Source: Bdellovibrionales bacterium (lineage in GTDB: Bacteria > Bdellovibrionota > Bdellovibrionia > Bdellovibrionales > JAGQZY01). Taken from it: 64,000 nucleotides of DNA. The stretch lies in the NCBI GenBank assembly GCA_041736155.1, contig JBGSUL010000032.1, positions 16,554 to 80,553 of the forward strand. The letters are read 5' to 3'. The translations under genes and the position numbers were made by a program. Shown here one piece after another: positions 1 to 64,000 of the stretch (its first letter is position 1; every line of letters starts with the position of its first letter). The notes beneath the pieces are model-generated. The model was not told the origin of the DNA. It did not search any database and worked only from the letters and a program-made list of their open reading frames with translations.

Positions 1-642
1 TCCCGGAATGTCGGCAATAATAAAGTTTCTATCTTCGGCGATGGACACAACGCCAAGCTGTGGATTGAGCGTCGTGAAAGGATAATCGGCAATGATTGGT
101 CGGGCCGCTGTCACCGAAGAGACCAGTGTCGACTTTCCCGCATTGGGAAAGCCAATGATCCCGACGTCGGCGATGGTTTTGATTTCGATGATAACATCGA
201 CCAACTGCCCATCTTCTCCGGGTTGTGCGTGTGTCGGCGCTTGGTTGACGCTGTTTTTGAAGAACGTATTGCCTTTGCCGCCGCGTCCACCCTGTAAAAA
301 AGGAACATCGCCCTCTTTACTGATATCGAGAAGGATTTGTCCATCAAGGTCTTTGACAACTGTGCCAACGGGAACACCGAGGATGAGGTCTTTGCCGTCT
401 GCCCCAGTCATTTTTTGAAAGTCACCAGGGTGGCCGTTTTCGGCTTGGAGAATTCTCTTCCCAGTATAGGAATAAAGACTGCTGACATTGGGAGTGGCGC
501 GAAAGATAACATGGCCGCCGCGTCCACCATCACCGCCATCAGGTCCACCTCGTGGCACGAGAGCTTCTCGACGAAAGCTGACCTTACCGGCTCCGCCTTT
601 TCCTGACTGTAACTGAATATTAATTTGATCTACAAATTTCAT
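1..642 (-). CDS. obg: GTPase Obg/CgtA, N-terminal ~214 aa. The 3' end runs off the left edge of the window.
   Basis: I translated the minus strand from the ATG at 642-640. It reads MKFVDQINIQLQSGKGGAGKVSFRREALVPRGGPDGGDGGRGGHVIF (Gly-rich Obg fold), then GFPNAGKST (G1) and DIPG (G3). The rplU-rpmA-obg order is conserved. It is missing from the ORF track because there is no in-window stop. Confidence 0.93.
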   Translation of the reverse strand, partial: MKFVDQINIQLQSGKGGAGKVSFRREALVPRGGPDGGDGGRGGHVIFRATPNVSSLYSYTGKRILQAENGHPGDFQKMTGADGKDLILGVPVGTVVKDLDGQILLDISKEGDVPFLQGGRGGKGNTFFKNSVNQAPTHAQPGEDGQLVDVIIEIKTIADVGIIGFPNAGKSTLVSSVTAARPIIADYPFTTLNPQLGVVSIAEDRNFIIADIPG

Positions 643-680
643 GGGAACTCGCTTTTTATTGTCAAAGCGAAAGAGGAAGA

Positions 681-701
681 CTGCGGGAACTTTTCCCGCA
701 G
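681..701 (-). terminator. Possible attenuator or weak terminator hairpin between rpmA and obg
   Basis: On the minus strand, CTGCGGGA-AAAGT-TCCCGCAG forms an 8-bp stem. It is followed by a T-rich tract (TCTTCCTCTTT) that is not uniform. Confidence 0.3.
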
Positions 702-722
702 AAAATACTCAACAGCTTTTGA

Positions 723-989
723 TTACGCTGTTTTTGCTTCGGAATAAACGCTCACTTTAAATTTTTGCTTAGTGATACGCTCGAACTTTACCTGACCTTC
801 AATCACAGCATAAATTGTATGGTCACGGCCAATGCGTACATTGTTACCCACATAAAATTCTGTTCCTCTTTGACGAACAAGAATTGTACCTGGCTTTACA
901 GTTTCTCCACCAAAGCGTTTAACACCTAATCTTTTACTCTGACTGTCGCGTCCGTTTTTGGTACTACCGGCGGCTTTCTTCGATGCCAT
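723..989 (-). CDS. rpmA: 50S ribosomal protein L27
   Basis: 88 aa. [29 protein letters not shown]...ILVRQRGT is the L27 signature. It follows rplU. Confidence 0.97.
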
Positions 990-1003
990 ACTTCACCTCT
1001 CGC

Positions 1004-1552
1004 TTATTTTGTCTTTTTCGCAGCGGTTTTTTTAGCTGCCGACGTGGTTTTTTTTGCTACCTTTTTTGCTTTAGGAGCAGCGGCTTTCTTTTTAGGAGCA
1101 GCGGCGGCTTTTTTAGCAGTTTTAGCAGCTTTTTTTGCAACTTTAGTTTCTTTTGATGCGCCTGCATTGGCAGCCAATTTAGCGGCTTTTTTTGCAGGAT
1201 CTCTGACTGGCGCTTTTGTATCAGTCACTTCTTTTTCTCCGTTGGGAGAGATAATGGCTTTTACAAACAGCTCAGTGAATGGCTGACGATGACCTGTCAA
1301 ACGGCGATAGCCTTGACGGCGACGACGTTTAAAGATGATGATTTTTGGATTTTTACTCTGTTGAGTAACAACCACAGTCACCTTTGCATCTTTAACTAGT
1401 GGAGATCCGAAAAGGGAAGTTTGTCCTGAAACAACAAGGACTTCGTTCATATCAAATTCATCACCAAGATTTTTATTCAATTTTTCAACGCGAACGACGT
1501 CTCCCGCCTTCACTTTATACTGTTTGCCACCCGTGCGAATGACTGCGTACAT
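1004..1552 (-). CDS. rplU: 50S ribosomal protein L21 with a ~80-aa Lys/Ala-rich C-terminal extension
   Basis: The N-terminus MYAVIRTGGKQYKVKAGDVVRVEKL is canonical L21. The core is followed by repeats of the form AKKAAKLAAN...KKAAKTAKKAAAAPKKKAAAPKAKKVAKK. Confidence 0.95.
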   Translation of the reverse strand: MYAVIRTGGKQYKVKAGDVVRVEKLNKNLGDEFDMNEVLVVSGQTSLFGSPLVKDAKVTVVVTQQSKNPKIIIFKRRRRQGYRRLTGHRQPFTELFVKAIISPNGEKEVTDTKAPVRDPAKKAAKLAANAGASKETKVAKKAAKTAKKAAAAPKKKAAAPKAKKVAKKTTSAAKKTAAKKTK

Positions 1553-1642
1553 AGGACCTCCTAAAGGGGTTAAGAAGTGCCACAGCGCAAAAGTATTGTC
1601 AATGAAAGTAGCCGGAAAATGAGGCTCTTATAACCCAAAGAC

Positions 1643-1670
1643 TAAAAAAAATGGGCCGAGTAAGGCCCAT
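1643..1670 (-). terminator. Rho-independent terminator downstream of the histone-fold gene
   Basis: On the minus strand, ATGGGCC-TTACTC-GGCCCAT forms a 7-bp GC-rich stem and is followed directly by a run of 8 T. Confidence 0.8.
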
Positions 1671-1743
1671 CTGATTATTTTCAATATTATTCAATAAGTT
1701 CTATCTTTGATTAAGCTGCCCCGGGAGGGTCAGAATGCTTCAA

Positions 1744-1938
1744 TTAAAGATGATCGATAACGATATCGCGAGCCATAACCGTTTTACGGCCATCCGCTTT
1801 CGCAGATTCTGAACCCTTTTCGCAAAGAGCTTCAACGGCTTTGCTTAGAACATCAATTGTTTCAGCCGAAGTATTGAATCCATATTTTTCTTTAATATGC
1901 TTCTTAACTTTACTTGTGACGACGAGAACGTCTGCCAT
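1744..1938 (-). CDS. Small histone-fold DNA-binding protein (bacterial histone, DUF1931/HBb-like)
   Basis: 64 aa. The C-terminal AKADGRKTVMARDIVIDHL matches the L2/alpha3 RKT-x4-D motif of archaeal histones (HMfB ...AKHAGRKTIKAEDIEL, recalled from memory). There is a strong SD (AGGAGG) 5 nt upstream of the ATG and a dedicated terminator. Confidence 0.8.
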   Translation of the reverse strand: MADVLVVTSKVKKHIKEKYGFNTSAETIDVLSKAVEALCEKGSESAKADGRKTVMARDIVIDHL

Positions 1939-2100
1939 GGAGACCTCCTAGAGTGCTTAAATTGCTTTATAGAATTTATATTAGTGCTTTGGATAACTCA
2001 AAAGAAATAACCAACTGATGGAGTCATTCTGGCACTGCGCGGTGACGCTCAATAAGTAAGCTGACCTCTTATGATTTCAACTAGTTAGCTAGTGAGTTTC

Positions 2101-3561
2101 TTATAATTCCACCACGGATTCGCCCCGCACCTGCAGCATTTTTGCGGAGCGCCCGCCGTCTTCTTGAGGATATATCCACACAAAAGCCTTTTGCCCCTCT
2201 AATTTAGTGCATTCCACATCCAAAAAAGCGGGCGACCAGGTTCCCGGGTTCAGATGCTCTATGGCGCCAATGATTTCATGCCGTAAGGTGTGGGTGTGGC
2301 CATAAATGATTCTTTTTGTCGCCGTAATCAAGCCTGACATCGTTAAGGTCTCTTCATCGGGCTTTTTATAATAGGACACATAGGACTGCACGTTGCGACT
2401 ATAGATAAAGTAGGGTGGGAACAGCACTACCATGGGCAGCAACAACCAATAAAAAGAGATATCGTAAATGCGATCGATGAGAAGAAATGCATAAAGCACT
2501 AGAAAAAAACCGATCAAAATAAGAAAGGCACGATCCAGCCAAAGCTCTTTTAAAATTTTAAGTGGACTATCCGAAATGGGCTGCGCAAAAAGCTGTTGCA
2601 TCTCGCGCACCATGCGCGGAGAGGCGTTGGCTTTTTTGGCAATTTCATCAATGCGGTCTTCGATGGTTAACGGATTTTGCAAAGATCGCATCGTCGCATG
2701 ACGCAAAGTTTGAATAAATGTGACGAGTGTTGTCCAAAACCCGGTGAAAACAAGAAAGGGTTGCGCACGCAACATGTAACGAAAGTACACCTTGGTAAAT
2801 CCCCATGCCGATAATAAAAATGTCGAGTCCACATGGGGATTAAAAAATCCCATGCCGTTACTTAAGTAGCGACAGACGAGGTCTCCAAAAGGCAGGCGAA
2901 TAAGTAAGCGATTGTAATCAACCACCACGGGATTCACTGGATCTTTGCTGCAACAGAAGGGGTCGTGCTGATGCCCATGCTCTATCAAGGTGTCTTTGTT
3001 GCTGATATAAAACCATTCAACAAAACGCACTTGGCGTCGCTGTTCGGTGGTGAGCTGCAAAATATCCAAGATGCGTTTTTGCACATCGATCCAGTTGAGC
3101 TCGAGATCGTGATTTCCGATAACAAAAACGGCACGGTGCCCTCTGCGTATAAAATTGGATACCGCCTCGACCCAAAGAGGGTGGTCTCTCAATATCACTT
3201 CAATTTTGTAAATAGATTTCTCTTTTTCTGAATCTAAACCGCGGCGCGATTCCATCCACGAGACATGGTATCCAGGCTCTTCGGGGTGACTGGTCACGCT
3301 GTCAAAATCAAAGATATCCCCATTGAGAACCAGCTCCACTTCTTTTTCACCAGCTTGCGTTTCGAGATAATTAAGAAACGTTTGGAATTCGTGGTCAAAA
3401 AAAAATTCTTTGGACTTAAACTTTTTCCACAGCGGCCGGTGACGATGCGTCGGCTCCGCCTCACACAAATGCAGATCACTCACGACGGCGGTGAAAGCCG
3501 AGGTGGAAAAATCGACTTCTTCTGAAGAAAAGTCTATTTGTGTGGTGAGAGTTTCTACCAT
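2101..3561 (-). CDS. Calcineurin-like metallophosphoesterase with membrane-spanning insertion
   Basis: MPE motifs occur in order: VVSDLHL, NGDIFDFD, IGNHDLE, EHGHQHD, YGHTHT. Hydrophobic segments (AFLILIGFFLVLYAFLLI, FYWLLLPMVVLFPPYFIY) lie between the last two motifs. Confidence 0.75.
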   Translation of the reverse strand: MVETLTTQIDFSSEEVDFSTSAFTAVVSDLHLCEAEPTHRHRPLWKKFKSKEFFFDHEFQTFLNYLETQAGEKEVELVLNGDIFDFDSVTSHPEEPGYHVSWMESRRGLDSEKEKSIYKIEVILRDHPLWVEAVSNFIRRGHRAVFVIGNHDLELNWIDVQKRILDILQLTTEQRRQVRFVEWFYISNKDTLIEHGHQHDPFCCSKDPVNPVVVDYNRLLIRLPFGDLVCRYLSNGMGFFNPHVDSTFLLSAWGFTKVYFRYMLRAQPFLVFTGFWTTLVTFIQTLRHATMRSLQNPLTIEDRIDEIAKKANASPRMVREMQQLFAQPISDSPLKILKELWLDRAFLILIGFFLVLYAFLLIDRIYDISFYWLLLPMVVLFPPYFIYSRNVQSYVSYYKKPDEETLTMSGLITATKRIIYGHTHTLRHEIIGAIEHLNPGTWSPAFLDVECTKLEGQKAFVWIYPQEDGGRSAKMLQVRGESVVEL

Positions 3562-4304
3562 GTCAGTTTATTTTCTTTGGGCTCTATGACACTTAAAATA
3601 ATAATGGAAATTTCATACAGAAACACCAGTGGTATACCTAACAGCATCATACTGATCGCATCGGGGGGCGTGAAAACTCCTGCTACGATGGCAATTGCCA
3701 CAATGGCATACCGACGCATACTGCGCAAACCTCGACTGGAAACGATGCCCATCAATCCCAAGATGACAAGAATCAACGGCATCTCAAAGGCTGCGCCAAA
3801 AACCAAAATGGTCATAAAGAAAAAAGACATGTAATCGTTGATGGTGATCATCGGCACATCGACCGTCCCACCAAAAGACAAGAGGACTTTGAAAGCTGCG
3901 GGCAAAACTAAGAAATAGGCAAAACTGACCCCAGCAATAAACAGAAAAGAACCGAAGAAAATAAAATATCTTCCGTATTTTTTTTCTTTTTTGTAAAGCC
4001 CTGGCTCGATAAAACGCCAAACCTGATAAATCCAAACCGGGCACGATGCAATCAGCCCTGCTAAAATCGAAATCTTTAGATGCGCCATAAAAAGATCCGT
4101 CGGCGCCGTAAACACTAATCCTTTGCTCGGCAAAAAACCGACAATGGGCTTTCTGACAAAATCCATCACAAGTTCACTAAAATTCCAAGCGACAATGGTA
4201 AACGCAACGATCGCATAGAGTGAATAAACAATTCGCGTTCTGAGTTCCGAAAGATGTTCTACAAGGGTGTAGTTGTCTTGTTCAGGTGCTTGATTTTTTG
4301 TCAT
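3555..4304 (-). CDS. tatC: Twin-arginine translocase subunit TatC
   Basis: 249 aa and polytopic. It begins with LVEHLSELRTRI, the typical TatC N-terminus. It overlaps tatB upstream. Confidence 0.93.
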   Translation of the reverse strand: MTKNQAPEQDNYTLVEHLSELRTRIVYSLYAIVAFTIVAWNFSELVMDFVRKPIVGFLPSKGLVFTAPTDLFMAHLKISILAGLIASCPVWIYQVWRFIEPGLYKKEKKYGRYFIFFGSFLFIAGVSFAYFLVLPAAFKVLLSFGGTVDVPMITINDYMSFFFMTILVFGAAFEMPLILVILGLMGIVSSRGLRSMRRYAIVAIAIVAGVFTPPDAISMMLLGIPLVFLYEISIIILSVIEPKENKLTW

Positions 4305-4644
4305 CGTTTTCGTCCAGTTGATTTTGCTCGTGATTCTTTCTTAGCTCTTCTTCTAGATCGACCGTCACAGAATGCTCATCTTCAAGGAGTTGGTTGCGAA
4401 GATGATCTGTAGAGTCGTGGAGAGCATCTTGAATCTCGGCGATGGCGCCCAATCCTTCTTGCATTGGTTTTTTCAGATTTTCTTTCACCTCTAAGAGGCC
4501 GCCGGAAAGATCCGTCGTGGCCTTTTTAAACTCGTTCATCATGCGGCCCAACACTTTGGCCACCTCTGGAAGTTGTTTAGGACCAATGAGTAAAAGGGCC
4601 AAAACACCTATGATCATAATTTCTGAGAATCCGAGATTAAACAT
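4282..4644 (-). CDS. tatB: Twin-arginine translocase subunit TatB (TatA/B family)
   Basis: MFNLGFSEIMIIGVLALLLIGPKQLPEVAKVLGRMMNEFKKA closely resembles the E. coli TatB N-terminus (MFDIGFSELLLV...LGPQRLP), followed by an acidic tail. I chose M13 of the track ORF (4282..4680) as the start. Confidence 0.8.
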   Translation of the reverse strand: MFNLGFSEIMIIGVLALLLIGPKQLPEVAKVLGRMMNEFKKATTDLSGGLLEVKENLKKPMQEGLGAIAEIQDALHDSTDHLRNQLLEDEHSVTVDLEEELRKNHEQNQLDENDDKKSST

Positions 4645-4687
4645 GGGCTTCAGATTAACGATTCCACTCGTATCTGTCATCCCTTCT

Positions 4688-5314
4688 TTACTGATTTTTA
4701 GCTTGTTTTAAATTTTGTGGGTTAGTGAAAATGCCCTTTTCTAAAAGAATGTCCTGGGCCACGCCCGAACCTGTTTTGGCCTGATACTCCATCAAACGCA
4801 AGATATTGTCCTGCTCTGGGGCCATGGTTTTACGTCCCATCAGCATAAATACATCAACAAAGATGTTAAACTTTCGAGAAATTTCCAAATACATTTGCGA
4901 AAAGGAATCCTCGTATATCTCGCGCGAAAGCGAATGATAGGCCGTTGCTCCCATATCCATATAGTAATCCACATCGATGACCTTGCGCTGGAAAGAGTCG
5001 GCAAAAAAACCACTGATATAGAGCGCACTGTCGCCTAATTTTTTAAGCAGCTCGTACCTTTGTTTGGGCGCACTGTTTGCGGCTCGCAACATCATTTCGG
5101 CAAGCGTTTCTCGCGTTTTTTTACCAGAAGGGTCTTCTTCGTTAAAAAGATTGGTCGCCAGCAAGTAATAATTTAAAACGTCGACGAGATACGCCTCTAC
5201 TTGTGGCGCTGTTTCCACCCGCCTTTGTGTAAATGCTTCACGTAGACTTTGACGGAAATAGTCTTTGGAGTTTTCTGAGAAGGAGAGGTCTTTTTTTACA
5301 GCATCCGCGGCCAT
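4688..5314 (-). CDS. Hypothetical protein, 208 aa, soluble; first gene of the tatB-tatC-phosphoesterase string
   Basis: A long ORF with no motif I recognise. It sits 7 nt upstream of tatB on the same strand. Confidence 0.6.
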   Translation of the reverse strand: MAADAVKKDLSFSENSKDYFRQSLREAFTQRRVETAPQVEAYLVDVLNYYLLATNLFNEEDPSGKKTRETLAEMMLRAANSAPKQRYELLKKLGDSALYISGFFADSFQRKVIDVDYYMDMGATAYHSLSREIYEDSFSQMYLEISRKFNIFVDVFMLMGRKTMAPEQDNILRLMEYQAKTGSGVAQDILLEKGIFTNPQNLKQAKNQ

Positions 5315-5384
5315 GCTTTATTTTAACATGGAGTCTACTCAACTTAAAAAAAAATGTGCGCCTATAACTGAGATTTTGTCTCAC

Positions 5385-5438
5385 TATAAGACATGTTTAT
5401 TAGAAACATGTCCTGTATAAGACACGTTTATTAAAAAC
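5385..5438. promoter_or_regulatory. Candidate operator: two 23-bp direct repeats 31 bp apart, with an embedded 9-bp-arm palindrome
   Basis: TATAAGACATGTTTATTAGAAAC (5385-5407) and TATAAGACACGTTTATTAAAAAC (5416-5438) differ at 2 positions. GACATGTTT-ATTAG-AAACATGTC (5390-5412) is a perfect inverted repeat. The repeats lie 70-125 bp upstream of the 5314 start. Confidence 0.45.
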
Positions 5439-5464
5439 TCTCCTTTGGTCCAAGAGGCTCGCAC

Positions 5465-8059
5465 CTAAAAAGTGGTTGTCATCTCGCGCGGTCCGACAAG
5501 TGACATCGCCGCTTTCTGTTGGAAGAGCTTCTCAGCCAGTTTTCTAACATCTTCTGTACCCACCGCCTTGACCCTTTTGGCGTAGTCGTAAATTTCTCGA
5601 TACGTCAGACCGTAGATTTCATTAAAAGCAATGGAGGACGAGATCGCTGAATTTTTTTGTAAACCAATGTCATGACCACCGATCAGGTAATTTTGTGCTC
5701 TTTCCAACTCGGCCTGTGAAATGGTTGTGCTCGCCATTTTATTCAACTCCTCTTTCATCATACGCAAAGCCGTCTCTAATTTTTCTGGTGAACAGCCAAT
5801 GTAAGTTGCAAAATAACCGCCATCCACTCCTTCCATGCGCAATGGCGAAACACTGTACGCCAAAGAGGCTTTGTCGCGAAGCTCGAGAAATAATCTACCA
5901 CCTTGTCCCGATAGCACAGCCTCTAGCACAGAAAGCGTATAGCGTTCTGGATCCGTCAATTTGAGTCCTCGAAATCCGTAAATAAGGTGGGCCTGCTCTT
6001 TTGCCGCGTGAGTGTATCGATACTGATTTTGCGTAAAAGCTTCGAGGGGTTGAGCCGCCATCGGTGTGGTGGTCACCTTGAATTGTAATTTTTCAAGCAT
6101 TTTCATCCACAAAGACTCTTCAAAACATCCGGAAATCGCTGCTACAGCTTGTGTTTGTTGTTGGTGAAAACGCAAACACTCTTCGACATCTTTTTTAGTC
6201 AACTGCGGGACTGACTCGAGAGTACCCAGGGGATCCAGAGCATAGCTGTGATTTGCAAACATCATCTGCTGAAACTGGAGTGAAGCGACGGCGCCAGGAG
6301 AATCTTTGCGAGAGCGCAGCGATTCTAACATCGAAGCTTTTTCGCGTTCGATGATTTCATCACTGAAATCGTACTCATTGTGCACTTGCAAAAATAAATC
6401 GGCCATTTCTTCTTGGTACCCGCTCACACCATCCACCACTAAGCCCAAGGTGTTTCGCCCCGAAAAAGAGTAAAGACTACTGGCCAGAGCATCCGTTTTG
6501 TCTCCCAAAACGTGCTCGCTCAGTTTTTTGGTTTGCGTTGTCCAAACGCGTCCCGCAAGCTCGGCTAATCCCGCCTTTGCCAAGGGCATCGCTCGTCCAC
6601 CGCCCAAAAAGACCAAACGCATATTATATATAGCGGCCTCATCTCCCCAGCGGTAAAACAAAGGAATGTTTTGCGGCAATGTCTTCTGCTGAATACTCCC
6701 CGCATTCGTTGGGGCTTCTGTGAGTTTTGTTTTTCTGTAATCGTGAGCTTTGTTGGGCGCTGTTTCTTTCCCACCTTGAGGTAGACGAAAATCCCATGTC
6801 TCTAACATTTTCTGAACCGCTGTTTTGTCTTTGGGTACAACTGCCGACATCACGTAGTTTTTATTTTGTAGATACTCGCGTGCGACCGCTAAAACGGCTG
6901 CCGTATTTACTTTTTCCATTTTTTCTTGGAATTTTTCGTGAAAATACAAATCATTGGTGGCTTCGTAATTGCCGCCATATTTGCGTGCCAGCCCACCGAC
7001 GGTCTCAATAGTATACGCTTCTTCTGCTAAAAAATTTGTTTTAGCTTTTTGTAGCTCTTCTTCCGTGACACCTTTTTCTAAAATTTCGGAAATCTGCTCG
7101 CTAATCAGTGAAAGCGTGGTGGCTAGTTTTTCTCCATTGAGACTTGCCGTCACCGAAAGAAACCCTGGGCTTTGTGTCGGCGCCCATAATCCCGCACCGA
7201 TGGAATTCACACAGTTTTCCTGCAAACGAAGTTTACGATAGAGGCGTGAACTTCCTCCTTGTCCCAAAATTAAAAAGAAACATTCAAGGGCCGCCATATC
7301 TTCGTGATTGATCGATACCCCTGGCCAACCGATATACAATATCGTTTCTTCAAAAGGCGCTTCTTCCACCACCACACGTTTGCCTTTGGCAAAAGCCCAT
7401 GCATCGCGCTTGGGCTTTTGTACTTTGAGTGGCTTTTGGTCGCCAAAAATAGTTCCCACTTTTTGCTGAAAATCGGAAGCGTTAAAATCGCCAGTCACAA
7501 TTAAAAACATATTTTCGGGCACATATCTCTCGGCGAAAAATGCACGCAATTTTTCCACAGAAACTTCTCGCACGTTTTGTTCATAACCAATGACTGGAAC
7601 GGCATAGGGGTGCCCTTCATACATTTGTGAGAAAAAAAGACGGCTGGCGCGACGACCTAGACTGTCGTGACTGCGTTTAATTTCTTCAATCACCACTTCG
7701 CGCTCACGGTCCACCTCGAGAGAGTCAAAAAGTGGTGTCGTCACCATGTCGGCGATAATTTTCATAGCTTCGTCGGCAAAGTGTTTAGAAATAGTGATGT
7801 AATAAACGGTTTGATCGAAAGATGTATAGGCATTGATTTCCCCGCCACAGCCCTCAACACGTGCCGCGATTTCACCAGCACGATACCGAGCTGTGCCTTT
7901 AAAAACCAAATGTTCGATAAAATGACTCAACCCCTCTTCCTGCGCGCGCTCGTCCGCGCTACCATTACGGGTCCATATTTGAACCGATACGACAGGTGAT
8001 TTGTGACTTTCAATGCCGATGACTTTAAGGCCTTTACTCGTTGAAAATTCATGAATCAT
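5465..8059 (-). CDS. Two-unit M16 (pitrilysin-family) zinc peptidase
   Basis: HFIEHLVFKGT is the HxxEH inverted zinc motif and REREVVIEEI supplies the downstream Glu. A second M16-like half is fused. The start is taken at MIHEFSTSKGLKV (M70 of track ORF 5465..8266), because the upstream extension would overlap hemW. Confidence 0.88.
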   Translation of the reverse strand: MIHEFSTSKGLKVIGIESHKSPVVSVQIWTRNGSADERAQEEGLSHFIEHLVFKGTARYRAGEIAARVEGCGGEINAYTSFDQTVYYITISKHFADEAMKIIADMVTTPLFDSLEVDREREVVIEEIKRSHDSLGRRASRLFFSQMYEGHPYAVPVIGYEQNVREVSVEKLRAFFAERYVPENMFLIVTGDFNASDFQQKVGTIFGDQKPLKVQKPKRDAWAFAKGKRVVVEEAPFEETILYIGWPGVSINHEDMAALECFFLILGQGGSSRLYRKLRLQENCVNSIGAGLWAPTQSPGFLSVTASLNGEKLATTLSLISEQISEILEKGVTEEELQKAKTNFLAEEAYTIETVGGLARKYGGNYEATNDLYFHEKFQEKMEKVNTAAVLAVAREYLQNKNYVMSAVVPKDKTAVQKMLETWDFRLPQGGKETAPNKAHDYRKTKLTEAPTNAGSIQQKTLPQNIPLFYRWGDEAAIYNMRLVFLGGGRAMPLAKAGLAELAGRVWTTQTKKLSEHVLGDKTDALASSLYSFSGRNTLGLVVDGVSGYQEEMADLFLQVHNEYDFSDEIIEREKASMLESLRSRKDSPGAVASLQFQQMMFANHSYALDPLGTLESVPQLTKKDVEECLRFHQQQTQAVAAISGCFEESLWMKMLEKLQFKVTTTPMAAQPLEAFTQNQYRYTHAAKEQAHLIYGFRGLKLTDPERYTLSVLEAVLSGQGGRLFLELRDKASLAYSVSPLRMEGVDGGYFATYIGCSPEKLETALRMMKEELNKMASTTISQAELERAQNYLIGGHDIGLQKNSAISSSIAFNEIYGLTYREIYDYAKRVKAVGTEDVRKLAEKLFQQKAAMSLVGPREMTTTF

Positions 8060-8076
8060 TGTTATAGTCCCTCTCG

Positions 8077-9252
8077 ATGTTGGGTTTATATTTTCACATT
8101 CCCTATTGTTTGCAGCGCTGTCGTTATTGCGATTTTGCAACTTATGTTTTTGATGAGATTCTTCCGCCCGAAGAATATATCTCGTTGGTCCAAGCAGAAA
8201 TTCAGCAAAAACAGAACTGGTTTCAGCAAAAAAAAATTCACTCCATCTACTTTGGCGGGGGAACACCCAGCCTTCTGGACGCTGATCTTATCATAACGCT
8301 GTTGGAAGAGATTGCAAAGTATGATGCAGTTATTTCACCCGATACAGAAATAACCTTAGAAATCAATCCGGCCACTTTGAATCCAAAAAAAATTGAGCGC
8401 CTTTTAAAGGGTGGGATCAACCGCTTCTCGGTGGGCGCGCAAACTTTTCACGATCACCACCTCAAAGCAGCGGGCCGAAAACACTCGAGCGCCGAGACGC
8501 GCCAGACTTTGGACTTGTTAAAATCGTTTGGCATCAATTACAGCTTCGATCTGCTTTTTGCACTTCCCCAGCAGACACTGGAGGAGTTGAAACAAGATTT
8601 GGCGATCATTGCCGAATATTCTCCTCCTCATCTCAGTGCCTATTGCCTCACGGTCCCCGAGGGCCACCCGATGTCTTACAATCGCCCCAATGAAGATCAC
8701 CAAATCACTATGTTTCAAATGATCGAAAGTGACCTCTCGGCCATGGGTCTCCTCCGATATGAAATATCGAATTTTGCCAAACCGTCTTTTGAATCCAAAC
8801 ACAATTTGCTCTATTGGCAAGATCAAGATTTTTTAGGATTTGGTCTAAGTGCTCATTCGTATTTAAAGTCTTTTTCTCCATGGGGAAACCGCTTTGGAAA
8901 CCCCTCGAGTATCGAAAAATACAAACAAATGATTTTGCAACCCGCCTCGCAATTTATCGACAAACTCCAGAAAGAAAAAACCTGGGAAACACTTTCTCTC
9001 GCAGCCGCACTTTTTGACTTCGCGCACACCTCATTGCGTTTAGAAATAGGACTTGATGAAAATTCTTTACACCAAAAATTTTCTCCGCTGGTGACACTGC
9101 CTTTGCGTCAAGAGCTTGCGCGACTTCTCCGCGAGGGATTATTGCACCAACCCCGTTTGCATTGTTGGACATTGACAGAAAAAGGCCGCCACCTCAGCAA
9201 CTACGTCTTCTCCTGCCTTCACGCGCAGATTCCCGAATTGACAAGTTCTTAG
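8077..9252 (+). CDS. hemW: Radical-SAM HemN-like heme chaperone HemW
   Basis: MLGLYFHIPYCLQRCRYCDF carries the CxxxCxxC radical-SAM cluster at the extreme N-terminus. The 391-aa length fits HemW. Confidence 0.88.
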   Translation: MLGLYFHIPYCLQRCRYCDFATYVFDEILPPEEYISLVQAEIQQKQNWFQQKKIHSIYFGGGTPSLLDADLIITLLEEIAKYDAVISPDTEITLEINPATLNPKKIERLLKGGINRFSVGAQTFHDHHLKAAGRKHSSAETRQTLDLLKSFGINYSFDLLFALPQQTLEELKQDLAIIAEYSPPHLSAYCLTVPEGHPMSYNRPNEDHQITMFQMIESDLSAMGLLRYEISNFAKPSFESKHNLLYWQDQDFLGFGLSAHSYLKSFSPWGNRFGNPSSIEKYKQMILQPASQFIDKLQKEKTWETLSLAAALFDFAHTSLRLEIGLDENSLHQKFSPLVTLPLRQELARLLREGLLHQPRLHCWTLTEKGRHLSNYVFSCLHAQIPELTSS

Positions 9253-9316
9253 GAGTTCTCATAATGTAGTGGCCCGGCGAAAGATCCAATAAAGTGAATA
9301 AAAGTAAAGGCTATGT

Positions 9317-9865
9317 ATGAACGAAGAAAATAACTCCAACACTCCTGAAACCCCTGAGAAAACCGGCATTCAAGATGGTGACCTGGAAACAGAAGCTTCC
9401 ACGATTGAATCTCTTCAAGATGAAATCAGCAAACTCAAAAATGAGTACCTTTATTTACGCGCCGAATTTGATAATTATCGCAAGCAAGCCATCAAAGAGC
9501 GTTCTGATTTGGTGAAATTTGGCGGCGAGCGACTTGCTAAAGACCTTCTTGAGACTCTTGATATTTTCGAATCCGCACTGGATTCTGATATTTCTGCCGA
9601 TACTTTGAAAAATTTTGTGTCTGGCATTGAGCTGACCGCACAGCAACTGCGTGCCGCGCTGACAAAACACAATATTCAAGAGCTTCCCGCCCTCGGCCAA
9701 GCTTTTGACCCTTATGTGCATGAGGCTCTCGGATCAGAGGTCTCTGATACGATCGCCCCTGGACACGTCTCGCGTGTTTTCAAAAAAGCTTATAAGTATC
9801 ACGATAAAGTTCTGCGCCCTGCACAAGTGATCGTTGCAAAAGAATCTACTGCCAAAGAAAAGTAG
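9317..9865 (+). CDS. grpE: Nucleotide exchange factor GrpE
   Basis: 182 aa. It has a coiled-coil N-terminus and KNEYLYLRAEFDNYRKQ, the GrpE signature (R-x-AEF-x-N-x-RKR-like). Confidence 0.93.
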   Translation: MNEENNSNTPETPEKTGIQDGDLETEASTIESLQDEISKLKNEYLYLRAEFDNYRKQAIKERSDLVKFGGERLAKDLLETLDIFESALDSDISADTLKNFVSGIELTAQQLRAALTKHNIQELPALGQAFDPYVHEALGSEVSDTIAPGHVSRVFKKAYKYHDKVLRPAQVIVAKESTAKEK

Positions 9866-9904
9866 ACTCTTTTCAAGAGAAGTGAGACCCTCAAGGGCAC
9901 TAAT

Positions 9905-10783
9905 ATGAGTAAAAATTATTACGAAATTTTAGAGCTCACGCCAACAGCTTCTTTTGATGAAATCAAAAAGTCCTTTCGTAAACTGGCACTCAAATACCAC
10001 CCCGATAAAAATCCCGGCGATGTGGCTAGCGAAAATAAATTTAAAGAAATCAATGCCGCTTATTCTGTATTGTCTGACCCTTTTAGAAAAAGTGATTACG
10101 ATCGTGTGCACTTTCCTCCCAAACCAGCCAGCAAAACGCCCACGAAACAATCAAGCAAACAGCACACCCGCGCCGCCACAAAATCGCCAACCATCACCGT
10201 GGGCAAAAACCTTCTTTATCATCTCAATCTCACCTTAGAAGAGGCTTTTTCTGGAGCCCTCAAAACCATTTCTTACGTACGAACTGTCAACGGTGTAAAA
10301 ACCACCTCACATCTGGATGTGACGATCCCCGCAGGAATTCGCGATTCTAAAAAGTTGCGCGTGCGCGGGGCTGGCGAATCTCTCTCCGCCCAACAGCGCG
10401 CCGGAGATCTGGTCGTACATATCCATATTCTCCCCCATAAGTATTATATTTTGGAGGGCGACGACATTTTGTTGAAAATGCCGGTGTCGTGGATTGATTT
10501 TTTACTCAAGGAACCCGTCGTGATTCCCACTCTCCATGGCCCCATTCCACTGCCCATTCCAAAGGAAGATGAATTTGGCGTTGCCGGGTCAAAATTAGAA
10601 GGCCGGGGATTCCCTGTCGATGAAAAATCTCGCCATTTTGGGGACCAATATATTCGTTTTATTGTTGATGTCCCCACCTCTTTGAACGAAAATCTTAAAG
10701 AAAAACTGCGGGCACTCAAAAAAGATATGCCCCTCAGCGATTGGCAGAAAGAAATTCTTTCGCTTTCGGAGAATAAAAAATGA
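9905..10783 (+). CDS. cbpA: J-domain co-chaperone, CbpA-like (no zinc-finger domain)
   Basis: YYEILELTPTASFDEIKKSFRKLALKYHPDKNPGD is a J domain with HPD. DnaJ C-terminal beta domains are present but there are no CxxCxGxG repeats. Confidence 0.8.
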   Translation: MSKNYYEILELTPTASFDEIKKSFRKLALKYHPDKNPGDVASENKFKEINAAYSVLSDPFRKSDYDRVHFPPKPASKTPTKQSSKQHTRAATKSPTITVGKNLLYHLNLTLEEAFSGALKTISYVRTVNGVKTTSHLDVTIPAGIRDSKKLRVRGAGESLSAQQRAGDLVVHIHILPHKYYILEGDDILLKMPVSWIDFLLKEPVVIPTLHGPIPLPIPKEDEFGVAGSKLEGRGFPVDEKSRHFGDQYIRFIVDVPTSLNENLKEKLRALKKDMPLSDWQKEILSLSENKK

Positions 10784-12744
10784 AAAACTTTTTAAGTTCT
10801 AGCCTCATCTTTATCAGCTTTCTTTTCGCCCTGAGCTCTTGTCAAACGGCGCCCGTTTCACGAACTGCCGAAACCGTTCCTGCGGCACCTTCAACGGCGC
10901 AAACACAAAAGAATTACCAAGAAGCCCTTCATTATTTTGATCAGGGCCAAGACGACAAAGCCATAGCCATCTTAAAAAACCTAATCAATAAAGAGCCGTC
11001 TTCGGATTTGGCGGATGACGCCCACCTTTTGCTGGGACGAATTGATTTTCGTCGCAAACAATACCCAACGGCCTACAAATATTTTGAACACGTTTACACC
11101 TCCACAACACGCAGCCCGCGCGAAAACGAAGCACGAATTCTCGCCGTCCAGTGTTTACTGGCTCAAGACCGTACGTCGGATGCCGAAAAGCTCATTCGCA
11201 ATTCTCTCGCCCAAACCAATTTAGAAAATAAAGAGCGTGCCTATTTGCTTGAGGCTCAACTTCCTCTTCTCTTAAAGCGCGATTCCCAATTGGAAACTTT
11301 TGAAGCCCTGGCCTTTCTTGCCCAAAACCATCCCAACGGAAATTCACGGGAAAAATATAGTGAATTAGCCAAAGATTTTGTCGACTCACGTCTCAAGTCG
11401 GAAGAGCTCAAAGAACTGGCCGAAGACTCTGACCTGGGGGAATTCCGCGTTGAAGCGATGTTCAAATACGCCATGAACCTCGTCAACGAAAATAAATTAG
11501 ATGCAGCAAAAAGCTATTTTTCACGCATCTCTACAATCTCTCCCACCAGCTATCTCGGTGAGCAGTCCAACAGCATGTTGAAACAGCTCGACGCCCGCGC
11601 GTTTGTTGAAACCAAAACCATCGGCGCTGTTCTCCCCATGTCTGGTCCTTATGCACAAATTGGTGAACAAACTTTGCGTGGTCTACAAATGGCTCTGGGT
11701 ATTTCTGGATCGCAAAATAAATATAATATCCGTCTTGTTGTACAAGATTCCTTTTCCACTCCCGAAGATGCCGCTAAGGCAGTCGAAAAATTGATTTTTG
11801 TCGATCATGCGATTGCCATCATCGGTGGCCTTTCTGCAAAAACCGTTGTTGCTGAAGCCACACAGGCCCAAAATCTAGGTGTTCCCTTTTTAGCTATGTC
11901 GCAAAAGTCGGATTTAACACGCCTTGGACCTTTTATTTTTTCCACAGCCATAACACCACGACTGCAGGTTGAAACTCTCGTTTCTTATGCTATGGAAAAG
12001 TCAAAGCATCGTAAATTTGCGATTATTTATCCCAACGACAAATACGGTGTGGAATATGCAAATATTTTTTGGGACACGGTTGTATCGCGTGGTGGAAAAA
12101 TTGTTTCCGCGCAAACGTATCTCCCCGACGAAACAGACTTTAAAGCGCACGTTAAAAAAATGGTGGGCACTTACTACTTAGAAGATCGCAATCAGGAATA
12201 TCAAGAACTCCTGCGCGAATGGAAAAAGAAAAATACCAGCAAAAGAAAACAACCCCCAGAAACTCTTCTTCCGCCTATTATTCAGTTTGAATCGTTATTT
12301 ATCCCCGACGGTCCCAAAGCTCTTGGCCAGATTGCTCCGATGCTGGCGTTTAATGACGTCAATAACATCCAATTGTTAGGCACCAACCTGTGGAACTCTC
12401 CCGACTTCTTACAACGTGCGCAGGGTTTTGTAGAAAAATCGGTTTTTGTAGATTCACATCTGCCAGATGCTCCAGAGCTGACGCAGTCTGAATTTTATAA
12501 AACTTTCCGCGCCAACTATAAAGATCGCCCAGGAACCTTTGCCATTCAGGGTTACGACTCGGGAAAGTTGGTGCTCGAGGCTCTTAAAAGTGGTCCACGC
12601 AATCGTATTGATTTTTTGCGACTGCTCTCCACACTAGAGGTCAATGGTGCCTTCACGCCTTTAAAAATGACTCCCGATCGTGAAATCTACCGTCCTCTTG
12701 TCTTGATGACGGTGCGAAAAAACCAATTTGTTATCGCCGAATAG
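10780..12744 (+). CDS. Lipoprotein with N-terminal TPR region and C-terminal type-1 periplasmic-binding (LivK-like) domain; LpoA-like architecture
   Basis: It has a signal peptide with lipobox LFALSSC. TPR-like helices occupy about aa 40-280. The rest resembles branched-chain amino-acid binding proteins (IGAVLPMSGPYAQIGEQ...). The start overlaps the cbpA stop (ATGA). Confidence 0.7.
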   Translation: MKNFLSSSLIFISFLFALSSCQTAPVSRTAETVPAAPSTAQTQKNYQEALHYFDQGQDDKAIAILKNLINKEPSSDLADDAHLLLGRIDFRRKQYPTAYKYFEHVYTSTTRSPRENEARILAVQCLLAQDRTSDAEKLIRNSLAQTNLENKERAYLLEAQLPLLLKRDSQLETFEALAFLAQNHPNGNSREKYSELAKDFVDSRLKSEELKELAEDSDLGEFRVEAMFKYAMNLVNENKLDAAKSYFSRISTISPTSYLGEQSNSMLKQLDARAFVETKTIGAVLPMSGPYAQIGEQTLRGLQMALGISGSQNKYNIRLVVQDSFSTPEDAAKAVEKLIFVDHAIAIIGGLSAKTVVAEATQAQNLGVPFLAMSQKSDLTRLGPFIFSTAITPRLQVETLVSYAMEKSKHRKFAIIYPNDKYGVEYANIFWDTVVSRGGKIVSAQTYLPDETDFKAHVKKMVGTYYLEDRNQEYQELLREWKKKNTSKRKQPPETLLPPIIQFESLFIPDGPKALGQIAPMLAFNDVNNIQLLGTNLWNSPDFLQRAQGFVEKSVFVDSHLPDAPELTQSEFYKTFRANYKDRPGTFAIQGYDSGKLVLEALKSGPRNRIDFLRLLSTLEVNGAFTPLKMTPDREIYRPLVLMTVRKNQFVIAE

Positions 12745-12779
12745 GTTGTAAAACAACTCTTACAACCAGTTGGTTTTTT
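12744..12779 (+). terminator. Rho-independent terminator after the LpoA-like gene
   Basis: GGTTGTAA-AACAACTC-TTACAACC forms an 8-bp stem, followed by AGTTGGTTTTTT. Confidence 0.7.
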
Positions 12780-12805
12780 GACACCCCTCTTTTAAGAGCT
12801 AAATC
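12778..12805 (+). promoter_or_regulatory. Possible sigma70-type promoter of lon
   Basis: TTGACA (12778-12783), a 16-nt spacer, then TAAATC (12800-12805), about 110 nt upstream of the lon ATG. The -10 element is weak. Confidence 0.3.
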
Positions 12806-12918
12806 CAGACCTTATCTCCACTTTTTTTGTTAAGGCCCCCTCCGGTTTCGCCGAAGAGAATTCAAAGAAACAACAAGAATCTCGTGGCCTGAAGATCGCC
12901 AGAAGATTCGGAGGAAGA

Positions 12919-15315
12919 ATGGATCAAAGTAATCTGAATATCCCTGAGACAATCCCGATGCTGCCTGTCCGCGACATTGTCATTTTCCCTTATATGATTA
13001 TTCCTTTATTTGTAGGAAGAGAAGCATCGATTCAAGCGGTAGAAGAAAGCTTGAGCAAAAATCGACTCATCTTTTTAGCGTCTCAAAAAGAATTTAACGA
13101 AGAAACTCCTTCACCGGAATCGATCTACAAAACAGGAACTGTGGCAATGATCATGCGCATGCGCAAACTTGCTGATGGCCGAGTGAAGATTCTTATTCAA
13201 GGTGTAAGCAAAGCGCGCGTAACGCAATACACACAAAAAGAGCCCTTCTTTAAAGTTTCTGTAGAAAAAATTGAAGACTCCTCTGTTTCGAGCGAAGAAA
13301 ATAAACTTCTTGTTGAGCCTCTTATTAAGACAGCAAAAGAACATCTAGAAAAAGTCATCGCCCTTGGAAAGATGCTTTCTCCTGATATTCTTCTTGTTTT
13401 GGACGACATCCAAGAACCTGGACGTATCGCTGACTTAATCGCTAGCAATCTTGGTCTCAAAGTTTCTGATGCTCAGGGAATCTTAGAAACACCTGATCAT
13501 ATAGAGAGACTGAAGCAGGTCATAAATTTGTTAGCCGCAGAGTTTGAAACTCTGCAACTTCAATCCAAAGTCCGTTCGTCATCTAAAGATGATATGACCA
13601 AGTCTCAACGCGAATACTTTTTGCGTGAGCAAATGAAGGCTATAAAGAATGAACTGGGTGAGCAAGACTCTAAAACTGATGATTTAGAAGACGTTCGTAA
13701 AAAAATCCAGTCCTCTGGTATGCCTGCTGATGTAGAAAAAGAAGCCTTAAAACAACTGGGCCGACTTGAGCGCATGCATCCAGACGCCAGTGAAGCTTCT
13801 ATGCTCCGCACTTATCTCGAGTGGATGGTTGATCTTCCATGGGGTAAAGAGACAGAAGATTCGATTGATCTTAAAGTTGCCAAACAAATTCTTGAAACAG
13901 ATCATTTCGGTCTCGAAAAAGCTAAAGATCGTATTCTTGAATTTCTTGCTGTGAGAAAACTAAAAGAAACTATCAAAGGACCTATTCTTTGTTTTGCTGG
14001 ACCTCCAGGAGTGGGTAAAACTTCACTCGGAAAGAGCATTGCCAAGGCTATGGGAAGAAAATACTTCCGCATTTCTCTCGGCGGCGTGAAAGACGAAGCT
14101 GAAATTCGTGGTCACCGTAGAACGTATGTCGGAGCTATGCCCGGCAAAGTGGTTCAAGCTCTTAAACAGTGCGGAACCAGAAACCCGGTATTTGTTCTTG
14201 ATGAAATTGACAAACTTGGCAGTGATTTCCGTGGAGATCCAAGTGCTGCAATGTTGGAAGTTTTAGATCCAGAACAAAACGCCACATTCCGTGATAACTA
14301 TTTGAATGTGGATTTTGATTTAAGCAAAGTTTTATTCATTGCTACAGCCAACAACTTGGAAAACATTCCACCTGCTCTACGTGATCGTATGGAAATCATC
14401 CAACTTTCTGGTTACACAGAGAATGAAAAGCTTGAAATTGCTATGCAGCACATTGTTCGTAAACAACTTGAAAACCATGGTGTTTCCGATGATCAGTGCC
14501 GCTTTACCTCAGACGCTGTAGCTTATTTGATCGGTCATTACACTCGTGAAGCTGGTCTACGTAATTTAGAAAGAGAAGTGGGTTCGGTTTGCCGTAAAGT
14601 TGCTAAAAACATCGTTATGGGCGACCTCTCCTCCGTCACTATCACTAAAGAAAAAGTGATCGAATATCTCGGAGGTCCTCGTTTCTTGAGAGAAGACCGT
14701 ATGAACGAAGATGCCATCGGTGTCTCAACAGGTCTGGCTTGGACACAAGCTGGTGGTGAAGTTCTTTATGTGGAAGCTCTCGGCATGAAAGGCAAAGGTG
14801 GGGTAACTCTCACTGGCCAAATGGGTGACGTGATGAAAGAATCTGCAACGGCAGCACTTTCCTACGCTCGTGCACATGCGGAACAACTTGGTATTGCTCC
14901 CGATTGGTTTGAAAATAACCATATTCACATCCATCTTCCTGCTGGCGCTATTCCTAAAGATGGTCCATCTGCGGGAATCACTATGGCGACAGCCATTATT
15001 GGTTTGATCACAGAGGTGCCAACCAATCGCGATGTGGCTATGACGGGAGAAGTGACTTTAACCGGTCGTGTTCTTCCTATCGGTGGTGTTAAAGAGAAAT
15101 GCCTTGCCGCCTTCAATCACGGTGCAAAAACAGTGATTTTACCGATGGCGAACAAAAAGGATATCGTTGATATCCCCGATGAGATTCGTAACAAACTGAA
15201 GTTTTTCTTTGTGGAACATCTCGATGAGGTTCTTCACATTGCTCTGAATTCCGATGCTAAAAAGTCGACTCAGGGACGCAAAAAGAAGCATAAATCTACT
15301 GAGGCCGCTGCTTAA
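12919..15315 (+). CDS. lon: ATP-dependent Lon protease (LonA)
   Basis: 798 aa. It has the Walker A motif GPPGVGKTS, catalytic DGPSAGIT (Ser) and GGVKEK (Lys), and the N-terminal LON domain [12 protein letters not shown]. Confidence 0.98.
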
Positions 15316-15334
15316 TAGGCGGCTTTCAAAAAAT

Positions 15335-15358
15335 AAAGGCCACTTCCTGGTGGCCTTT
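15335..15358. terminator. Bidirectional terminator hairpin between lon and the convergent HTH gene
   Basis: AAAGGCCAC-TTCCTG-GTGGCCTTT forms a 9-bp stem. A T-run (TTTATTTTTT) follows it on the minus strand. The T tract on the plus strand is weak. Confidence 0.7.
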
Positions 15359-15437
15359 ATCGGAGAACGATGTCCTAAAATAAGAGATTCCCTCTATTTG
15401 GGACGGGCGATGGGTCTCTCTTGTTGTGCTTGCATCG

Positions 15438-15803
15438 TTATTCTCCTTGCAGTCGGTGATTTTCTTTTTCCAATAGCAAAACGAGTGTCTTTAAATCTGA
15501 TACCTGTTGTTTAAGATAAAGTATTTGGTCTTCTTTACTTTGTAGTGAATCCAAATAAGCTCTTTTTAACTCATCCAAAAGAAGTTTCGTGGTCGAGAAA
15601 GACTCCGTAGATTGAATGTTGGGACGAATACCGATCTCATCCACCGCACTCGCGAGGATTTGCTCTTCGGGGCTGTCTAAAATAAAGTACTTACCTTCCT
15701 CGAGCTTAAACTGAATCTTGCTAGATTTAATACGACGACGAAGAGTGGAGATACTCAACCGGTGTTTGTTTGCATAGTCATTTAGAGCAATCCATTGACT
15801 CAT
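15438..15803 (-). CDS. Small helix-turn-helix DNA-binding protein with C-terminal coiled coil
   Basis: WIALNDYANKHRLSISTLRRRIKSSKI resembles an excisionase/MerR-type HTH. The C-terminal heptad-like segment LYLKQQVSDLKTLVLLLEKENHRL suggests a coiled coil. Confidence 0.6.
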   Translation of the reverse strand: MSQWIALNDYANKHRLSISTLRRRIKSSKIQFKLEEGKYFILDSPEEQILASAVDEIGIRPNIQSTESFSTTKLLLDELKRAYLDSLQSKEDQILYLKQQVSDLKTLVLLLEKENHRLQGE

Positions 15804-15985
15804 GTTTTCTCCACTTCCACTAAGGCTATTCGCTTGAATATCCTTACTGACTATTCAAGGTTAGCATACGAGAACACAGTGTAAATGCTTATTTTGCAAG
15901 CCTTTTTCATAAACTTACGACTACCCACTGCCTATTCAACCAACAAGTGTTTGATTTTACTTATTTTTTCCTTTCTAATGGGGAC

Positions 15986-17197
15986 ATGAAACTCTCCCAC
16001 AAAAAGAAGATCGCCCTCGTCCTTAGTGGGGGTGGTATTAAAGCTGCTGCCTTTCATATCGGTGTTTGCTTAGCCTTAAAAGAAAAAGGATTTAAGTTTG
16101 CCGGCGGGACCAAAGAGGAAGTTTCGGCCCGTTACGGAAGTGATGAACTCACCATAAAATTCTATGTAGGTTCCAGCGCTGGTTCGGTGATTAGCACATT
16201 TCTTGCGGCTGGTTATTCCCTCAATTCGATCATCCATGCTTTTGAACGTGGCTCCACTGAAATTTCTGATGGTTTGAAAACTGAAAAACCTTTCGATGAA
16301 GATCTCAGTCCACTCACCTATCGCAATATCTTTTCTTTGAACACCAAAGAAATGTTACAGATGTTTCCCAACCTGATTAAGAATCGCGGCTCTTCCATCG
16401 TCACCGGTGGCTTTGAAGTTTTGATCAAAAATGGCTTTAAGCTCAATGGACTCTTCTCGACTAAAGGCTTGGGAAAGTATATTCGCGATGAAGTTTGGAA
16501 AAGTGATTCTTTTGCGGATTTGGGTGTGGACCTCTACATTGTGGCCACACAACTCAATCAAAGTAGAAAAGTTATCTTTTGTGCAAAAGATGAAATGTCC
16601 AAGGATCAATCGGTTCTTTATGCCAACTACGCCAGTGTCAGCGATGCGGTTGCCGCTTCTGCAGCTTTACCGCCCGCCTTTTCTCCCTACGCCATTAAAA
16701 ACCGCGATGGTAATGACATTTACTTTTTTGATGGAGAAATTCGCGACACATTATCTTCTCACATCCCCGTGGATCATGGTGCAGACTTGGTCATCGCCAG
16801 TTATTCCATTCAGCCCTATAACTACAACAAAGTGATGGGAAGTCTTCATCAGTATGGAATTCCGGTGATCCTCAACCAGGCCCTTTATCAGGTTGTTCAG
16901 CAAAAAATCGAGAACGCCATTAAGGCCAGAAAATCCATCGAAACTGTCTACAAAGCGGTGGATGGATATTTAAAACAGATAAACATCGCCGATGAACATC
17001 GGCAGAAACTTCTTGAGATCATTACAGAAAGAACAAACTACAAGCCGCAAACGGACTATATTTACATCCATCCACACCCGCAAGACTACCGAACCTTCTT
17101 TGCGGATCATTTTAGTTTGAACCCACAAATTCTCAAAGATACTGTTCAAGCTGGATTTAGGTCAGCCCTCAATGCTTTGAGAAAATGGGATATCTAA
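15986..17197 (+). CDS. Patatin-like phospholipase
   Basis: LVLSGGGIKAAAF is the oxyanion GGGxK, GSSAGS is the GxSxG nucleophile, and FDGEIRD is the DG catalytic Asp. The start is taken at MKLSHKKK, while the track ORF starts at the alternative codon at 15947. Confidence 0.85.
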   Translation: MKLSHKKKIALVLSGGGIKAAAFHIGVCLALKEKGFKFAGGTKEEVSARYGSDELTIKFYVGSSAGSVISTFLAAGYSLNSIIHAFERGSTEISDGLKTEKPFDEDLSPLTYRNIFSLNTKEMLQMFPNLIKNRGSSIVTGGFEVLIKNGFKLNGLFSTKGLGKYIRDEVWKSDSFADLGVDLYIVATQLNQSRKVIFCAKDEMSKDQSVLYANYASVSDAVAASAALPPAFSPYAIKNRDGNDIYFFDGEIRDTLSSHIPVDHGADLVIASYSIQPYNYNKVMGSLHQYGIPVILNQALYQVVQQKIENAIKARKSIETVYKAVDGYLKQINIADEHRQKLLEIITERTNYKPQTDYIYIHPHPQDYRTFFADHFSLNPQILKDTVQAGFRSALNALRKWDI

Positions 17198-17883
17198 CCC
17201 TTTCGACGTTGCCAGCTGTGTTCACCGTTTCCAAATTTTGGTTTTTTACAATAAAGCCACTCAAGGCTTTTCTTTTGTGAATCGTTGCAGCGACCCTTTT
17301 CACCACCCTGGAATGAGGAGCAGATTTTATCCTCGATGTAATCACACGGCAAAAAACGCGGCGACTTCCATTCTGTGCTCGCGAAAGCATAAAAGTTGGC
17401 CGTTCCCCAAAAAATACTATCCCACATTCCCATGGAAAGTCCCTGACTGCCTTTGACCACAATTTGGCTGTTCTTTGGAATATCCAAAGTTAAAAGATAA
17501 CCCTGCACATGCTCTGGATTGCTCATCACCGAGCATGCCGTGTTATCGTAAACGACACTCACACGATTTTTTTTTGCTAGTGGGACGATGTGTTTATCCA
17601 AGTAAGCTAGCGTCCACCAATAATCTAACCAATGCCCCACAAAACCAACTTCAATTTGATCACCTTTAGAAATATTTGGAAGGTGCGACGCTAACGACTC
17701 ATGTGGCTTTCGGTCGACCACAGTTTTGGTAGAACAGGATCGTTGCGCCATCCACATTTGGCAGCCTTCTTTAAAAAAAGCTTTTTGATTTTTCTCCCGG
17801 CCAATTTCGCAAGCGCAATGAGTCGCCGAAAATGCCTGTTTCGAAATAATTATGAAAATAAAAAAAAAGAGAAATCTCCTCAT
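17194..17883 (-). CDS. Secreted Cys-rich hypothetical protein
   Basis: MRRFLFFFIFIIISKQAFSA is a signal peptide. The mature part contains many Cys and Trp residues and no recognisable motif. The start is taken at M17 of track ORF 17194..17931. Confidence 0.55.
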   Translation of the reverse strand: MRRFLFFFIFIIISKQAFSATHCACEIGREKNQKAFFKEGCQMWMAQRSCSTKTVVDRKPHESLASHLPNISKGDQIEVGFVGHWLDYWWTLAYLDKHIVPLAKKNRVSVVYDNTACSVMSNPEHVQGYLLTLDIPKNSQIVVKGSQGLSMGMWDSIFWGTANFYAFASTEWKSPRFLPCDYIEDKICSSFQGGEKGRCNDSQKKSLEWLYCKKPKFGNGEHSWQRRKG

Positions 17884-17983
17884 GGTCCCCACCCCCGTGA
17901 ATTTATTACATCCTTGGGTGGGCGTTATCAAGATCTCAAGGTAACAGCCTGCAATACAAAAAGGGAACTGTTACCTAGAGTTC

Positions 17984-19471
17984 CTAGAGAGAGTAGGACA
18001 CGGCTGTTTGGACAAACTTAAATAATGGTGCGGAGAATATTCCAAAAATAATCATCACCAAAGCCATGACAAGGGCGATCGCTTGCGTCAGATAAGCACT
18101 CGACGAAACTGTCATTGTGCCCCCCTCGTGCATATACATCGTGACGATGGGGCGAAGGTAAAAATAAACACCAATGGCAGAGCCCACCATAGCCATAACC
18201 CCCAGCCAGAAAAACCCTTGATTCATCACTGCGGCGATTAAATAAAATTTGCCGAAGAATCCTAACGTGGGAGGAAGTCCTGCGAGGCTTAATAATAAAA
18301 CAGCCAAAGCAAACGCGGCGAGTGGTGCGCGATACGCAAGGCCCTTAATATCATCAATCAATAAAATACTATCGGCTTTGCTCTCCAATGCTGAAACGAT
18401 GGAGAACGATCCGATGGTCATAAGAACGTAAGTGAGCAGATAAAAAAGTAAACTCGTTGTTCCTTCTTCAGAGGATACACCAAATCCGGCCGCCACTAAA
18501 CCCAAGAGGGCATAACCAGAATGCGCTATGCTCGAGTAAGCCAACATACGCTTAATGTTTTCTTGGCGGAGAGCAGCCAAACTACCACCGATAATCGTGA
18601 GAACCGCTAACCACTGCAGCACATACACAAGATGAGATTCTTCGACGGCATCGGTGTATAAAAAGAGTCTTAAGAAGGCAATAAAACAGGCCAGCTTTAC
18701 TCCCGTGGCCATCAATGTGGTCACTGGCGTCGCGCTCCCTTGATAAACATCGGGTGCCCAGGCATGAAACGGCATCAATGAAACTTTAAATGCCATTCCC
18801 GCAATCAGCAGTCCCATTCCTAATATAAAAATTTTGCTACTTACAAATAGCTCAGCGCTCTTTACACCAATCTCCTGCAACATTACAGTTCCTGTGGATC
18901 CGTAAACAAAGGCAATCCCATAAAGAAAAATAGCCGAGCCCACAGCGCCAAGAACAAAATATTTAAACGCAGCTTCTTTGGAGAGAACTTGTTCTTTACT
19001 CAAGGCGATCAAAATATAAATACTCAATGACATTAATTCGATGGCGATAAATGTAATCAAAAGATGATTGGCCATGGTGACCAACACCATACCCACCACA
19101 GCACTGAGAACGAGAAAAATATGTTCAGAAAACTGATGATCGCGCGTCGCTTTGTTTTCATAAAGCTGCATCAGCACAAAGCCCGCAATAATATAGAGCA
19201 CATACGCCGCCCACACGGCGATGCCGTCAACGATGAGCGCGCCAGAGAACGCTGTGATAAAATTTAATTCAGAAAGACGCCAATAACCACTGACCAAAGA
19301 AATATTTAAACCGGCCGCCGCAACCACGCCGACAATCGCCCACACTAACGAAACAAACGGCGCCATCTCCCGCCCGCGAAAAGCTTTGACGGAAATTGGA
19401 ATCAAACTCGCCAAAAACAAAACAATCAGAGGACTAAGGACTAAAAGATCGGCGGGATTTACGGGCAACAT
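17984..19471 (-). CDS. nuoN: NADH-quinone oxidoreductase subunit N
   Basis: A polytopic antiporter-like protein and the last gene of the nuo string. The start at MLPVNPADLL lies 1 nt after the nuoM stop. Confidence 0.9.
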   Translation of the reverse strand: MLPVNPADLLVLSPLIVLFLASLIPISVKAFRGREMAPFVSLVWAIVGVVAAAGLNISLVSGYWRLSELNFITAFSGALIVDGIAVWAAYVLYIIAGFVLMQLYENKATRDHQFSEHIFLVLSAVVGMVLVTMANHLLITFIAIELMSLSIYILIALSKEQVLSKEAAFKYFVLGAVGSAIFLYGIAFVYGSTGTVMLQEIGVKSAELFVSSKIFILGMGLLIAGMAFKVSLMPFHAWAPDVYQGSATPVTTLMATGVKLACFIAFLRLFLYTDAVEESHLVYVLQWLAVLTIIGGSLAALRQENIKRMLAYSSIAHSGYALLGLVAAGFGVSSEEGTTSLLFYLLTYVLMTIGSFSIVSALESKADSILLIDDIKGLAYRAPLAAFALAVLLLSLAGLPPTLGFFGKFYLIAAVMNQGFFWLGVMAMVGSAIGVYFYLRPIVTMYMHEGGTMTVSSSAYLTQAIALVMALVMIIFGIFSAPLFKFVQTAVSYSL

Positions 19472-19472
19472 A

Positions 19473-21014
19473 TTAGTTATTCTCCTGTGCTGGCTCGGTC
19501 TCTGAACCGTAAATTTTGAGCTGATAATTGTTTTTATTCTCAATGAAATGTCGAATCGACGTTTCGCTGTAGGATAAAAAATGTTGAGGGAAAATCCCCA
19601 TCCAGAAGATCAGAACAACGATGGGCGAAAGCACCAACTTTTCGCGCAGGCTCAGATCGAGCATGCCTTTGTGTTTCACAACTGTTTCTCCAGCTTCGCC
19701 AAAGAAAACTTTTTTCACCATCCACAACATATAGGCTGCGCCAAGGATCACACCCAGAACGGCGACTCCCGCTAAATATTTATTGTAACCATAAGTTCCA
19801 AGGAGAACTAAAAACTCTCCCACAAACCCATTGGTCATCGGAACTGCTATGCTTGAAAAGGTGATGATCAAAAAGAAAATGGCGTAGATAGGCATCGCCT
19901 TGGCGAGACCGCCGTATTTAGCAATTTCGCGTGTATGGGTTCTCTCGTAGATCATACCCACCAAAAGGAATAATCCACCAGTACTCACACCATGCGCAAG
20001 CATTTGATAAAGACCACCTGTCACACCAAAACTATTGAGTACAAATAAACCCACTATCACATAACCCATATGGGAAACTGATGAGTACGCCACCAGTTTT
20101 TTTATGTCGACTTGCACCATGGCCACAAGAGCTCCGTAAATTATACCGATGACACCGACGGCGATAAATAACCATCCCCAGGCCGCTGCCGCTTCAGGAA
20201 AAACGGGGAGAACAAAACGTACAAAACCATACGTTCCCATTTTCAACATCACCCCCGCAAGTATAACTGATCCCGCAGTAGGAGCTTGAACGTGCGCATC
20301 AGGAAGCCACGTGTGCAATGGAAAGACTGGCACTTTGATAGCAAAGGCCACTGCAAACGCAAAGAATAACAGCGTTTGTGGTGTAAAAAAGTCGCCCGCA
20401 ACAAAAGGAATGTTCAGCTGATAAAAATCGAGAACACTGGCGCTATAGTAACCAAGCTGCGCTTTACATTGCAAAATCATGTAAACAATGGCTGCAAGCA
20501 TAAAGACTGAACCGGCCATGGTATAAATAAAAAACTTATAGGTGGCATAGATTCTGTTTTCGCCACCCCAGATTCCAATCATAAAATACATCGGAACAAG
20601 TGAGAGTTCGAAAAACAAATAGAAAAGGACACTGTCGATCGCCAAGAAAGAACCTATCACCGCCGCTTGCAAAACAAACAAAGCAATGTGAAAGCCTTTG
20701 ACGTTTTTCTCAATCGCAGTCCAGCTAGCACCGATCACGAGCGGCGTGAGAAGTGAGGTCAGTAACACCAAAAGAACCGACCAGCCATCGACACCCAAAA
20801 AGTACGAAATCCCATAATCCGGAAGCCAATTGGCATACTCCACCAACTGAAGATCGGCGCTCCCTTTATCAAATTTATTCAGCAGCAATAAACTTTCCGC
20901 AAAAAGGAATAAAGAGCTGAGGAGAGAAAAGCGACGGATCGCTTCGGCAGAATTTACAAAAAGTAAAACTCCAGCAATCATCAACGGCAGTATAATCAAA
21001 CTCGTTAAAAACAT
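19473..21014 (-). CDS. nuoM: NADH-quinone oxidoreductase subunit M
   Basis: 513 aa, antiporter-like, with LHTWLPDAHVQAPTAGSV (NuoM/ND4 signature). Confidence 0.93.
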   Translation of the reverse strand: MFLTSLIILPLMIAGVLLFVNSAEAIRRFSLLSSLFLFAESLLLLNKFDKGSADLQLVEYANWLPDYGISYFLGVDGWSVLLVLLTSLLTPLVIGASWTAIEKNVKGFHIALFVLQAAVIGSFLAIDSVLFYLFFELSLVPMYFMIGIWGGENRIYATYKFFIYTMAGSVFMLAAIVYMILQCKAQLGYYSASVLDFYQLNIPFVAGDFFTPQTLLFFAFAVAFAIKVPVFPLHTWLPDAHVQAPTAGSVILAGVMLKMGTYGFVRFVLPVFPEAAAAWGWLFIAVGVIGIIYGALVAMVQVDIKKLVAYSSVSHMGYVIVGLFVLNSFGVTGGLYQMLAHGVSTGGLFLLVGMIYERTHTREIAKYGGLAKAMPIYAIFFLIITFSSIAVPMTNGFVGEFLVLLGTYGYNKYLAGVAVLGVILGAAYMLWMVKKVFFGEAGETVVKHKGMLDLSLREKLVLSPIVVLIFWMGIFPQHFLSYSETSIRHFIENKNNYQLKIYGSETEPAQENN

Positions 21015-21021
21015 TTCTTCC

Positions 21022-22953
21022 TCACATCATTAAAAGTAAGAGTGTTGCCACTACGCCCACCAACATCATCAAAGTGTAGGTTTGCAACTGACCCGTTTGT
21101 AGGGATCGTAAGCCTTCGCCAGCGCTGCGAATAAAATCTGTCAGTTTATATGTGGCGAGATCCACCAAGCCAATATCCACCTTCACCCATAAAAGGCGCG
21201 ACGCCTTGACGAGGGGCTGTATAAGCACTGCTTGATAAATTTCATCGACATAATATTTGTTGGCGATGAGCTCATGAAGGGGGCGAAGCTTTTCGGACAA
21301 GGCCTTCGCCACCGATGGCTTCGTCGCATACATATAGTAGGCAATTCCCGCGGAAACAGTGGCGAGGAGAATAGTGATCACCATGAGCAGCATTTCAAGA
21401 GAAAGTGATCCGTGTTCCAATCCTGGAATTGGGCGAATCACCGGCTCTAACCAATGCTCTAAAATGTTTGATGGGTGTCCTGGCAAAAATGTGGCGAGTC
21501 CGTGAGGAACTCCCAACCATCCTGCAAAAACAGAAAGCACTGCAAGTACGACCAGTGGAATATACATGGTCGCTGGCGCTTCGTGAGGATGAATGTCTTT
21601 AGGCACGCGCGAAGCACCCCAAAAAGTCATCGCCATTAAACGTGTCATGTAAAAGGCGGTACACGTTGCGGTGATCAATGCCACAAACCACAGTGCGGGA
21701 CTGCCCAGCGGACTGTGAAACGACATCCATAAAATTTCATCTTTACTAAAAAATCCCGAGAAGAAGGGTGCGCCAATAATCGCCAACCACCCGCAAACAA
21801 AAGTCCAATGCGTGACAGGAAGATATTTTTTCAGTCCCCCCATTTTACGCATGTCTTGTTCTTCGTGCATGGCATGGATCACGCTACCCGAACCCAAAAA
21901 CATGAGCGCTTTAAAAAAAGCGTGAGTCATCAAATGGAAAAAGCCGGCGCCGAACGCGCCCACACCCACGGCGAGAAACATGTAGCCCAGTTGCGAAACT
22001 GTGGAGTACGCGAGAACTTTTTTAATATCATTTTGTGCAATACCAATCGTTGCCGCAAACAAAGCTGTGGCTGCACCAACAATGGCCACCACGGCCATGG
22101 CGTTGGGAGCTAAGAGAAACAACGGATTTAGACGGATGATCATGTAGACACCCGCCGTCACCATGGTCGCCGCGTGGATCAAAGCAGAAACAGGTGTTGG
22201 GCCCGCCATCGCATCAGGAAGCCAAACATACAGTGGAATTTGCGCTGATTTTCCCATGGCTCCAATAAAAAGAAATAAACACGCCAAAGTCATCGCGCCC
22301 GTCCATGCCATTTCGGTGGTCGCTGGCAAGGCCGTGATCAGCTGTGCAAAATCTATTGTTCCAAAGGTAAAAAACAACGTGAAAATCCCTAAAAGAAAAC
22401 CCGCATCACCAATACGATTGGTAATAAATGCTTTCATCCCCGCTGCGGCTTTTTCTTTATCAGAAAACCAGAAGCCGATCAGGAGATACGAACAGAGCCC
22501 TACGCCTTCCCAACCAACAAACATGAGGACGAGGTTGGCTCCCAGTACAAGAAGTAACATGTTAAAAACAAAAAAATTGAGATAGCTAAAATATTTGGAA
22601 GGTCGCTCGTCGTGCGACATATAACCGATACTGAACAAATGAATCAGCGATCCGACACCGGTTATGATCATCACCATCAAAATCGAAAGCGGATCGATCA
22701 CAAAAGCGACCGGAATTTCTAATCCCCCTAAAGACAACCACTGAAAGTATTCAACGCGTATGTGTCGTTGGTCGGGTGCAAAATTTAAAAGTTGCGTAAA
22801 AAAGGCCAACGCCGAAGCAAAAGAAACTGCCACTGCGGATGTGGCCACAGCTCCTGCCAAAATTCCGTTGTGACTGCGAAAGCGCAATCCATTAAAAAGA
22901 AATCCGGCCACCGGCGCTAACAATAATATGGCTAATAGAACTTGATTCGACAT
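21022..22953 (-). CDS. nuoL: NADH-quinone oxidoreductase subunit L
   Basis: 643 aa with WLPDAMAGPTPVSALIHAATMVTAG (NuoL/ND5 signature) and a long C-terminal lateral-helix region. Confidence 0.95.
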   Translation of the reverse strand: MSNQVLLAILLLAPVAGFLFNGLRFRSHNGILAGAVATSAVAVSFASALAFFTQLLNFAPDQRHIRVEYFQWLSLGGLEIPVAFVIDPLSILMVMIITGVGSLIHLFSIGYMSHDERPSKYFSYLNFFVFNMLLLVLGANLVLMFVGWEGVGLCSYLLIGFWFSDKEKAAAGMKAFITNRIGDAGFLLGIFTLFFTFGTIDFAQLITALPATTEMAWTGAMTLACLFLFIGAMGKSAQIPLYVWLPDAMAGPTPVSALIHAATMVTAGVYMIIRLNPLFLLAPNAMAVVAIVGAATALFAATIGIAQNDIKKVLAYSTVSQLGYMFLAVGVGAFGAGFFHLMTHAFFKALMFLGSGSVIHAMHEEQDMRKMGGLKKYLPVTHWTFVCGWLAIIGAPFFSGFFSKDEILWMSFHSPLGSPALWFVALITATCTAFYMTRLMAMTFWGASRVPKDIHPHEAPATMYIPLVVLAVLSVFAGWLGVPHGLATFLPGHPSNILEHWLEPVIRPIPGLEHGSLSLEMLLMVITILLATVSAGIAYYMYATKPSVAKALSEKLRPLHELIANKYYVDEIYQAVLIQPLVKASRLLWVKVDIGLVDLATYKLTDFIRSAGEGLRSLQTGQLQTYTLMMLVGVVATLLLLMM

Positions 22954-22959
22954 TAAAAC

Positions 22960-23277
22960 CTACCCACGCAAGTGCTCAAAAAAGCTGATGTTCAATTCTT
23001 TGAACTTTTTAAATAACATCACCGCCAAAGCAAGACCGATACTCGCCTCTGCGGCTGCGATCGCCATCACAAAAAGGACAATCACCTGACCCTCTAAATT
23101 CTGTTGAAAATAAGAAAAGGTCACAAAAGAAAGATTCACAGCATTTAACATCAACTCAATGGACATGAGCATAACTATCATATTTCGGCGCAAGAGAATG
23201 CCGGTCAATCCCAGGCAAAATAAAATAGCCGATACAATTAAGTAGTGTTCCTGACCGATCATCAGACTAGCGCTCAT
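22960..23277 (-). CDS. nuoK: NADH-quinone oxidoreductase subunit K
   Basis: About 100 aa with 3 TM segments. SIELMLNAVNLSFV and AAAEASIGLA are NuoK/ND4L motifs. The start could instead be M6 (23262). Confidence 0.92.
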   Translation of the reverse strand: MSASLMIGQEHYLIVSAILFCLGLTGILLRRNMIVMLMSIELMLNAVNLSFVTFSYFQQNLEGQVIVLFVMAIAAAEASIGLALAVMLFKKFKELNISFFEHLRG

Positions 23278-23779
23278 GTGTTCCTCCTCGGATACGCGTC
23301 AGAGCCACAATCCCTACGGGAATGACCAACAACATAATCCCCAAAAGTTCAAAGGCGAGAACGTACTTTGTAAATAACAATCGTGCGATATCCACCACTT
23401 CTGTAGCCTGCTGAGCCACGAGAATTTTGGTCGACATGGGCGTGCGCAAAATAATCGATGTGAGAAGTCCGGCGAAAACCCCGACGGTGAGACCTTTAAA
23501 AAGCGCAGAAATATTTCCACCACTAAACTTCTCTTCATCTTTATTGATGTCGATCAACATCATCACAAGAACAAACAAGACCATGACGGCACCGGCGTAG
23601 ACCATGATTTGCACGGCTCCGATAAACGGTGCTTGTAACAAAAAGAATAATCCCGCTATGCCCAACATCGATAATACCAAGTAAAGGGCGCTCATCAGAG
23701 GATTTTCATTCATCACAACACCGACCGCCGTTAAAACAGTGACCGCTGCTAAAAAATAAAAAAGAATAATTTCAGCCAT
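23267..23779 (-). CDS. nuoJ: NADH-quinone oxidoreductase subunit J
   Basis: MAEIILFYFLAAVTVLTAVGVVMNENPLMSALYLVLSML is typical of NuoJ/ND6. The start overlaps the nuoH stop (TAATG). The track ORF extends to 23863. Confidence 0.9.
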   Translation of the reverse strand: MAEIILFYFLAAVTVLTAVGVVMNENPLMSALYLVLSMLGIAGLFFLLQAPFIGAVQIMVYAGAVMVLFVLVMMLIDINKDEEKFSGGNISALFKGLTVGVFAGLLTSIILRTPMSTKILVAQQATEVVDIARLLFTKYVLAFELLGIMLLVIPVGIVALTRIRGGTHER

Positions 23780-24939
23780 TACAACACTCCTCCGCCACCT
23801 ACCAGAATTAAAAAGGCGGTGATTAAGACGTTCGCTAAGGCCCATGGCAACATTGTTTTCCAACCCAAATCCATGAGTTGATCATAACGAAAGCGCGGCA
23901 AAGTCCAACGAACCCAAATAAAAACCCATAGGAAAAAAAGAACTTTCAGGAGGAACACTAGGAACAGCGCCATGGCCGCCATCACATTCCCCATATTATA
24001 AGAAGTAAACGCCCCGCGCACCGCTGTCGTCAGCGAGTCCGATAGGTGAAATGGTAATTCATAACCACCAAAATAAAATGTCGTCATCACCGCCGAGGCC
24101 ACCATCATGTGACCGTATTCCCCGATATAGAACATCAGCATTTTAAGACCACCGTACTCTGTGTGGTATCCCGCCACCAATTCGCCTTCGGCTTCGGGTA
24201 AGTCAAACGGTAGACGATTTGTCTCGGCAAAAGCGGCTGTGGCAAATAACAAAAATCCCAACGGTTGATAAAAAATTCCCCAGTTTGGCAAAAAGGGAAC
24301 TACCAATTCACGACCGAAAAAATAAAAATGCAGTGGACCTTTTTGTAACTCAATCATTTGTGAAAAATTGAGCGTTTGATAAAGCATCAGCAAGCCCACC
24401 AAAGAAAGACCCATAGCTAGCTCATAACTGACCATCTGTGCACTGGCGCGAAGAGCGCCAAATAACGAATACTTATTATTAGAACCCCAACCTGCGAGCA
24501 AAAGCGCATAAGCTCCCAAAGATGAAATCGCTAAAATAAAAAGAATGCCGATGTTGAGATCATAGCTTTGGAATTTGAATGTATAGGGTCCCCAATGACT
24601 ACCGAACATATCAAATGGTTGAATTTCAATAGGCATTGAGAGCGGGATTCCGCCAAAGGCAATGGCTCCCGGAACAAGCGCCAGTACTGGAGCTGCATAA
24701 TAAAGAAGGGCGTGACTGCTCGGTGGCACAAATTCTTCTTTAAACAAAAATTTAACTGCATCCGCGAGAAGTTGTGTCAGCCCCAATGGTCCGACCCGAT
24801 TGGGGCCAAAACGATTTTGAATAAACGCTGAGCCACGTCTCTCTACCCAAACAAGAATGGGCACAAGCTGCACCATCAGCAAAAAAATCAGGAGCATCTT
24901 AACAACGTTTACCGTAATTTCAAAAACATCCGATCCCAT
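23779..24939 (-). CDS. nuoH: NADH-quinone oxidoreductase subunit H
   Basis: VERRGSAFIQNRFGPNRVGPLGLTQLLADAVK and ETNRLPFDLPEAEGELVAGYHTEYGG are NuoH/ND1 signatures. Confidence 0.95.
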   Translation of the reverse strand: MGSDVFEITVNVVKMLLIFLLMVQLVPILVWVERRGSAFIQNRFGPNRVGPLGLTQLLADAVKFLFKEEFVPPSSHALLYYAAPVLALVPGAIAFGGIPLSMPIEIQPFDMFGSHWGPYTFKFQSYDLNIGILFILAISSLGAYALLLAGWGSNNKYSLFGALRASAQMVSYELAMGLSLVGLLMLYQTLNFSQMIELQKGPLHFYFFGRELVVPFLPNWGIFYQPLGFLLFATAAFAETNRLPFDLPEAEGELVAGYHTEYGGLKMLMFYIGEYGHMMVASAVMTTFYFGGYELPFHLSDSLTTAVRGAFTSYNMGNVMAAMALFLVFLLKVLFFLWVFIWVRWTLPRFRYDQLMDLGWKTMLPWALANVLITAFLILVGGGGVL

Positions 24940-24940
24940 C

Positions 24941-25306
24941 TTAATCCCACTCCAAAGCTTTCGCTTTAATTTCCCACATCAATCCAAAAACGAAGAGGCC
25001 GATAAAAACAAAAAGTTCCCAAAATAAAAAAGCGCCCTGTCCTTTGTCGACAAATTCGCGATAGACCACCGCCCATGGGTACAAAAAAAGAATTTCTATA
25101 TCGAACATAATGAACAGAATGGCGGTGAGATAAAAACGAATGGATACGTTGGTTTTTTTATTTTCTTGCCCTGGCAAACCACACTCATAGGGCATATATT
25201 TTGCGGCCGTTTTTTTCTTTTTAGGACCGACAAGCGATGCCCCATACACCAATAAGGTGCCAAAAGTTGCGACAATGAGAGCGAGCACAAGCACTGGTAA
25301 AATCAT
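24941..25306 (-). CDS. nuoA: NADH-quinone oxidoreductase subunit A
   Basis: YECGLPG...RFYLTAILFIMFDIEILFLYPWA is the NuoA/ND3 signature. The start is taken at MILPVLVL. Its stop lies 1 nt before the nuoH ATG. Confidence 0.92.
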   Translation of the reverse strand: MILPVLVLALIVATFGTLLVYGASLVGPKKKKTAAKYMPYECGLPGQENKKTNVSIRFYLTAILFIMFDIEILFLYPWAVVYREFVDKGQGAFLFWELFVFIGLFVFGLMWEIKAKALEWD

Positions 25307-25566
25307 CCGATGTTCCTCTTGTTTGCTGTTTCTCGTGCTTCGACAATTTGAAACACGCGGACACGCTTTATAATGTAAGACCAATCTAATTAACTATAGG
25401 AAGTTGCTACAAATTTCGAGCTCTTTTTCTATTCACAACCTTCATGATTGGCTGCGTAACAAACGCTTCAAAGGACGCTCTTTTCCGAGCGTATTTTGCA
25501 ACTCTCTTTTCCACCCTCTCTTTTGCCACTGTCTTATTGTGCGAACTTGTGAGAAACGTGAGGCTC

Positions 25567-28500
25567 ATGGCTTTTTTAAATTTTGATTCGACTCTGCAAC
25601 AAAACCTAGGGGCCCAACCCTTACGAGTTATCTCCTCTGATCCCCATGTGAGTGCGGCACTTCTTTTGGGTCAATCTTTAAGTGCGCAAAAATCCTCTCA
25701 TAATCTTGTTATTACTAAAGATTTAGGCTCTGCCCAAAAATTGATCTCCTATTTGGATCTTTTTGGAAGTTTTTTGAATCTACGACCCGCTCCGGTTTTT
25801 TTGTTACCGCCCCACGATATTTCTCCGTATTCTGGTCTCTACAGTTCACGCCCTGCCATGCTGCAGCGTTTGCGCTGGTTGTATTATGCTTCTATGCCAC
25901 CGCCCGGAGCTATCTTCATTGCTCCCCTGAAAGCGCTGGCGCAGTTTACTCTGTCGCAAGATCTTCTTCTTAATTCTGCTCAGTTTTTTAAAAAGGGTGA
26001 CTCGCTGCCTGAAAATTGGGCTTTTTATTTATCCACCTTAGGCTACAAAAGTGTACCCGTGGTCGAAGATGCCGGCACTTTTGCTTTGCGTGGGGGAATT
26101 CTCGATATTTTTTCCCCTGCCCATGACTTACCTTTGCGGGTCGAACTTTTTGGGGATCAGATCGAATCCTTGCGATGGTTTCATCCACAAACACAAACTT
26201 CCATCGAAGAAGCCACAGAGTTTACCCTTCTTCCAGCACACGAAATTCTTTTTTCCGAAGATCGCATCTTGCGCTGCTGCCAAAAATTGAGCGAGCGCGA
26301 AAGCGAAACTGATATCACGTCTCTTCAATCACAAATTCGCAATCAAACATATTTTGACGGCATTGAGTATTTGGCACCACTTTTTTACAAAGAAAAAACT
26401 TTTGCTATCGATTATCTTCCACCAAACACCGTCGTCTGGTCCCCCGATGCCATTGCCGCTGATGCCCAATGGACTACCGACTTTCACCATCTTCGTGAAG
26501 AGTATCAGCAGTACAAAACCCATATTCCCACGCCCGATGAACTTTACTGCTCTCCCGAAGCTTTACAGCAAAAACTTCCAACAAAAAATAAAATTGAATT
26601 TGAAATTCTCGACACGGCCGACGGCGATCCTCGTCACGTTTTAGAATTCTCCTCGCGAAATATTCCACCCGCCAAGACCAACACCTTTAACGAAAAGGTG
26701 GATTTTCTTATTCAAAAAGTTGAGGAATGGAAAAACAGCCGCGCCACGGTCTTTTTGTGTGGCAACTCCGAAACACAATTTAAAAGACTCGAATTGGCTT
26801 TCCAAGAGCATCAGCTTTCCCTGAAATGGATCGATCACAAATCAGATCTTTCGACTTTGCGTGAAACACAAAATAAAAACACAGTTTACTTTTTACACCA
26901 CACTTTTGACACGAGTTTTCAGTCCCTGAACGAAGCTTTAGTTTTTGTCGGCGTTGAACACTTTTTAAAAAAGAGCGAGGCGCGCAGCAGCTCCGTCAAA
27001 GCCACAATGGATCAAGCCGAAGCTTTGAGTTTTTCCGAACTCCGCGAAGGCGATCCCATTGTTCACAATCAGCACGGCGTGGCGCTTTACATGGGTTTGC
27101 GGGTCATGAATATCAGTGGAGTCGAGGCAGAATTTCTTGAATTAAAATTTAAAGATAATGATAAACTTTTTTTACCGATTTATCGCCTCAGCCAAGTTCA
27201 TAAATATTCCGGGGCGGGAAACCATCATATTCTCGATAAATTGGGTGGCAAACAGTGGGAAAAAACCAAAGCCAAAGTACAGACTCGCCTTCGTGAGGTA
27301 GCAAATGAGCTGGTGCAGCTTTATGCCAAAAGGCGAACCCTCACGCGCCCAGCATATGAAGTGCAAACTTCGGAGATGCAACAGTTCGAAGACGCCTTTC
27401 CCTATGAAGAAACCGCGGATCAACTTCGTGCGCACGAAGATATTAAAAAGGATTTATCCAACGAACGCCCCATGGATCGTTTGATCTGTGGAGATGTTGG
27501 TTTTGGCAAAACTGAAGTGGCCATGCGCGCCGCCTTTCTTGTGGCTTCTCAGCGCCGGCAAGTGGCTATTTTAGCTCCGACAACCATTCTGACATTTCAG
27601 CATATGGAAACTTTCAAAAAGCGCTTCTCAGGTTGGCCACTGAAGATCGCTGTTCTCAATCGTTTCATCAGTACGACCGACGTGCAAAAAATTCTTAAGG
27701 AAGTCAAAGAGGGCGCGGTGGATATTCTGATCGGCACCCATCGTCTTTTGAGTAGTGATGTTCAGTTTACCAATCTGGGCCTACTCGTCATTGATGAAGA
27801 ACAAAAATTCGGTGTAAAACACAAAGAAAAAATTCGTTACATGAAAAACACCGTGGACACTCTCTCGATGTCGGCGACACCTATTCCGCGCACACTCAAC
27901 ATGAGTCTACTTGGTTTACGCGATCTCAGTCTTATTAATACTCCACCACATGATCGGTTGCCCACCCGTACTTTTGTTTCGAAATTTGACATGAGTGTGA
28001 TTCGAAAAAATGTTCTCTCTGAAATCAAGCGAGGCGGCCAAGTCTTTTTTCTGCACAATCGGGTACAAAGTATTTATGCTTTGGCCGACGAACTCCGCGA
28101 AAATCTTCCCGGGGTGCGTATGGCTGTGGCCCATGGGCAAATGGAAGAACACGAGTTGGAAAAAGCCATTATTGCTTTTTTTAATAAAGAAATCGATATG
28201 CTCGTGTGCACAACGATCATCGAATCGGGGATGGACATCCCCAATGCCAACACCATGTTCGTCGACCAAGCGCAAGCCTTGGGGCTCAGTCAACTTTATC
28301 AGTTGCGCGGTCGCGTGGGGCGCGGCAAACAGCGGGCCTTCTGCTATTTACTGATTCCGCGCAGTGGAACGTTGGATGACATTGCCAAAGAACGCTTACG
28401 CATTCTTCAACAAAATTCGGCCTTGGGGAGCGGAATCCAAATTGCGCAATATGATCTCGAACTTCGCGGCGCTGGCACTCTGCTCGGCGAAGAGCAGTCT

Positions 28501-29025
28501 GGATCTGTGGACGCTGTCGGCTATGAGCTTTATATGGATCTTCTCGACGCCGCCATTCACGAAGCCAAGGGTCAGCCTTTGGTGGAATCCGTGGAGCCCG
28601 AAATCAATCTCAAATTGAAAGCTCTTTTTCCGCACGCATATATGCCTGATATTCGCTTGCGTTTATCTTACTACAAAGTTCTTTCCAATATTCAGTCGGT
28701 GGACGAGATCGATCAGATCGAAGCCACTCTTCGCGATCAATTTGGCCAACCGCCCGAGGAAGTTTTTAATCTCATGGGGCTTATGATGATTCGTTTGTTG
28801 TGCAAACAACTAGGCATCCGTGATGTTTCGAGTGGTACAAATACGATCAGTCTTATTTTTACCGACAAGACGAACCTTCCCATACAAAAGGTCATTGAGC
28901 TTACATCTTTGCCTAATAAAAAATACTCCATTACACCCGACAGCCGCCTTAAGATCCGCATGAATGAAATCACCTGGCAGAATGTCTATGGAGAGCTTGA
29001 ATACCTAGTAAAATTCGCAAAGTAG
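25567..29025 (+). CDS. mfd: Transcription-repair coupling factor Mfd
   Basis: Helicase motifs GDVGFGKTEVA (Walker A) and VIDEEQKFG are present, together with the CarD-like region LREGDPIVHNQHGVALY and the TRG-like region LYQLRGRVGR. The start is taken at MAFLNF (M42 of the track ORF), preceded by GAGG. Confidence 0.95.
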   Translation: MAFLNFDSTLQQNLGAQPLRVISSDPHVSAALLLGQSLSAQKSSHNLVITKDLGSAQKLISYLDLFGSFLNLRPAPVFLLPPHDISPYSGLYSSRPAMLQRLRWLYYASMPPPGAIFIAPLKALAQFTLSQDLLLNSAQFFKKGDSLPENWAFYLSTLGYKSVPVVEDAGTFALRGGILDIFSPAHDLPLRVELFGDQIESLRWFHPQTQTSIEEATEFTLLPAHEILFSEDRILRCCQKLSERESETDITSLQSQIRNQTYFDGIEYLAPLFYKEKTFAIDYLPPNTVVWSPDAIAADAQWTTDFHHLREEYQQYKTHIPTPDELYCSPEALQQKLPTKNKIEFEILDTADGDPRHVLEFSSRNIPPAKTNTFNEKVDFLIQKVEEWKNSRATVFLCGNSETQFKRLELAFQEHQLSLKWIDHKSDLSTLRETQNKNTVYFLHHTFDTSFQSLNEALVFVGVEHFLKKSEARSSSVKATMDQAEALSFSELREGDPIVHNQHGVALYMGLRVMNISGVEAEFLELKFKDNDKLFLPIYRLSQVHKYSGAGNHHILDKLGGKQWEKTKAKVQTRLREVANELVQLYAKRRTLTRPAYEVQTSEMQQFEDAFPYEETADQLRAHEDIKKDLSNERPMDRLICGDVGFGKTEVAMRAAFLVASQRRQVAILAPTTILTFQHMETFKKRFSGWPLKIAVLNRFISTTDVQKILKEVKEGAVDILIGTHRLLSSDVQFTNLGLLVIDEEQKFGVKHKEKIRYMKNTVDTLSMSATPIPRTLNMSLLGLRDLSLINTPPHDRLPTRTFVSKFDMSVIRKNVLSEIKRGGQVFFLHNRVQSIYALADELRENLPGVRMAVAHGQMEEHELEKAIIAFFNKEIDMLVCTTIIESGMDIPNANTMFVDQAQALGLSQLYQLRGRVGRGKQRAFCYLLIPRSGTLDDIAKERLRILQQNSALGSGIQIAQYDLELRGAGTLLGEEQSGSVDAVGYELYMDLLDAAIHEAKGQPLVESVEPEINLKLKALFPHAYMPDIRLRLSYYKVLSNIQSVDEIDQIEATLRDQFGQPPEEVFNLMGLMMIRLLCKQLGIRDVSSGTNTISLIFTDKTNLPIQKVIELTSLPNKKYSITPDSRLKIRMNEITWQNVYGELEYLVKFAK

Positions 29026-29105
29026 ATCCGGGCATATAGTCTAGCTTTGCACTGTTTTTGGTCTCTCGACTACGCCACTCTTCGAGATCTTGTTATTCTG
29101 AGAAT

Positions 29106-30680
29106 ATGTGCCGCCTTTTTTTTCTATTCTGTGTGTTCGGATCTTTTGCAGCTCATGCTGTTTCTATCGATGATCTTACCCTCGAGCAAAAAGTCGGACA
29201 AATGTTCATCTTTGGATTTTCTGGCGACAAAGTTCATAAAAAACTTCGCGCCCATCTCAAACAGCATCAGCCCGGTGCGGTGATTGTCTTTGGACGAAAT
29301 ATTAAAAATCTCACGCAAGTGGCAGAGCTCAATGACGACTTACAAAAAGTTTCTATGAATTATTCGCAAGTTCCATTATTTATTGCTATCGATCAAGAGG
29401 GTGGCGCTGTTTCGCGAATCAAAACCTCTCCTGGTTTACCCAGCGCCTACACCATTGGAAACACCAATGATCCGGCTCTTTCTTTTCAAGCGGGTAAGGT
29501 CACCGGACAAATTCTTGCCGTTCTTGGCTTTAACATGAATTTGGCCCCTGTTTTAGACATTACCGATTCACAGTTGCAATCCTTTATTTCTTCGAGAAGT
29601 TTTTCTGAGTCACCACACAAAGTGAGCTCCATGGGCTTGGCATTCGCACAAGGTCTGCAAGAGAGCCGTGTCCTTCCCGTCGCCAAACATTTTCCAGGTC
29701 ACGGGCCTATTGCATTAGACACTCATCGCACCACTCCTCATAGACAAATCTCTTATCAGTCTCTCCTCAATTCTGACCTAGTTCCCTTCTCCCAATACGC
29801 CAGCTCACAAATTGATGGTGGTATTATGGTGGCTCACATTTCTTTTCCTTTGATTGATTCTTCTCAGCTTCCTGCGACTTATTCCAAACATCTTGTCACC
29901 CAGGTTCTCACCAACGAAATGAAATACACCGGCCTCATCATGACAGATGATATTGAAATGGCGGGAGCAGCTGCATTACCTAAAGTTGAAGAACGCGCAA
30001 TCGCAGCCATACAGGCCGGAAATGATTTAGTGATGCTCGCCTGGTCACCCGAATTACAAGCACGCGCCTTCCAAGCTGTGGTGGAAGCCGTTCGCACAGA
30101 GCAAATTCCCATGGAGCGCATCAATCGCAGTGTAGAAAAAATTCTGAAACTAAAAAAACAATATAGCCCTGTTGCCAGTGCCCCACGCGCGATAGCTTCT
30201 AAAAGCTCGATTAAATCGCAACTGAATAAAATTGAATTTAAAAATATCTATAGTGACATAGTTTCGCGCTTTTTTAAAAGCTTACCGGGCCTGGAAAGAA
30301 CAGAGCGGGTGTTTAACTCTTATGTGGTCGTGAGTAATTCAAAAAATTTCGTCAGCTCCTTCCGTCGATATATAAAAAATCAAAAGACGTATGCTTTTGA
30401 TGATTTCAACAAAATAAAAACGACTCATACGGATTCCCTGATTATTGCTCACATCACCAGCCAAAACCAATTGCGTCTGCTTTTTAATATGTCTGAAGAG
30501 CAAAAGAAAAAAACGGTGGTCGTGAGCTCCTATGCCAAAGCACAGTTTGAAGATCGTTCCTCGTTCTTAGATATCGTTGAAGTCTTTTCCCTTCATCCCA
30601 ACTTAGGTGGTTTTACGGCGGATGCCATCAATCGTGCTTATACGCATGTTTCACTCTTTAATGAGAGTGATTACTTTTAG
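29106..30680 (+). CDS. nagZ: Exported glycoside hydrolase family 3 beta-N-acetylhexosaminidase (NagZ-like) with extra C-terminal domain
   Basis: It has the signal peptide MCRLFFLFCVFGSFAAHA. GH3 motifs are KHFPGHG and GLIMTDDIEM. About 190 additional C-terminal residues have no recognised motif. Confidence 0.82.
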   Translation: MCRLFFLFCVFGSFAAHAVSIDDLTLEQKVGQMFIFGFSGDKVHKKLRAHLKQHQPGAVIVFGRNIKNLTQVAELNDDLQKVSMNYSQVPLFIAIDQEGGAVSRIKTSPGLPSAYTIGNTNDPALSFQAGKVTGQILAVLGFNMNLAPVLDITDSQLQSFISSRSFSESPHKVSSMGLAFAQGLQESRVLPVAKHFPGHGPIALDTHRTTPHRQISYQSLLNSDLVPFSQYASSQIDGGIMVAHISFPLIDSSQLPATYSKHLVTQVLTNEMKYTGLIMTDDIEMAGAAALPKVEERAIAAIQAGNDLVMLAWSPELQARAFQAVVEAVRTEQIPMERINRSVEKILKLKKQYSPVASAPRAIASKSSIKSQLNKIEFKNIYSDIVSRFFKSLPGLERTERVFNSYVVVSNSKNFVSSFRRYIKNQKTYAFDDFNKIKTTHTDSLIIAHITSQNQLRLLFNMSEEQKKKTVVVSSYAKAQFEDRSSFLDIVEVFSLHPNLGGFTADAINRAYTHVSLFNESDYF

Positions 30681-30891
30681 GATTTTCTCTTTTTTGTCGC
30701 GCGTAACGTTTCCAGTAGTAGGCACTGACCACCACATAGGTGATAAATAATAAACCCTCTGGAAATTGGCGTGTTCCTTTTATAAAAAGAAAAGCGGCAT
30801 GGGCAAGAACCACAGCCTGCAAAACAACCACGGTCGCTGTGATTTGAGGATATTGAAAAGCTTTTTTGATTTTTATCCACAGGTTTATCAA
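30658..30891 (-). CDS. Small two-TM membrane protein, hypothetical
   Basis: 77 aa with two hydrophobic segments. Its ATG overlaps the stop of the upstream 174-aa ORF (ATGA), and its 3' end overlaps the convergent nagZ by 23 nt. Confidence 0.5.
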   Translation of the reverse strand: MINLWIKIKKAFQYPQITATVVVLQAVVLAHAAFLFIKGTRQFPEGLLFITYVVVSAYYWKRYARQKRENPKSNHSH

Positions 30892-31412
30892 GAGGTGACT
30901 CTCTCCAAACTCAGACTTCCAAGTACAGGAACAGGAATTTCAATTTTAGAAATACGCCCTTCATTTCTATGCACAATTAATTTTTGGTCTTTTTCTCGAC
31001 GGCGAATTTCCAGAGTTTCTGAGCGGTTTTCGTGAGCTAAATCGAGTGTTATTATTTTAGGACCGATGAGCAAATTCACATTATTTTGCGTCCAGGCGTC
31101 CTCATCCAGGAGAAGAAAGAAACCAATAGGGTCTAAAACTTCTATGTTTGATTCTTTTGTATATATTTGTTCTCTCGCTACTGATTTCCCCAGCGTTCCA
31201 TTTTCGTGAGCGGGTGTATGCTCAGACCACAGTAAAAGATCGTCACGGTAGTCTGTGCTCATCGAGTAAGATTTTTTTAAAATAGGGAGCTTCACCTCGG
31301 CCTCACAAATAATTTTGTAACCTTGCTCGAGTTTTATCTTATGAAAACGAATTTCCGCAAATTGAAAGAGCCCACGATAACGAAACGTTAAGAGTGTTGT
31401 GAGCTCCTGCAT
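30888..31412 (-). CDS. Hypothetical protein, 174 aa, immediately downstream of atpC
   Basis: A long ORF 3 nt downstream of the atpC stop on the same strand. I recognise no motif. Confidence 0.55.
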   Translation of the reverse strand: MQELTTLLTFRYRGLFQFAEIRFHKIKLEQGYKIICEAEVKLPILKKSYSMSTDYRDDLLLWSEHTPAHENGTLGKSVAREQIYTKESNIEVLDPIGFFLLLDEDAWTQNNVNLLIGPKIITLDLAHENRSETLEIRRREKDQKLIVHRNEGRISKIEIPVPVLGSLSLERVTS

Positions 31413-31415
31413 GAA

Positions 31416-31826
31416 TTAATGAATATCTTTTTGCACGGTTTTTATGCGCGCTTCTGCACGCATAAACTTTCTTTGATACTTTTCAAATTCGTCGAAGGTC
31501 ACATTAGCTAACTTCTCAAGAGATTCTGTGCGTGCTTGTTCGGCACGCTTCAAATCAATCTCTCCCGGTGCTTCTGCTGTCTCCGCCAGAATGTTCACTT
31601 GCCCTTCGGGTGTGACTTCGCAGTAACCCCAGCTAATGGCCACAGATTTTAAATCCGCTGCTCCTTCGAGTTTGTATCTAAGTACGCCCTCCGAAAGAGT
31701 AGTAATGAGGGGAGCATGGCCGGGAAGAATTTCTAGTTCGCCGCGAAATGCAGGAACAAAAACCTCTTTCAGGGGAGCACCCTCAACGATTTTTTTCTGT
31801 GGTGTCACTAACGTTAAGCTAAACAT
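31416..31826 (-). CDS. atpC: F1 ATP synthase subunit epsilon
   Basis: 136 aa. LTLVTPQKKIVEG...VPAFRGELEILPGHAPLIT is the epsilon signature. It follows atpD. Confidence 0.93.
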   Translation of the reverse strand: MFSLTLVTPQKKIVEGAPLKEVFVPAFRGELEILPGHAPLITTLSEGVLRYKLEGAADLKSVAISWGYCEVTPEGQVNILAETAEAPGEIDLKRAEQARTESLEKLANVTFDEFEKYQRKFMRAEARIKTVQKDIH

Positions 31827-31835
31827 TCGTCCTCT

Positions 31836-34144
<2,309 letters not shown>

Positions 34145-34153
34145 TGCTCTCTC

Positions 34154-35677
34154 TTATTTTGCTGAAGGTTCAAAAATGGATTTGAACTCTTTCAATGCAT
34201 CTACGAGTTGCGTTTTCATTTCATCGCTAATTTTTTGTTCTTTAACGATCGTCTCAAACATTTTGCTGTATTTTTGTTTCATGAAAGTGAGCATTTCTTT
34301 TTCGTAGCGGCGCATATCTTTTGTTGGGTACGCATCCACATAACCGTTGGTCGCTGCAAAAATAGAAAGAACTTGATCAGTCACTTCGTAAGGCGTGTAT
34401 TGAGATTGCTTGAGAAGCTCAACCAGTCTCTCACCACGCGCTAACTGTGATTTAGACGCCGGATCAAGATCCGATGCAAACGCAGCAAAGGCTTCAAGAT
34501 CGCGATACTGAGCCAAAGAAAGTTTTAATGTTCCTGCAACTTGCTTGACTGCTTTTGTTTGCGCGGCTCCACCCACACGCGACACAGACTTACCCACAGA
34601 AATCGCCGGGCGAATCCCTTTATAGAAGAGATCGGCCTCGAGGAAGATCTGACCATCGGTAATCGAGATCACGTTTGTTGGAATGTACGCAGAAATATCA
34701 CCCGCTTGTGTTTCGATGATTGGCAAAGCTGTTAAAGAACCACCACCATCGGCTGCCGACATTTTTGCTGCGCGCTCAAGAAGGCGTGAGTGAACATAGA
34801 AAACGTCGCCAGGGAAAGCTTCGCGACCTGGAGGACGGCGAAGAAGAAGAGATAACTGACGATACGCTTGAGCTTGTTTAGTTAAATCATCATAAACGAT
34901 CAACGCGTGGCCACCATTATCGCGATAGTACTCAGCCATGGCTGTTCCCGCATAAGGTGCTAAGTATTGAAGGGGAGCAGGAGCACTTGCACCGGCAGCA
35001 ATCACTGTTGTGTACTCAAGGGCGCCAGAAGAACGAAGTTTTTCCACAACCAAAGAAATGGTCGATTGTTTTTGTCCAATGGCTACGTAGAAACATTTAA
35101 CGTTTTTACCTTTTTGATTGATGATCGTATCGATAGCAATGGCTGTCTTACCAGTCTGACGATCACCAATGATTAATTCCCGTTGACCACGTCCGATTGG
35201 AATCATGGAATCAATCGCTTTAATTCCAGTTTGTAGCGGCTCGTGAACAGGTTGTCTTTTCACGATACCTGGAGCTTTAACGTCAATCACACGATTTTCT
35301 TTAGAAACGATGGGACCCTTGCCATCAATCGGGCGGCCAAGAACATCGACAACGCGACCAAGAAGGCCGTCGCCCACAGGGACTTCGACGATGCGTTTCG
35401 TTCTCTTAACGAGATCACCTTCGCGAATCGTTCTATCTTCACCGAAAATAACGATACCGGCAGAATCTTTCTCGAGGTTCAAAACCATTCCTGTGATTTG
35501 CCCTGGGAACTCAACAAGTTCTCCAGCCATGGCAGACTCAAGACCAAATACGCGCGCAACACCATCTCCCACTGAAAGGACAGTTCCTGTCTCGCGAACT
35601 TCAAGTTTATTTGTATAACCTTTGATTTGTTCTTTTAAAATGCGGCTGATTTCATCGGCGCGAATACGTGTTTCCAT
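34154..35677 (-). CDS. atpA: F1 ATP synthase subunit alpha
   Basis: Walker A motif GDRQTGKTA. At 507 aa it has typical alpha subunit length and order. Confidence 0.98.
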
Positions 35678-36217
35678 TTAATTTGAACTCCTCTTTAATG
35701 ACTCATTAAGCTTTTGCAAATTTGATTTTAAACTGTCTTCAATAATATAACTGCCCACTCGCGCTTCGATCCCGCCCATGAGGTCGGGGGACGTTTTGTA
35801 ATCGAGTTGCACTTTAAAATTTAATTTTTTTTCTATGGCTTCTTGCAGATTCTTTTTCTCGGTGTCAGTCAGCGCGATCGCCGACACAACTTCACCTTTT
35901 TTCACGCCTTTACCACCCGAACAACTCTCTTTAAATTCTTCGACGATTTGCGAGAGAAACCCAATGCGCCCGTTTCGCGCGAGAAGTTTGATAAAGTCCA
36001 TCAAGTCCGCATCAGCTTTTCCTGCCAGCGCCGCCTCGACAGCCGCTTCTTTTTCTTGTGAAGTAAAAAGGGGAGATTTAAAGAACTGAATTGTTTCAGG
36101 ATCATTAAAGACGGGTGCCAAAGCATCTATTTCATCGACAAAACGAGTGGCTTTTCCTGATTCATTGGCGATTTCATAAAAAGCATTGGCATAAGATTGA
36201 ACAACTTGTGTACTCAT
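35678..36217 (-). CDS. atpH: F1 ATP synthase subunit delta (OSCP)
   Basis: 179 aa. The assignment rests on its position between atpF and atpA, plus a YANAFYEIA-type N-terminus. Confidence 0.88.
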   Translation of the reverse strand: MSTQVVQSYANAFYEIANESGKATRFVDEIDALAPVFNDPETIQFFKSPLFTSQEKEAAVEAALAGKADADLMDFIKLLARNGRIGFLSQIVEEFKESCSGGKGVKKGEVVSAIALTDTEKKNLQEAIEKKLNFKVQLDYKTSPDLMGGIEARVGSYIIEDSLKSNLQKLNESLKRSSN

Positions 36218-36783
36218 ACGGTTGCCCCCTCAATGCGTTTTTGAACCCGTTGATTCAATTTTTGTTTTTCAGCGGCGTCGATAGATTGGAACTGCTGTCC
36301 CGCAGCGGCCACCGATAGTTCGAGAGCTTCTTGGCGAAGTTTTTCGATCATCTTCTGTTGATCCGTTGCCATTTGTGCATCGACATCTTTAGAAATCTTC
36401 ACCGCTTGCATTTTTGATTTTTCAATTTCACTCAGATATAATTTTTCGGCCTCTACCTTGGCCTCTTTAAGGCTTTGTTCGCTAGTTGTTTGCAGCTGTT
36501 GTGAGCGACGAAGGAGATCCGCTTTTTTATTTTCCAATTCCAAGCGCGCTTTTTTGGTTTCTTCCGCCAAACGATGGAACTCCGTCAGACGGGCATCAAA
36601 AACGGCTTTGACTTTATCTTTTCCAAACCAGTAAAGAATGCCGATAAAAATGGTGACATTGATTGCTTGATACCAAACAACCGTAGGGACTCCCGCATCA
36701 TGGCCGCCGCCATGACCACCAGAACTTGCTGACGCCAATTCTATAGACAAATCAGTGAATAAAAGAAGAGCGGTTTCTATCAT
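36214..36783 (-). CDS. atpF: Fo ATP synthase subunit b
   Basis: It has a single N-terminal TM segment followed by a long charged coiled coil. It overlaps both neighbouring genes by 4 nt. Confidence 0.85.
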   Translation of the reverse strand: MIETALLLFTDLSIELASASSGGHGGGHDAGVPTVVWYQAINVTIFIGILYWFGKDKVKAVFDARLTEFHRLAEETKKARLELENKKADLLRRSQQLQTTSEQSLKEAKVEAEKLYLSEIEKSKMQAVKISKDVDAQMATDQQKMIEKLRQEALELSVAAAGQQFQSIDAAEKQKLNQRVQKRIEGATV

Positions 36784-37232
36784 GGTTCTAGCAACCTTTG
36801 TTGAATGGCCTGGCCCAGCTCCGGGACCAAAGTCTTAAGCTGATCTTTTGCGCCGAGGTAGGCGCCCTCAATATCTTTTTTGCCCAAAGCTAGTTTTTCT
36901 TGAGCACCCTTTTGGGCCTCTGAAACTATGACGGCCGTTTCTTTCTGAGCCTTGGAGCGTTTTTCATCAGATGCGATTTTAATTTTTTCGTTGAGAACAC
37001 GGGCCTCTTGTGAAAACTGGCCCTCGAGTTCGTCGATCTCTTGTTGGAGTTCTTTAGCGACTCCGGAACCACCCACTGTTCTTCGGCGACGTTCTTCGTA
37101 CGCCGCAAGGTATGGCGAAAATATAAAATATTTTAAAAAAACAAAGGCCACGATGAAGATCGCAAACTGTGCAAAAACAGTTTCATTGACCCCTAGACCG
37201 GTAAGGATATTTAGAACTGCACCCATTTTCAT
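36780..37232 (-). CDS. atpF2: Fo ATP synthase subunit b' (second b-type subunit)
   Basis: It has a single TM segment (FAQFAIFIVAFVFLKYFIF) followed by a coiled coil. The start is taken at M36 of track ORF 36780..37337, because the upstream part would overlap the bactofilin gene. Confidence 0.8.
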   Translation of the reverse strand: MKMGAVLNILTGLGVNETVFAQFAIFIVAFVFLKYFIFSPYLAAYEERRRRTVGGSGVAKELQQEIDELEGQFSQEARVLNEKIKIASDEKRSKAQKETAVIVSEAQKGAQEKLALGKKDIEGAYLGAKDQLKTLVPELGQAIQQRLLEP

Positions 37233-37266
37233 CCAATTGTAAATAATGATGTTCGGGTATTGAGTA

Positions 37267-37632
37267 TTAGTTACTGGTGCGAGGGTCAAGTTTAAAGTTG
37301 GTCGAGGACGACCCGTCAAAAAGGACGCCCTCTTCAATCTTAAGATTCGGGACCGAAACGGTCCCTTTGAATTTGGCGGGGGCCAGCATGGTCACGCGTT
37401 TTTCAGCCTTCAACTGGCCAAAGAACTGGCCCTTGATTGTGGCTTCTTTCACACAGACATCTCCCTCGACCACCGCGGTCTCATCAATAATTAGGACACC
37501 TTCGGAAATGATTTCCCCTTTGAAGTGCCCACCAATTTTGAGGGCCCCCACAAAAGAAAGTTTTCCTTCAAAGTAAGTTCCTTCTTGGAGATGACCCATT
37601 ACCGGCGTTCGGGAAATTTCTGGTGTGCTCAC
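37267..37632 (-). CDS. Bactofilin family cytoskeletal protein
   Basis: 121 aa with the repetitive beta-helical pattern FEGKLSFVGALKIGGHFKGEIISEGVLIIDETAVVEGDVCVKEATIKGQFFGQL..VTM...KFKGTV, typical of DUF583/bactofilin. Its GTG start overlaps the parB stop (GTGA). Confidence 0.85.
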   Translation of the reverse strand: MSTPEISRTPVMGHLQEGTYFEGKLSFVGALKIGGHFKGEIISEGVLIIDETAVVEGDVCVKEATIKGQFFGQLKAEKRVTMLAPAKFKGTVSVPNLKIEEGVLFDGSSSTNFKLDPRTSN

Positions 37633-38648
37633 ACGGACCCTTTCATTTTATCAATAATGACCGTCAGACCTTCGTCCGAGTAAAACTGCACCATGATTTT
37701 GCCTTTTCCGTTTTCATAATCGATTTTCACTTTGGTACCAAAAACCTTTTGTAGGTCTTCGGCCATCATTTCCACCAGACGATCCGATACCGATTCCTCG
37801 GTTTCTAGGTCAACGGACGTCGGTTTTTTAAGTGTCGCCACTTCTTTTTCCACCGCACGCACGCTCAGACCGCGATCGATGATGTCACGCGCCAGTTGGC
37901 GTTGTAGTTCAAGATTTTCTAAGGATAATAAAGCCTTTGCATGGCCTGCTGTAATTTTTTGTTCACGAATTAATTCACGAACTTCACGCGAAAGGGTCAA
38001 AAGACGGAGAGCATTACTAATTGTGGCTCTCTCTTTGCCCATTTTCTCAGCTAACTCTTGATGAGTATAACTATAGTTGCTGATTAATAGATTATAGGCT
38101 TCTGCTTCTTCAATGGGGTTGAGATTTTCACGCTGAATATTTTCAATTAGCGCCCACTCGAGAACCTTTTTGTTATCAGCTTCTTTAAGAATTACAGGCA
38201 CTTCGTGAAGTCCGGCCACCTGTGCAGCTCGCCATCTTCTTTCGCCGGCGATAATTTCATACTCACCGCTGTCTAACTTACGAGCCACGATGGGTTGTAA
38301 AATTCCCTGTTCTTTAATAGATGCGGCCAATTCACGAATTTTATCAGCATCGAATTCTTTACGTGGCTGATCTTTATTCGGCGCGATTTTTTCAATACCC
38401 ACAGTCCATATTCTTTGCGTCGGCGCCACAATTTCTTGCGGAATCACTGGCGCCATCGGCTGTACTGGAGCCTGAATAATGACCGTCTTAAAATTCTCTT
38501 CTGTTGATTTTGTTTGTACAACGGACTCTACCCCGGTGGCCTCATCGACCATGCCCGTTTCGGTAATTTCATCGGTGAATAAACTTCCCAGGCCGCGACC
38601 CAAACGTTGTTTCTTTTTAAAGTCTTTATTTTTATCAGATTCCAGCAT
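37629..38648 (-). CDS. parB: Chromosome partitioning protein ParB
   Basis: The N-terminal GRGLGSLF, the GERRWRAA box, an HTH region and synteny with parA support the call. Confidence 0.96.
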   Translation of the reverse strand: MLESDKNKDFKKKQRLGRGLGSLFTDEITETGMVDEATGVESVVQTKSTEENFKTVIIQAPVQPMAPVIPQEIVAPTQRIWTVGIEKIAPNKDQPRKEFDADKIRELAASIKEQGILQPIVARKLDSGEYEIIAGERRWRAAQVAGLHEVPVILKEADNKKVLEWALIENIQRENLNPIEEAEAYNLLISNYSYTHQELAEKMGKERATISNALRLLTLSREVRELIREQKITAGHAKALLSLENLELQRQLARDIIDRGLSVRAVEKEVATLKKPTSVDLETEESVSDRLVEMMAEDLQKVFGTKVKIDYENGKGKIMVQFYSDEGLTVIIDKMKGSV

Positions 38649-39444
38649 GGGCTACTTCCTCGTTCTTAATATTCAATTCAGCTTGTGTTCTTTGATCCAA
38701 TTCAGCAGCGAGTTCAAAATATTTTTTTGCGCCCACAGACTTATCGTCATACTCGAATATTGACACGCCGTGGCTTGGAGCCTCGCTCAATCTCACATTT
38801 CGAGGGATCACCGCAGAAAATACTTTGTCTTTAAAATGGGTCTGAATCTCTTGAACCACCTGATGGCTCAAATTGTTTCTGGTATCAAACATCGTCAAAA
38901 GAATCCCTTCGATCTTTAATTGCGGATTCAACTTCTTTTTAATGATCCCCGCTGTATTCAATAGTTGGCTGAGTCCTTCGAGGGCGTAATATTCGCACTG
39001 CAAAGGAACAAGGAATGAATTCGCCGAACACAATGCGTTCACCGTTAAGAGACTCAACGAAGGGGGGCAATCTATAAGGACATAGTCAAAATCGTCTTTA
39101 AGCGTGGAAAGAGCGGTTTTTAACTTAAATTCTCGATTGGCCTCATCAACGAGCTCAATTTCAGCTCCGACAAGGTCAGAATTGGCTGGAATTATATATA
39201 AATTCTCTTTTTTTGTGGGATAGACCGCCTCTTTGGCCTCTATCTCTCCAATTAAGAAATGATATATGTTTTTTTCTTGATATTCGTGTCTTTTAACGCC
39301 GAGACCACTTGAAGCATTCCCTTGCGGATCTAAATCAATTAGAAGAACTTTTCTATTGAGATTTGCTAAAGCAGCGGCCAAATTGACAGAAGTTGTGGTT
39401 TTTCCAACTCCGCCCTTCTGATTCACTATACATATTGTTCTCAT
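38635..39444 (-). CDS. parA: Chromosome partitioning ATPase ParA (Soj)
   Basis: It has the deviant Walker A motif NQKGGVGKTT. The length is 269 aa and the SD GGAGGAG lies upstream. Confidence 0.96.
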   Translation of the reverse strand: MRTICIVNQKGGVGKTTTSVNLAAALANLNRKVLLIDLDPQGNASSGLGVKRHEYQEKNIYHFLIGEIEAKEAVYPTKKENLYIIPANSDLVGAEIELVDEANREFKLKTALSTLKDDFDYVLIDCPPSLSLLTVNALCSANSFLVPLQCEYYALEGLSQLLNTAGIIKKKLNPQLKIEGILLTMFDTRNNLSHQVVQEIQTHFKDKVFSAVIPRNVRLSEAPSHGVSIFEYDDKSVGAKKYFELAAELDQRTQAELNIKNEEVAHAGI

Positions 39445-39465
39445 CTCTCCTCCATGTTGAGAATT

Positions 39466-39624
39466 GGTCTGTTCTTCACTTGCAAAGCCTCTTTTAAGAG
39501 AAATTTTTGCGCTGACTCCGCGTTGCTCGTCGTCTCGTTAGCGCTTTGCTAGCGTTTCCTCCTCGCGCCTCGATTCAACCCAAAACTTTCTCTTAAAAGA
39601 GGCTTTGCAAGTGAAGAACAGACC
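39466..39624. repeat. Perfect 38-bp inverted repeat with 83-nt spacer (159-bp element; MITE-like or giant hairpin)
   Basis: The left arm 39466-39503 (GGTCTGTTCTTCACTTGCAAAGCCTCTTTTAAGAGAAA) is the exact reverse complement of 39587-39624. I checked it base by base. The left arm starts 22 nt upstream of the parA ATG. Confidence 0.9.
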
Positions 39625-39667
39625 TAGGTAATCTCTTTTTTCTAAATATTTCAACTGATAATGCCGA

Positions 39668-39683
39668 TGTTCCACGTGGAACA
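39668..39683. promoter_or_regulatory. parS centromere site 1 (perfect palindrome)
   Basis: TGTTCCACGTGGAACA. The consensus parS is TGTTNCACGTGAAACA. The flanking A and T extend the palindrome to 18 bp. Its last base is the A of the ATG of the 39683 ORF. Confidence 0.85.
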
Positions 39684-40210
39684 TGCGATATTTTTTATTA
39701 TTTTTCATTTTTGCTGTTTGTGGGTGCAAAAAAGAGGTTCTCTCTTTAGCGCCGAGCTTTGATAGCGACAAAATTCACAAAGACTACTCCGCCAAGATAA
39801 AAGAGTTCGAGAGTGAACATGCTGAAATTAAAAAAAGTATCGATGAGGCAAATTCACGTATTCAAGAGGTGGATTTTTCCCCAAAAGTTGCGGAACTGAT
39901 AAAATCGGAAATATATACCCAGGAAAAATACTTACGTATCATTGAACAGGAAATCGCTTTCCTAAAAATCGAAGATAATAATAGAAAGACTGAATACTCC
40001 ACAAAAGAACTCACTCAAGATGGCGTAGACAAAGAATACGAAGAATATCTTTTATCAGAGAAAGCAAATCCAAGAAAATTTATCTGGCGGCTTCGCCCTG
40101 GGCTTGTTCTTCCTCCAAAAGAAGTGGATGGAACAAAAAAGACGGATAGTCATAAAAAAGATGAAAAACATTCTGATAAAAAGCCTGAGGAACACAAGAG
40201 TACTCATTAA
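39683..40210 (+). CDS. Small lipoprotein, hypothetical, with K/E-rich C-terminus
   Basis: MRYFLLFFIFAVCGCKK is a signal peptide with a lipobox-like VCGC. It is the only plus-strand gene in a long minus-strand run. Confidence 0.6.
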   Translation: MRYFLLFFIFAVCGCKKEVLSLAPSFDSDKIHKDYSAKIKEFESEHAEIKKSIDEANSRIQEVDFSPKVAELIKSEIYTQEKYLRIIEQEIAFLKIEDNNRKTEYSTKELTQDGVDKEYEEYLLSEKANPRKFIWRLRPGLVLPPKEVDGTKKTDSHKKDEKHSDKKPEEHKSTH

Positions 40211-53646: not shown

Positions 53647-56115
53647 ATGAGTGACGTAAAAACACCTCCGAGCAATGTAACTCGAGTCGATATCAACCAA
53701 GAAATGAAAGAGGCGTACCTCCAATATTCGATGAGCGTCATCGTGGGGCGAGCCCTTCCGGATGTGCGTGACGGTCTTAAGCCCGTGCATCGACGCGTGC
53801 TTTTTGCGATGCATGAGCTGAGCAATACACACGATAAGCCTTACAAAAAATCGGCGCGTGTTGTCGGTGATGTTATCGGTAAATACCATCCGCACGGCGA
53901 CGTGGCGGCATATGACACCATGGTGAGAATGGCGCAGGAGTTTTCTTTGCGTTATCCTTTGATCGATGGTCAAGGAAACTTTGGTTCCATCGATGGAGAT
54001 AGCCCAGCTGCTCAACGTTATACCGAAGTACGTATGACTCAATTGGCGGAAGAACTCCTTGCCGATATCGAAAAAGAAACAGTTCCGTTTGTTCCCAACT
54101 ACGATGACTCATTAATGATTCCTGCCATATTACCGGCAAAATTTCCTAACCTTCTCGTTAACGGAAGTTCAGGAATCGCTGTTGGTATGGCGACAAACAT
54201 TCCCCCACACAATTTAGGCGAAGTGATCGATGGTTGTGTCGCGTTGATTGATAATCCACAAATCACGGATGATGAGATCATTGAATATATCCCTGGTCCT
54301 GATTTTCCAACTCACGGTGTGATTGCCGGAAAAAATGGAATTATCTCTGCTTACAAAAAAGGTCATGGGATTATCACGATCAAAGCTGTCGCTGAGATTG
54401 TGAGCGTCAAAGATCGTGAAGAAATCATTGTTTCTGAAATTCCTTACCAAGTGAACAAAGCCAAGCTCATTGAGAGTATTGCCGATTTAGTGAGAGACAA
54501 AAAGATAGAAGGCATTAGCGACATTCGCGATGAATCTTCGCGCGAAGGCATGCGTATCGTTATCAACATTAAGCGTAACGAAAATGCGAGCGTGATTCTC
54601 AACCGCCTCTATAAATACACACAAATGCAAGTGAGCTTTGGTATCCGTATGTTGGCATTGGATGCCCGCCTCCAACCGCACATGTTTACTTTAAAAGAAG
54701 CGCTTGAGGCTTTTGTTGCCCATCGAAAAGATGTGGTAATTAAACGCTGTATTTTTGATTTGAAAAAATCAGAAGCCCGCGCGCATATTTTGGAAGGTCT
54801 AAAAAAAGCCATCGATCAAATCGATGCTGTTGTGGCGACGATTCGTGCTTCGAAAGAAACAGCGATCGCCAAAACGGCTTTAATGACAAAATTTGAATTT
54901 TCCGAAAAACAAGCGCAAGCGATATTAGAAATGCGCCTCTCGCGTTTAACAGGTCTTGAAATCCAGAAGATCGTCGAAGAGCTGAATGAGTTGATGAAGC
55001 TCATCGCTTGGCTCAAAGATGTTTTGGGAGACGAGAAAAAAGTTTTCCAAATAATTAAAGACGAGCTCGTCGAGATCAAAGCTAAATTTAACAATCCTCG
55101 CCGAACTCAAATTGAGAGTGATGGCCAAGAAATCGAAGATGAAGATTTGATCGCACAAGAAAAGATGGTGATTAACATCACCAACTCGGGAACGATCAAG
55201 AGAATCCCGATTGATCAATACAAGACTCAGCGTCGCGGTGGTAAAGGTGTTAAAGGGGCTGATACCAAAGAAGAAGACTTTGTAACAGACCTGTTTGTGG
55301 CGAATACAAAAACCACACTTCTCGTTTTCACCAGCAACGGCAAGGTTTATTGGACCAAGGTTTACAAGTTGCCGTTGGGCACTCGCACTTCGAAAGGCAA
55401 ATCCATCAACAACGTGGTGGAAATTGGCGCCAACGAAACAGTGCGTGCCGTTCTGCCCATAGAAGAATTTAAAGAAAATCGTTACGTCGTGATGTTGACC
55501 AAAAAAGGCACGATCAAGAAAACACCTCTCAGCGCGTTCTCGAATCCACGGCCATCGGGTATCATTGCACTGACGATCGACCTTGAAGATGATTTGTTGG
55601 CAGCGAAAATCAGTGAAGGTAACAACGACATCTTTATTTGTACTAAAGAAGGTATGTCGATCCGTTTTGACGAAAGCGATGTGCGACCCATGGGACGTAC
55701 AGCACGTGGCGTTAGAGGGATCACTCTCTCCAAGGATGATTCGGTGGTGGGCTGTGAAGTCTTTAATAAAGAGGGCCAAGCTAACATTTTGATTGTGACG
55801 GCCGGTGGATACGGAAAACGTACACAACTGGATGAGTATCGCGAACAAAGTCGTGGTGGTGTAGGTGTTATTACGCAAAAAACCACAGACAAAATTGGCC
55901 TTGTTGTTACATGTCGCAGTGTTCTTGATACCGATGACATTGTGGTGACAACAGATCAAGGACAGACGATTCGCATGCCATGCGCAGGCATCTCGGTGTT
56001 GGGACGAAACACACAAGGTGTGCGTTTGATCAGTCTCAAAGAAGAGGAATATGTCACGAGCACAGCTGTCGTGAGTGGTGCAGATAATGAAGAAACCGCA
56101 AGTATGGATCAGTAA
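53647..56115 (+). CDS. gyrA: DNA gyrase subunit A
   Basis: [27 protein letters not shown]. The active-site Tyr lies in [18 protein letters not shown] GyrA-box repeats are present. Confidence 0.98.
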
Positions 56116-56902
56116 ACCGCTCATCGGTTTACTGTGTTTTTTATTTTTTATGAGCGGCTGTTTTAGCCGCTCATTTCAAGAAGATTTCGATCGCGCGCAG
56201 ACACTTGCTAAAGAAGAAAAATTTGCTGAGGCGCTCACTCTTTATGAAAAGGTCTTTCTGAACAGCTCTGATGAAACATTGGTTTACGCCAGTGCCAAGT
56301 CAGCCGCCGAAATTTACGAACTTAATATCAAAAATTTTGCTCGCTCTGTGCACTATCTCAAGTTTGTCATCGCAAACTCTAGCAACTTTGCAGATTCTTA
56401 TGAAAGCTTGCAAAAAAAAGCATTTTTGGAGCACCGATTTTTATATCACTTTGAGGAAGCCATCCAGTCCTATCAACGGTTATTAAGTTATGCGGATGTG
56501 CCTATTGAAAAAAGTGCGGAGATTCGTCTTTCTATAGCTAAATGTTATTATGCGATTCATGACTATGCCTCCGCGCGCACAGAACTCAAAGCCTTGATGA
56601 GCCCTACCCAGGTGGAGGAAATTCGTTTCAAAGCCAAAATTTTGGAGGCCTCCATCTACCAAACAGAAAATAATTTGGAAGAAGCGATCAAATCGTATCA
56701 AGATGCTCTGACCATTAACATCAATGAAAAAGAAAAAAAAGAAGCCCTGATCAGTTTGGCGCTTTGTTATGAGCAAAAAGAAGCTTATAAAAATGCCTTG
56801 GAAACGATGCAAAAGATCCCCAACCAAGACGAGTTTTTAAAATTGAAAGTCGCGCAGCTGGAAAGACTCGTGCAGTTTCAAGGACGGAGGCTACAGCGAT
56901 GA
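56087..56902 (+). CDS. TPR-repeat lipoprotein, hypothetical
   Basis: It has a signal peptide with lipobox (LFFMSGC) and TPR-like helical repeats. The start is taken at MKKPQVW, overlapping the gyrA 3' end. Confidence 0.65.
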
Positions 56903-57114
56903 GCCAATCTAAAAACAAAAAAGCCATAGCGGTGGCATTTGCTTTGGGTTTTGAATTGATTGGTCTGGTGCTTGTCGGCATTTTTGCCGGTGAATACATC
57001 GAAAAATCTGCTAACAATGGCTTTTCTAGTAACAAAGGAGCCTTAGTCGGCTGTGCCCTCGCCTTTACCCTGTGGTTCTGGCGCCTCATGAAAACCAGAA
57101 AGCATATGCTTTGA
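56899..57114 (+). CDS. AtpZ/ATPase_gene1-like small membrane protein preceding the Fo genes
   Basis: 71 aa with two TM segments. AVAFALGFELIGLVLVGIFAGEYI resembles the AtpZ family. It lies directly upstream of atpI/atpB. Confidence 0.6.
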   Translation: MSQSKNKKAIAVAFALGFELIGLVLVGIFAGEYIEKSANNGFSSNKGALVGCALAFTLWFWRLMKTRKHML

Positions 57115-57500
57115 TAGAAGTCCCACTCAAAGGCAGCATAAAGAAACTTTTGGCCGCCATGGGGCTCGCTTTCCTCGTTTTGGCCCTGCATTTAGTTGTT
57201 TTTGGTGAATACTGCGACGCAACAAGCGTTTTAGTGGGTGCTGTTTTCCTCGCTACGAACCTTTTTTTTTACGCAATAGTTTCTGCCGCGATTCTGGTCA
57301 AAAAAAATATTGCCTGGGTGGGACCTGTGATTGTAATAAAGTACCTGTTTTTAATAGTTTCAGTGTATTTGGTCTGGGCCTACTTTCACAGCCTATGGGT
57401 TGTGACAGGGATGTTTGCAGAACTCCTCTTGGTCATCGTTTTTTATTTGATGATTCAAAAGTGGCAATTGAGAAGGGACAAAATAAATGGCGCATTTTAA
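57072..57500 (+). CDS. atpI: AtpI-like membrane protein of the Fo operon
   Basis: About 4 TM segments. The call rests on its position before atpB. The real start is probably the TTG at 57111, which overlaps the upstream TGA (TTGA), or the ATG at 57159. Confidence 0.6.
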   Translation: MVLAPHENQKAYALIEVPLKGSIKKLLAAMGLAFLVLALHLVVFGEYCDATSVLVGAVFLATNLFFYAIVSAAILVKKNIAWVGPVIVIKYLFLIVSVYLVWAYFHSLWVVTGMFAELLLVIVFYLMIQKWQLRRDKINGAF

Positions 57501-58176
57501 TTGGCTTCAGTATTTAAGCGCGACGGATCACCACTACACTCACGTGCTGACAGCAGCAACGATTACCGGTTTTATTTTGTTACTTGGTGTTGTGGCACGC
57601 GTACAGCTGGGTTCGGGAGAAGTTGCTGTTGTACCTGCAGGACGTTTTTCTATTCGCGGCTTTTTTGAAATGATCACGGAAGGAACTTACGGCGTTGCTC
57701 AACAAGTCATTGGTGATGATGGCGCACGCTATGTTCCTTTGGCCGCATCGATATTCACTTTTGTATTGATTAACAATTTAGTGGGTATGCTGCCAGGAAT
57801 GACACCCGCAACAGACAATCTTAATACGTCATTTGCCATTGGTGTTTTTTCTTTTATTTACTACAACTACATTGGTTTAAAGTACGATGGTTATAAATAT
57901 ATTTTGCACTTTGCTGGTCCTATATGGTGGCTGGCATGGTTGATTTTACCCATTGAGCTTATCTCGCATGCATTTCGTCCACTGACGTTGGGACTTCGTC
58001 TTGCTGGAAACATCACGGCGGATCATACCGTTGTCGGAGTTTTCCACGAACTTTTCCCGATTGGTCTACCCGTTCCTTTTTATGCAATGGGGCTTATTGT
58101 TAGTTTAATTCAAGCATTTGTATTCGCCTTATTGACTCTCGTATACGTTATGTTAGCTAAGGCGCATGATCATTAA
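57487..58176 (+). CDS. atpB: Fo ATP synthase subunit a
   Basis: RPLTLGLRLAGNITADH contains the essential Arg motif. 229 aa and polytopic. Confidence 0.95.
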   Translation: MAHFNWLQYLSATDHHYTHVLTAATITGFILLLGVVARVQLGSGEVAVVPAGRFSIRGFFEMITEGTYGVAQQVIGDDGARYVPLAASIFTFVLINNLVGMLPGMTPATDNLNTSFAIGVFSFIYYNYIGLKYDGYKYILHFAGPIWWLAWLILPIELISHAFRPLTLGLRLAGNITADHTVVGVFHELFPIGLPVPFYAMGLIVSLIQAFVFALLTLVYVMLAKAHDH

Positions 58177-58214
58177 TTTATAATTTAAAGCAGTTCTAAA
58201 GAAGGGAGCTCGAG

Positions 58215-58577
58215 ATGATTAATATGAAAAAAACAGCGGTGGTTCTAGGAGCCTTATTTGCAACATTGCCAGCTTTTGCAGAAGAAGTTGCAGCAGCAGC
58301 AATGAAAGGTGGAGACCTTACATTTGTAGGTTTAGCCGCTTTGGGTGCAGGTATTGCGATTGGTTTGGCAGCATTTGGTGCAGCTAGTGGCCAAGGTAAA
58401 GCCGCCGCTTCCGCTCTTGAAGGTATCGCAAGAAATCCATCAGCTGGCGAGAAGATGTTTCTTCCCCTTATTTTGAGCTTAGTGTTCATGGAAGCCCTCG
58501 GGATTTTGGCGTTCCTGATTGCGAATTCGCTTAACGGGAATATCAGCAGCGTACTTAGCAAAGTATTTGGCGCCTAA
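58215..58577 (+). CDS. atpE: Fo ATP synthase subunit c with N-terminal signal-peptide-like extension
   Basis: The c-subunit hairpin reads GLAALGAGIAIGLAAFGAASGQG...ARNP...LSLVFMEALGILAFLIA, with the carboxylate in FMEAL. It is preceded by MKKTAVVLGALFATLPAFA-EE. A GGGAG SD lies 7 nt upstream of the first ATG. Confidence 0.9.
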   Translation: MINMKKTAVVLGALFATLPAFAEEVAAAAMKGGDLTFVGLAALGAGIAIGLAAFGAASGQGKAAASALEGIARNPSAGEKMFLPLILSLVFMEALGILAFLIANSLNGNISSVLSKVFGA

Positions 58578-58591
58578 TTAGGTGTTTTTGA

Positions 58592-58643
58592 GAGAGTGAA
58601 AGGCGATCGTCCCAGACCATCGTCTTAGCACTCTCTTTATCTT
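58592..58643 (+). terminator. Rho-independent terminator after atpE
   Basis: An extended imperfect stem forms from GAGAGTG-A-AAGGCGAT...ATCGTCTT-AG-CACTCTC. It is followed by TTTATCTT. Confidence 0.6.
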
Positions 58644-58719
58644 GTCTCACCCTAAGACAAATTGTGATTTAAAAAGAGACGCCACTAAGGTTTTTACCTG
58701 TGACTCCGATAAGATACCT

Positions 58720-60483
58720 ATGAGTCAGGCAAAAACTTACACGTTGATTTTTCTCTACGACAAGATGGCTTTATCACTTCCTGTGGCGCAAACGCTAAAG
58801 GAAAAAAATATAGAAGTTCATGTGGCGCAAAATGCTGGTGAACTCATCCAACTTATTGCTTCTAAAAATGTCGACATGGTTGGTTTGAGCGCGAATCATG
58901 CGAGCTCAAGAAGTCTTATCCAAGTTTTACGAGAAAAAACGCACGTCAAGATTCTCGCTTTTGGCGAAGATAAAATGCCATCCACCGCTCAGCGGATTGA
59001 TAAAATGGATGCCGATTTTAAAATTCTTGGTGTGGCCACAGCTTATAACATTTGGATGAAAATCGCTCCTTCGGTTAAAGCGAAGATGAAGGAACATGAA
59101 AATAACGGGAACGTGCTTTATAGTGGTGGTTCCAGTACACAACAAAAAAGTCACCAAGCCATAATTGTTAAGAATAGCAAAGGGGCTGCAGAAAAAGAAA
59201 AAGCCGATAGTGGCGCTAACATTATTTCTTCAGGGAAAAAGAAAAAAGATAAAAATAAACGCAAGAATGCAGAGCCAGCGATGGATGACACGTTTGAGCA
59301 AGGGGATTCGCCAGCTCAAGGAAACGATGTCATGTTCTTTAAAAAAGACGCCCCAGTATCGAAAGAATCAAAGAGAAAAGATAAATCCGATGGTCTCAGT
59401 AAAAAAAGTTCTTTAGGAAAAAATAATAAGAAAACACAAAAAGATATCGACGCTGAATTTGATTCCATGGAAAGCATGGTCAGTCCCAATCTCAGCATGA
59501 AAAAAGCCCCAACAAATGATGATGTGGAAGTAGATATAGAAAGTGCACAAGCGAATACGGGTGGTGGCAAGATGGAACAAGAAGTTCCCGATGAGCTCGA
59601 TGGCTCAATCATACAAGTTGGATTAGATAAAAACCCAGATGCTGGAATCGGTAGCGTAGATAATCTAGGTGCTGAGAGCAAAGTGGGTAAACTTCTAAAA
59701 TTTGATAAGAAAAATAAGAAAAAATTAAAGGGCAAAGCCAATAAAGAAAAAGAATCTGAAGAAGAAGTGACGGCTCAAGCAGCGGACGAGGTTGCAGAAG
59801 AGATTCCCCAGGAGCCTCTCGAAAATATCATTCAGAAAGCGGCGCTGAGTGCTTATGTTAGCGTCGAACCAGGAAAAGAAAATTTTGGATCCATTAACAA
59901 GATGACAGTGATCCCTGTCGATAGAGATGTGGACAGAGGGTTTATCATCTTCTGTACGAATGACAATCAGTTCCTATCGACGATTGCTGCATCCATGGAT
60001 ACTTTTAAAAATTCTTTGCAAGAAACCCTCGCTGAGCAAGGCATGGTTGTCGTTGGTGAGAGCTACAATATTGAAACTGAAGAAGTAGAGATACTGAATT
60101 GGGTTTTAGAAAAAAGCCAGTTTCATTACATGTTTGAAGACGCAAAGTCGCAAAAACAAATCATGATCTGTTTTTTGCCGAAGGAAAATATTTATCCAGA
60201 CACGAATAAATCGACAGAACTAAATATGCTCAAAGTCGAGCTGGATGTAATTCCTCCAGCGACACCTCTTAATTTTAATGTCTTTATTTATTTAGCGCGC
60301 AACAACCGTGTGGTTCCCTATATTCGTCGTGGTGGAAAATTTACCGACGAACAAATGGCAAGATTGGGAGATCACGGTGTAGATTCGGTCTATATAAACG
60401 AAGAAGATCGTAAAGCGCTTTACTCATTTTTTATTTCTCAAACCATTGGACAAGACCTTCGTCCAATTAAAAAAGCCGCTTAA
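58720..60483 (+). CDS. Hypothetical protein: N-terminal receiver-like (pseudo-receiver) fold, long K/E-rich disordered middle, conserved-looking C-terminal domain
   Basis: The start is taken at MSQAKTYTLIFLYD (M27 of the track ORF), because the upstream part overlaps the atpE terminator. The N-terminus shows an alternating beta/alpha pattern (LIFLYD, EVHVA, VDMVGLS, ILAFGE, FKILGV) without the phospho-acceptor Asp context. The middle is rich in K, D, E and S. Confidence 0.6.
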   Translation: MSQAKTYTLIFLYDKMALSLPVAQTLKEKNIEVHVAQNAGELIQLIASKNVDMVGLSANHASSRSLIQVLREKTHVKILAFGEDKMPSTAQRIDKMDADFKILGVATAYNIWMKIAPSVKAKMKEHENNGNVLYSGGSSTQQKSHQAIIVKNSKGAAEKEKADSGANIISSGKKKKDKNKRKNAEPAMDDTFEQGDSPAQGNDVMFFKKDAPVSKESKRKDKSDGLSKKSSLGKNNKKTQKDIDAEFDSMESMVSPNLSMKKAPTNDDVEVDIESAQANTGGGKMEQEVPDELDGSIIQVGLDKNPDAGIGSVDNLGAESKVGKLLKFDKKNKKKLKGKANKEKESEEEVTAQAADEVAEEIPQEPLENIIQKAALSAYVSVEPGKENFGSINKMTVIPVDRDVDRGFIIFCTNDNQFLSTIAASMDTFKNSLQETLAEQGMVVVGESYNIETEEVEILNWVLEKSQFHYMFEDAKSQKQIMICFLPKENIYPDTNKSTELNMLKVELDVIPPATPLNFNVFIYLARNNRVVPYIRRGGKFTDEQMARLGDHGVDSVYINEEDRKALYSFFISQTIGQDLRPIKKAA

Positions 60484-60678
60484 AATCGTAATAAAGATCT
60501 GAATCCTCGACAGATTTTCCAAAACAGTCTTGAGCAGACTATAGTCCTAACAAACCATATCAAACAAAAGACCTTGGTCTTTGGCGCAACTGATTATAAA
60601 ATTTTTTGAGTAGCTATTAATTTATCTAATGAAGTCAAGAATGAATCATGACTTCCTATAGAACCAAAGGACGGTCAA

Positions 60679-62286
60679 ATGAAAAAAACATTACTAATTT
60701 CCACTCTCCTTACAGCCAGCTTCGCGATGGCAAATCACGCGATTGCAAGCCAAGAATATCTTATCAAAATGAATGCGAAGACATCAGTGCAACAGCTTGA
60801 AGAGATGTACGGCGCCAACAATGTTTCCGATCTCCACTTCAACAACTGGGTGAAAGTCACCGTGGGATCAGCACGCGCTTTAGAAGCTCTTGGTGGAAAA
60901 GCAGAACATGTAGAAAAAAATAAAACATTCACAATTCAACTTCACAGACCCACACGAGATGATGGTGGTGGCTTTATCGGTGGCGCGAGTGGCGGTGGTT
61001 TTATTGGCGGCGACGACAGCAGTGGTGGCGGCGGATTTATCGGCGGTGGCGGAAGCAACGGCGGTGGATCAAGTAGTGGTGGCTTCATTGGTGGTGATGA
61101 TAGCAGTGGTGGCGGCGGATTCATCGGTGGAGGCGGAAGCAGCGGAGGATCCAGCAGTGGTGGTTTTATCGGCGGTGGAAGCACAAGTGGTGGTGGCAGC
61201 AGCGGTGGATCAAGTAGTGGTGGCTCTGTCAGCGGTGGAAGCACGAGCACGGGAGCCAGTGGCGATCCTTCCTTCCCAACCAATATCGTTCCTGGTACAG
61301 GCCCGGATGCAGAATTCTCTAAACAATGGGGAATGGCAGATATCGGCGTGCAAGATGCTTGGCAAAGTTCTGGAACGAAAGGATCTGCAGACATGATCGT
61401 TGCCGTGATTGATTCCGGTGTTGATTATACTCATCAAGATCTTGTTGAGAATATGTGGAGAAATCCAGGTGAAAGTGGAAACGGCAAAGAAACCAACGGC
61501 GTTGATGATGATGGAAATGGTTTTATTGATGATGTTGTTGGTTGGGATTTTGCCGCTAGCGATAACAAGCCGTACGATATCACCGGTGGTTACATGGGGA
61601 ACCCAGGGCATGGAACACATTGTGCCGGTAACGTTGCGGCTCGCTCTGACAATGGAGTGGGTACGGTCGGCGTTGCGCCTCATGTAAAAATCATGGCAAT
61701 GCGTTTTATCACAGAAAAAGGATCGGGATCTACAGATGGAGCTGTGCAAGCGATCAAGTATGCCGTGGATAATGGCGCGAAAGTTCTTTCTAACTCTTGG
61801 GGTTCAGAAGGTGACGATGGTGGTGACGAGAGCAAAGCTCTCCAAGAAGCGATCCAATATGCAAAAGATCACGATGTACTATTTGTTGCAGCTGCCGGAA
61901 ATAGTTCTTACAACAACGATCTCCCTGCAAAAATGGCTGTTCCCGCAAGTTACACACATGACAACATCATCAGTGTTGCGGCCATTGACCGAAATAACAA
62001 GTTAGCATCGTTCTCGAGCTATGGTTTAACCACGGTCGATATCGGAGCACCAGGTGTGGATGTGTATTCTTCTATTCCTAAAAATAAATACATGAATATG
62101 CCAGGAACATCGATGGCATGTCCTCATGTGGCAGGAGCCGCAGCTCTTTACTGGTCACATAATCCCCATGCGACCATGATGGATGTGAAAGCCGCCATCC
62201 TTAAATCAGCTGTGGCTATCCCCGCACTGCAAGGAAAAACAGTAACGGGCGCTAAGCTCAATGTTAAAAATTTAATGGCTCAGTAG
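60679..62286 (+). CDS. Secreted subtilisin-family (S8) serine protease with Gly/Ser-rich GGFIGG repeat insert
   Basis: It has a signal peptide (LLTASFAMA). Catalytic Asp is in VAVIDSGVDYTHQDL, His in GHGTHCAGNVAA and Ser in GTSMACPHVAGAAAL, with oxyanion NSWG. An I9-like propeptide occupies aa 25-90. Confidence 0.92.
   Translation: MKKTLLISTLLTASFAMANHAIASQEYLIKMNAKTSVQQLEEMYGANNVSDLHFNNWVKVTVGSARALEALGGKAEHVEKNKTFTIQLHRPTRDDGGGFIGGASGGGFIGGDDSSGGGGFIGGGGSNGGGSSSGGFIGGDDSSGGGGFIGGGGSSGGSSSGGFIGGGSTSGGGSSGGSSSGGSVSGGSTSTGASGDPSFPTNIVPGTGPDAEFSKQWGMADIGVQDAWQSSGTKGSADMIVAVIDSGVDYTHQDLVENMWRNPGESGNGKETNGVDDDGNGFIDDVVGWDFAASDNKPYDITGGYMGNPGHGTHCAGNVAARSDNGVGTVGVAPHVKIMAMRFITEKGSGSTDGAVQAIKYAVDNGAKVLSNSWGSEGDDGGDESKALQEAIQYAKDHDVLFVAAAGNSSYNNDLPAKMAVPASYTHDNIISVAAIDRNNKLASFSSYGLTTVDIGAPGVDVYSSIPKNKYMNMPGTSMACPHVAGAAALYWSHNPHATMMDVKAAILKSAVAIPALQGKTVTGAKLNVKNLMAQ
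60958..61263 (+). repeat. In-frame tandem repeat encoding GGFIGG(DDSS)GGGGFIGGGGS(N/S)GG(G)SSS units
   Basis: Aa 94-195 of the protease. Five GGFIGG and GGGFIGG motifs are visible, along with two near-identical ~28-aa units. The DNA is GGT/GGC-rich and creates a spurious Pro-rich antisense ORF. Confidence 0.85.
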
Positions 62287-62287
62287 T

Positions 62288-64000
62288 TTAACAGTTTAAA
62301 TTTAACGTCGCCGCAGAGGACTTCTTCCTCTGCGGACTGAGTTGGTCGCGATATTCCTTCAGATAAATTCCCGTAACACTCGACGAATTTTGCACAATGT
62401 CTTCGGGAGATCCATAGGCAATGACATAGCCTCCGCCCTCGCCCCCTTCGGGTCCAAGATCGATGATATAGTCAGAAGCAAAAAGTAGGTCTAAATTGTG
62501 TTCAATGACAATCACTGTATGACCGTTGTCCACCAGTCGGTGAAGAATCTGCGACAAGCGAGCAATATCATGGGTGTGAAGACCCGTTGTAGGTTCATCT
62601 AAAATATAAACAGTATGCTGAGATGACTGTTTTGAAAGCTCGCGGCTTAATTTAATTCTTTGCGCTTCCCCACCCGAAAGGGTCGTCGAACTTTGTCCCA
62701 ACGTCATATAGTCCAAGCCCACATCGTTGAGGAACGTGAGTTTTCTAAAAATGGCAGAATGGTTCTCGAAAAATGGCAACGCTTCCGCCACCGACATTTC
62801 TAAGACGTCGGCAATATTTTTATCTTTATACTTAATAAGCATGGTTTCTTGGGAGTACCGTCGGCCCCCGCACACATCACAACGAACAAAACTGTCGGCA
62901 AGAAAATGCATACTTGTGCGAATCATACCTGCGCCCTGACAAGCTTCGCAGCGCCCGCCTTTCACGTTAAAACTAAAGTGTCCAGGTTTATAGCCACGCA
63001 TTTTAGCATCAGGCAAGTTGGCAAAAAGATCGCGGATCAAAGGAAACAGACCCACATAAGTGGCTGGGCAGGAACGTGGCGTTCTGCCGATGGGTTTTTG
63101 ATTGATGGGGAGAGCTTTTTCGATATGCTCGACACCGGTGATTTTTTTCAGAGCACCCACGGGATAATTCTTTTTAGAATGAGTGTTCATCAGTGATGGC
63201 AGTAGAGTGTCCATAATCAGAGTGGACTTTCCACTTCCTGAAACCCCTGAGACGGCGACCAGGGCGCCCAATGGGATCTTCACGTCTACCGAATGAAGAT
63301 TGTTTTCCGTTGCCCCTTCTAAAGAGAGCCAATTTTTAAAATCTTTTCGACGATGTGTAGGAATGGGGAACTGCATTTGTCGTGAGAGGTATTTGCCAGT
63401 CAGACTGCGAGGCGCAGCACGAATTTCATCTACAGTGCCGGCAGCCAATATTTCTCCCCCCTGCGAACCGGCACCAGGACCGACATCAATCACATAGTCC
63501 GCAGTGAGAATCGTTTCTTCATCATGCTCGACCACAATCACGGTGTTCCCACGGGAACGAATTTCTTGCAGGAGTTTGAGAATATTTTTATGGTCGCGAG
63601 GATGTAATCCAATACTTGGCTCATCGAGAACGTAAAGAACACCGATAAGGGGCGCTCCCACTTGGGAAGCAAGGCGAATTCTTTGGGCTTCCCCACCCGA
63701 GAGCGTTCGGGTTCGTCGTGATAAACTGAGATAACCAGCGCCAGCCATCGTAAGGTAACCTAAACGTTGATTGAGTTCGGCGAGAATCTTTTCGGCGATT
63801 TCTTTTTGTGATCCTGCAAGTTTCAACTGTCCGCAAAATTCGAGCAGGCGGGTTACAGACATCGAAGAAAGATCGACAATATTTTTTTTCTGAATAAGGA
63901 CATGCAGGGCATCTTTTTTAAGTCCTGTGCCAGAGCAATCAGGGCAGTTTCTCAGTGTAACAAAGTCGGAGCCCTCTTCATCGTCCTCATTCTCACCACG
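62288..64000 (-). CDS. uvrA: Excinuclease ABC subunit UvrA, C-terminal ~570 aa. The 5' end runs off the right edge of the window.
   Basis: Walker A motif GVSGSGKSTL, two LSGGEAQR signatures, and the zinc finger CEACQGAG...CDVCGG. The reading frame stays open upstream of the track ORF start (63862) to position 64000. Confidence 0.95.
   Translation of the reverse strand, partial: RGENEDDEEGSDFVTLRNCPDCSGTGLKKDALHVLIQKKNIVDLSSMSVTRLLEFCGQLKLAGSQKEIAEKILAELNQRLGYLTMAGAGYLSLSRRTRTLSGGEAQRIRLASQVGAPLIGVLYVLDEPSIGLHPRDHKNILKLLQEIRSRGNTVIVVEHDEETILTADYVIDVGPGAGSQGGEILAAGTVDEIRAAPRSLTGKYLSRQMQFPIPTHRRKDFKNWLSLEGATENNLHSVDVKIPLGALVAVSGVSGSGKSTLIMDTLLPSLMNTHSKKNYPVGALKKITGVEHIEKALPINQKPIGRTPRSCPATYVGLFPLIRDLFANLPDAKMRGYKPGHFSFNVKGGRCEACQGAGMIRTSMHFLADSFVRCDVCGGRRYSQETMLIKYKDKNIADVLEMSVAEALPFFENHSAIFRKLTFLNDVGLDYMTLGQSSTTLSGGEAQRIKLSRELSKQSSQHTVYILDEPTTGLHTHDIARLSQILHRLVDNGHTVIVIEHNLDLLFASDYIIDLGPEGGEGGGYVIAYGSPEDIVQNSSSVTGIYLKEYRDQLSPQRKKSSAATLNLNC

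Follow-up and report, generated by a model that had tools for sequence, protein, structure and literature searches.

Sequence-based identification of an HBb (Bd0055) histone ortholog in an uncultured Bdellovibrionales bacterium

The stretch of DNA analysed (64 kb, hereafter the window), which derives from an uncultured Bdellovibrionales bacterium, bears on its minus strand a gene (1744..1938) that, judged from its sequence, is an ortholog of the gene specifying the histone HBb (Bd0055) of Bdellovibrio bacteriovorus. The ORF list of the window shows it to comprise 64 codons plus a TAA, running from an ATG at position 1938 to a stop codon ending at 1744; no competing ORF of at least 40 aa overlaps it on either strand. 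A preliminary description of this DNA had reported a 64-aa ORF at 1744–1938, and it was recovered with exactly the sequence quoted there, on the minus strand. When the protein was used to search the sequences in the PDB, it aligned with HBb over its full length and without gaps, 55 of the 64 residues being identical (86%; E = 3e-28). The HBb entries matched were 8fvx/8fw7 and 8cmp/9ezz/9f0e; weaker matches were found to archaeal HTkC and HmvA, to the Leptospira histone HLp and to HMk. The protein previously described as a stand-alone histone-fold protein can be named as the HBb/Bd0055 ortholog. Nothing in the data speaks against orthology, and the gene is an ordinary addition to a characterised family, which 67% of the genomes in the clade had already been reported to carry.

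An AlphaFold2 model built from 52 homologs (mean pLDDT 82) was assigned by DSSP an α1 helix spanning residues 2–19, a 25-residue α2 (25–49) and an α3 of only three residues (56–58). The top five Foldseek matches in the PDB were all HBb structures (TM 0.74–0.81, rmsd ∼1.9 Å), followed by HLp, HTkC and HmvA and then by many eukaryotic (H2B/H4-type) and archaeal histones. The single histone fold proposed in the preliminary description is borne out by this superposition on the HBb crystal structures; both a histone fold and similarity to histones, the absence of which had been named as grounds for abandoning the proposal, were found. The RKT-x4-D motif to which attention had been drawn is also present (R51 K52 T53 VMAR D58), and aligns with the GRKT...D of HmvA and HTkC. 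In HBb, DNA is contacted by T8, S9, K10, K12, K16, N22, T23, S24, A25, K52, T53 and R57, an R51-D58 clamp is reinforced by D49, and the dimer core is formed by V11, L31, I35, L38 and I59 (PMC11317129). All 12 of the DNA-contact residues are identical in the window protein, as are R51, D58 and D49 of the clamp; the dimer core is identical at four of five positions, the fifth carrying the conservative change I35V. The positions that are of the non-tetramer type in HBb (S45, A48 and I61) are likewise the same, A48 replacing His49 of HMfB. The RKTxxxxD motif, S9-K10 and the α1 lysines K12, K13 and K16 are present and invariant, or nearly so, in the 52 homologs, and across the alignment of these 52 members conservation of the functional residues is complete or no lower than 90%. 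Nine substitutions distinguish the protein from HBb (E3D, L14H, G19Y, Q20G, M21F, I35V, Q37A, L40E and V43S), all of them in family-variable columns of the same alignment; with a pI of 7.9 as against 8.9, it is a little less basic than HBb. The 86% identity and the conserved core V11, L31, V35, L38 and I59 suggest that it would form a homodimer and no higher oligomer.

The best overall explanation, which we consider very probably correct, is that this HBb ortholog acts as an abundant, genome-wide, HU-like bending dimer. This reading joins the orthology, residue conservation, fold, selection and gene signals observed here to the published experiments on HBb, by analogy with which the window protein would dimerise, bind and bend DNA, be abundant and be essential. 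Dimeric in solution, HBb stands 12th among the 2125 proteins ranked in attack-phase cells, and no protein of the nucleoid fraction is more abundant; attempts to delete its gene failed in two laboratories. It binds DNA with micromolar affinity and independently of sequence, covering the genome in DAP-seq (PMC11317129). In the mechanism envisaged, the 7-kDa protein would form a single shortened histone fold (α1, L1, a short α2, L2 and a one-turn α3) and, by homology, a homodimer. Contact with DNA would be made through the paired L1-L2 loops (N22, T23, S24 and A25 together with K52, T53 and R57), the L2 loop being fixed by the R51-D58(-D49) clamp, and further contacts would be provided at the start of α1 (T8, S9, K10, K12 and K16). 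Binding would be non-sequence-specific, and at ordinary occupancy single dimers would bend, and so compact, the DNA. At saturating density, dimers may pack side by side to give an end-on coat on straight DNA.

How HBb binds DNA is disputed between two groups, one favouring straight end-on filaments and the other bending. It is possible, if somewhat doubtful, that the form prevailing in the cell is a nucleohistone filament, in which end-on dimers, each using a single L1-L2 interface, build a protective sheath on straight DNA with one dimer per ∼2.5 bp. This arrangement was deduced for HBb from the co-crystal 8fw7, from analytical ultracentrifugation (AUC), which indicated more than 60 dimers per 147 bp, and from the lack of end-to-end FRET (PMC10627809); the very high abundance of HBb in the compacted attack-phase nucleoid fits it as well (PMC10627809), and both the N-terminal ADVL tail and the α2 acidic face, which this model uses for dimer-dimer contacts, are kept in the window protein. 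Against it, a second crystal form with an additional α1 DNA interface, TPM, ligase-circularisation and topology assays, and MD simulation all indicated HU-like bending of ∼84 degrees per dimer and compaction, while MNase digestion of HBb-DNA revealed no protection (PMC11317129). The group reporting these results points out that crystal packing or high density might account for the filament (PMC11317129). The conserved residues fit the bending and the filament models equally well, so the window cannot tell them apart. A 2025 preprint states the in vivo function of HBb to be unknown, and reports that its expression peaks late in the growth phase. The preliminary description called the DNA-binding mode and distribution of proteins of this type poorly explored, which is out of date: crystal structures with and without DNA from two groups, DAP-seq and essentiality data exist, as well as a classification across prokaryotes and the structure of a Leptospira histone.

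Both groups agree that, for want of a tetramer interface, HBb is unable to wrap DNA in (hyper)nucleosomes. It is highly improbable that the window protein belongs to the archaeal-type nucleosomal histones and wraps DNA in tetramer-based (hyper)nucleosomes, even though it has the histone fold and the RKT-x4-D motif common to both kinds and shows weak, sub-threshold matches to PF00808 (CBFD_NFYB_HMF) and to the NCBIfam archaeal histone model NF043032 (21.9 bits versus a cut-off of 50). The protein has A48 at the position of the tetramerisation His, together with S45 and I61, and with these residues would be expected to form no (hyper)nucleosomes; in addition, α2 is short and α3 has just three residues. 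HBb, which is identical at these positions, produced neither a FRET signal nor an MNase ladder, and modelled hypernucleosomes fell apart. Only as the A48H/S45F/I61L mutant does HBb wrap DNA, these mutations being sufficient for it to do so (PMC10627809).

The match to PF00808 was the best obtained with any Pfam model and a borderline miss (20.1 bits versus a cut-off of 21.4); a few close homologs (P0063 and P0106) do have a precomputed match to it. The shortfall is a borderline failure of the model and provides no evidence against the fold. Core histone PF00125 scored 17.9 bits (cut-off 26.4), and DUF1931 (PF09123) 17.8 bits (cut-off 21.8; E = 0.0039), in the latter case over model positions 19–55 of 138 only. 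The sole Pfam matches of the 64-aa protein are thus to histone-fold models, and since all the Pfam and NCBIfam models remain below threshold, the family assignment rests on the direct match to HBb. The weak DUF1931 match, and the fact that the depositors of the HBb structures name it 'CBFD_NFYB_HMF domain-containing', might suggest a DUF1931-type protein unconnected with chromatin, or else an NF-Y/CBF-type transcription factor with sequence specificity. We regard this as very unlikely: DUF1931 scores under its cut-off and less well than PF00808, a 2024 survey sets DUF1931 proteins apart as a category without the customary DNA-binding residues (PMC11390915), all of which the window protein has, and the DAP-seq of HBb showed no sequence specificity (PMC11317129). 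The DUF1931 label used in the preliminary description is thus not appropriate, although the same name is attached, in UniProt-style naming, to the Leptospira histone in PDB 9qt0. The 2024 survey defined a 'bacterial dimer' category by sequence clustering (PMC11390915), and the properties of the HBb-type members, i.e. similarity to HBb, a single fold of ∼60–65 aa and no extra domain or tail, are all found in the window protein. Indeed, every sequence and structure feature of these α3-truncated histones that could be tested is present in it, while those that define archaeal nucleosomal histones or Pfam DUF1931 are not.

The protein has numerous relatives. At E ≤ 1e-3, a word-indexed search returned 1077 homologs; identities were 80–91% among the best 120, which were mostly of 64 aa and whose names were mostly absent, 'hypothetical' or 'histone H3/H4'. 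An exhaustive search of representatives at 50% identity gave 518 clusters at E ≤ 1e-3, and in contigs from one genome per species relatives were encoded at 291 loci, the best 80 of which belonged nearly all to Bdellovibrionales, Pseudobdellovibrionaceae or Bdellovibrio (top identity 97%). An identical protein, together with 3132 nt of identical DNA, was found on a contig assembled from run SRR28170465. For the histone gene, pN was 0.03–0.09 versus a pS of 0.54–0.95, and in pairwise Nei-Gojobori comparisons with 79 orthologs the median pN was 0.10 versus a median pS of 0.73; dN/dS against the orthologs, where dS could be computed, was 0.01–0.07. These sequence comparisons indicate that the gene is under strong purifying selection. 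When the window was searched by tblastn with its own histone, HBb and HMfB, no second histone gene (Bd3044-like) was detected, nothing else reaching E < 1.

Some of the proteins retrieved deserve separate mention. Among the clusters of the representatives search were HBb-like tandem doublets, two of which (P0121 and P0128, of 133 and 149 aa, both from outside the window) keep SK...NT(S/A)...DGRKT(L/V)M(D/E)RD in both halves and are nearer to HBb (45–54% identity) than the DUF1931-type doublets are. A 4007-aa protein with 20 'histone' stretches (P0130) was discarded as a false positive, its matches being due to a 26-residue motif in perfect tandem repeats. One locus (L044; JBLMWG010000244.1) is a 3.4-kb contig binned in a 'Bacillota bacterium' MAG; it carries a phosphoesterase gene paired with a histone gene whose product is 88% identical to the window protein, and is most likely a mis-binned Bdellovibrionales contig.

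The gene is preceded by a full Shine-Dalgarno sequence (AGGAGG, 1949..1944, minus strand), separated by a 5-nt spacer (TCTCC) from the ATG at 1938. The preliminary description had called this site near-perfect; it is in fact complete, and is conserved in the four closest genomes (L001–L004). Only three of the 33 window genes checked have a full AGGAGG upstream, namely the histone gene, rplU and the ORF at 44166..44696. A strong terminator of its own had also been attributed to the gene, and a terminator scan did identify one at 1672..1641 (minus strand), ∼70 nt past the histone stop codon, where it separates the histone gene from rplU-rpmA. It consists of a hairpin (1672..1649) with a 9-bp G+C-rich stem and a 6-nt loop, followed by T8; its folding energy is –16.4 kcal/mol (z = –3.8 relative to dinucleotide shuffles). 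Orthologous loci (e.g. L001 and L026) have a hairpin and T-run at the equivalent position, with unrelated stem sequences; the hairpins in L001 and in Bdellovibrio sp. HCB274 have energies of –15.8 and –17.7 kcal/mol, respectively. That the position is kept while the stem sequence differs is the pattern expected of a conserved terminator. An sRNA match in Rfam lying on this terminator was at chance level and was rejected, and between the histone gene and rplU no RNA element (e.g. an L21 leader) reached the Rfam gathering threshold.

The 70 nt preceding the ATG (1939..2008, minus strand) are 79–85% identical to those of the four closest genomes, identity falling to 20–37% farther upstream; synonymous sites of the histone gene are near saturation (pS 0.62–0.74). 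This conserved block, which probably includes a promoter and the 5′ leader, contains a TTGAGT (2001..1996) and the overlapping A/T-rich, –10-like hexamers TAATAT (1983..1978) and TATAAA (1980..1975), all on the minus strand. A scan for the sigma-70 consensus called no promoter on this strand, the block being missed because the spacer is 15 nt long. The promoter considered plausible in the preliminary description thus gained a conserved block with recognisable hexamers, while a match to the sigma-70 consensus was not obtained. The block also contains a DnaA-box-like 9-mer, TTATCCAAA (1996..1988), which was set aside as a chance match: it has one mismatch, its position is not conserved in L001–L004 and there are 35 such one-mismatch matches in the window. 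The perfect Shine-Dalgarno site, a promoter-leader block of its own and its own terminator would together allow the gene a high output. The idea that the ORF is a mere chance open frame in the spacer between the phosphoesterase gene and rplU, to which only its length of just 64 codons lends itself, can be rejected in view of the 1077 homologs, an amino-acid sequence kept although synonymous sites are saturated, the perfect Shine-Dalgarno site, the terminator and the solved structures of a homolog.

Immediately upstream of the histone gene, in the same orientation, lies a gene (2101..3561, minus strand) coding for a calcineurin-like metallophosphoesterase of 486 aa (Pfam Metallophos). Its catalytic domain is split, the Pfam matches covering residues 25–197 and 416–445, and the insertion contains two hydrophobic segments that are probably membrane-spanning. 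A phosphoesterase gene is found immediately upstream and co-oriented in 52 of the 75 histone loci with enough upstream sequence, at a distance of 107–345 nt; in loci without it, tatC usually adjoins instead. In the window the two genes lie 162 nt apart with a conserved promoter-like block between them, which argues for separate transcription, so the pairing with the phosphoesterase is treated as synteny; a histone-phosphoesterase operon was rejected on these grounds and since tatC stands next to the histone gene where the phosphoesterase is missing.

On the other side are rplU (1004..1552, minus strand), which specifies ribosomal protein bL21 (182 aa; Pfam L21p at residues 1–100), and rpmA (723..989, minus strand). 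The bL21 of the window ends in a tail of ∼80 residues that is rich in Lys, Ala and Pro and histone H1-like (AKKAAK..., APKKKAAAPKAKK...), which the bL21 proteins of the five closest relatives (174–179 aa) also have. Among PDB matches, bacterial bL21 chains mostly measure ∼100–115 aa, with a maximum of 147 aa. The adjacency of the histone gene to rplU-rpmA was seen only in the five closest loci and in L081, and is lineage-specific. The stretch that runs from the terminator of the histone gene to the Shine-Dalgarno site of rplU (1553..1640, minus strand) has a perfect TTGACA within a block (TTGACAA-ACTTTTGCGCTGTGGCA) conserved in the window and in L001–L004. No good –10 hexamer is evident in it; it is probably the promoter of rplU-rpmA. 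It might be imagined that the histone and the membrane-anchored split phosphoesterase, paired in ∼70% of histone loci across Bdellovibrionales even with other neighbours altered, form a conserved functional unit near the origin, joined in this lineage to the growth-rate operon rplU-rpmA-obg. Should either the phosphoesterase or the tailed bL21 assist the histone in compacting or remodelling the nucleoid, this would be new biology; we consider it improbable, and inherited synteny accounts for the observations equally well.

The rest of the window is a housekeeping segment of a Bdellovibrionales chromosome that includes oriC. Beyond the phosphoesterase gene, the minus strand bears tatC (3555..4304), a tatA/B-like ORF (4282..4680) named from its position beside tatC, a 208-aa ORF (4688..5314) and a 933-aa ORF (5465..8266). 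The 208-aa ORF belongs to no Pfam or NCBIfam family above threshold, and is found with 45–72% identity next to tatB/tatC in 17 related loci. Further along are, on the plus strand, genes for a radical SAM enzyme (8077..9252), grpE (9317..9865), a dnaJ-like gene (9905..10783), lon (12919..15315) and mfd (25444..29025), and, on the minus strand, genes for complex I/Mrp-type antiporter subunits (17984..22953) and yidC (44708..46291). A 613-aa ORF (58642..60483, plus strand) and a 245-aa ORF (17194..17931, minus strand) had no Pfam match at E ≤ 1e-5. The 64 kb contain no tRNA gene, and in Rfam no family reached the gathering threshold. The genes dnaA, dnaN, recF, gyrB and gyrA (47147..56115, plus strand), the change of sign of the GC skew at 46–48 kb and five DnaA-box-like 9-mers at 48660–48793, from the end of dnaA into the dnaA-dnaN spacer and each with one mismatch to TTATCCACA, show that the window contains oriC; the chromosomal origin region corresponds to 46292..48915. 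The histone gene lies ∼47 kb to the left of oriC and is transcribed leftward, co-directionally with replication, a location that may afford added gene dosage. In four complete Bdellovibrio genomes the ortholog lies ∼50 kb into the record, in agreement with the low locus number of Bd0055.

Taken together, the interpretation offered in the preliminary description is supported, with the provisos that the DUF1931 label is imprecise, that the field is better explored than was assumed and that the promoter is deduced from conservation. Beyond correct annotation, which matters since both Pfam histone models fall narrowly short of threshold and pipelines leave the family unnamed, the finding is of little consequence: it adds one more natural variant of an essential bacterial histone whose DNA-binding mode in vivo is disputed, and the ortholog opens no new question. 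The fact that the nine substitutions avoid the DNA-contact and clamp residues gives small comparative support to the importance of those residues.

Among known systems, the closest is HBb/Bd0055 of B. bacteriovorus HD100, which shares with the window protein the length of 64 aa, the clade (Bdellovibrionales), the fold (predicted TM ∼0.8) and an origin-proximal gene, as in the complete Bdellovibrio genomes. The window protein differs from it by its nine substitutions and lower pI, and its lineage by the presence of rplU-rpmA downstream. HLp of Leptospira (PDB 9qt0–9qt2, 'DUF1931 domain-containing protein') is also a bacterial singlet with a truncated α3 and the RKT motif (Foldseek TM 0.67–0.74; phmmer E = 4e-5), but is only ∼38% identical. 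HLp is abundant and nucleoid-enriched in Leptospira, the histones of which have been linked to the face-to-face group, with a different oligomerisation (PMC11390915). The archaeal histones HMfB and HTkA (PDB 1A7W and 5T5K) share the histone-fold dimer, the L1-L2 minor-groove phosphate contacts and the RKT-x4-D motif with its RD clamp; in contrast, the α2 of the window protein is about one turn shorter and its α3 has one turn rather than three, it lacks the His49-type tetramer interface and the sprocket arginine and, by homology, would produce neither wrapping nor an MNase ladder. The mode of action proposed here for the window protein, with abundant small dimers that bind unspecifically, compact DNA by bending it and stiffen it at high density, resembles that of HU/IHF; since the folds are unrelated, the resemblance is a functional analogy only.

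Follow-up and report, generated by a model that had tools for sequence, protein, structure and literature searches.

Complex I of Bdellovibrio bacteriovorus HD100 is encoded at two separate places on the chromosome. The complex I rule of iCH457, a genome-scale model of this strain, consists of 13 single-copy genes in two loci (PMC7529429 supplement). The membrane locus contains Bd3892, Bd3891, Bd3890, Bd3889, Bd3888, Bd3887 and Bd3886 (nuoA, H, J, K, L, M and N, respectively), and the peripheral locus contains Bd3086, Bd3085, Bd3084, Bd3083, Bd3081 and Bd3080 (PMC7529429). In an HD100 proteome table the latter six are NuoB, NuoC/D, NuoE, NuoF, NuoG and NuoI, in this order (PMC12546842 supplement), and their UniProt accessions are consecutive (Q6MIR4-Q6MIR9). 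NuoB, C/D, E, F, G and I, as well as NuoH, L and M, were detected throughout the predatory cycle (PMC12546842). The consecutive locus tags suggest that the gene orders are nuoN-M-L-K-J-H-A and nuoI-G-F-E-CD-B. The HD100 locus tags gave no match when sought in the main texts of papers, and the sole mention in a 2013 transcriptome supplement is that of bd3891 as a qPCR primer target.

This type of gene organization has been noticed before. The 'split' nuo arrangement is defined, with Bdellovibrio as the example, in Degli Esposti 2015 (PMC4758237). According to a 2026 comparative study, all of the Bdellovibrionota examined have the nuoAHJKLMN cluster, and its chromosomal site is the same in each (PMC13147790). 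Both loci are also present in the reference genome annotation. The split arrangement is already known and is ordinary for the phylum. The novelty that an earlier note on the present DNA had implied does not hold, because the arrangement has been published.

The membrane-arm operon

The window, i.e. the whole 64-kb stretch of Bdellovibrionales DNA analysed here, contains the same seven genes as the HD100 membrane locus. The window comes from a different species, being part of a Bdellovibrionaceae/Pseudobdellovibrionaceae MAG, and a 245-aa cysteine-rich ORF, absent from every related locus compared, lies 3' of nuoN. The seven nuo ORFs are all on the minus strand and exactly fill positions 17984-25306, running from 25306 down to 17984 in the order nuoA-H-J-K-L-M-N.

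The first gene of the operon, nuoA (24941..25306), encodes a protein of 121 aa that matches Pfam Oxidored_q4 (1.3e-29). It is followed by nuoH (23779..24939, 386 aa; NADHdh, 5.3e-107), whose product would dock the peripheral arm and form the quinone cavity and the E-channel. The next two genes are nuoJ (23267..23779, 170 aa; Oxidored_q3, 3.2e-34) and nuoK (22960..23277, 105 aa; Oxidored_q2, 5.8e-30). The three antiporter-like subunits match Proton_antipo_M and are encoded by nuoL (21022..22953, 643 aa; 8e-86), nuoM (19473..21014, 513 aa; 3e-78) and the last gene, nuoN (17984..19471, 495 aa; 2.3e-69). NuoL additionally matches Proton_antipo_N and Proton_antipo_C. In the mechanical ORF list nuoA, nuoJ and nuoN are longer and start with TTG; the ATG starts, which agree with the gene calls of homologous loci, were adopted.

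The genes are tightly packed. There is a 1-nt gap between nuoA and nuoH, a 1-nt overlap between nuoH and nuoJ (TAATG), an 11-nt overlap between nuoJ and nuoK, a 6-nt gap between nuoK and nuoL, a 7-nt gap between nuoL and nuoM, and a 1-nt gap between the nuoM stop and the nuoN ATG. The earlier note had described seven tightly coupled membrane subunits in canonical relative order, and the ORF coordinates and the Pfam matches agree with this description, including the three junctions that it had specified (A/H, H/J and M/N). A GAGG motif is located 7 nt 5' of the nuoA ATG. The 137-nt intergenic region upstream (25307..25443), which separates nuoA from the divergently transcribed mfd gene, presumably houses the operon promoter. 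A scan of positions 17000-25600 for consensus promoters and terminators gave no excess of sites over shuffled sequence, and no promoter was therefore assigned. An Rfam scan of the whole window gave zero matches.

No trace of nuoB, C, D, E, F, G or I was found anywhere in the 64-kb window by tblastn or Pfam. For tblastn, the window was searched in all six reading frames with 27 queries, comprising E. coli NuoB, CD, E, F, G and I and their homologues from six other lineages. The best match (E = 0.011, at 43.6 kb) is noise, and the best within the operon has an E value of 0.08. Pfam recognized no further nuo gene among the window ORFs of at least 150 aa that are not inside a longer gene. Thus the claims that every peripheral-arm gene is missing from the locus and that remnants of nuoB, C, D or I are absent have both stood up to the search, and the junctions, between an 11-nt overlap and a 7-nt gap, leave no room for hidden ORFs, as had been proposed.

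Subunit identity and functional residues

All seven products exceed the curated Pfam cut-offs by far. Furthermore, four of them clear the curated NCBIfam cut-offs for Nuo subunits: NuoK (equivalog NF004320, 121 bits vs 57), NuoL (equivalog NF005141, 762 bits vs 556; TIGR01974, 753 vs 407.5), NuoM (TIGR01972 NDH_I_M, 574 bits vs 264) and NuoN (TIGR01770 NDH_I_N, 393 bits vs 332.6). NuoH, NuoA and NuoJ are above their Pfam cut-offs, yet fall below the lineage-specific NCBIfam equivalog cut-offs (295.6 bits vs 305 for NuoH with NF004741). The NF005141 alignment covers NuoL end to end (residues 6-642 vs positions 4-610 of the 615 in the model), so that the C-terminal extension, consisting of the lateral helix and the last transmembrane helix, appears to be present. 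The MrpA-type models score 232-295 bits vs cut-offs of 920-1117, the best being 295 vs 937 on NuoL, and the Hyf models score 209-261 bits vs 430-667. The scores of the FpoH, FpoK and FpoL models are also far below their cut-offs. The operon flanks contain neither MrpE, MrpF or MrpG nor a hydrogenase or F420 input module. By these profile scores the seven products are bona fide complex I subunits of the Nuo type, and not of the Mrp, Hyf or Fpo type.

The products were aligned to the E. coli subunits and compared at 38 positions that are taken to be functionally important and were located in the E. coli sequences. Residues at 36 of these positions are conserved. The two that differ are in NuoL (E. 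coli D563, here K591) and NuoJ (E. coli E80, here N89). NuoA retains D69 and E71 (E. coli D79 and E81), NuoJ retains Y61 (Y59) and NuoK retains E41 and E77 (E36 and E72). In the antiporter-like subunits, E149, D183, K235, H340, H344, K348, K404 and D405 of NuoL, E136, K227, K258, H315, H341 and E400 of NuoM, and E145, K170, K229, H236, K259 and K408 of NuoN are kept. All 11 residues checked in NuoH, which belong to the quinone cavity, the E-channel and the interface with the peripheral arm, are conserved: E33, R34, D60, E68, E173, D246, E249, E253, E261, R349 and R351 correspond to E36, R37, D63, E71, E157, D213, E216, E220, E228, R291 and R293 of E. coli. Eight of the 11 are located in two cytoplasmic loops that, going by the solved structures, face the quinone cavity and NuoB/D. 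As far as the alignments tell, the proton-channel and quinone-site residues are intact in the seven products except for the two positions mentioned.

With high probability, the locus encodes the membrane arm of an ordinary proton-pumping complex I, the genes of which are sorted by structural arm into two operons. To judge from its relative HD100, a second operon with the remaining subunits very probably lies elsewhere in this genome, and we infer that its products join those of the present operon in a single enzyme. The membrane arm of this enzyme would consist of NuoA, H, J, K, L, M and N, with NuoH, A, J and K making up the E-channel and the NuoL lateral helix clamping the three antiporter-like pumps. 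The Q and N modules, supplied by the second chromosomal operon (nuoB-CD-E-F-G-I in HD100), would dock on NuoH and NuoA, and electrons would pass from NADH to quinone. A cleanly split complex I was the first of two explanations offered in the earlier note. It is supported by the single-copy genes of HD100 in two loci, by the detection of products of both, and by the retained residues in the NuoH loops.

The other explanation offered was a pairing of the membrane arm with some other redox module, which could be hydrogenase-like, formate-linked, ferredoxin-dependent or F420-dependent. Fpo, NDH-1, Mbh and FHL all combine complex-I-like membrane modules with differing electron-input modules, and the window contains no peripheral-arm gene in its 64 kb. 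The solved chains closest to NuoH, found as PDB sequence matches, are NdhA (6hum_A, 1.6e-65), M. smegmatis 8e9g_H and E. coli 7nyh_H, and the best of these matches are NdhA chains of the ferredoxin-dependent cyanobacterial and chloroplast NDH-1. Nevertheless, such pairing is very unlikely. There is no support for it, and the subunits are Nuo-type, with the Fpo and Hyf models far below their cut-offs. No candidate module adjoins the operon in about 60 related loci, where mfd, lon and genes for a GH3 glycosidase, a patatin-like lipase and ATP synthase surround it. Furthermore, the standard NuoB-CD-E-F-G-I set of HD100 would otherwise have no membrane arm.

It is also conceivable that the seven proteins act alone, without a redox module, as an Mrp-like cation/proton antiporter or a proton leak. 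NuoL, M and N share homology with MrpA and MrpD, although the matches are weaker, and the partial nuo operons of actinomycetes have been suggested, though not shown, to serve in pumping (PMC6676996). This possibility is extremely improbable and was rejected: NuoH and NuoA are present, the NuoH residues that were checked are kept, MrpE, F and G are missing, and the Mrp models reach only one third of their cut-offs. To our knowledge, NuoH and NuoA have no role in known complex I beyond the quinone site and docking of the peripheral arm.

Conservation of the locus in Bdellovibrionota

A scan of species genomes with NuoH peptide patterns yielded 80 loci with 10-kb flanks. About 60 loci from Bdellovibrionales/Bdellovibrionia were compared. 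The A-H-J-K-L-M-N order is found in all of these approximately 60 Bdellovibrionota loci, including those of the cultured Bdellovibrio sp. HCB117 and Pseudobdellovibrio sp. HCB154, and none of them has B, CD, E, F, G or I within 10 kb. In most of the loci the neighbourhood is the same as well: ATP synthase genes, a GH3 glycosidase gene and mfd are on one side, with mfd and nuoA divergent, and genes for a patatin-like lipase and lon follow on the other, converging on the operon. The window spans oriC, and its nuo operon is near oriC, with mfd and the ATP synthase operon next to it. Because the operon and its surroundings have been kept while NuoH identity drops to 60%, the comparison points to long-term purifying selection and not to decay. 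A degenerate paralogue or pseudogene cluster was rejected in view of the intact functional residues and the conservation of the operon in about 60 loci. An assembly artefact was rejected because complete chromosomes have the identical arrangement.

NuoH of the window is 75-76% identical to the proteins of the nearest MAGs and 60-66% identical to those of the two cultured Bdellovibrio/Pseudobdellovibrio genomes in the scan; HD100 is a relative that belongs to a different species. A rough neighbour-joining tree places the protein within a single Bdellovibrionota group. The named top protein matches, among those listed, are from Bdellovibrionaceae or Bdellovibrionales, and an exact match to the protein was found only on a 2.3-kb read-assembly contig.

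Some bacteria have more than one membrane arm, and the seven-gene operon might likewise be an additional arm beside a complete nuoA-N operon, either redundant, or swapping on a shared peripheral arm, or serving specialised conditions. Peredibacter is reported, in the 2026 study, to have nuoAHJKLMN together with a complete 14-gene operon, the two sets being 37.5-41.5% identical (PMC13147790). Additional nuoAHJKLMN operons occur in Salinispora, Streptomyces and Kocuria (PMC6676996), and two MAGs outside the phylum (L061 and L064) have tandem membrane-only sets. An additional arm is unlikely in the present case, however. HD100 lists each subunit once, and its peripheral locus lacks membrane genes. 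Each Bdellovibrionales genome in the scan, including two complete chromosomes, has one NuoH locus, with the reservation that the peptide patterns could miss a paralogue of 40% identity. The lineage-wide conservation and the intact residues are as expected of a sole membrane arm.

Because Peredibacter is reported with both the seven-gene cluster and the complete operon, a simple one-to-one pairing does not extend to the whole phylum. This coexistence also hints that the phylum-wide membrane operon may have stayed apart from the NuoB-CD-E-F-G-I operon because it is used independently of it, so that the two would not be a simple one-to-one split. Such independent use is quite improbable. The membrane-arm proteins might then, for instance, be produced or assembled in another phase of predatory life, or might be shared among several peripheral or redox modules by arm swapping.

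The split complex I of these bacteria is a tidy natural case in which the genes are divided precisely along the boundary between the arms. As both operons are expressed in HD100, Bdellovibrio could suit studies of how a cell balances and joins two arms that are separately encoded. The reason for which lineages with a complete second operon retain the nuoAHJKLMN cluster is of wider interest.

Comparison with known systems

In E. coli the complex I genes form a single operon, nuoA-B-CD-E-F-G-H-I-J-K-L-M-N (structures such as 7nyh). The membrane subunits are orthologous to those of the window (28-46% identity) and are encoded in the same relative order, A…H…J-K-L-M-N, whereas the window operon lacks the six peripheral-arm genes. 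The window NuoH, 44% identical to its E. coli counterpart, is 61 aa longer (386 vs 325 aa), which bears out the earlier remark that it is somewhat long. The extra length is due to three insertions (residues 108-126, 204-220 and 299-323), all of which are longest in Bdellovibrionota and appear to sit in periplasmic loops.

The marine actinomycetes Salinispora, Streptomyces and Kocuria also have a single operon with these seven membrane-arm genes and no peripheral-arm genes, but their partial operons are extra copies that accompany a complete nuo operon and are present in some strains only (PMC6676996). The window operon, in contrast, appears to be the sole membrane arm, judging from HD100, and is lineage-wide. 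In cyanobacteria and chloroplasts the NDH-1 complex is likewise a single complex-I-type enzyme encoded by several loci. Cyanobacterial ndh clusters mix subunits of the two arms (e.g. ndhA-I-G-E and ndhC-K-J), and NuoEFG are lacking. In Bdellovibrio, however, the division coincides exactly with the boundary between the two arms, and HD100 does have NuoEFG.

The membrane-arm operon and its surroundings

The nuo operon occupies positions 17984-25306 on the minus strand. ORF and Pfam analyses agree with the earlier note that it consists of seven membrane-arm genes in the order A-H-J-K-L-M-N: nuoA (24941-25306, 121 aa), nuoH (23779-24939, 386 aa), nuoJ (23267-23779, 170 aa), nuoK (22960-23277, 105 aa), nuoL (21022-22953, 643 aa), nuoM (19473-21014, 513 aa) and nuoN (17984-19471, 495 aa). 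The starts are ATG codons in agreement with gene calls on homologous contigs. NuoA and nuoH are separated by 1 nt, nuoH and nuoJ overlap by 1 nt in the motif TAATG, nuoJ and nuoK overlap by 11 nt, and gaps of 6, 7 and 1 nt follow nuoK, nuoL and nuoM, respectively. The A/H, H/J and M/N junctions match their previous description.

The peripheral-arm genes, noted before as missing from the locus, are absent from the whole 64 kb. A six-frame tblastn search with 27 peripheral-arm proteins (E. coli NuoB, CD, E, F, G and I, and homologs from six other lineages) gave nothing significant, the top match being at 43.6 kb with E = 0.011. Pfam likewise identified no further nuo gene among the remaining large ORFs scanned in the window.

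The plus-strand AT skew is strongly positive (0.22-0.25) at 18001-24000, coinciding exactly with the operon, where T makes up 34% of the sense (minus) strand, in keeping with very hydrophobic gene products. This bias probably also accounts for two long antisense ORFs (21808-22113 and 22163-22585). A 245-aa ORF (17194-17931, minus strand), 52 nt downstream of nuoN and on the same strand, is cysteine-rich, has an N-terminus resembling a signal peptide and lacks a Pfam match. It probably lies outside the operon, because it has no homolog in about 60 related nuo loci.

The window includes the replication origin (about 46300-47150, flanks 37629-56115), as judged from the flanking genes and a cumulative GC-skew minimum near 47 kb. 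The genes dnaA-dnaN-recF-gyrB-gyrA are to its right on the plus strand, and those for YidC, an R3H protein, MnmE, MnmG, RsmG, ParA and ParB are to its left on the minus strand. The ATP synthase genes likewise form two operons, one on either side of oriC: atpF'-F-H-A-G-D-C (31416-37337, minus strand) and a plus-strand operon (56899-58577), in which two small membrane ORFs precede atpB (a subunit, 57487-58176) and atpE (c subunit, 58215-58577, with an N-terminal extension). Immediately after atpE, a 613-aa ORF (58642-60483, plus strand) has a low-complexity middle part rich in lysine and serine and no significant Pfam match. In most of the related loci, the F1/stator operon lies close to that for the nuo membrane arm.

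Identity of the seven subunits

Each product belongs to the expected complex I family (Pfam E-values 1e-29 to 1e-107). Among NCBIfam models, NuoL matches its equivalog end to end with 762 bits (cut-off 556), NuoM matches NDH_I_M with 574 (264), NuoN matches NDH_I_N with 393 (333) and NuoK scores 121 (57). NuoH, NuoA and NuoJ, which pass Pfam, fall slightly to well below lineage-specific equivalog cut-offs. The Mrp, Hyf and Fpo models reach a mere fraction of their cut-offs with the window subunits. The solved chains nearest to NuoH in sequence (6hum_A, 8e9g_H, 7nyh_H and 4he8_H) all belong to genuine complex I or NDH-1, as NuoH, ND1 or NdhA.

The proteins are 28-46% identical to their E. coli K-12 orthologs, taken from the annotated nuo operon. 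Functionally important residues were located in the E. coli sequences, and 36 of these 38 are conserved: NuoA D69 and E71, all 11 tested charged residues of NuoH (among them those of cytoplasmic loops TM1-2 and TM5-6), NuoJ Y61, NuoK E41 and E77, and the Glu/Lys/His series of NuoL, NuoM and NuoN. The exceptions are E. coli NuoL D563, replaced by K591, and NuoJ E80, replaced by N89.

NuoH is indeed somewhat long, exceeding E. coli NuoH by 61 residues, which form three insertions (108-126, 204-220 and 299-323). These are longest in Bdellovibrionota, where NuoH has 376-409 residues; NuoH proteins of other lineages carry shorter insertions there. In the NuoH/Nqo8/ND1 topology the TM1-2, 3-4, 5-6 and 7-8 loops are cytoplasmic. 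By this topology, the insertions would belong to the periplasmic TM2-3, TM4-5 and TM6-7 loops, remote from the surface where the peripheral arm docks.

The earlier note's suggestion that the membrane arm pairs with a different redox module has no positive support, nor has a stand-alone antiporter role for the seven proteins. Both run counter to the subunits' Nuo-type identity, to the conservation of the tested NuoH residues and to a gene neighborhood that is unremarkable. The former is very improbable and the latter even more so.

Conservation in Bdellovibrionota

The best protein matches of NuoH are from MAGs named Bdellovibrionaceae or Bdellovibrionales, and one of them, encoded on an NCBI contig of 255,794 bp, is identical to it. 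Two relatives with 69-76% NuoH identity have the identical seven-gene set between mfd and patatin/lon. A scan of species-representative genomes yielded 80 loci, in which nuo genes were mapped by blastp against E. coli and window proteins. All of the about 60 Bdellovibrionales/Bdellovibrionia loci, among them the complete chromosomes of Bdellovibrio sp. HCB117 and Pseudobdellovibrio sp. HCB154, contain A-H-J-K-L-M-N as far as each contig extends, and none has B, CD, E, F, G or I within 10 kb. Most have the same neighbors: on one side mfd, divergent from nuoA, followed by GH3 and ATP synthase, and on the other patatin, convergent with nuoN, followed by lon. Their NuoH proteins form one group in a rough neighbor-joining tree. 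The arrangement is stable and selected across the lineage. Deletion or assembly artefact was rejected as its cause, since the loci are alike, complete chromosomes included. In three related MAG loci (L043, L040 and L057), nuoL, nuoM or nuoJ is split into two or three consecutive ORF fragments; in view of the assemblies they come from, frameshift errors, and not real pseudogenes, are the probable explanation.

Incomplete operons also occur elsewhere. Two MAGs outside Bdellovibrionota, labeled 'delta proteobacterium' (L061, 2079-16873, on a 2.98-Mb contig) and 'Proteobacteria bacterium LLD_334' (L064, 2-10033), each contain two tandem membrane-arm-only sets, and in L061 A-H-J-K-L-M-N is present twice. 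The flanks retrieved for them contain no peripheral-arm genes. In a rough tree, the nearest outgroups of Bdellovibrionota NuoH include the second copy from L061 and the copy from L064. Further incomplete operons among NuoH relatives (L068, 6123-16840; L072, 6125-12298; L080, 3731-16994; L074, 7308-13362) include A-E-F-G-H-J-K-L-M-N in Thermoanaerobaculia (N module present, no B, C, D or I), A-C-D-F-G-H-J-K-L-M-N in an Eisenbacteria MAG (no B or I) and A-C-D-E-H-J-K-N in one uncultured bacterium. Several lineages seem to encode Q-module genes, nuoB and nuoI above all, separately.

The probable partner operon and known systems

The split arrangement of the lineage is already known. A 'split' type of nuo arrangement, exemplified by Bdellovibrio, was defined in 2015 (PMC4758237), and a 2026 comparative study places nuoAHJKLMN at one and the same chromosomal site in every member of Bdellovibrionota examined (PMC13147790). 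For the reference species, Bdellovibrio bacteriovorus HD100, the iCH457 metabolic model has a single gene rule for the proton-pumping NADH dehydrogenase, in which each of 13 genes appears once: Bd3892, Bd3086, Bd3085, Bd3084, Bd3083, Bd3081, Bd3080, Bd3891, Bd3890, Bd3889, Bd3886, Bd3887 and Bd3888 (PMC7529429, supplementary file 7). The second locus is named in a 2025 quantitative proteome (PMC12546842, supplementary file 3): Bd3086 is NuoB (Q6MIR4), Bd3085 NuoC/D (Q6MIR5), Bd3084 NuoE (Q6MIR6), Bd3083 NuoF (Q6MIR7), Bd3081 NuoG (Q6MIR8) and Bd3080 NuoI (Q6MIR9). Bd3891, Bd3888 and Bd3887 are NuoH, NuoL and NuoM, and abundances are given for these nine proteins at every predation time point (PMC12546842). 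The membrane-arm and peripheral-arm operons of HD100 are thus distinct, separated by about 800 locus tags, and both are expressed. The six peripheral-arm genes would be contiguous, judging from their consecutive UniProt accessions.

By analogy with HD100, the earlier note's proposal of a split complex I, with the Q and N modules encoded elsewhere, very probably holds: the evidence best supports an ordinary complex I with genes sorted by arm into two operons. NuoA, H, J, K, L, M and N would form the proton-pumping membrane arm, and NuoB-CD-E-F-G-I, from the second operon, would dock onto NuoH/NuoA. The main rival, that the genome also has a complete nuo operon and the seven genes encode an additional membrane arm, is unlikely. 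It has a precedent in Peredibacter, which has a complete 14-gene operon besides a seven-gene cluster, with only 37.5-41.5% identity between them (PMC13147790). The nuoAHJKLMN operons of marine actinomycetes are likewise membrane-only; there, they are extra copies (PMC6676996).

Follow-up and report, generated by a model that had tools for sequence, protein, structure and literature searches.

A 159-bp foldback insertion, best read as MITE-like, at the promoter/leader boundary of parA in a member of the Bdellovibrionota

The criteria by which MITEs are recognised, together with the argument from filled and empty sites, have been set out previously (Delihas 2008, 2011; PMC2229807, PMC3184786). 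In the case of the Correia elements (CREEs), an example of 153–157 bp lies between the promoter and mtrCDE, where it is co-transcribed and cleaved by RNase III, and for CREEs positioned 5′ of genes an influence on mRNA lifetime, via cleavage or protection, has been proposed (PMC2649163). The mobility of MITEs of the Nezha type has been deduced by comparing filled with empty orthologous sites (PMC3184786), and YPAL/RU-2 of Yersinia provides proof that atypical small palindromic mobile elements exist (PMC2229807). With regard to Bdellovibrio, no discussion of small mobile repeats was found in the literature searched.

The locus described here lies within a 64 kb stretch of DNA (hereafter the window, i.e. 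the whole stretch that was analysed). Between parS and the start of parA it harbours a long inverted repeat, for which the initial annotation proposed a MITE or other non-autonomous mobile element, an RNA hairpin in the parAB 5′ leader, or a cruciform-forming DNA element; these readings are not mutually exclusive. Comparison with related loci indicates that the element is best read as a non-autonomous, foldback-type, MITE-like insertion of foreign DNA at the boundary of the parA promoter and leader. The coordinates of all features are collected in Table 1.

Table 1. Features at and around the 159-bp element, in window coordinates
Feature	Position	Strand	Basis and remarks
parB, 339 aa	37629..38648	-	Overlaps the parA stop codon; same operon
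parA, 269 aa, intact	38635..39444	-	ORF and homologs; Pfam ParA/CbiA/AAA_31 families on homologs
Native stretch from element to ATG, 21 nt	39445..39465	-	AATTCTCAACAT-GGAGGAG-AG; sequence read directly
Shine–Dalgarno GGAGGAG	39447-39453	-	12 nt from the element
Inserted element, foldback, MITE-like	39466..39624	.	159 bp; absent at the orthologous site of relatives; stable fold
Terminal inverted repeat, parA-proximal arm	39466..39503	.	38/38 reverse complement of 39587-39624
GC-richer interior, 83 nt	39504..39586	.	Outer 15 nt on each side pair imperfectly
Terminal inverted repeat, parS-proximal arm	39587..39624	.	Perfect, 38 nt
Putative -10 (GATTAC / TTACCT / TACCTA)	39625..39633	-	Abuts the element; candidates only, none with strong consensus
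-35-like hexamer TTGAAA, presumed parA promoter	39649..39654	-	Invariant in seven aligned lineages
parS-1, perfect TGTTCCACGTGGAACA	39668..39683	.	Overlaps the divergent small ORF at its start codon; kept in relatives
Divergent small ORF, 175 aa	39683..40210	+	Lipoprotein-like N-terminus MRYFLLFFIFAVCGC; no Pfam family
parS-2, second perfect TGTTCCACGTGGAACA	40230..40245	.	Motif match

The inverted repeat and its genomic setting

The initial annotation described two perfect 38-bp arms enclosing a GC-richer 83-nt spacer, with the parA-side arm starting at −22 relative to the parA ATG and the whole lying between parS and parA, and each part of this description holds. A scan of the window and a re-check by script both return the 38-nt arm (GGTCTGTTCTTCACTTGCAAAGCCTCTTTTAAGAGAAA) on the forward strand at 39466–39503 and on the reverse strand at 39587–39624, with 0 mismatches in 38 positions; the terminal repeats begin with GGTCTGTTCTTCAC. 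The parA reading frame, on the minus strand, starts at 39444, leaving 21 nt between its ATG and the element, and 43 bp separate the other end of the element from the perfect parS at 39668–39683. The GC content of the spacer is 55.4 %, with a peak of 63 % in the local profile, whereas the arms have ~39.5 % (a derived value), the element as a whole 47.8 % and the window 43.8 %; the flanking intergenic DNA is ~33 % GC, compared to 55 % in the core. A perfect stem of this length had been judged unlikely to arise by chance, and the arithmetic bears this out, as only ~3e-16 perfect 38-bp inverted pairs within 400 nt are expected in a random 64 kb (~64000 x 400 x 4^-38). The arm has 0 matches elsewhere in the window at ≤3 mismatches, and none of 100 shuffles contained any match. 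A search with seed 12 and a distance limit of 400 nt returned no other inverted repeat of 20 nt or longer from the window.

Beyond the perfect arms, a repeat search extends the complementarity to 53 nt on each side (39466–39518 and 39572–39624; 92 % complementary, with 53 nt between), 11 of the 15 positions in the interior flanks (39504–39518 and 39572–39586) being paired. All 4 mismatches amongst the 53 pairs reside in the inner 15, with 0 in the outer 38, a distribution with a probability of C(15,4)/C(53,4) = 0.0047 were they to fall at random. This confinement suggests that the perfect 38 bp form a distinct unit, rather than the intact remnant of a uniformly decaying palindrome. The apex, comprising the central 53 nt (39519–39571), is weakly paired and contains GAGGAGGAAAC in the parA sense. 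The RNA folding proposed as a check predicts one rod-like hairpin for the 159 nt, at −91.6 kcal/mol (z −11.9; 0 of 200 shuffles equally stable), and the corresponding single-stranded DNA is predicted to fold at −53.4 kcal/mol (z −12.8). All reading frames of the element are interrupted, by one stop or two, and in-frame starts are lacking; the 159 bp encode nothing.

A motif GCTTTGC(A/T)AG, which includes the palindrome TTGCAA, occurs in the core (39543–39552), in one arm (39602–39611) and as its complement in the other arm (39479–39488). This triple occurrence could reflect a protein-binding site or be the trace of an internal duplication.

Both parA and parB are intact despite the insertion. 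The product of parA has ParA-family homologs at E 1e-150, the closest ParA proteins being 87–89 % identical, and the named best matches belong to MAGs of the Bdellovibrionales or Pseudobdellovibrionaceae, which identifies the host as a member of the Bdellovibrionota. The parB orthologs of relatives carry ParB_N and HTH_ParB. Beyond parB lie a bactofilin gene and then the atpF-H-A-G-D cluster, and upstream on the parA strand are rsmG, mnmG, mnmE, an R3H-domain gene and yidC, with dnaA-dnaN-recF-gyrB-gyrA following from 47 kb of the window. The parAB locus is thus part of the origin-proximal core genome of this organism. That no transposase is nearby, as originally observed, agrees with the gene content: the 30 larger ORFs scanned in the window are housekeeping genes or have no Pfam family, with no transposase or integrase amongst them, and the neighbour genes in relatives are GidA, GidB, ParA, ParB, bactofilin and ATP synthase.

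The two parS sites bracket the divergent small ORF, and this arrangement of parS and small ORF is kept in all relatives examined. The position of the ORF is likewise conserved, genes of 141–188 aa being called on the opposite strand. Deviations from the otherwise invariant parS sequence are seen in L011 (GTGTTCCACGTAGAACA, 2355–2371) and L014 (GGTTCCACGTGGAACA, 1492–1508). Elsewhere in the window, an atpB-like gene for the ATP-synthase A chain (57487–58176) is located ~20 kb from atpF-H-A-G-D (31836–37337), across the dnaA region, such that the genes for ATP synthase lie in two separate parts of the origin-proximal region. The interval between yidC and dnaA (46291–47147) measures ~850 bp, and is where rnpA/rpmH, and possibly oriC, are expected. 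Four ORFs (4688–5314, 17194–17931, 30888–31412 and 58642–60483; 208, 245, 174 and 613 aa, respectively) have no Pfam family at E ≤1e-5.

Filled and empty sites amongst relatives

The parA loci of the closest ParA relatives were taken from public assemblies and compared in two alignments, with two further loci (L013 and L014) read directly. A common gene order, mnmG-rsmG-small ORF-parS-parA-parB-bactofilin-atp, is found in the relatives, and parS, a block CATCGGCAwwAT and the −35-like TTGAAA are conserved in all lineages. The element is absent at the orthologous site of L001–L004, L005, L006, L009, L010, L011, L013 and L014, which represent eight distinct lineages. Comparison with L005 and L001 fixes the boundaries of the insertion. 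The junction in L005 reads ...GAGAGTACCT-TATAC-TTCTCAACATGGAGGAGAGATG, and that of the window ...GAGATTACCT-A[159 bp]AA-TTCTCAACATGGAGGAGAGATG, the identical TTCTCAACATGGAGGAGAGATG lying within the native stretch ahead of the ATG in L005; the flanks in the window track L005 exactly, apart from a 159-bp block bounded by the repeat ends. As the flanks of the relatives join directly where the window carries the element, it is, on these alignments, shown to be a discrete derived insertion rather than native leader, with boundaries that coincide with the repeat termini.

The small ORF and parA are ~80 bp apart in most relatives and up to ~145 bp apart in L009, L011 and L014, compared to 238 bp in the window. 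The parA leader of the window is ~185 nt long, against ~20–25 nt in most lineages and 60–85 nt in L014 and L011. The native leaders of relatives have no structure beyond that of shuffled sequences (z −1.0 to +1.45), whereas the parA leader of the window folds with z −10.9; this difference indicates that the structure was acquired, and is not a conserved regulatory feature. The relatives are distant (parA nucleotide identity of 72–76 %, with 39–51 % at third codon positions), and their empty sites therefore show the derived state but date the insertion only loosely. Neutral DNA of the age of this split could not have kept 38/38 pairing, which implies that the insertion is much younger or that the duplex has been maintained.

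A target-site duplication of at least 2 bp is not present, the flanks in parA orientation being ...TACCTA before the element and AATTCTC... after it. The immediate neighbours (TA and AA, respectively) allow at most a 1-bp 'A', which is no better than chance, and TA is found at one end only.

Several candidate sources within the native loci were considered and rejected. The core is not an ancestral leader segment, despite MAFFT placing the extra 68 nt of L011 there, as the local score of 12 compares to shuffle means of 10.9–14.5. For derivation of the arm from an L009-type native leader, or from half of a parS site (TGTTC..CAC), the similarity does not exceed chance (p 0.07–0.09, uncorrected). 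ParA homologs with long annotated N-terminal extensions (P0018 and P0010) were examined as potential carriers; L013 proved empty, and the leader of L014 is unrelated to the element. The fetched loci of the relatives contain neither other long hairpin elements nor, by sensitive local search, sequences related to the element. On these comparisons the element is shown to be unrelated to the native leaders of relatives. With respect to those leaders themselves, L011 (2404–2475) and L014 (1534–1625) share a homologous longer version with a stem of 5–6 bp just 5′ of the Shine–Dalgarno. The stem reads TGGACC..GGTCCA in one and TGGACT..AGTCCA in the other, with one apparently compensatory pair, an anecdotal observation given that it concerns two sequences whose folds are no better than shuffles.

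Searches for further copies were extended beyond the locus. Within the window there are no copies or diverged fragments (arm at ≤3 mismatches; blastn-short with word size 7; nhmmer), the weak nhmmer matches to the core at 46951–47088 (E 0.89 and 47) being non-significant noise; at typical MITE densities, the copy count of 1 in a stretch as short as 64 kb says little about the number per genome. The terminal 22-mer of the arm had 0 matches in reference genomes totalling 596 Gb, amongst which the source genome is not included (a ParA protein identical to that of the window is likewise not on record), and a pattern of the 11-nt termini separated by N{120,150} likewise gave 0 matches in the genome collection. 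The terminal 20-mer returned 0 matches in JGI metagenomes. A match for the inner-arm 21-mer in metagenome contig L012 sits inside an argB-like CDS, with no inverted partner and no extension, and is ascribed to chance, as are 18-mer matches in two near-identical phage contigs from the viral collection, where similarity ends at the seed; three more seeds from the core and inner arm had 0 matches in viral contigs. Using blastn at word size 11, plasmids showed no similarity, and phages only fragments of ≤28 nt at E ~2. These large scans need exact seeds of 18–22 nt and would miss diverged family members. Since copies might have been miscalled as spurious ORFs or as N-terminal extensions of ParA, stop-free six-frame peptides of the element were also compared to 5.8 billion protein clusters, with nothing at E ≤10. 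No gathering-level match to Rfam 15 is present in the window; the plant miRNA precursor model MIR2619 scored 36 bits against a threshold of 113, reflecting generic long-hairpin similarity. The element is therefore an orphan, without known relatives in the collections searched.

A putative hairpin on the parAB mRNA and rival explanations

The element adjoins the conserved promoter block on one side and stops 12 nt short of the Shine–Dalgarno on the other, a position that most probably places it in the 5′ leader of parA. In L009, L010 and L006 the TTGAAA hexamer is followed, after a 16-nt spacer, by TAGCAT (9/12 overall). Inside the element nothing exceeds 7/12 and a promoter scan finds no promoter. 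A hybrid outward promoter, with a −35 in the arm (TTGCAA/TTTGCA) and a −10 in the flank (AATTCT), also reaches 7/12, but has a spacer of 14–15 nt and would start within the Shine–Dalgarno, and is considered unlikely. As only 21 nt, including the Shine–Dalgarno, precede the ATG and no promoter-like sequence resides in the element, parAB is most likely transcribed through it from the TTGAAA promoter. An intrinsic terminator is not apparent, the scan flagging only the parS palindrome; the hairpin is followed by AAUUCUCAAC in the parA sense, and in the opposite sense the U-run begins at least 9 nt past the stem. The assignment of the −10 in the window is weak, and it is for this reason that we infer, rather than observe, the hairpin in the parAB mRNA. 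The best −10-like sequence of L005, TATACT (5/6; 2975–2990), sits exactly at the position interrupted in the window (the 39625/39465 junction), such that the insertion may have split or displaced the native parA −10.

Were parAB transcribed from the conserved TTGAAA promoter, transcription would start at the edge of the element or just a few nucleotides into it, and the extreme 5′ end of the mRNA would form an almost perfect rod hairpin of ~75 bp with its base 12 nt upstream of the Shine–Dalgarno. The usual 30S footprint ends just short of −22. With the hairpin base at −22, just outside that footprint, translation initiation should be unaffected. RNase III needs ~20 bp, and a 38-bp perfect dsRNA, being far longer, is a textbook substrate; the uninterrupted duplex predicted by the RNA fold is 38 bp, compared to the class criterion of ~20 bp or more. 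Action of RNase III on this duplex would be predicted to alter the processing and half-life of the mRNA, by cleavage or by protection of the 5′ end, a plausible consequence of the leader position in light of the Correia precedent. Overall, ParAB levels may well change little, in which case the insertion would simply be tolerated.

With regard to how such a structure came to be there, the outer 38 bp being perfect against 4 mismatches in the inner 15 (p ~0.005) would fit constraint on a long duplex, as expected for a lineage-specific parAB-leader hairpin held under selection for dsRNA processing or stability, or as a 5′-end protector, that, whatever its origin, has ceased to be, or never was, mobile; recent insertion, however, explains perfect arms equally well. 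A selected hairpin would also suit a base just outside the ribosome-binding region that leaves the Shine–Dalgarno free, the variation of leader length by lineage, with small stems 5′ of the Shine–Dalgarno in L011 and L014, and the lack of a further copy in the collections searched. Yet no relative has a homolog, and hence there is no support from conservation or covariation, the native leaders of eight relatives work without any such structure, and regulatory hairpins rarely require 38 perfect pairs and a 159-nt rod, all of which makes this account improbable. The absence of a target-site duplication, family members or a partner IS is what one would anticipate if, without a transposase, an earlier unrelated insertion or leader expansion had gained its second arm via template switching or inverted duplication in the course of replication or repair. 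A recent event of this sort would be expected to leave a perfect arm pair, and the unrelated extra sequence at the same spot in L011 and L014 suggests that indels are tolerated, or attracted, there. Such an origin is nevertheless unlikely, because the repeat ends are the insertion boundaries, which is expected for insertion as a unit and a coincidence for secondary duplication, because arm and core are unlike native leader DNA, and because partial pairing runs inward past the 38 bp, as in foldback elements.

An orphan sequence with no match in any collection might also be suspected of being an assembly or sequencing artefact, for example a chimeric or hairpin-adapter-derived insert, as library preparation and assembly are known to generate long perfect palindromes. 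The arms are, however, not copied from adjacent genomic sequence, unlike those of foldback or MDA chimeras, both flanks are colinear and in register with relatives, and an adapter junction would not resemble the interior, with its imperfect pairing; to our knowledge, the element sequence matches no common SMRTbell, Nextera or Illumina adapter. We hold an artefact to be very unlikely. The location between divergently oriented genes, with a perfect parS at a distance of 43 bp, the stable single-stranded DNA fold and the three copies of GCTTTGC(A/T)AG across both arms and core could suggest action at the level of DNA, in which a cruciform or protein-binding palindrome affects ParB loading or sliding, or the divergent promoters, with RNA irrelevant. 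Cruciforms with spacers of 83 or 53 nt extrude poorly, though; the case is purely positional, the arm resembles half of a parS site no more closely than chance would allow (p ~0.07) and nothing comparable exists in any relative, leaving this the least probable of the explanations considered. The preferred reading remains that of a MITE-like foldback insertion. The fuller account, in which this orphan is probably transcribed as a 5′ hairpin on the parAB mRNA, as are Correia elements in Neisseria, could equally well hold or fail.

Should the hairpin be transcribed, the mRNA for ParA and ParB would begin with a near-perfect duplex of ~75 bp, offering a natural test of how much 5′-leader dsRNA is tolerated in a core cell-cycle operon and of whether ParAB dosage is tuned by RNase III. 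Such dosage matters in predatory Bdellovibrio-like bacteria, in which several chromosomes are segregated in a non-binary cycle. The present evidence is of one insertion in one genome, with a putative function. Were it to represent a new family, especially one lacking target duplication, the known range of bacterial mobile DNA would be modestly extended.

Standing amongst known small palindromic elements

Set against the features by which MITEs are recognised, the element is small (159 bp, within a limit of ~200–400 bp), with no transposase or coding capacity and no protein homologs in any frame. Its terminal repeats are perfect over 38/38 positions and reach 53 nt at 92 %, around a core of 53–83 nt, and as RNA it is predicted to form a long, stable stem–loop. 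The window has a filled site, whereas eight distinct, albeit distant, relatives with the same gene order have an empty one. Shared terminal repeats, which would point to a MITE family or partner IS, were not found in genomes, metagenomes, viral contigs, plasmids, phages or protein clusters. The MITE suggested in the initial annotation thus stands with respect to discrete insertion, terminal repeats, non-coding core and fold, but lacks a target-site duplication of at least 2 bp, and no further copy or family is known; the proposed check for multiple copies returned none, either in the window or in collections without the source genome. The leader hairpin suggested alongside it draws support from position, stable fold and the Correia precedent, with transcription through the element presumed. 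That this is the first sighted member of an undescribed Bdellovibrionota foldback family without target-site duplication, or a domesticated derivative placing the segregation operon parAB, beside its own centromere parS, under post-transcriptional control via dsRNA and RNase III, is conceivable but doubtful.

Amongst multi-copy families, ERIC and ERIC-like sequences resemble the element in being intergenic, transcribed, imperfect palindromes (~127 bp) whose long RNA stem–loop can alter mRNA decay (PMC3184786). They are, however, multi-copy, flanked by TA and target duplications and confined to enterobacteria, and have no sequence relationship with the element. Nezha, other IS-derived cyanobacterial MITEs and MITEAba12 are similar in size (130–170 bp), terminal repeats and stable predicted structures (PMC3184786). 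These exist in many copies, with terminal and direct repeats in common with an identifiable IS (ISNpu3), whereas neither a partner IS nor direct repeats were found for the element. YPAL/RU-2 of Yersinia, at 168 bp, is likewise not AT-rich, lacks a terminal TA motif and is found beside dyad symmetries (PMC2229807), but differs in having target duplications of 3–26 bp, repeats that are internal and not terminal, and multiple copies.

With regard to proposed working, a likeness is seen to the Correia elements (CREE/NEMIS), which match the element in size (153–157 vs 159 bp), in having terminal inverted repeats around a core, in being non-coding and in displaying filled and empty sites; they often lie 5′ of genes, and their hairpin is bound or cleaved by RNase III when co-transcribed (PMC2649163). 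There is no common sequence, as neither strand of the 159 nt contains CCGGTACGG or TCAGGACAA, with which the CREE core ends, and no convincing outward promoter or IHF site of the Correia kind was seen in the element by promoter scoring or by eye. Correia repeats are 26 bp long, occur in ~120–250 copies, duplicate their target and are restricted to Neisseria, whilst the element has perfect arms of 38 bp, no other known copy and no duplication. It would therefore be like a CREE, or an element of the ERIC type, in its proposed working, and not a member of the CREE family. We classify it as lying outside every described family, yet of a kind already known, that of small, non-coding palindromic insertions.
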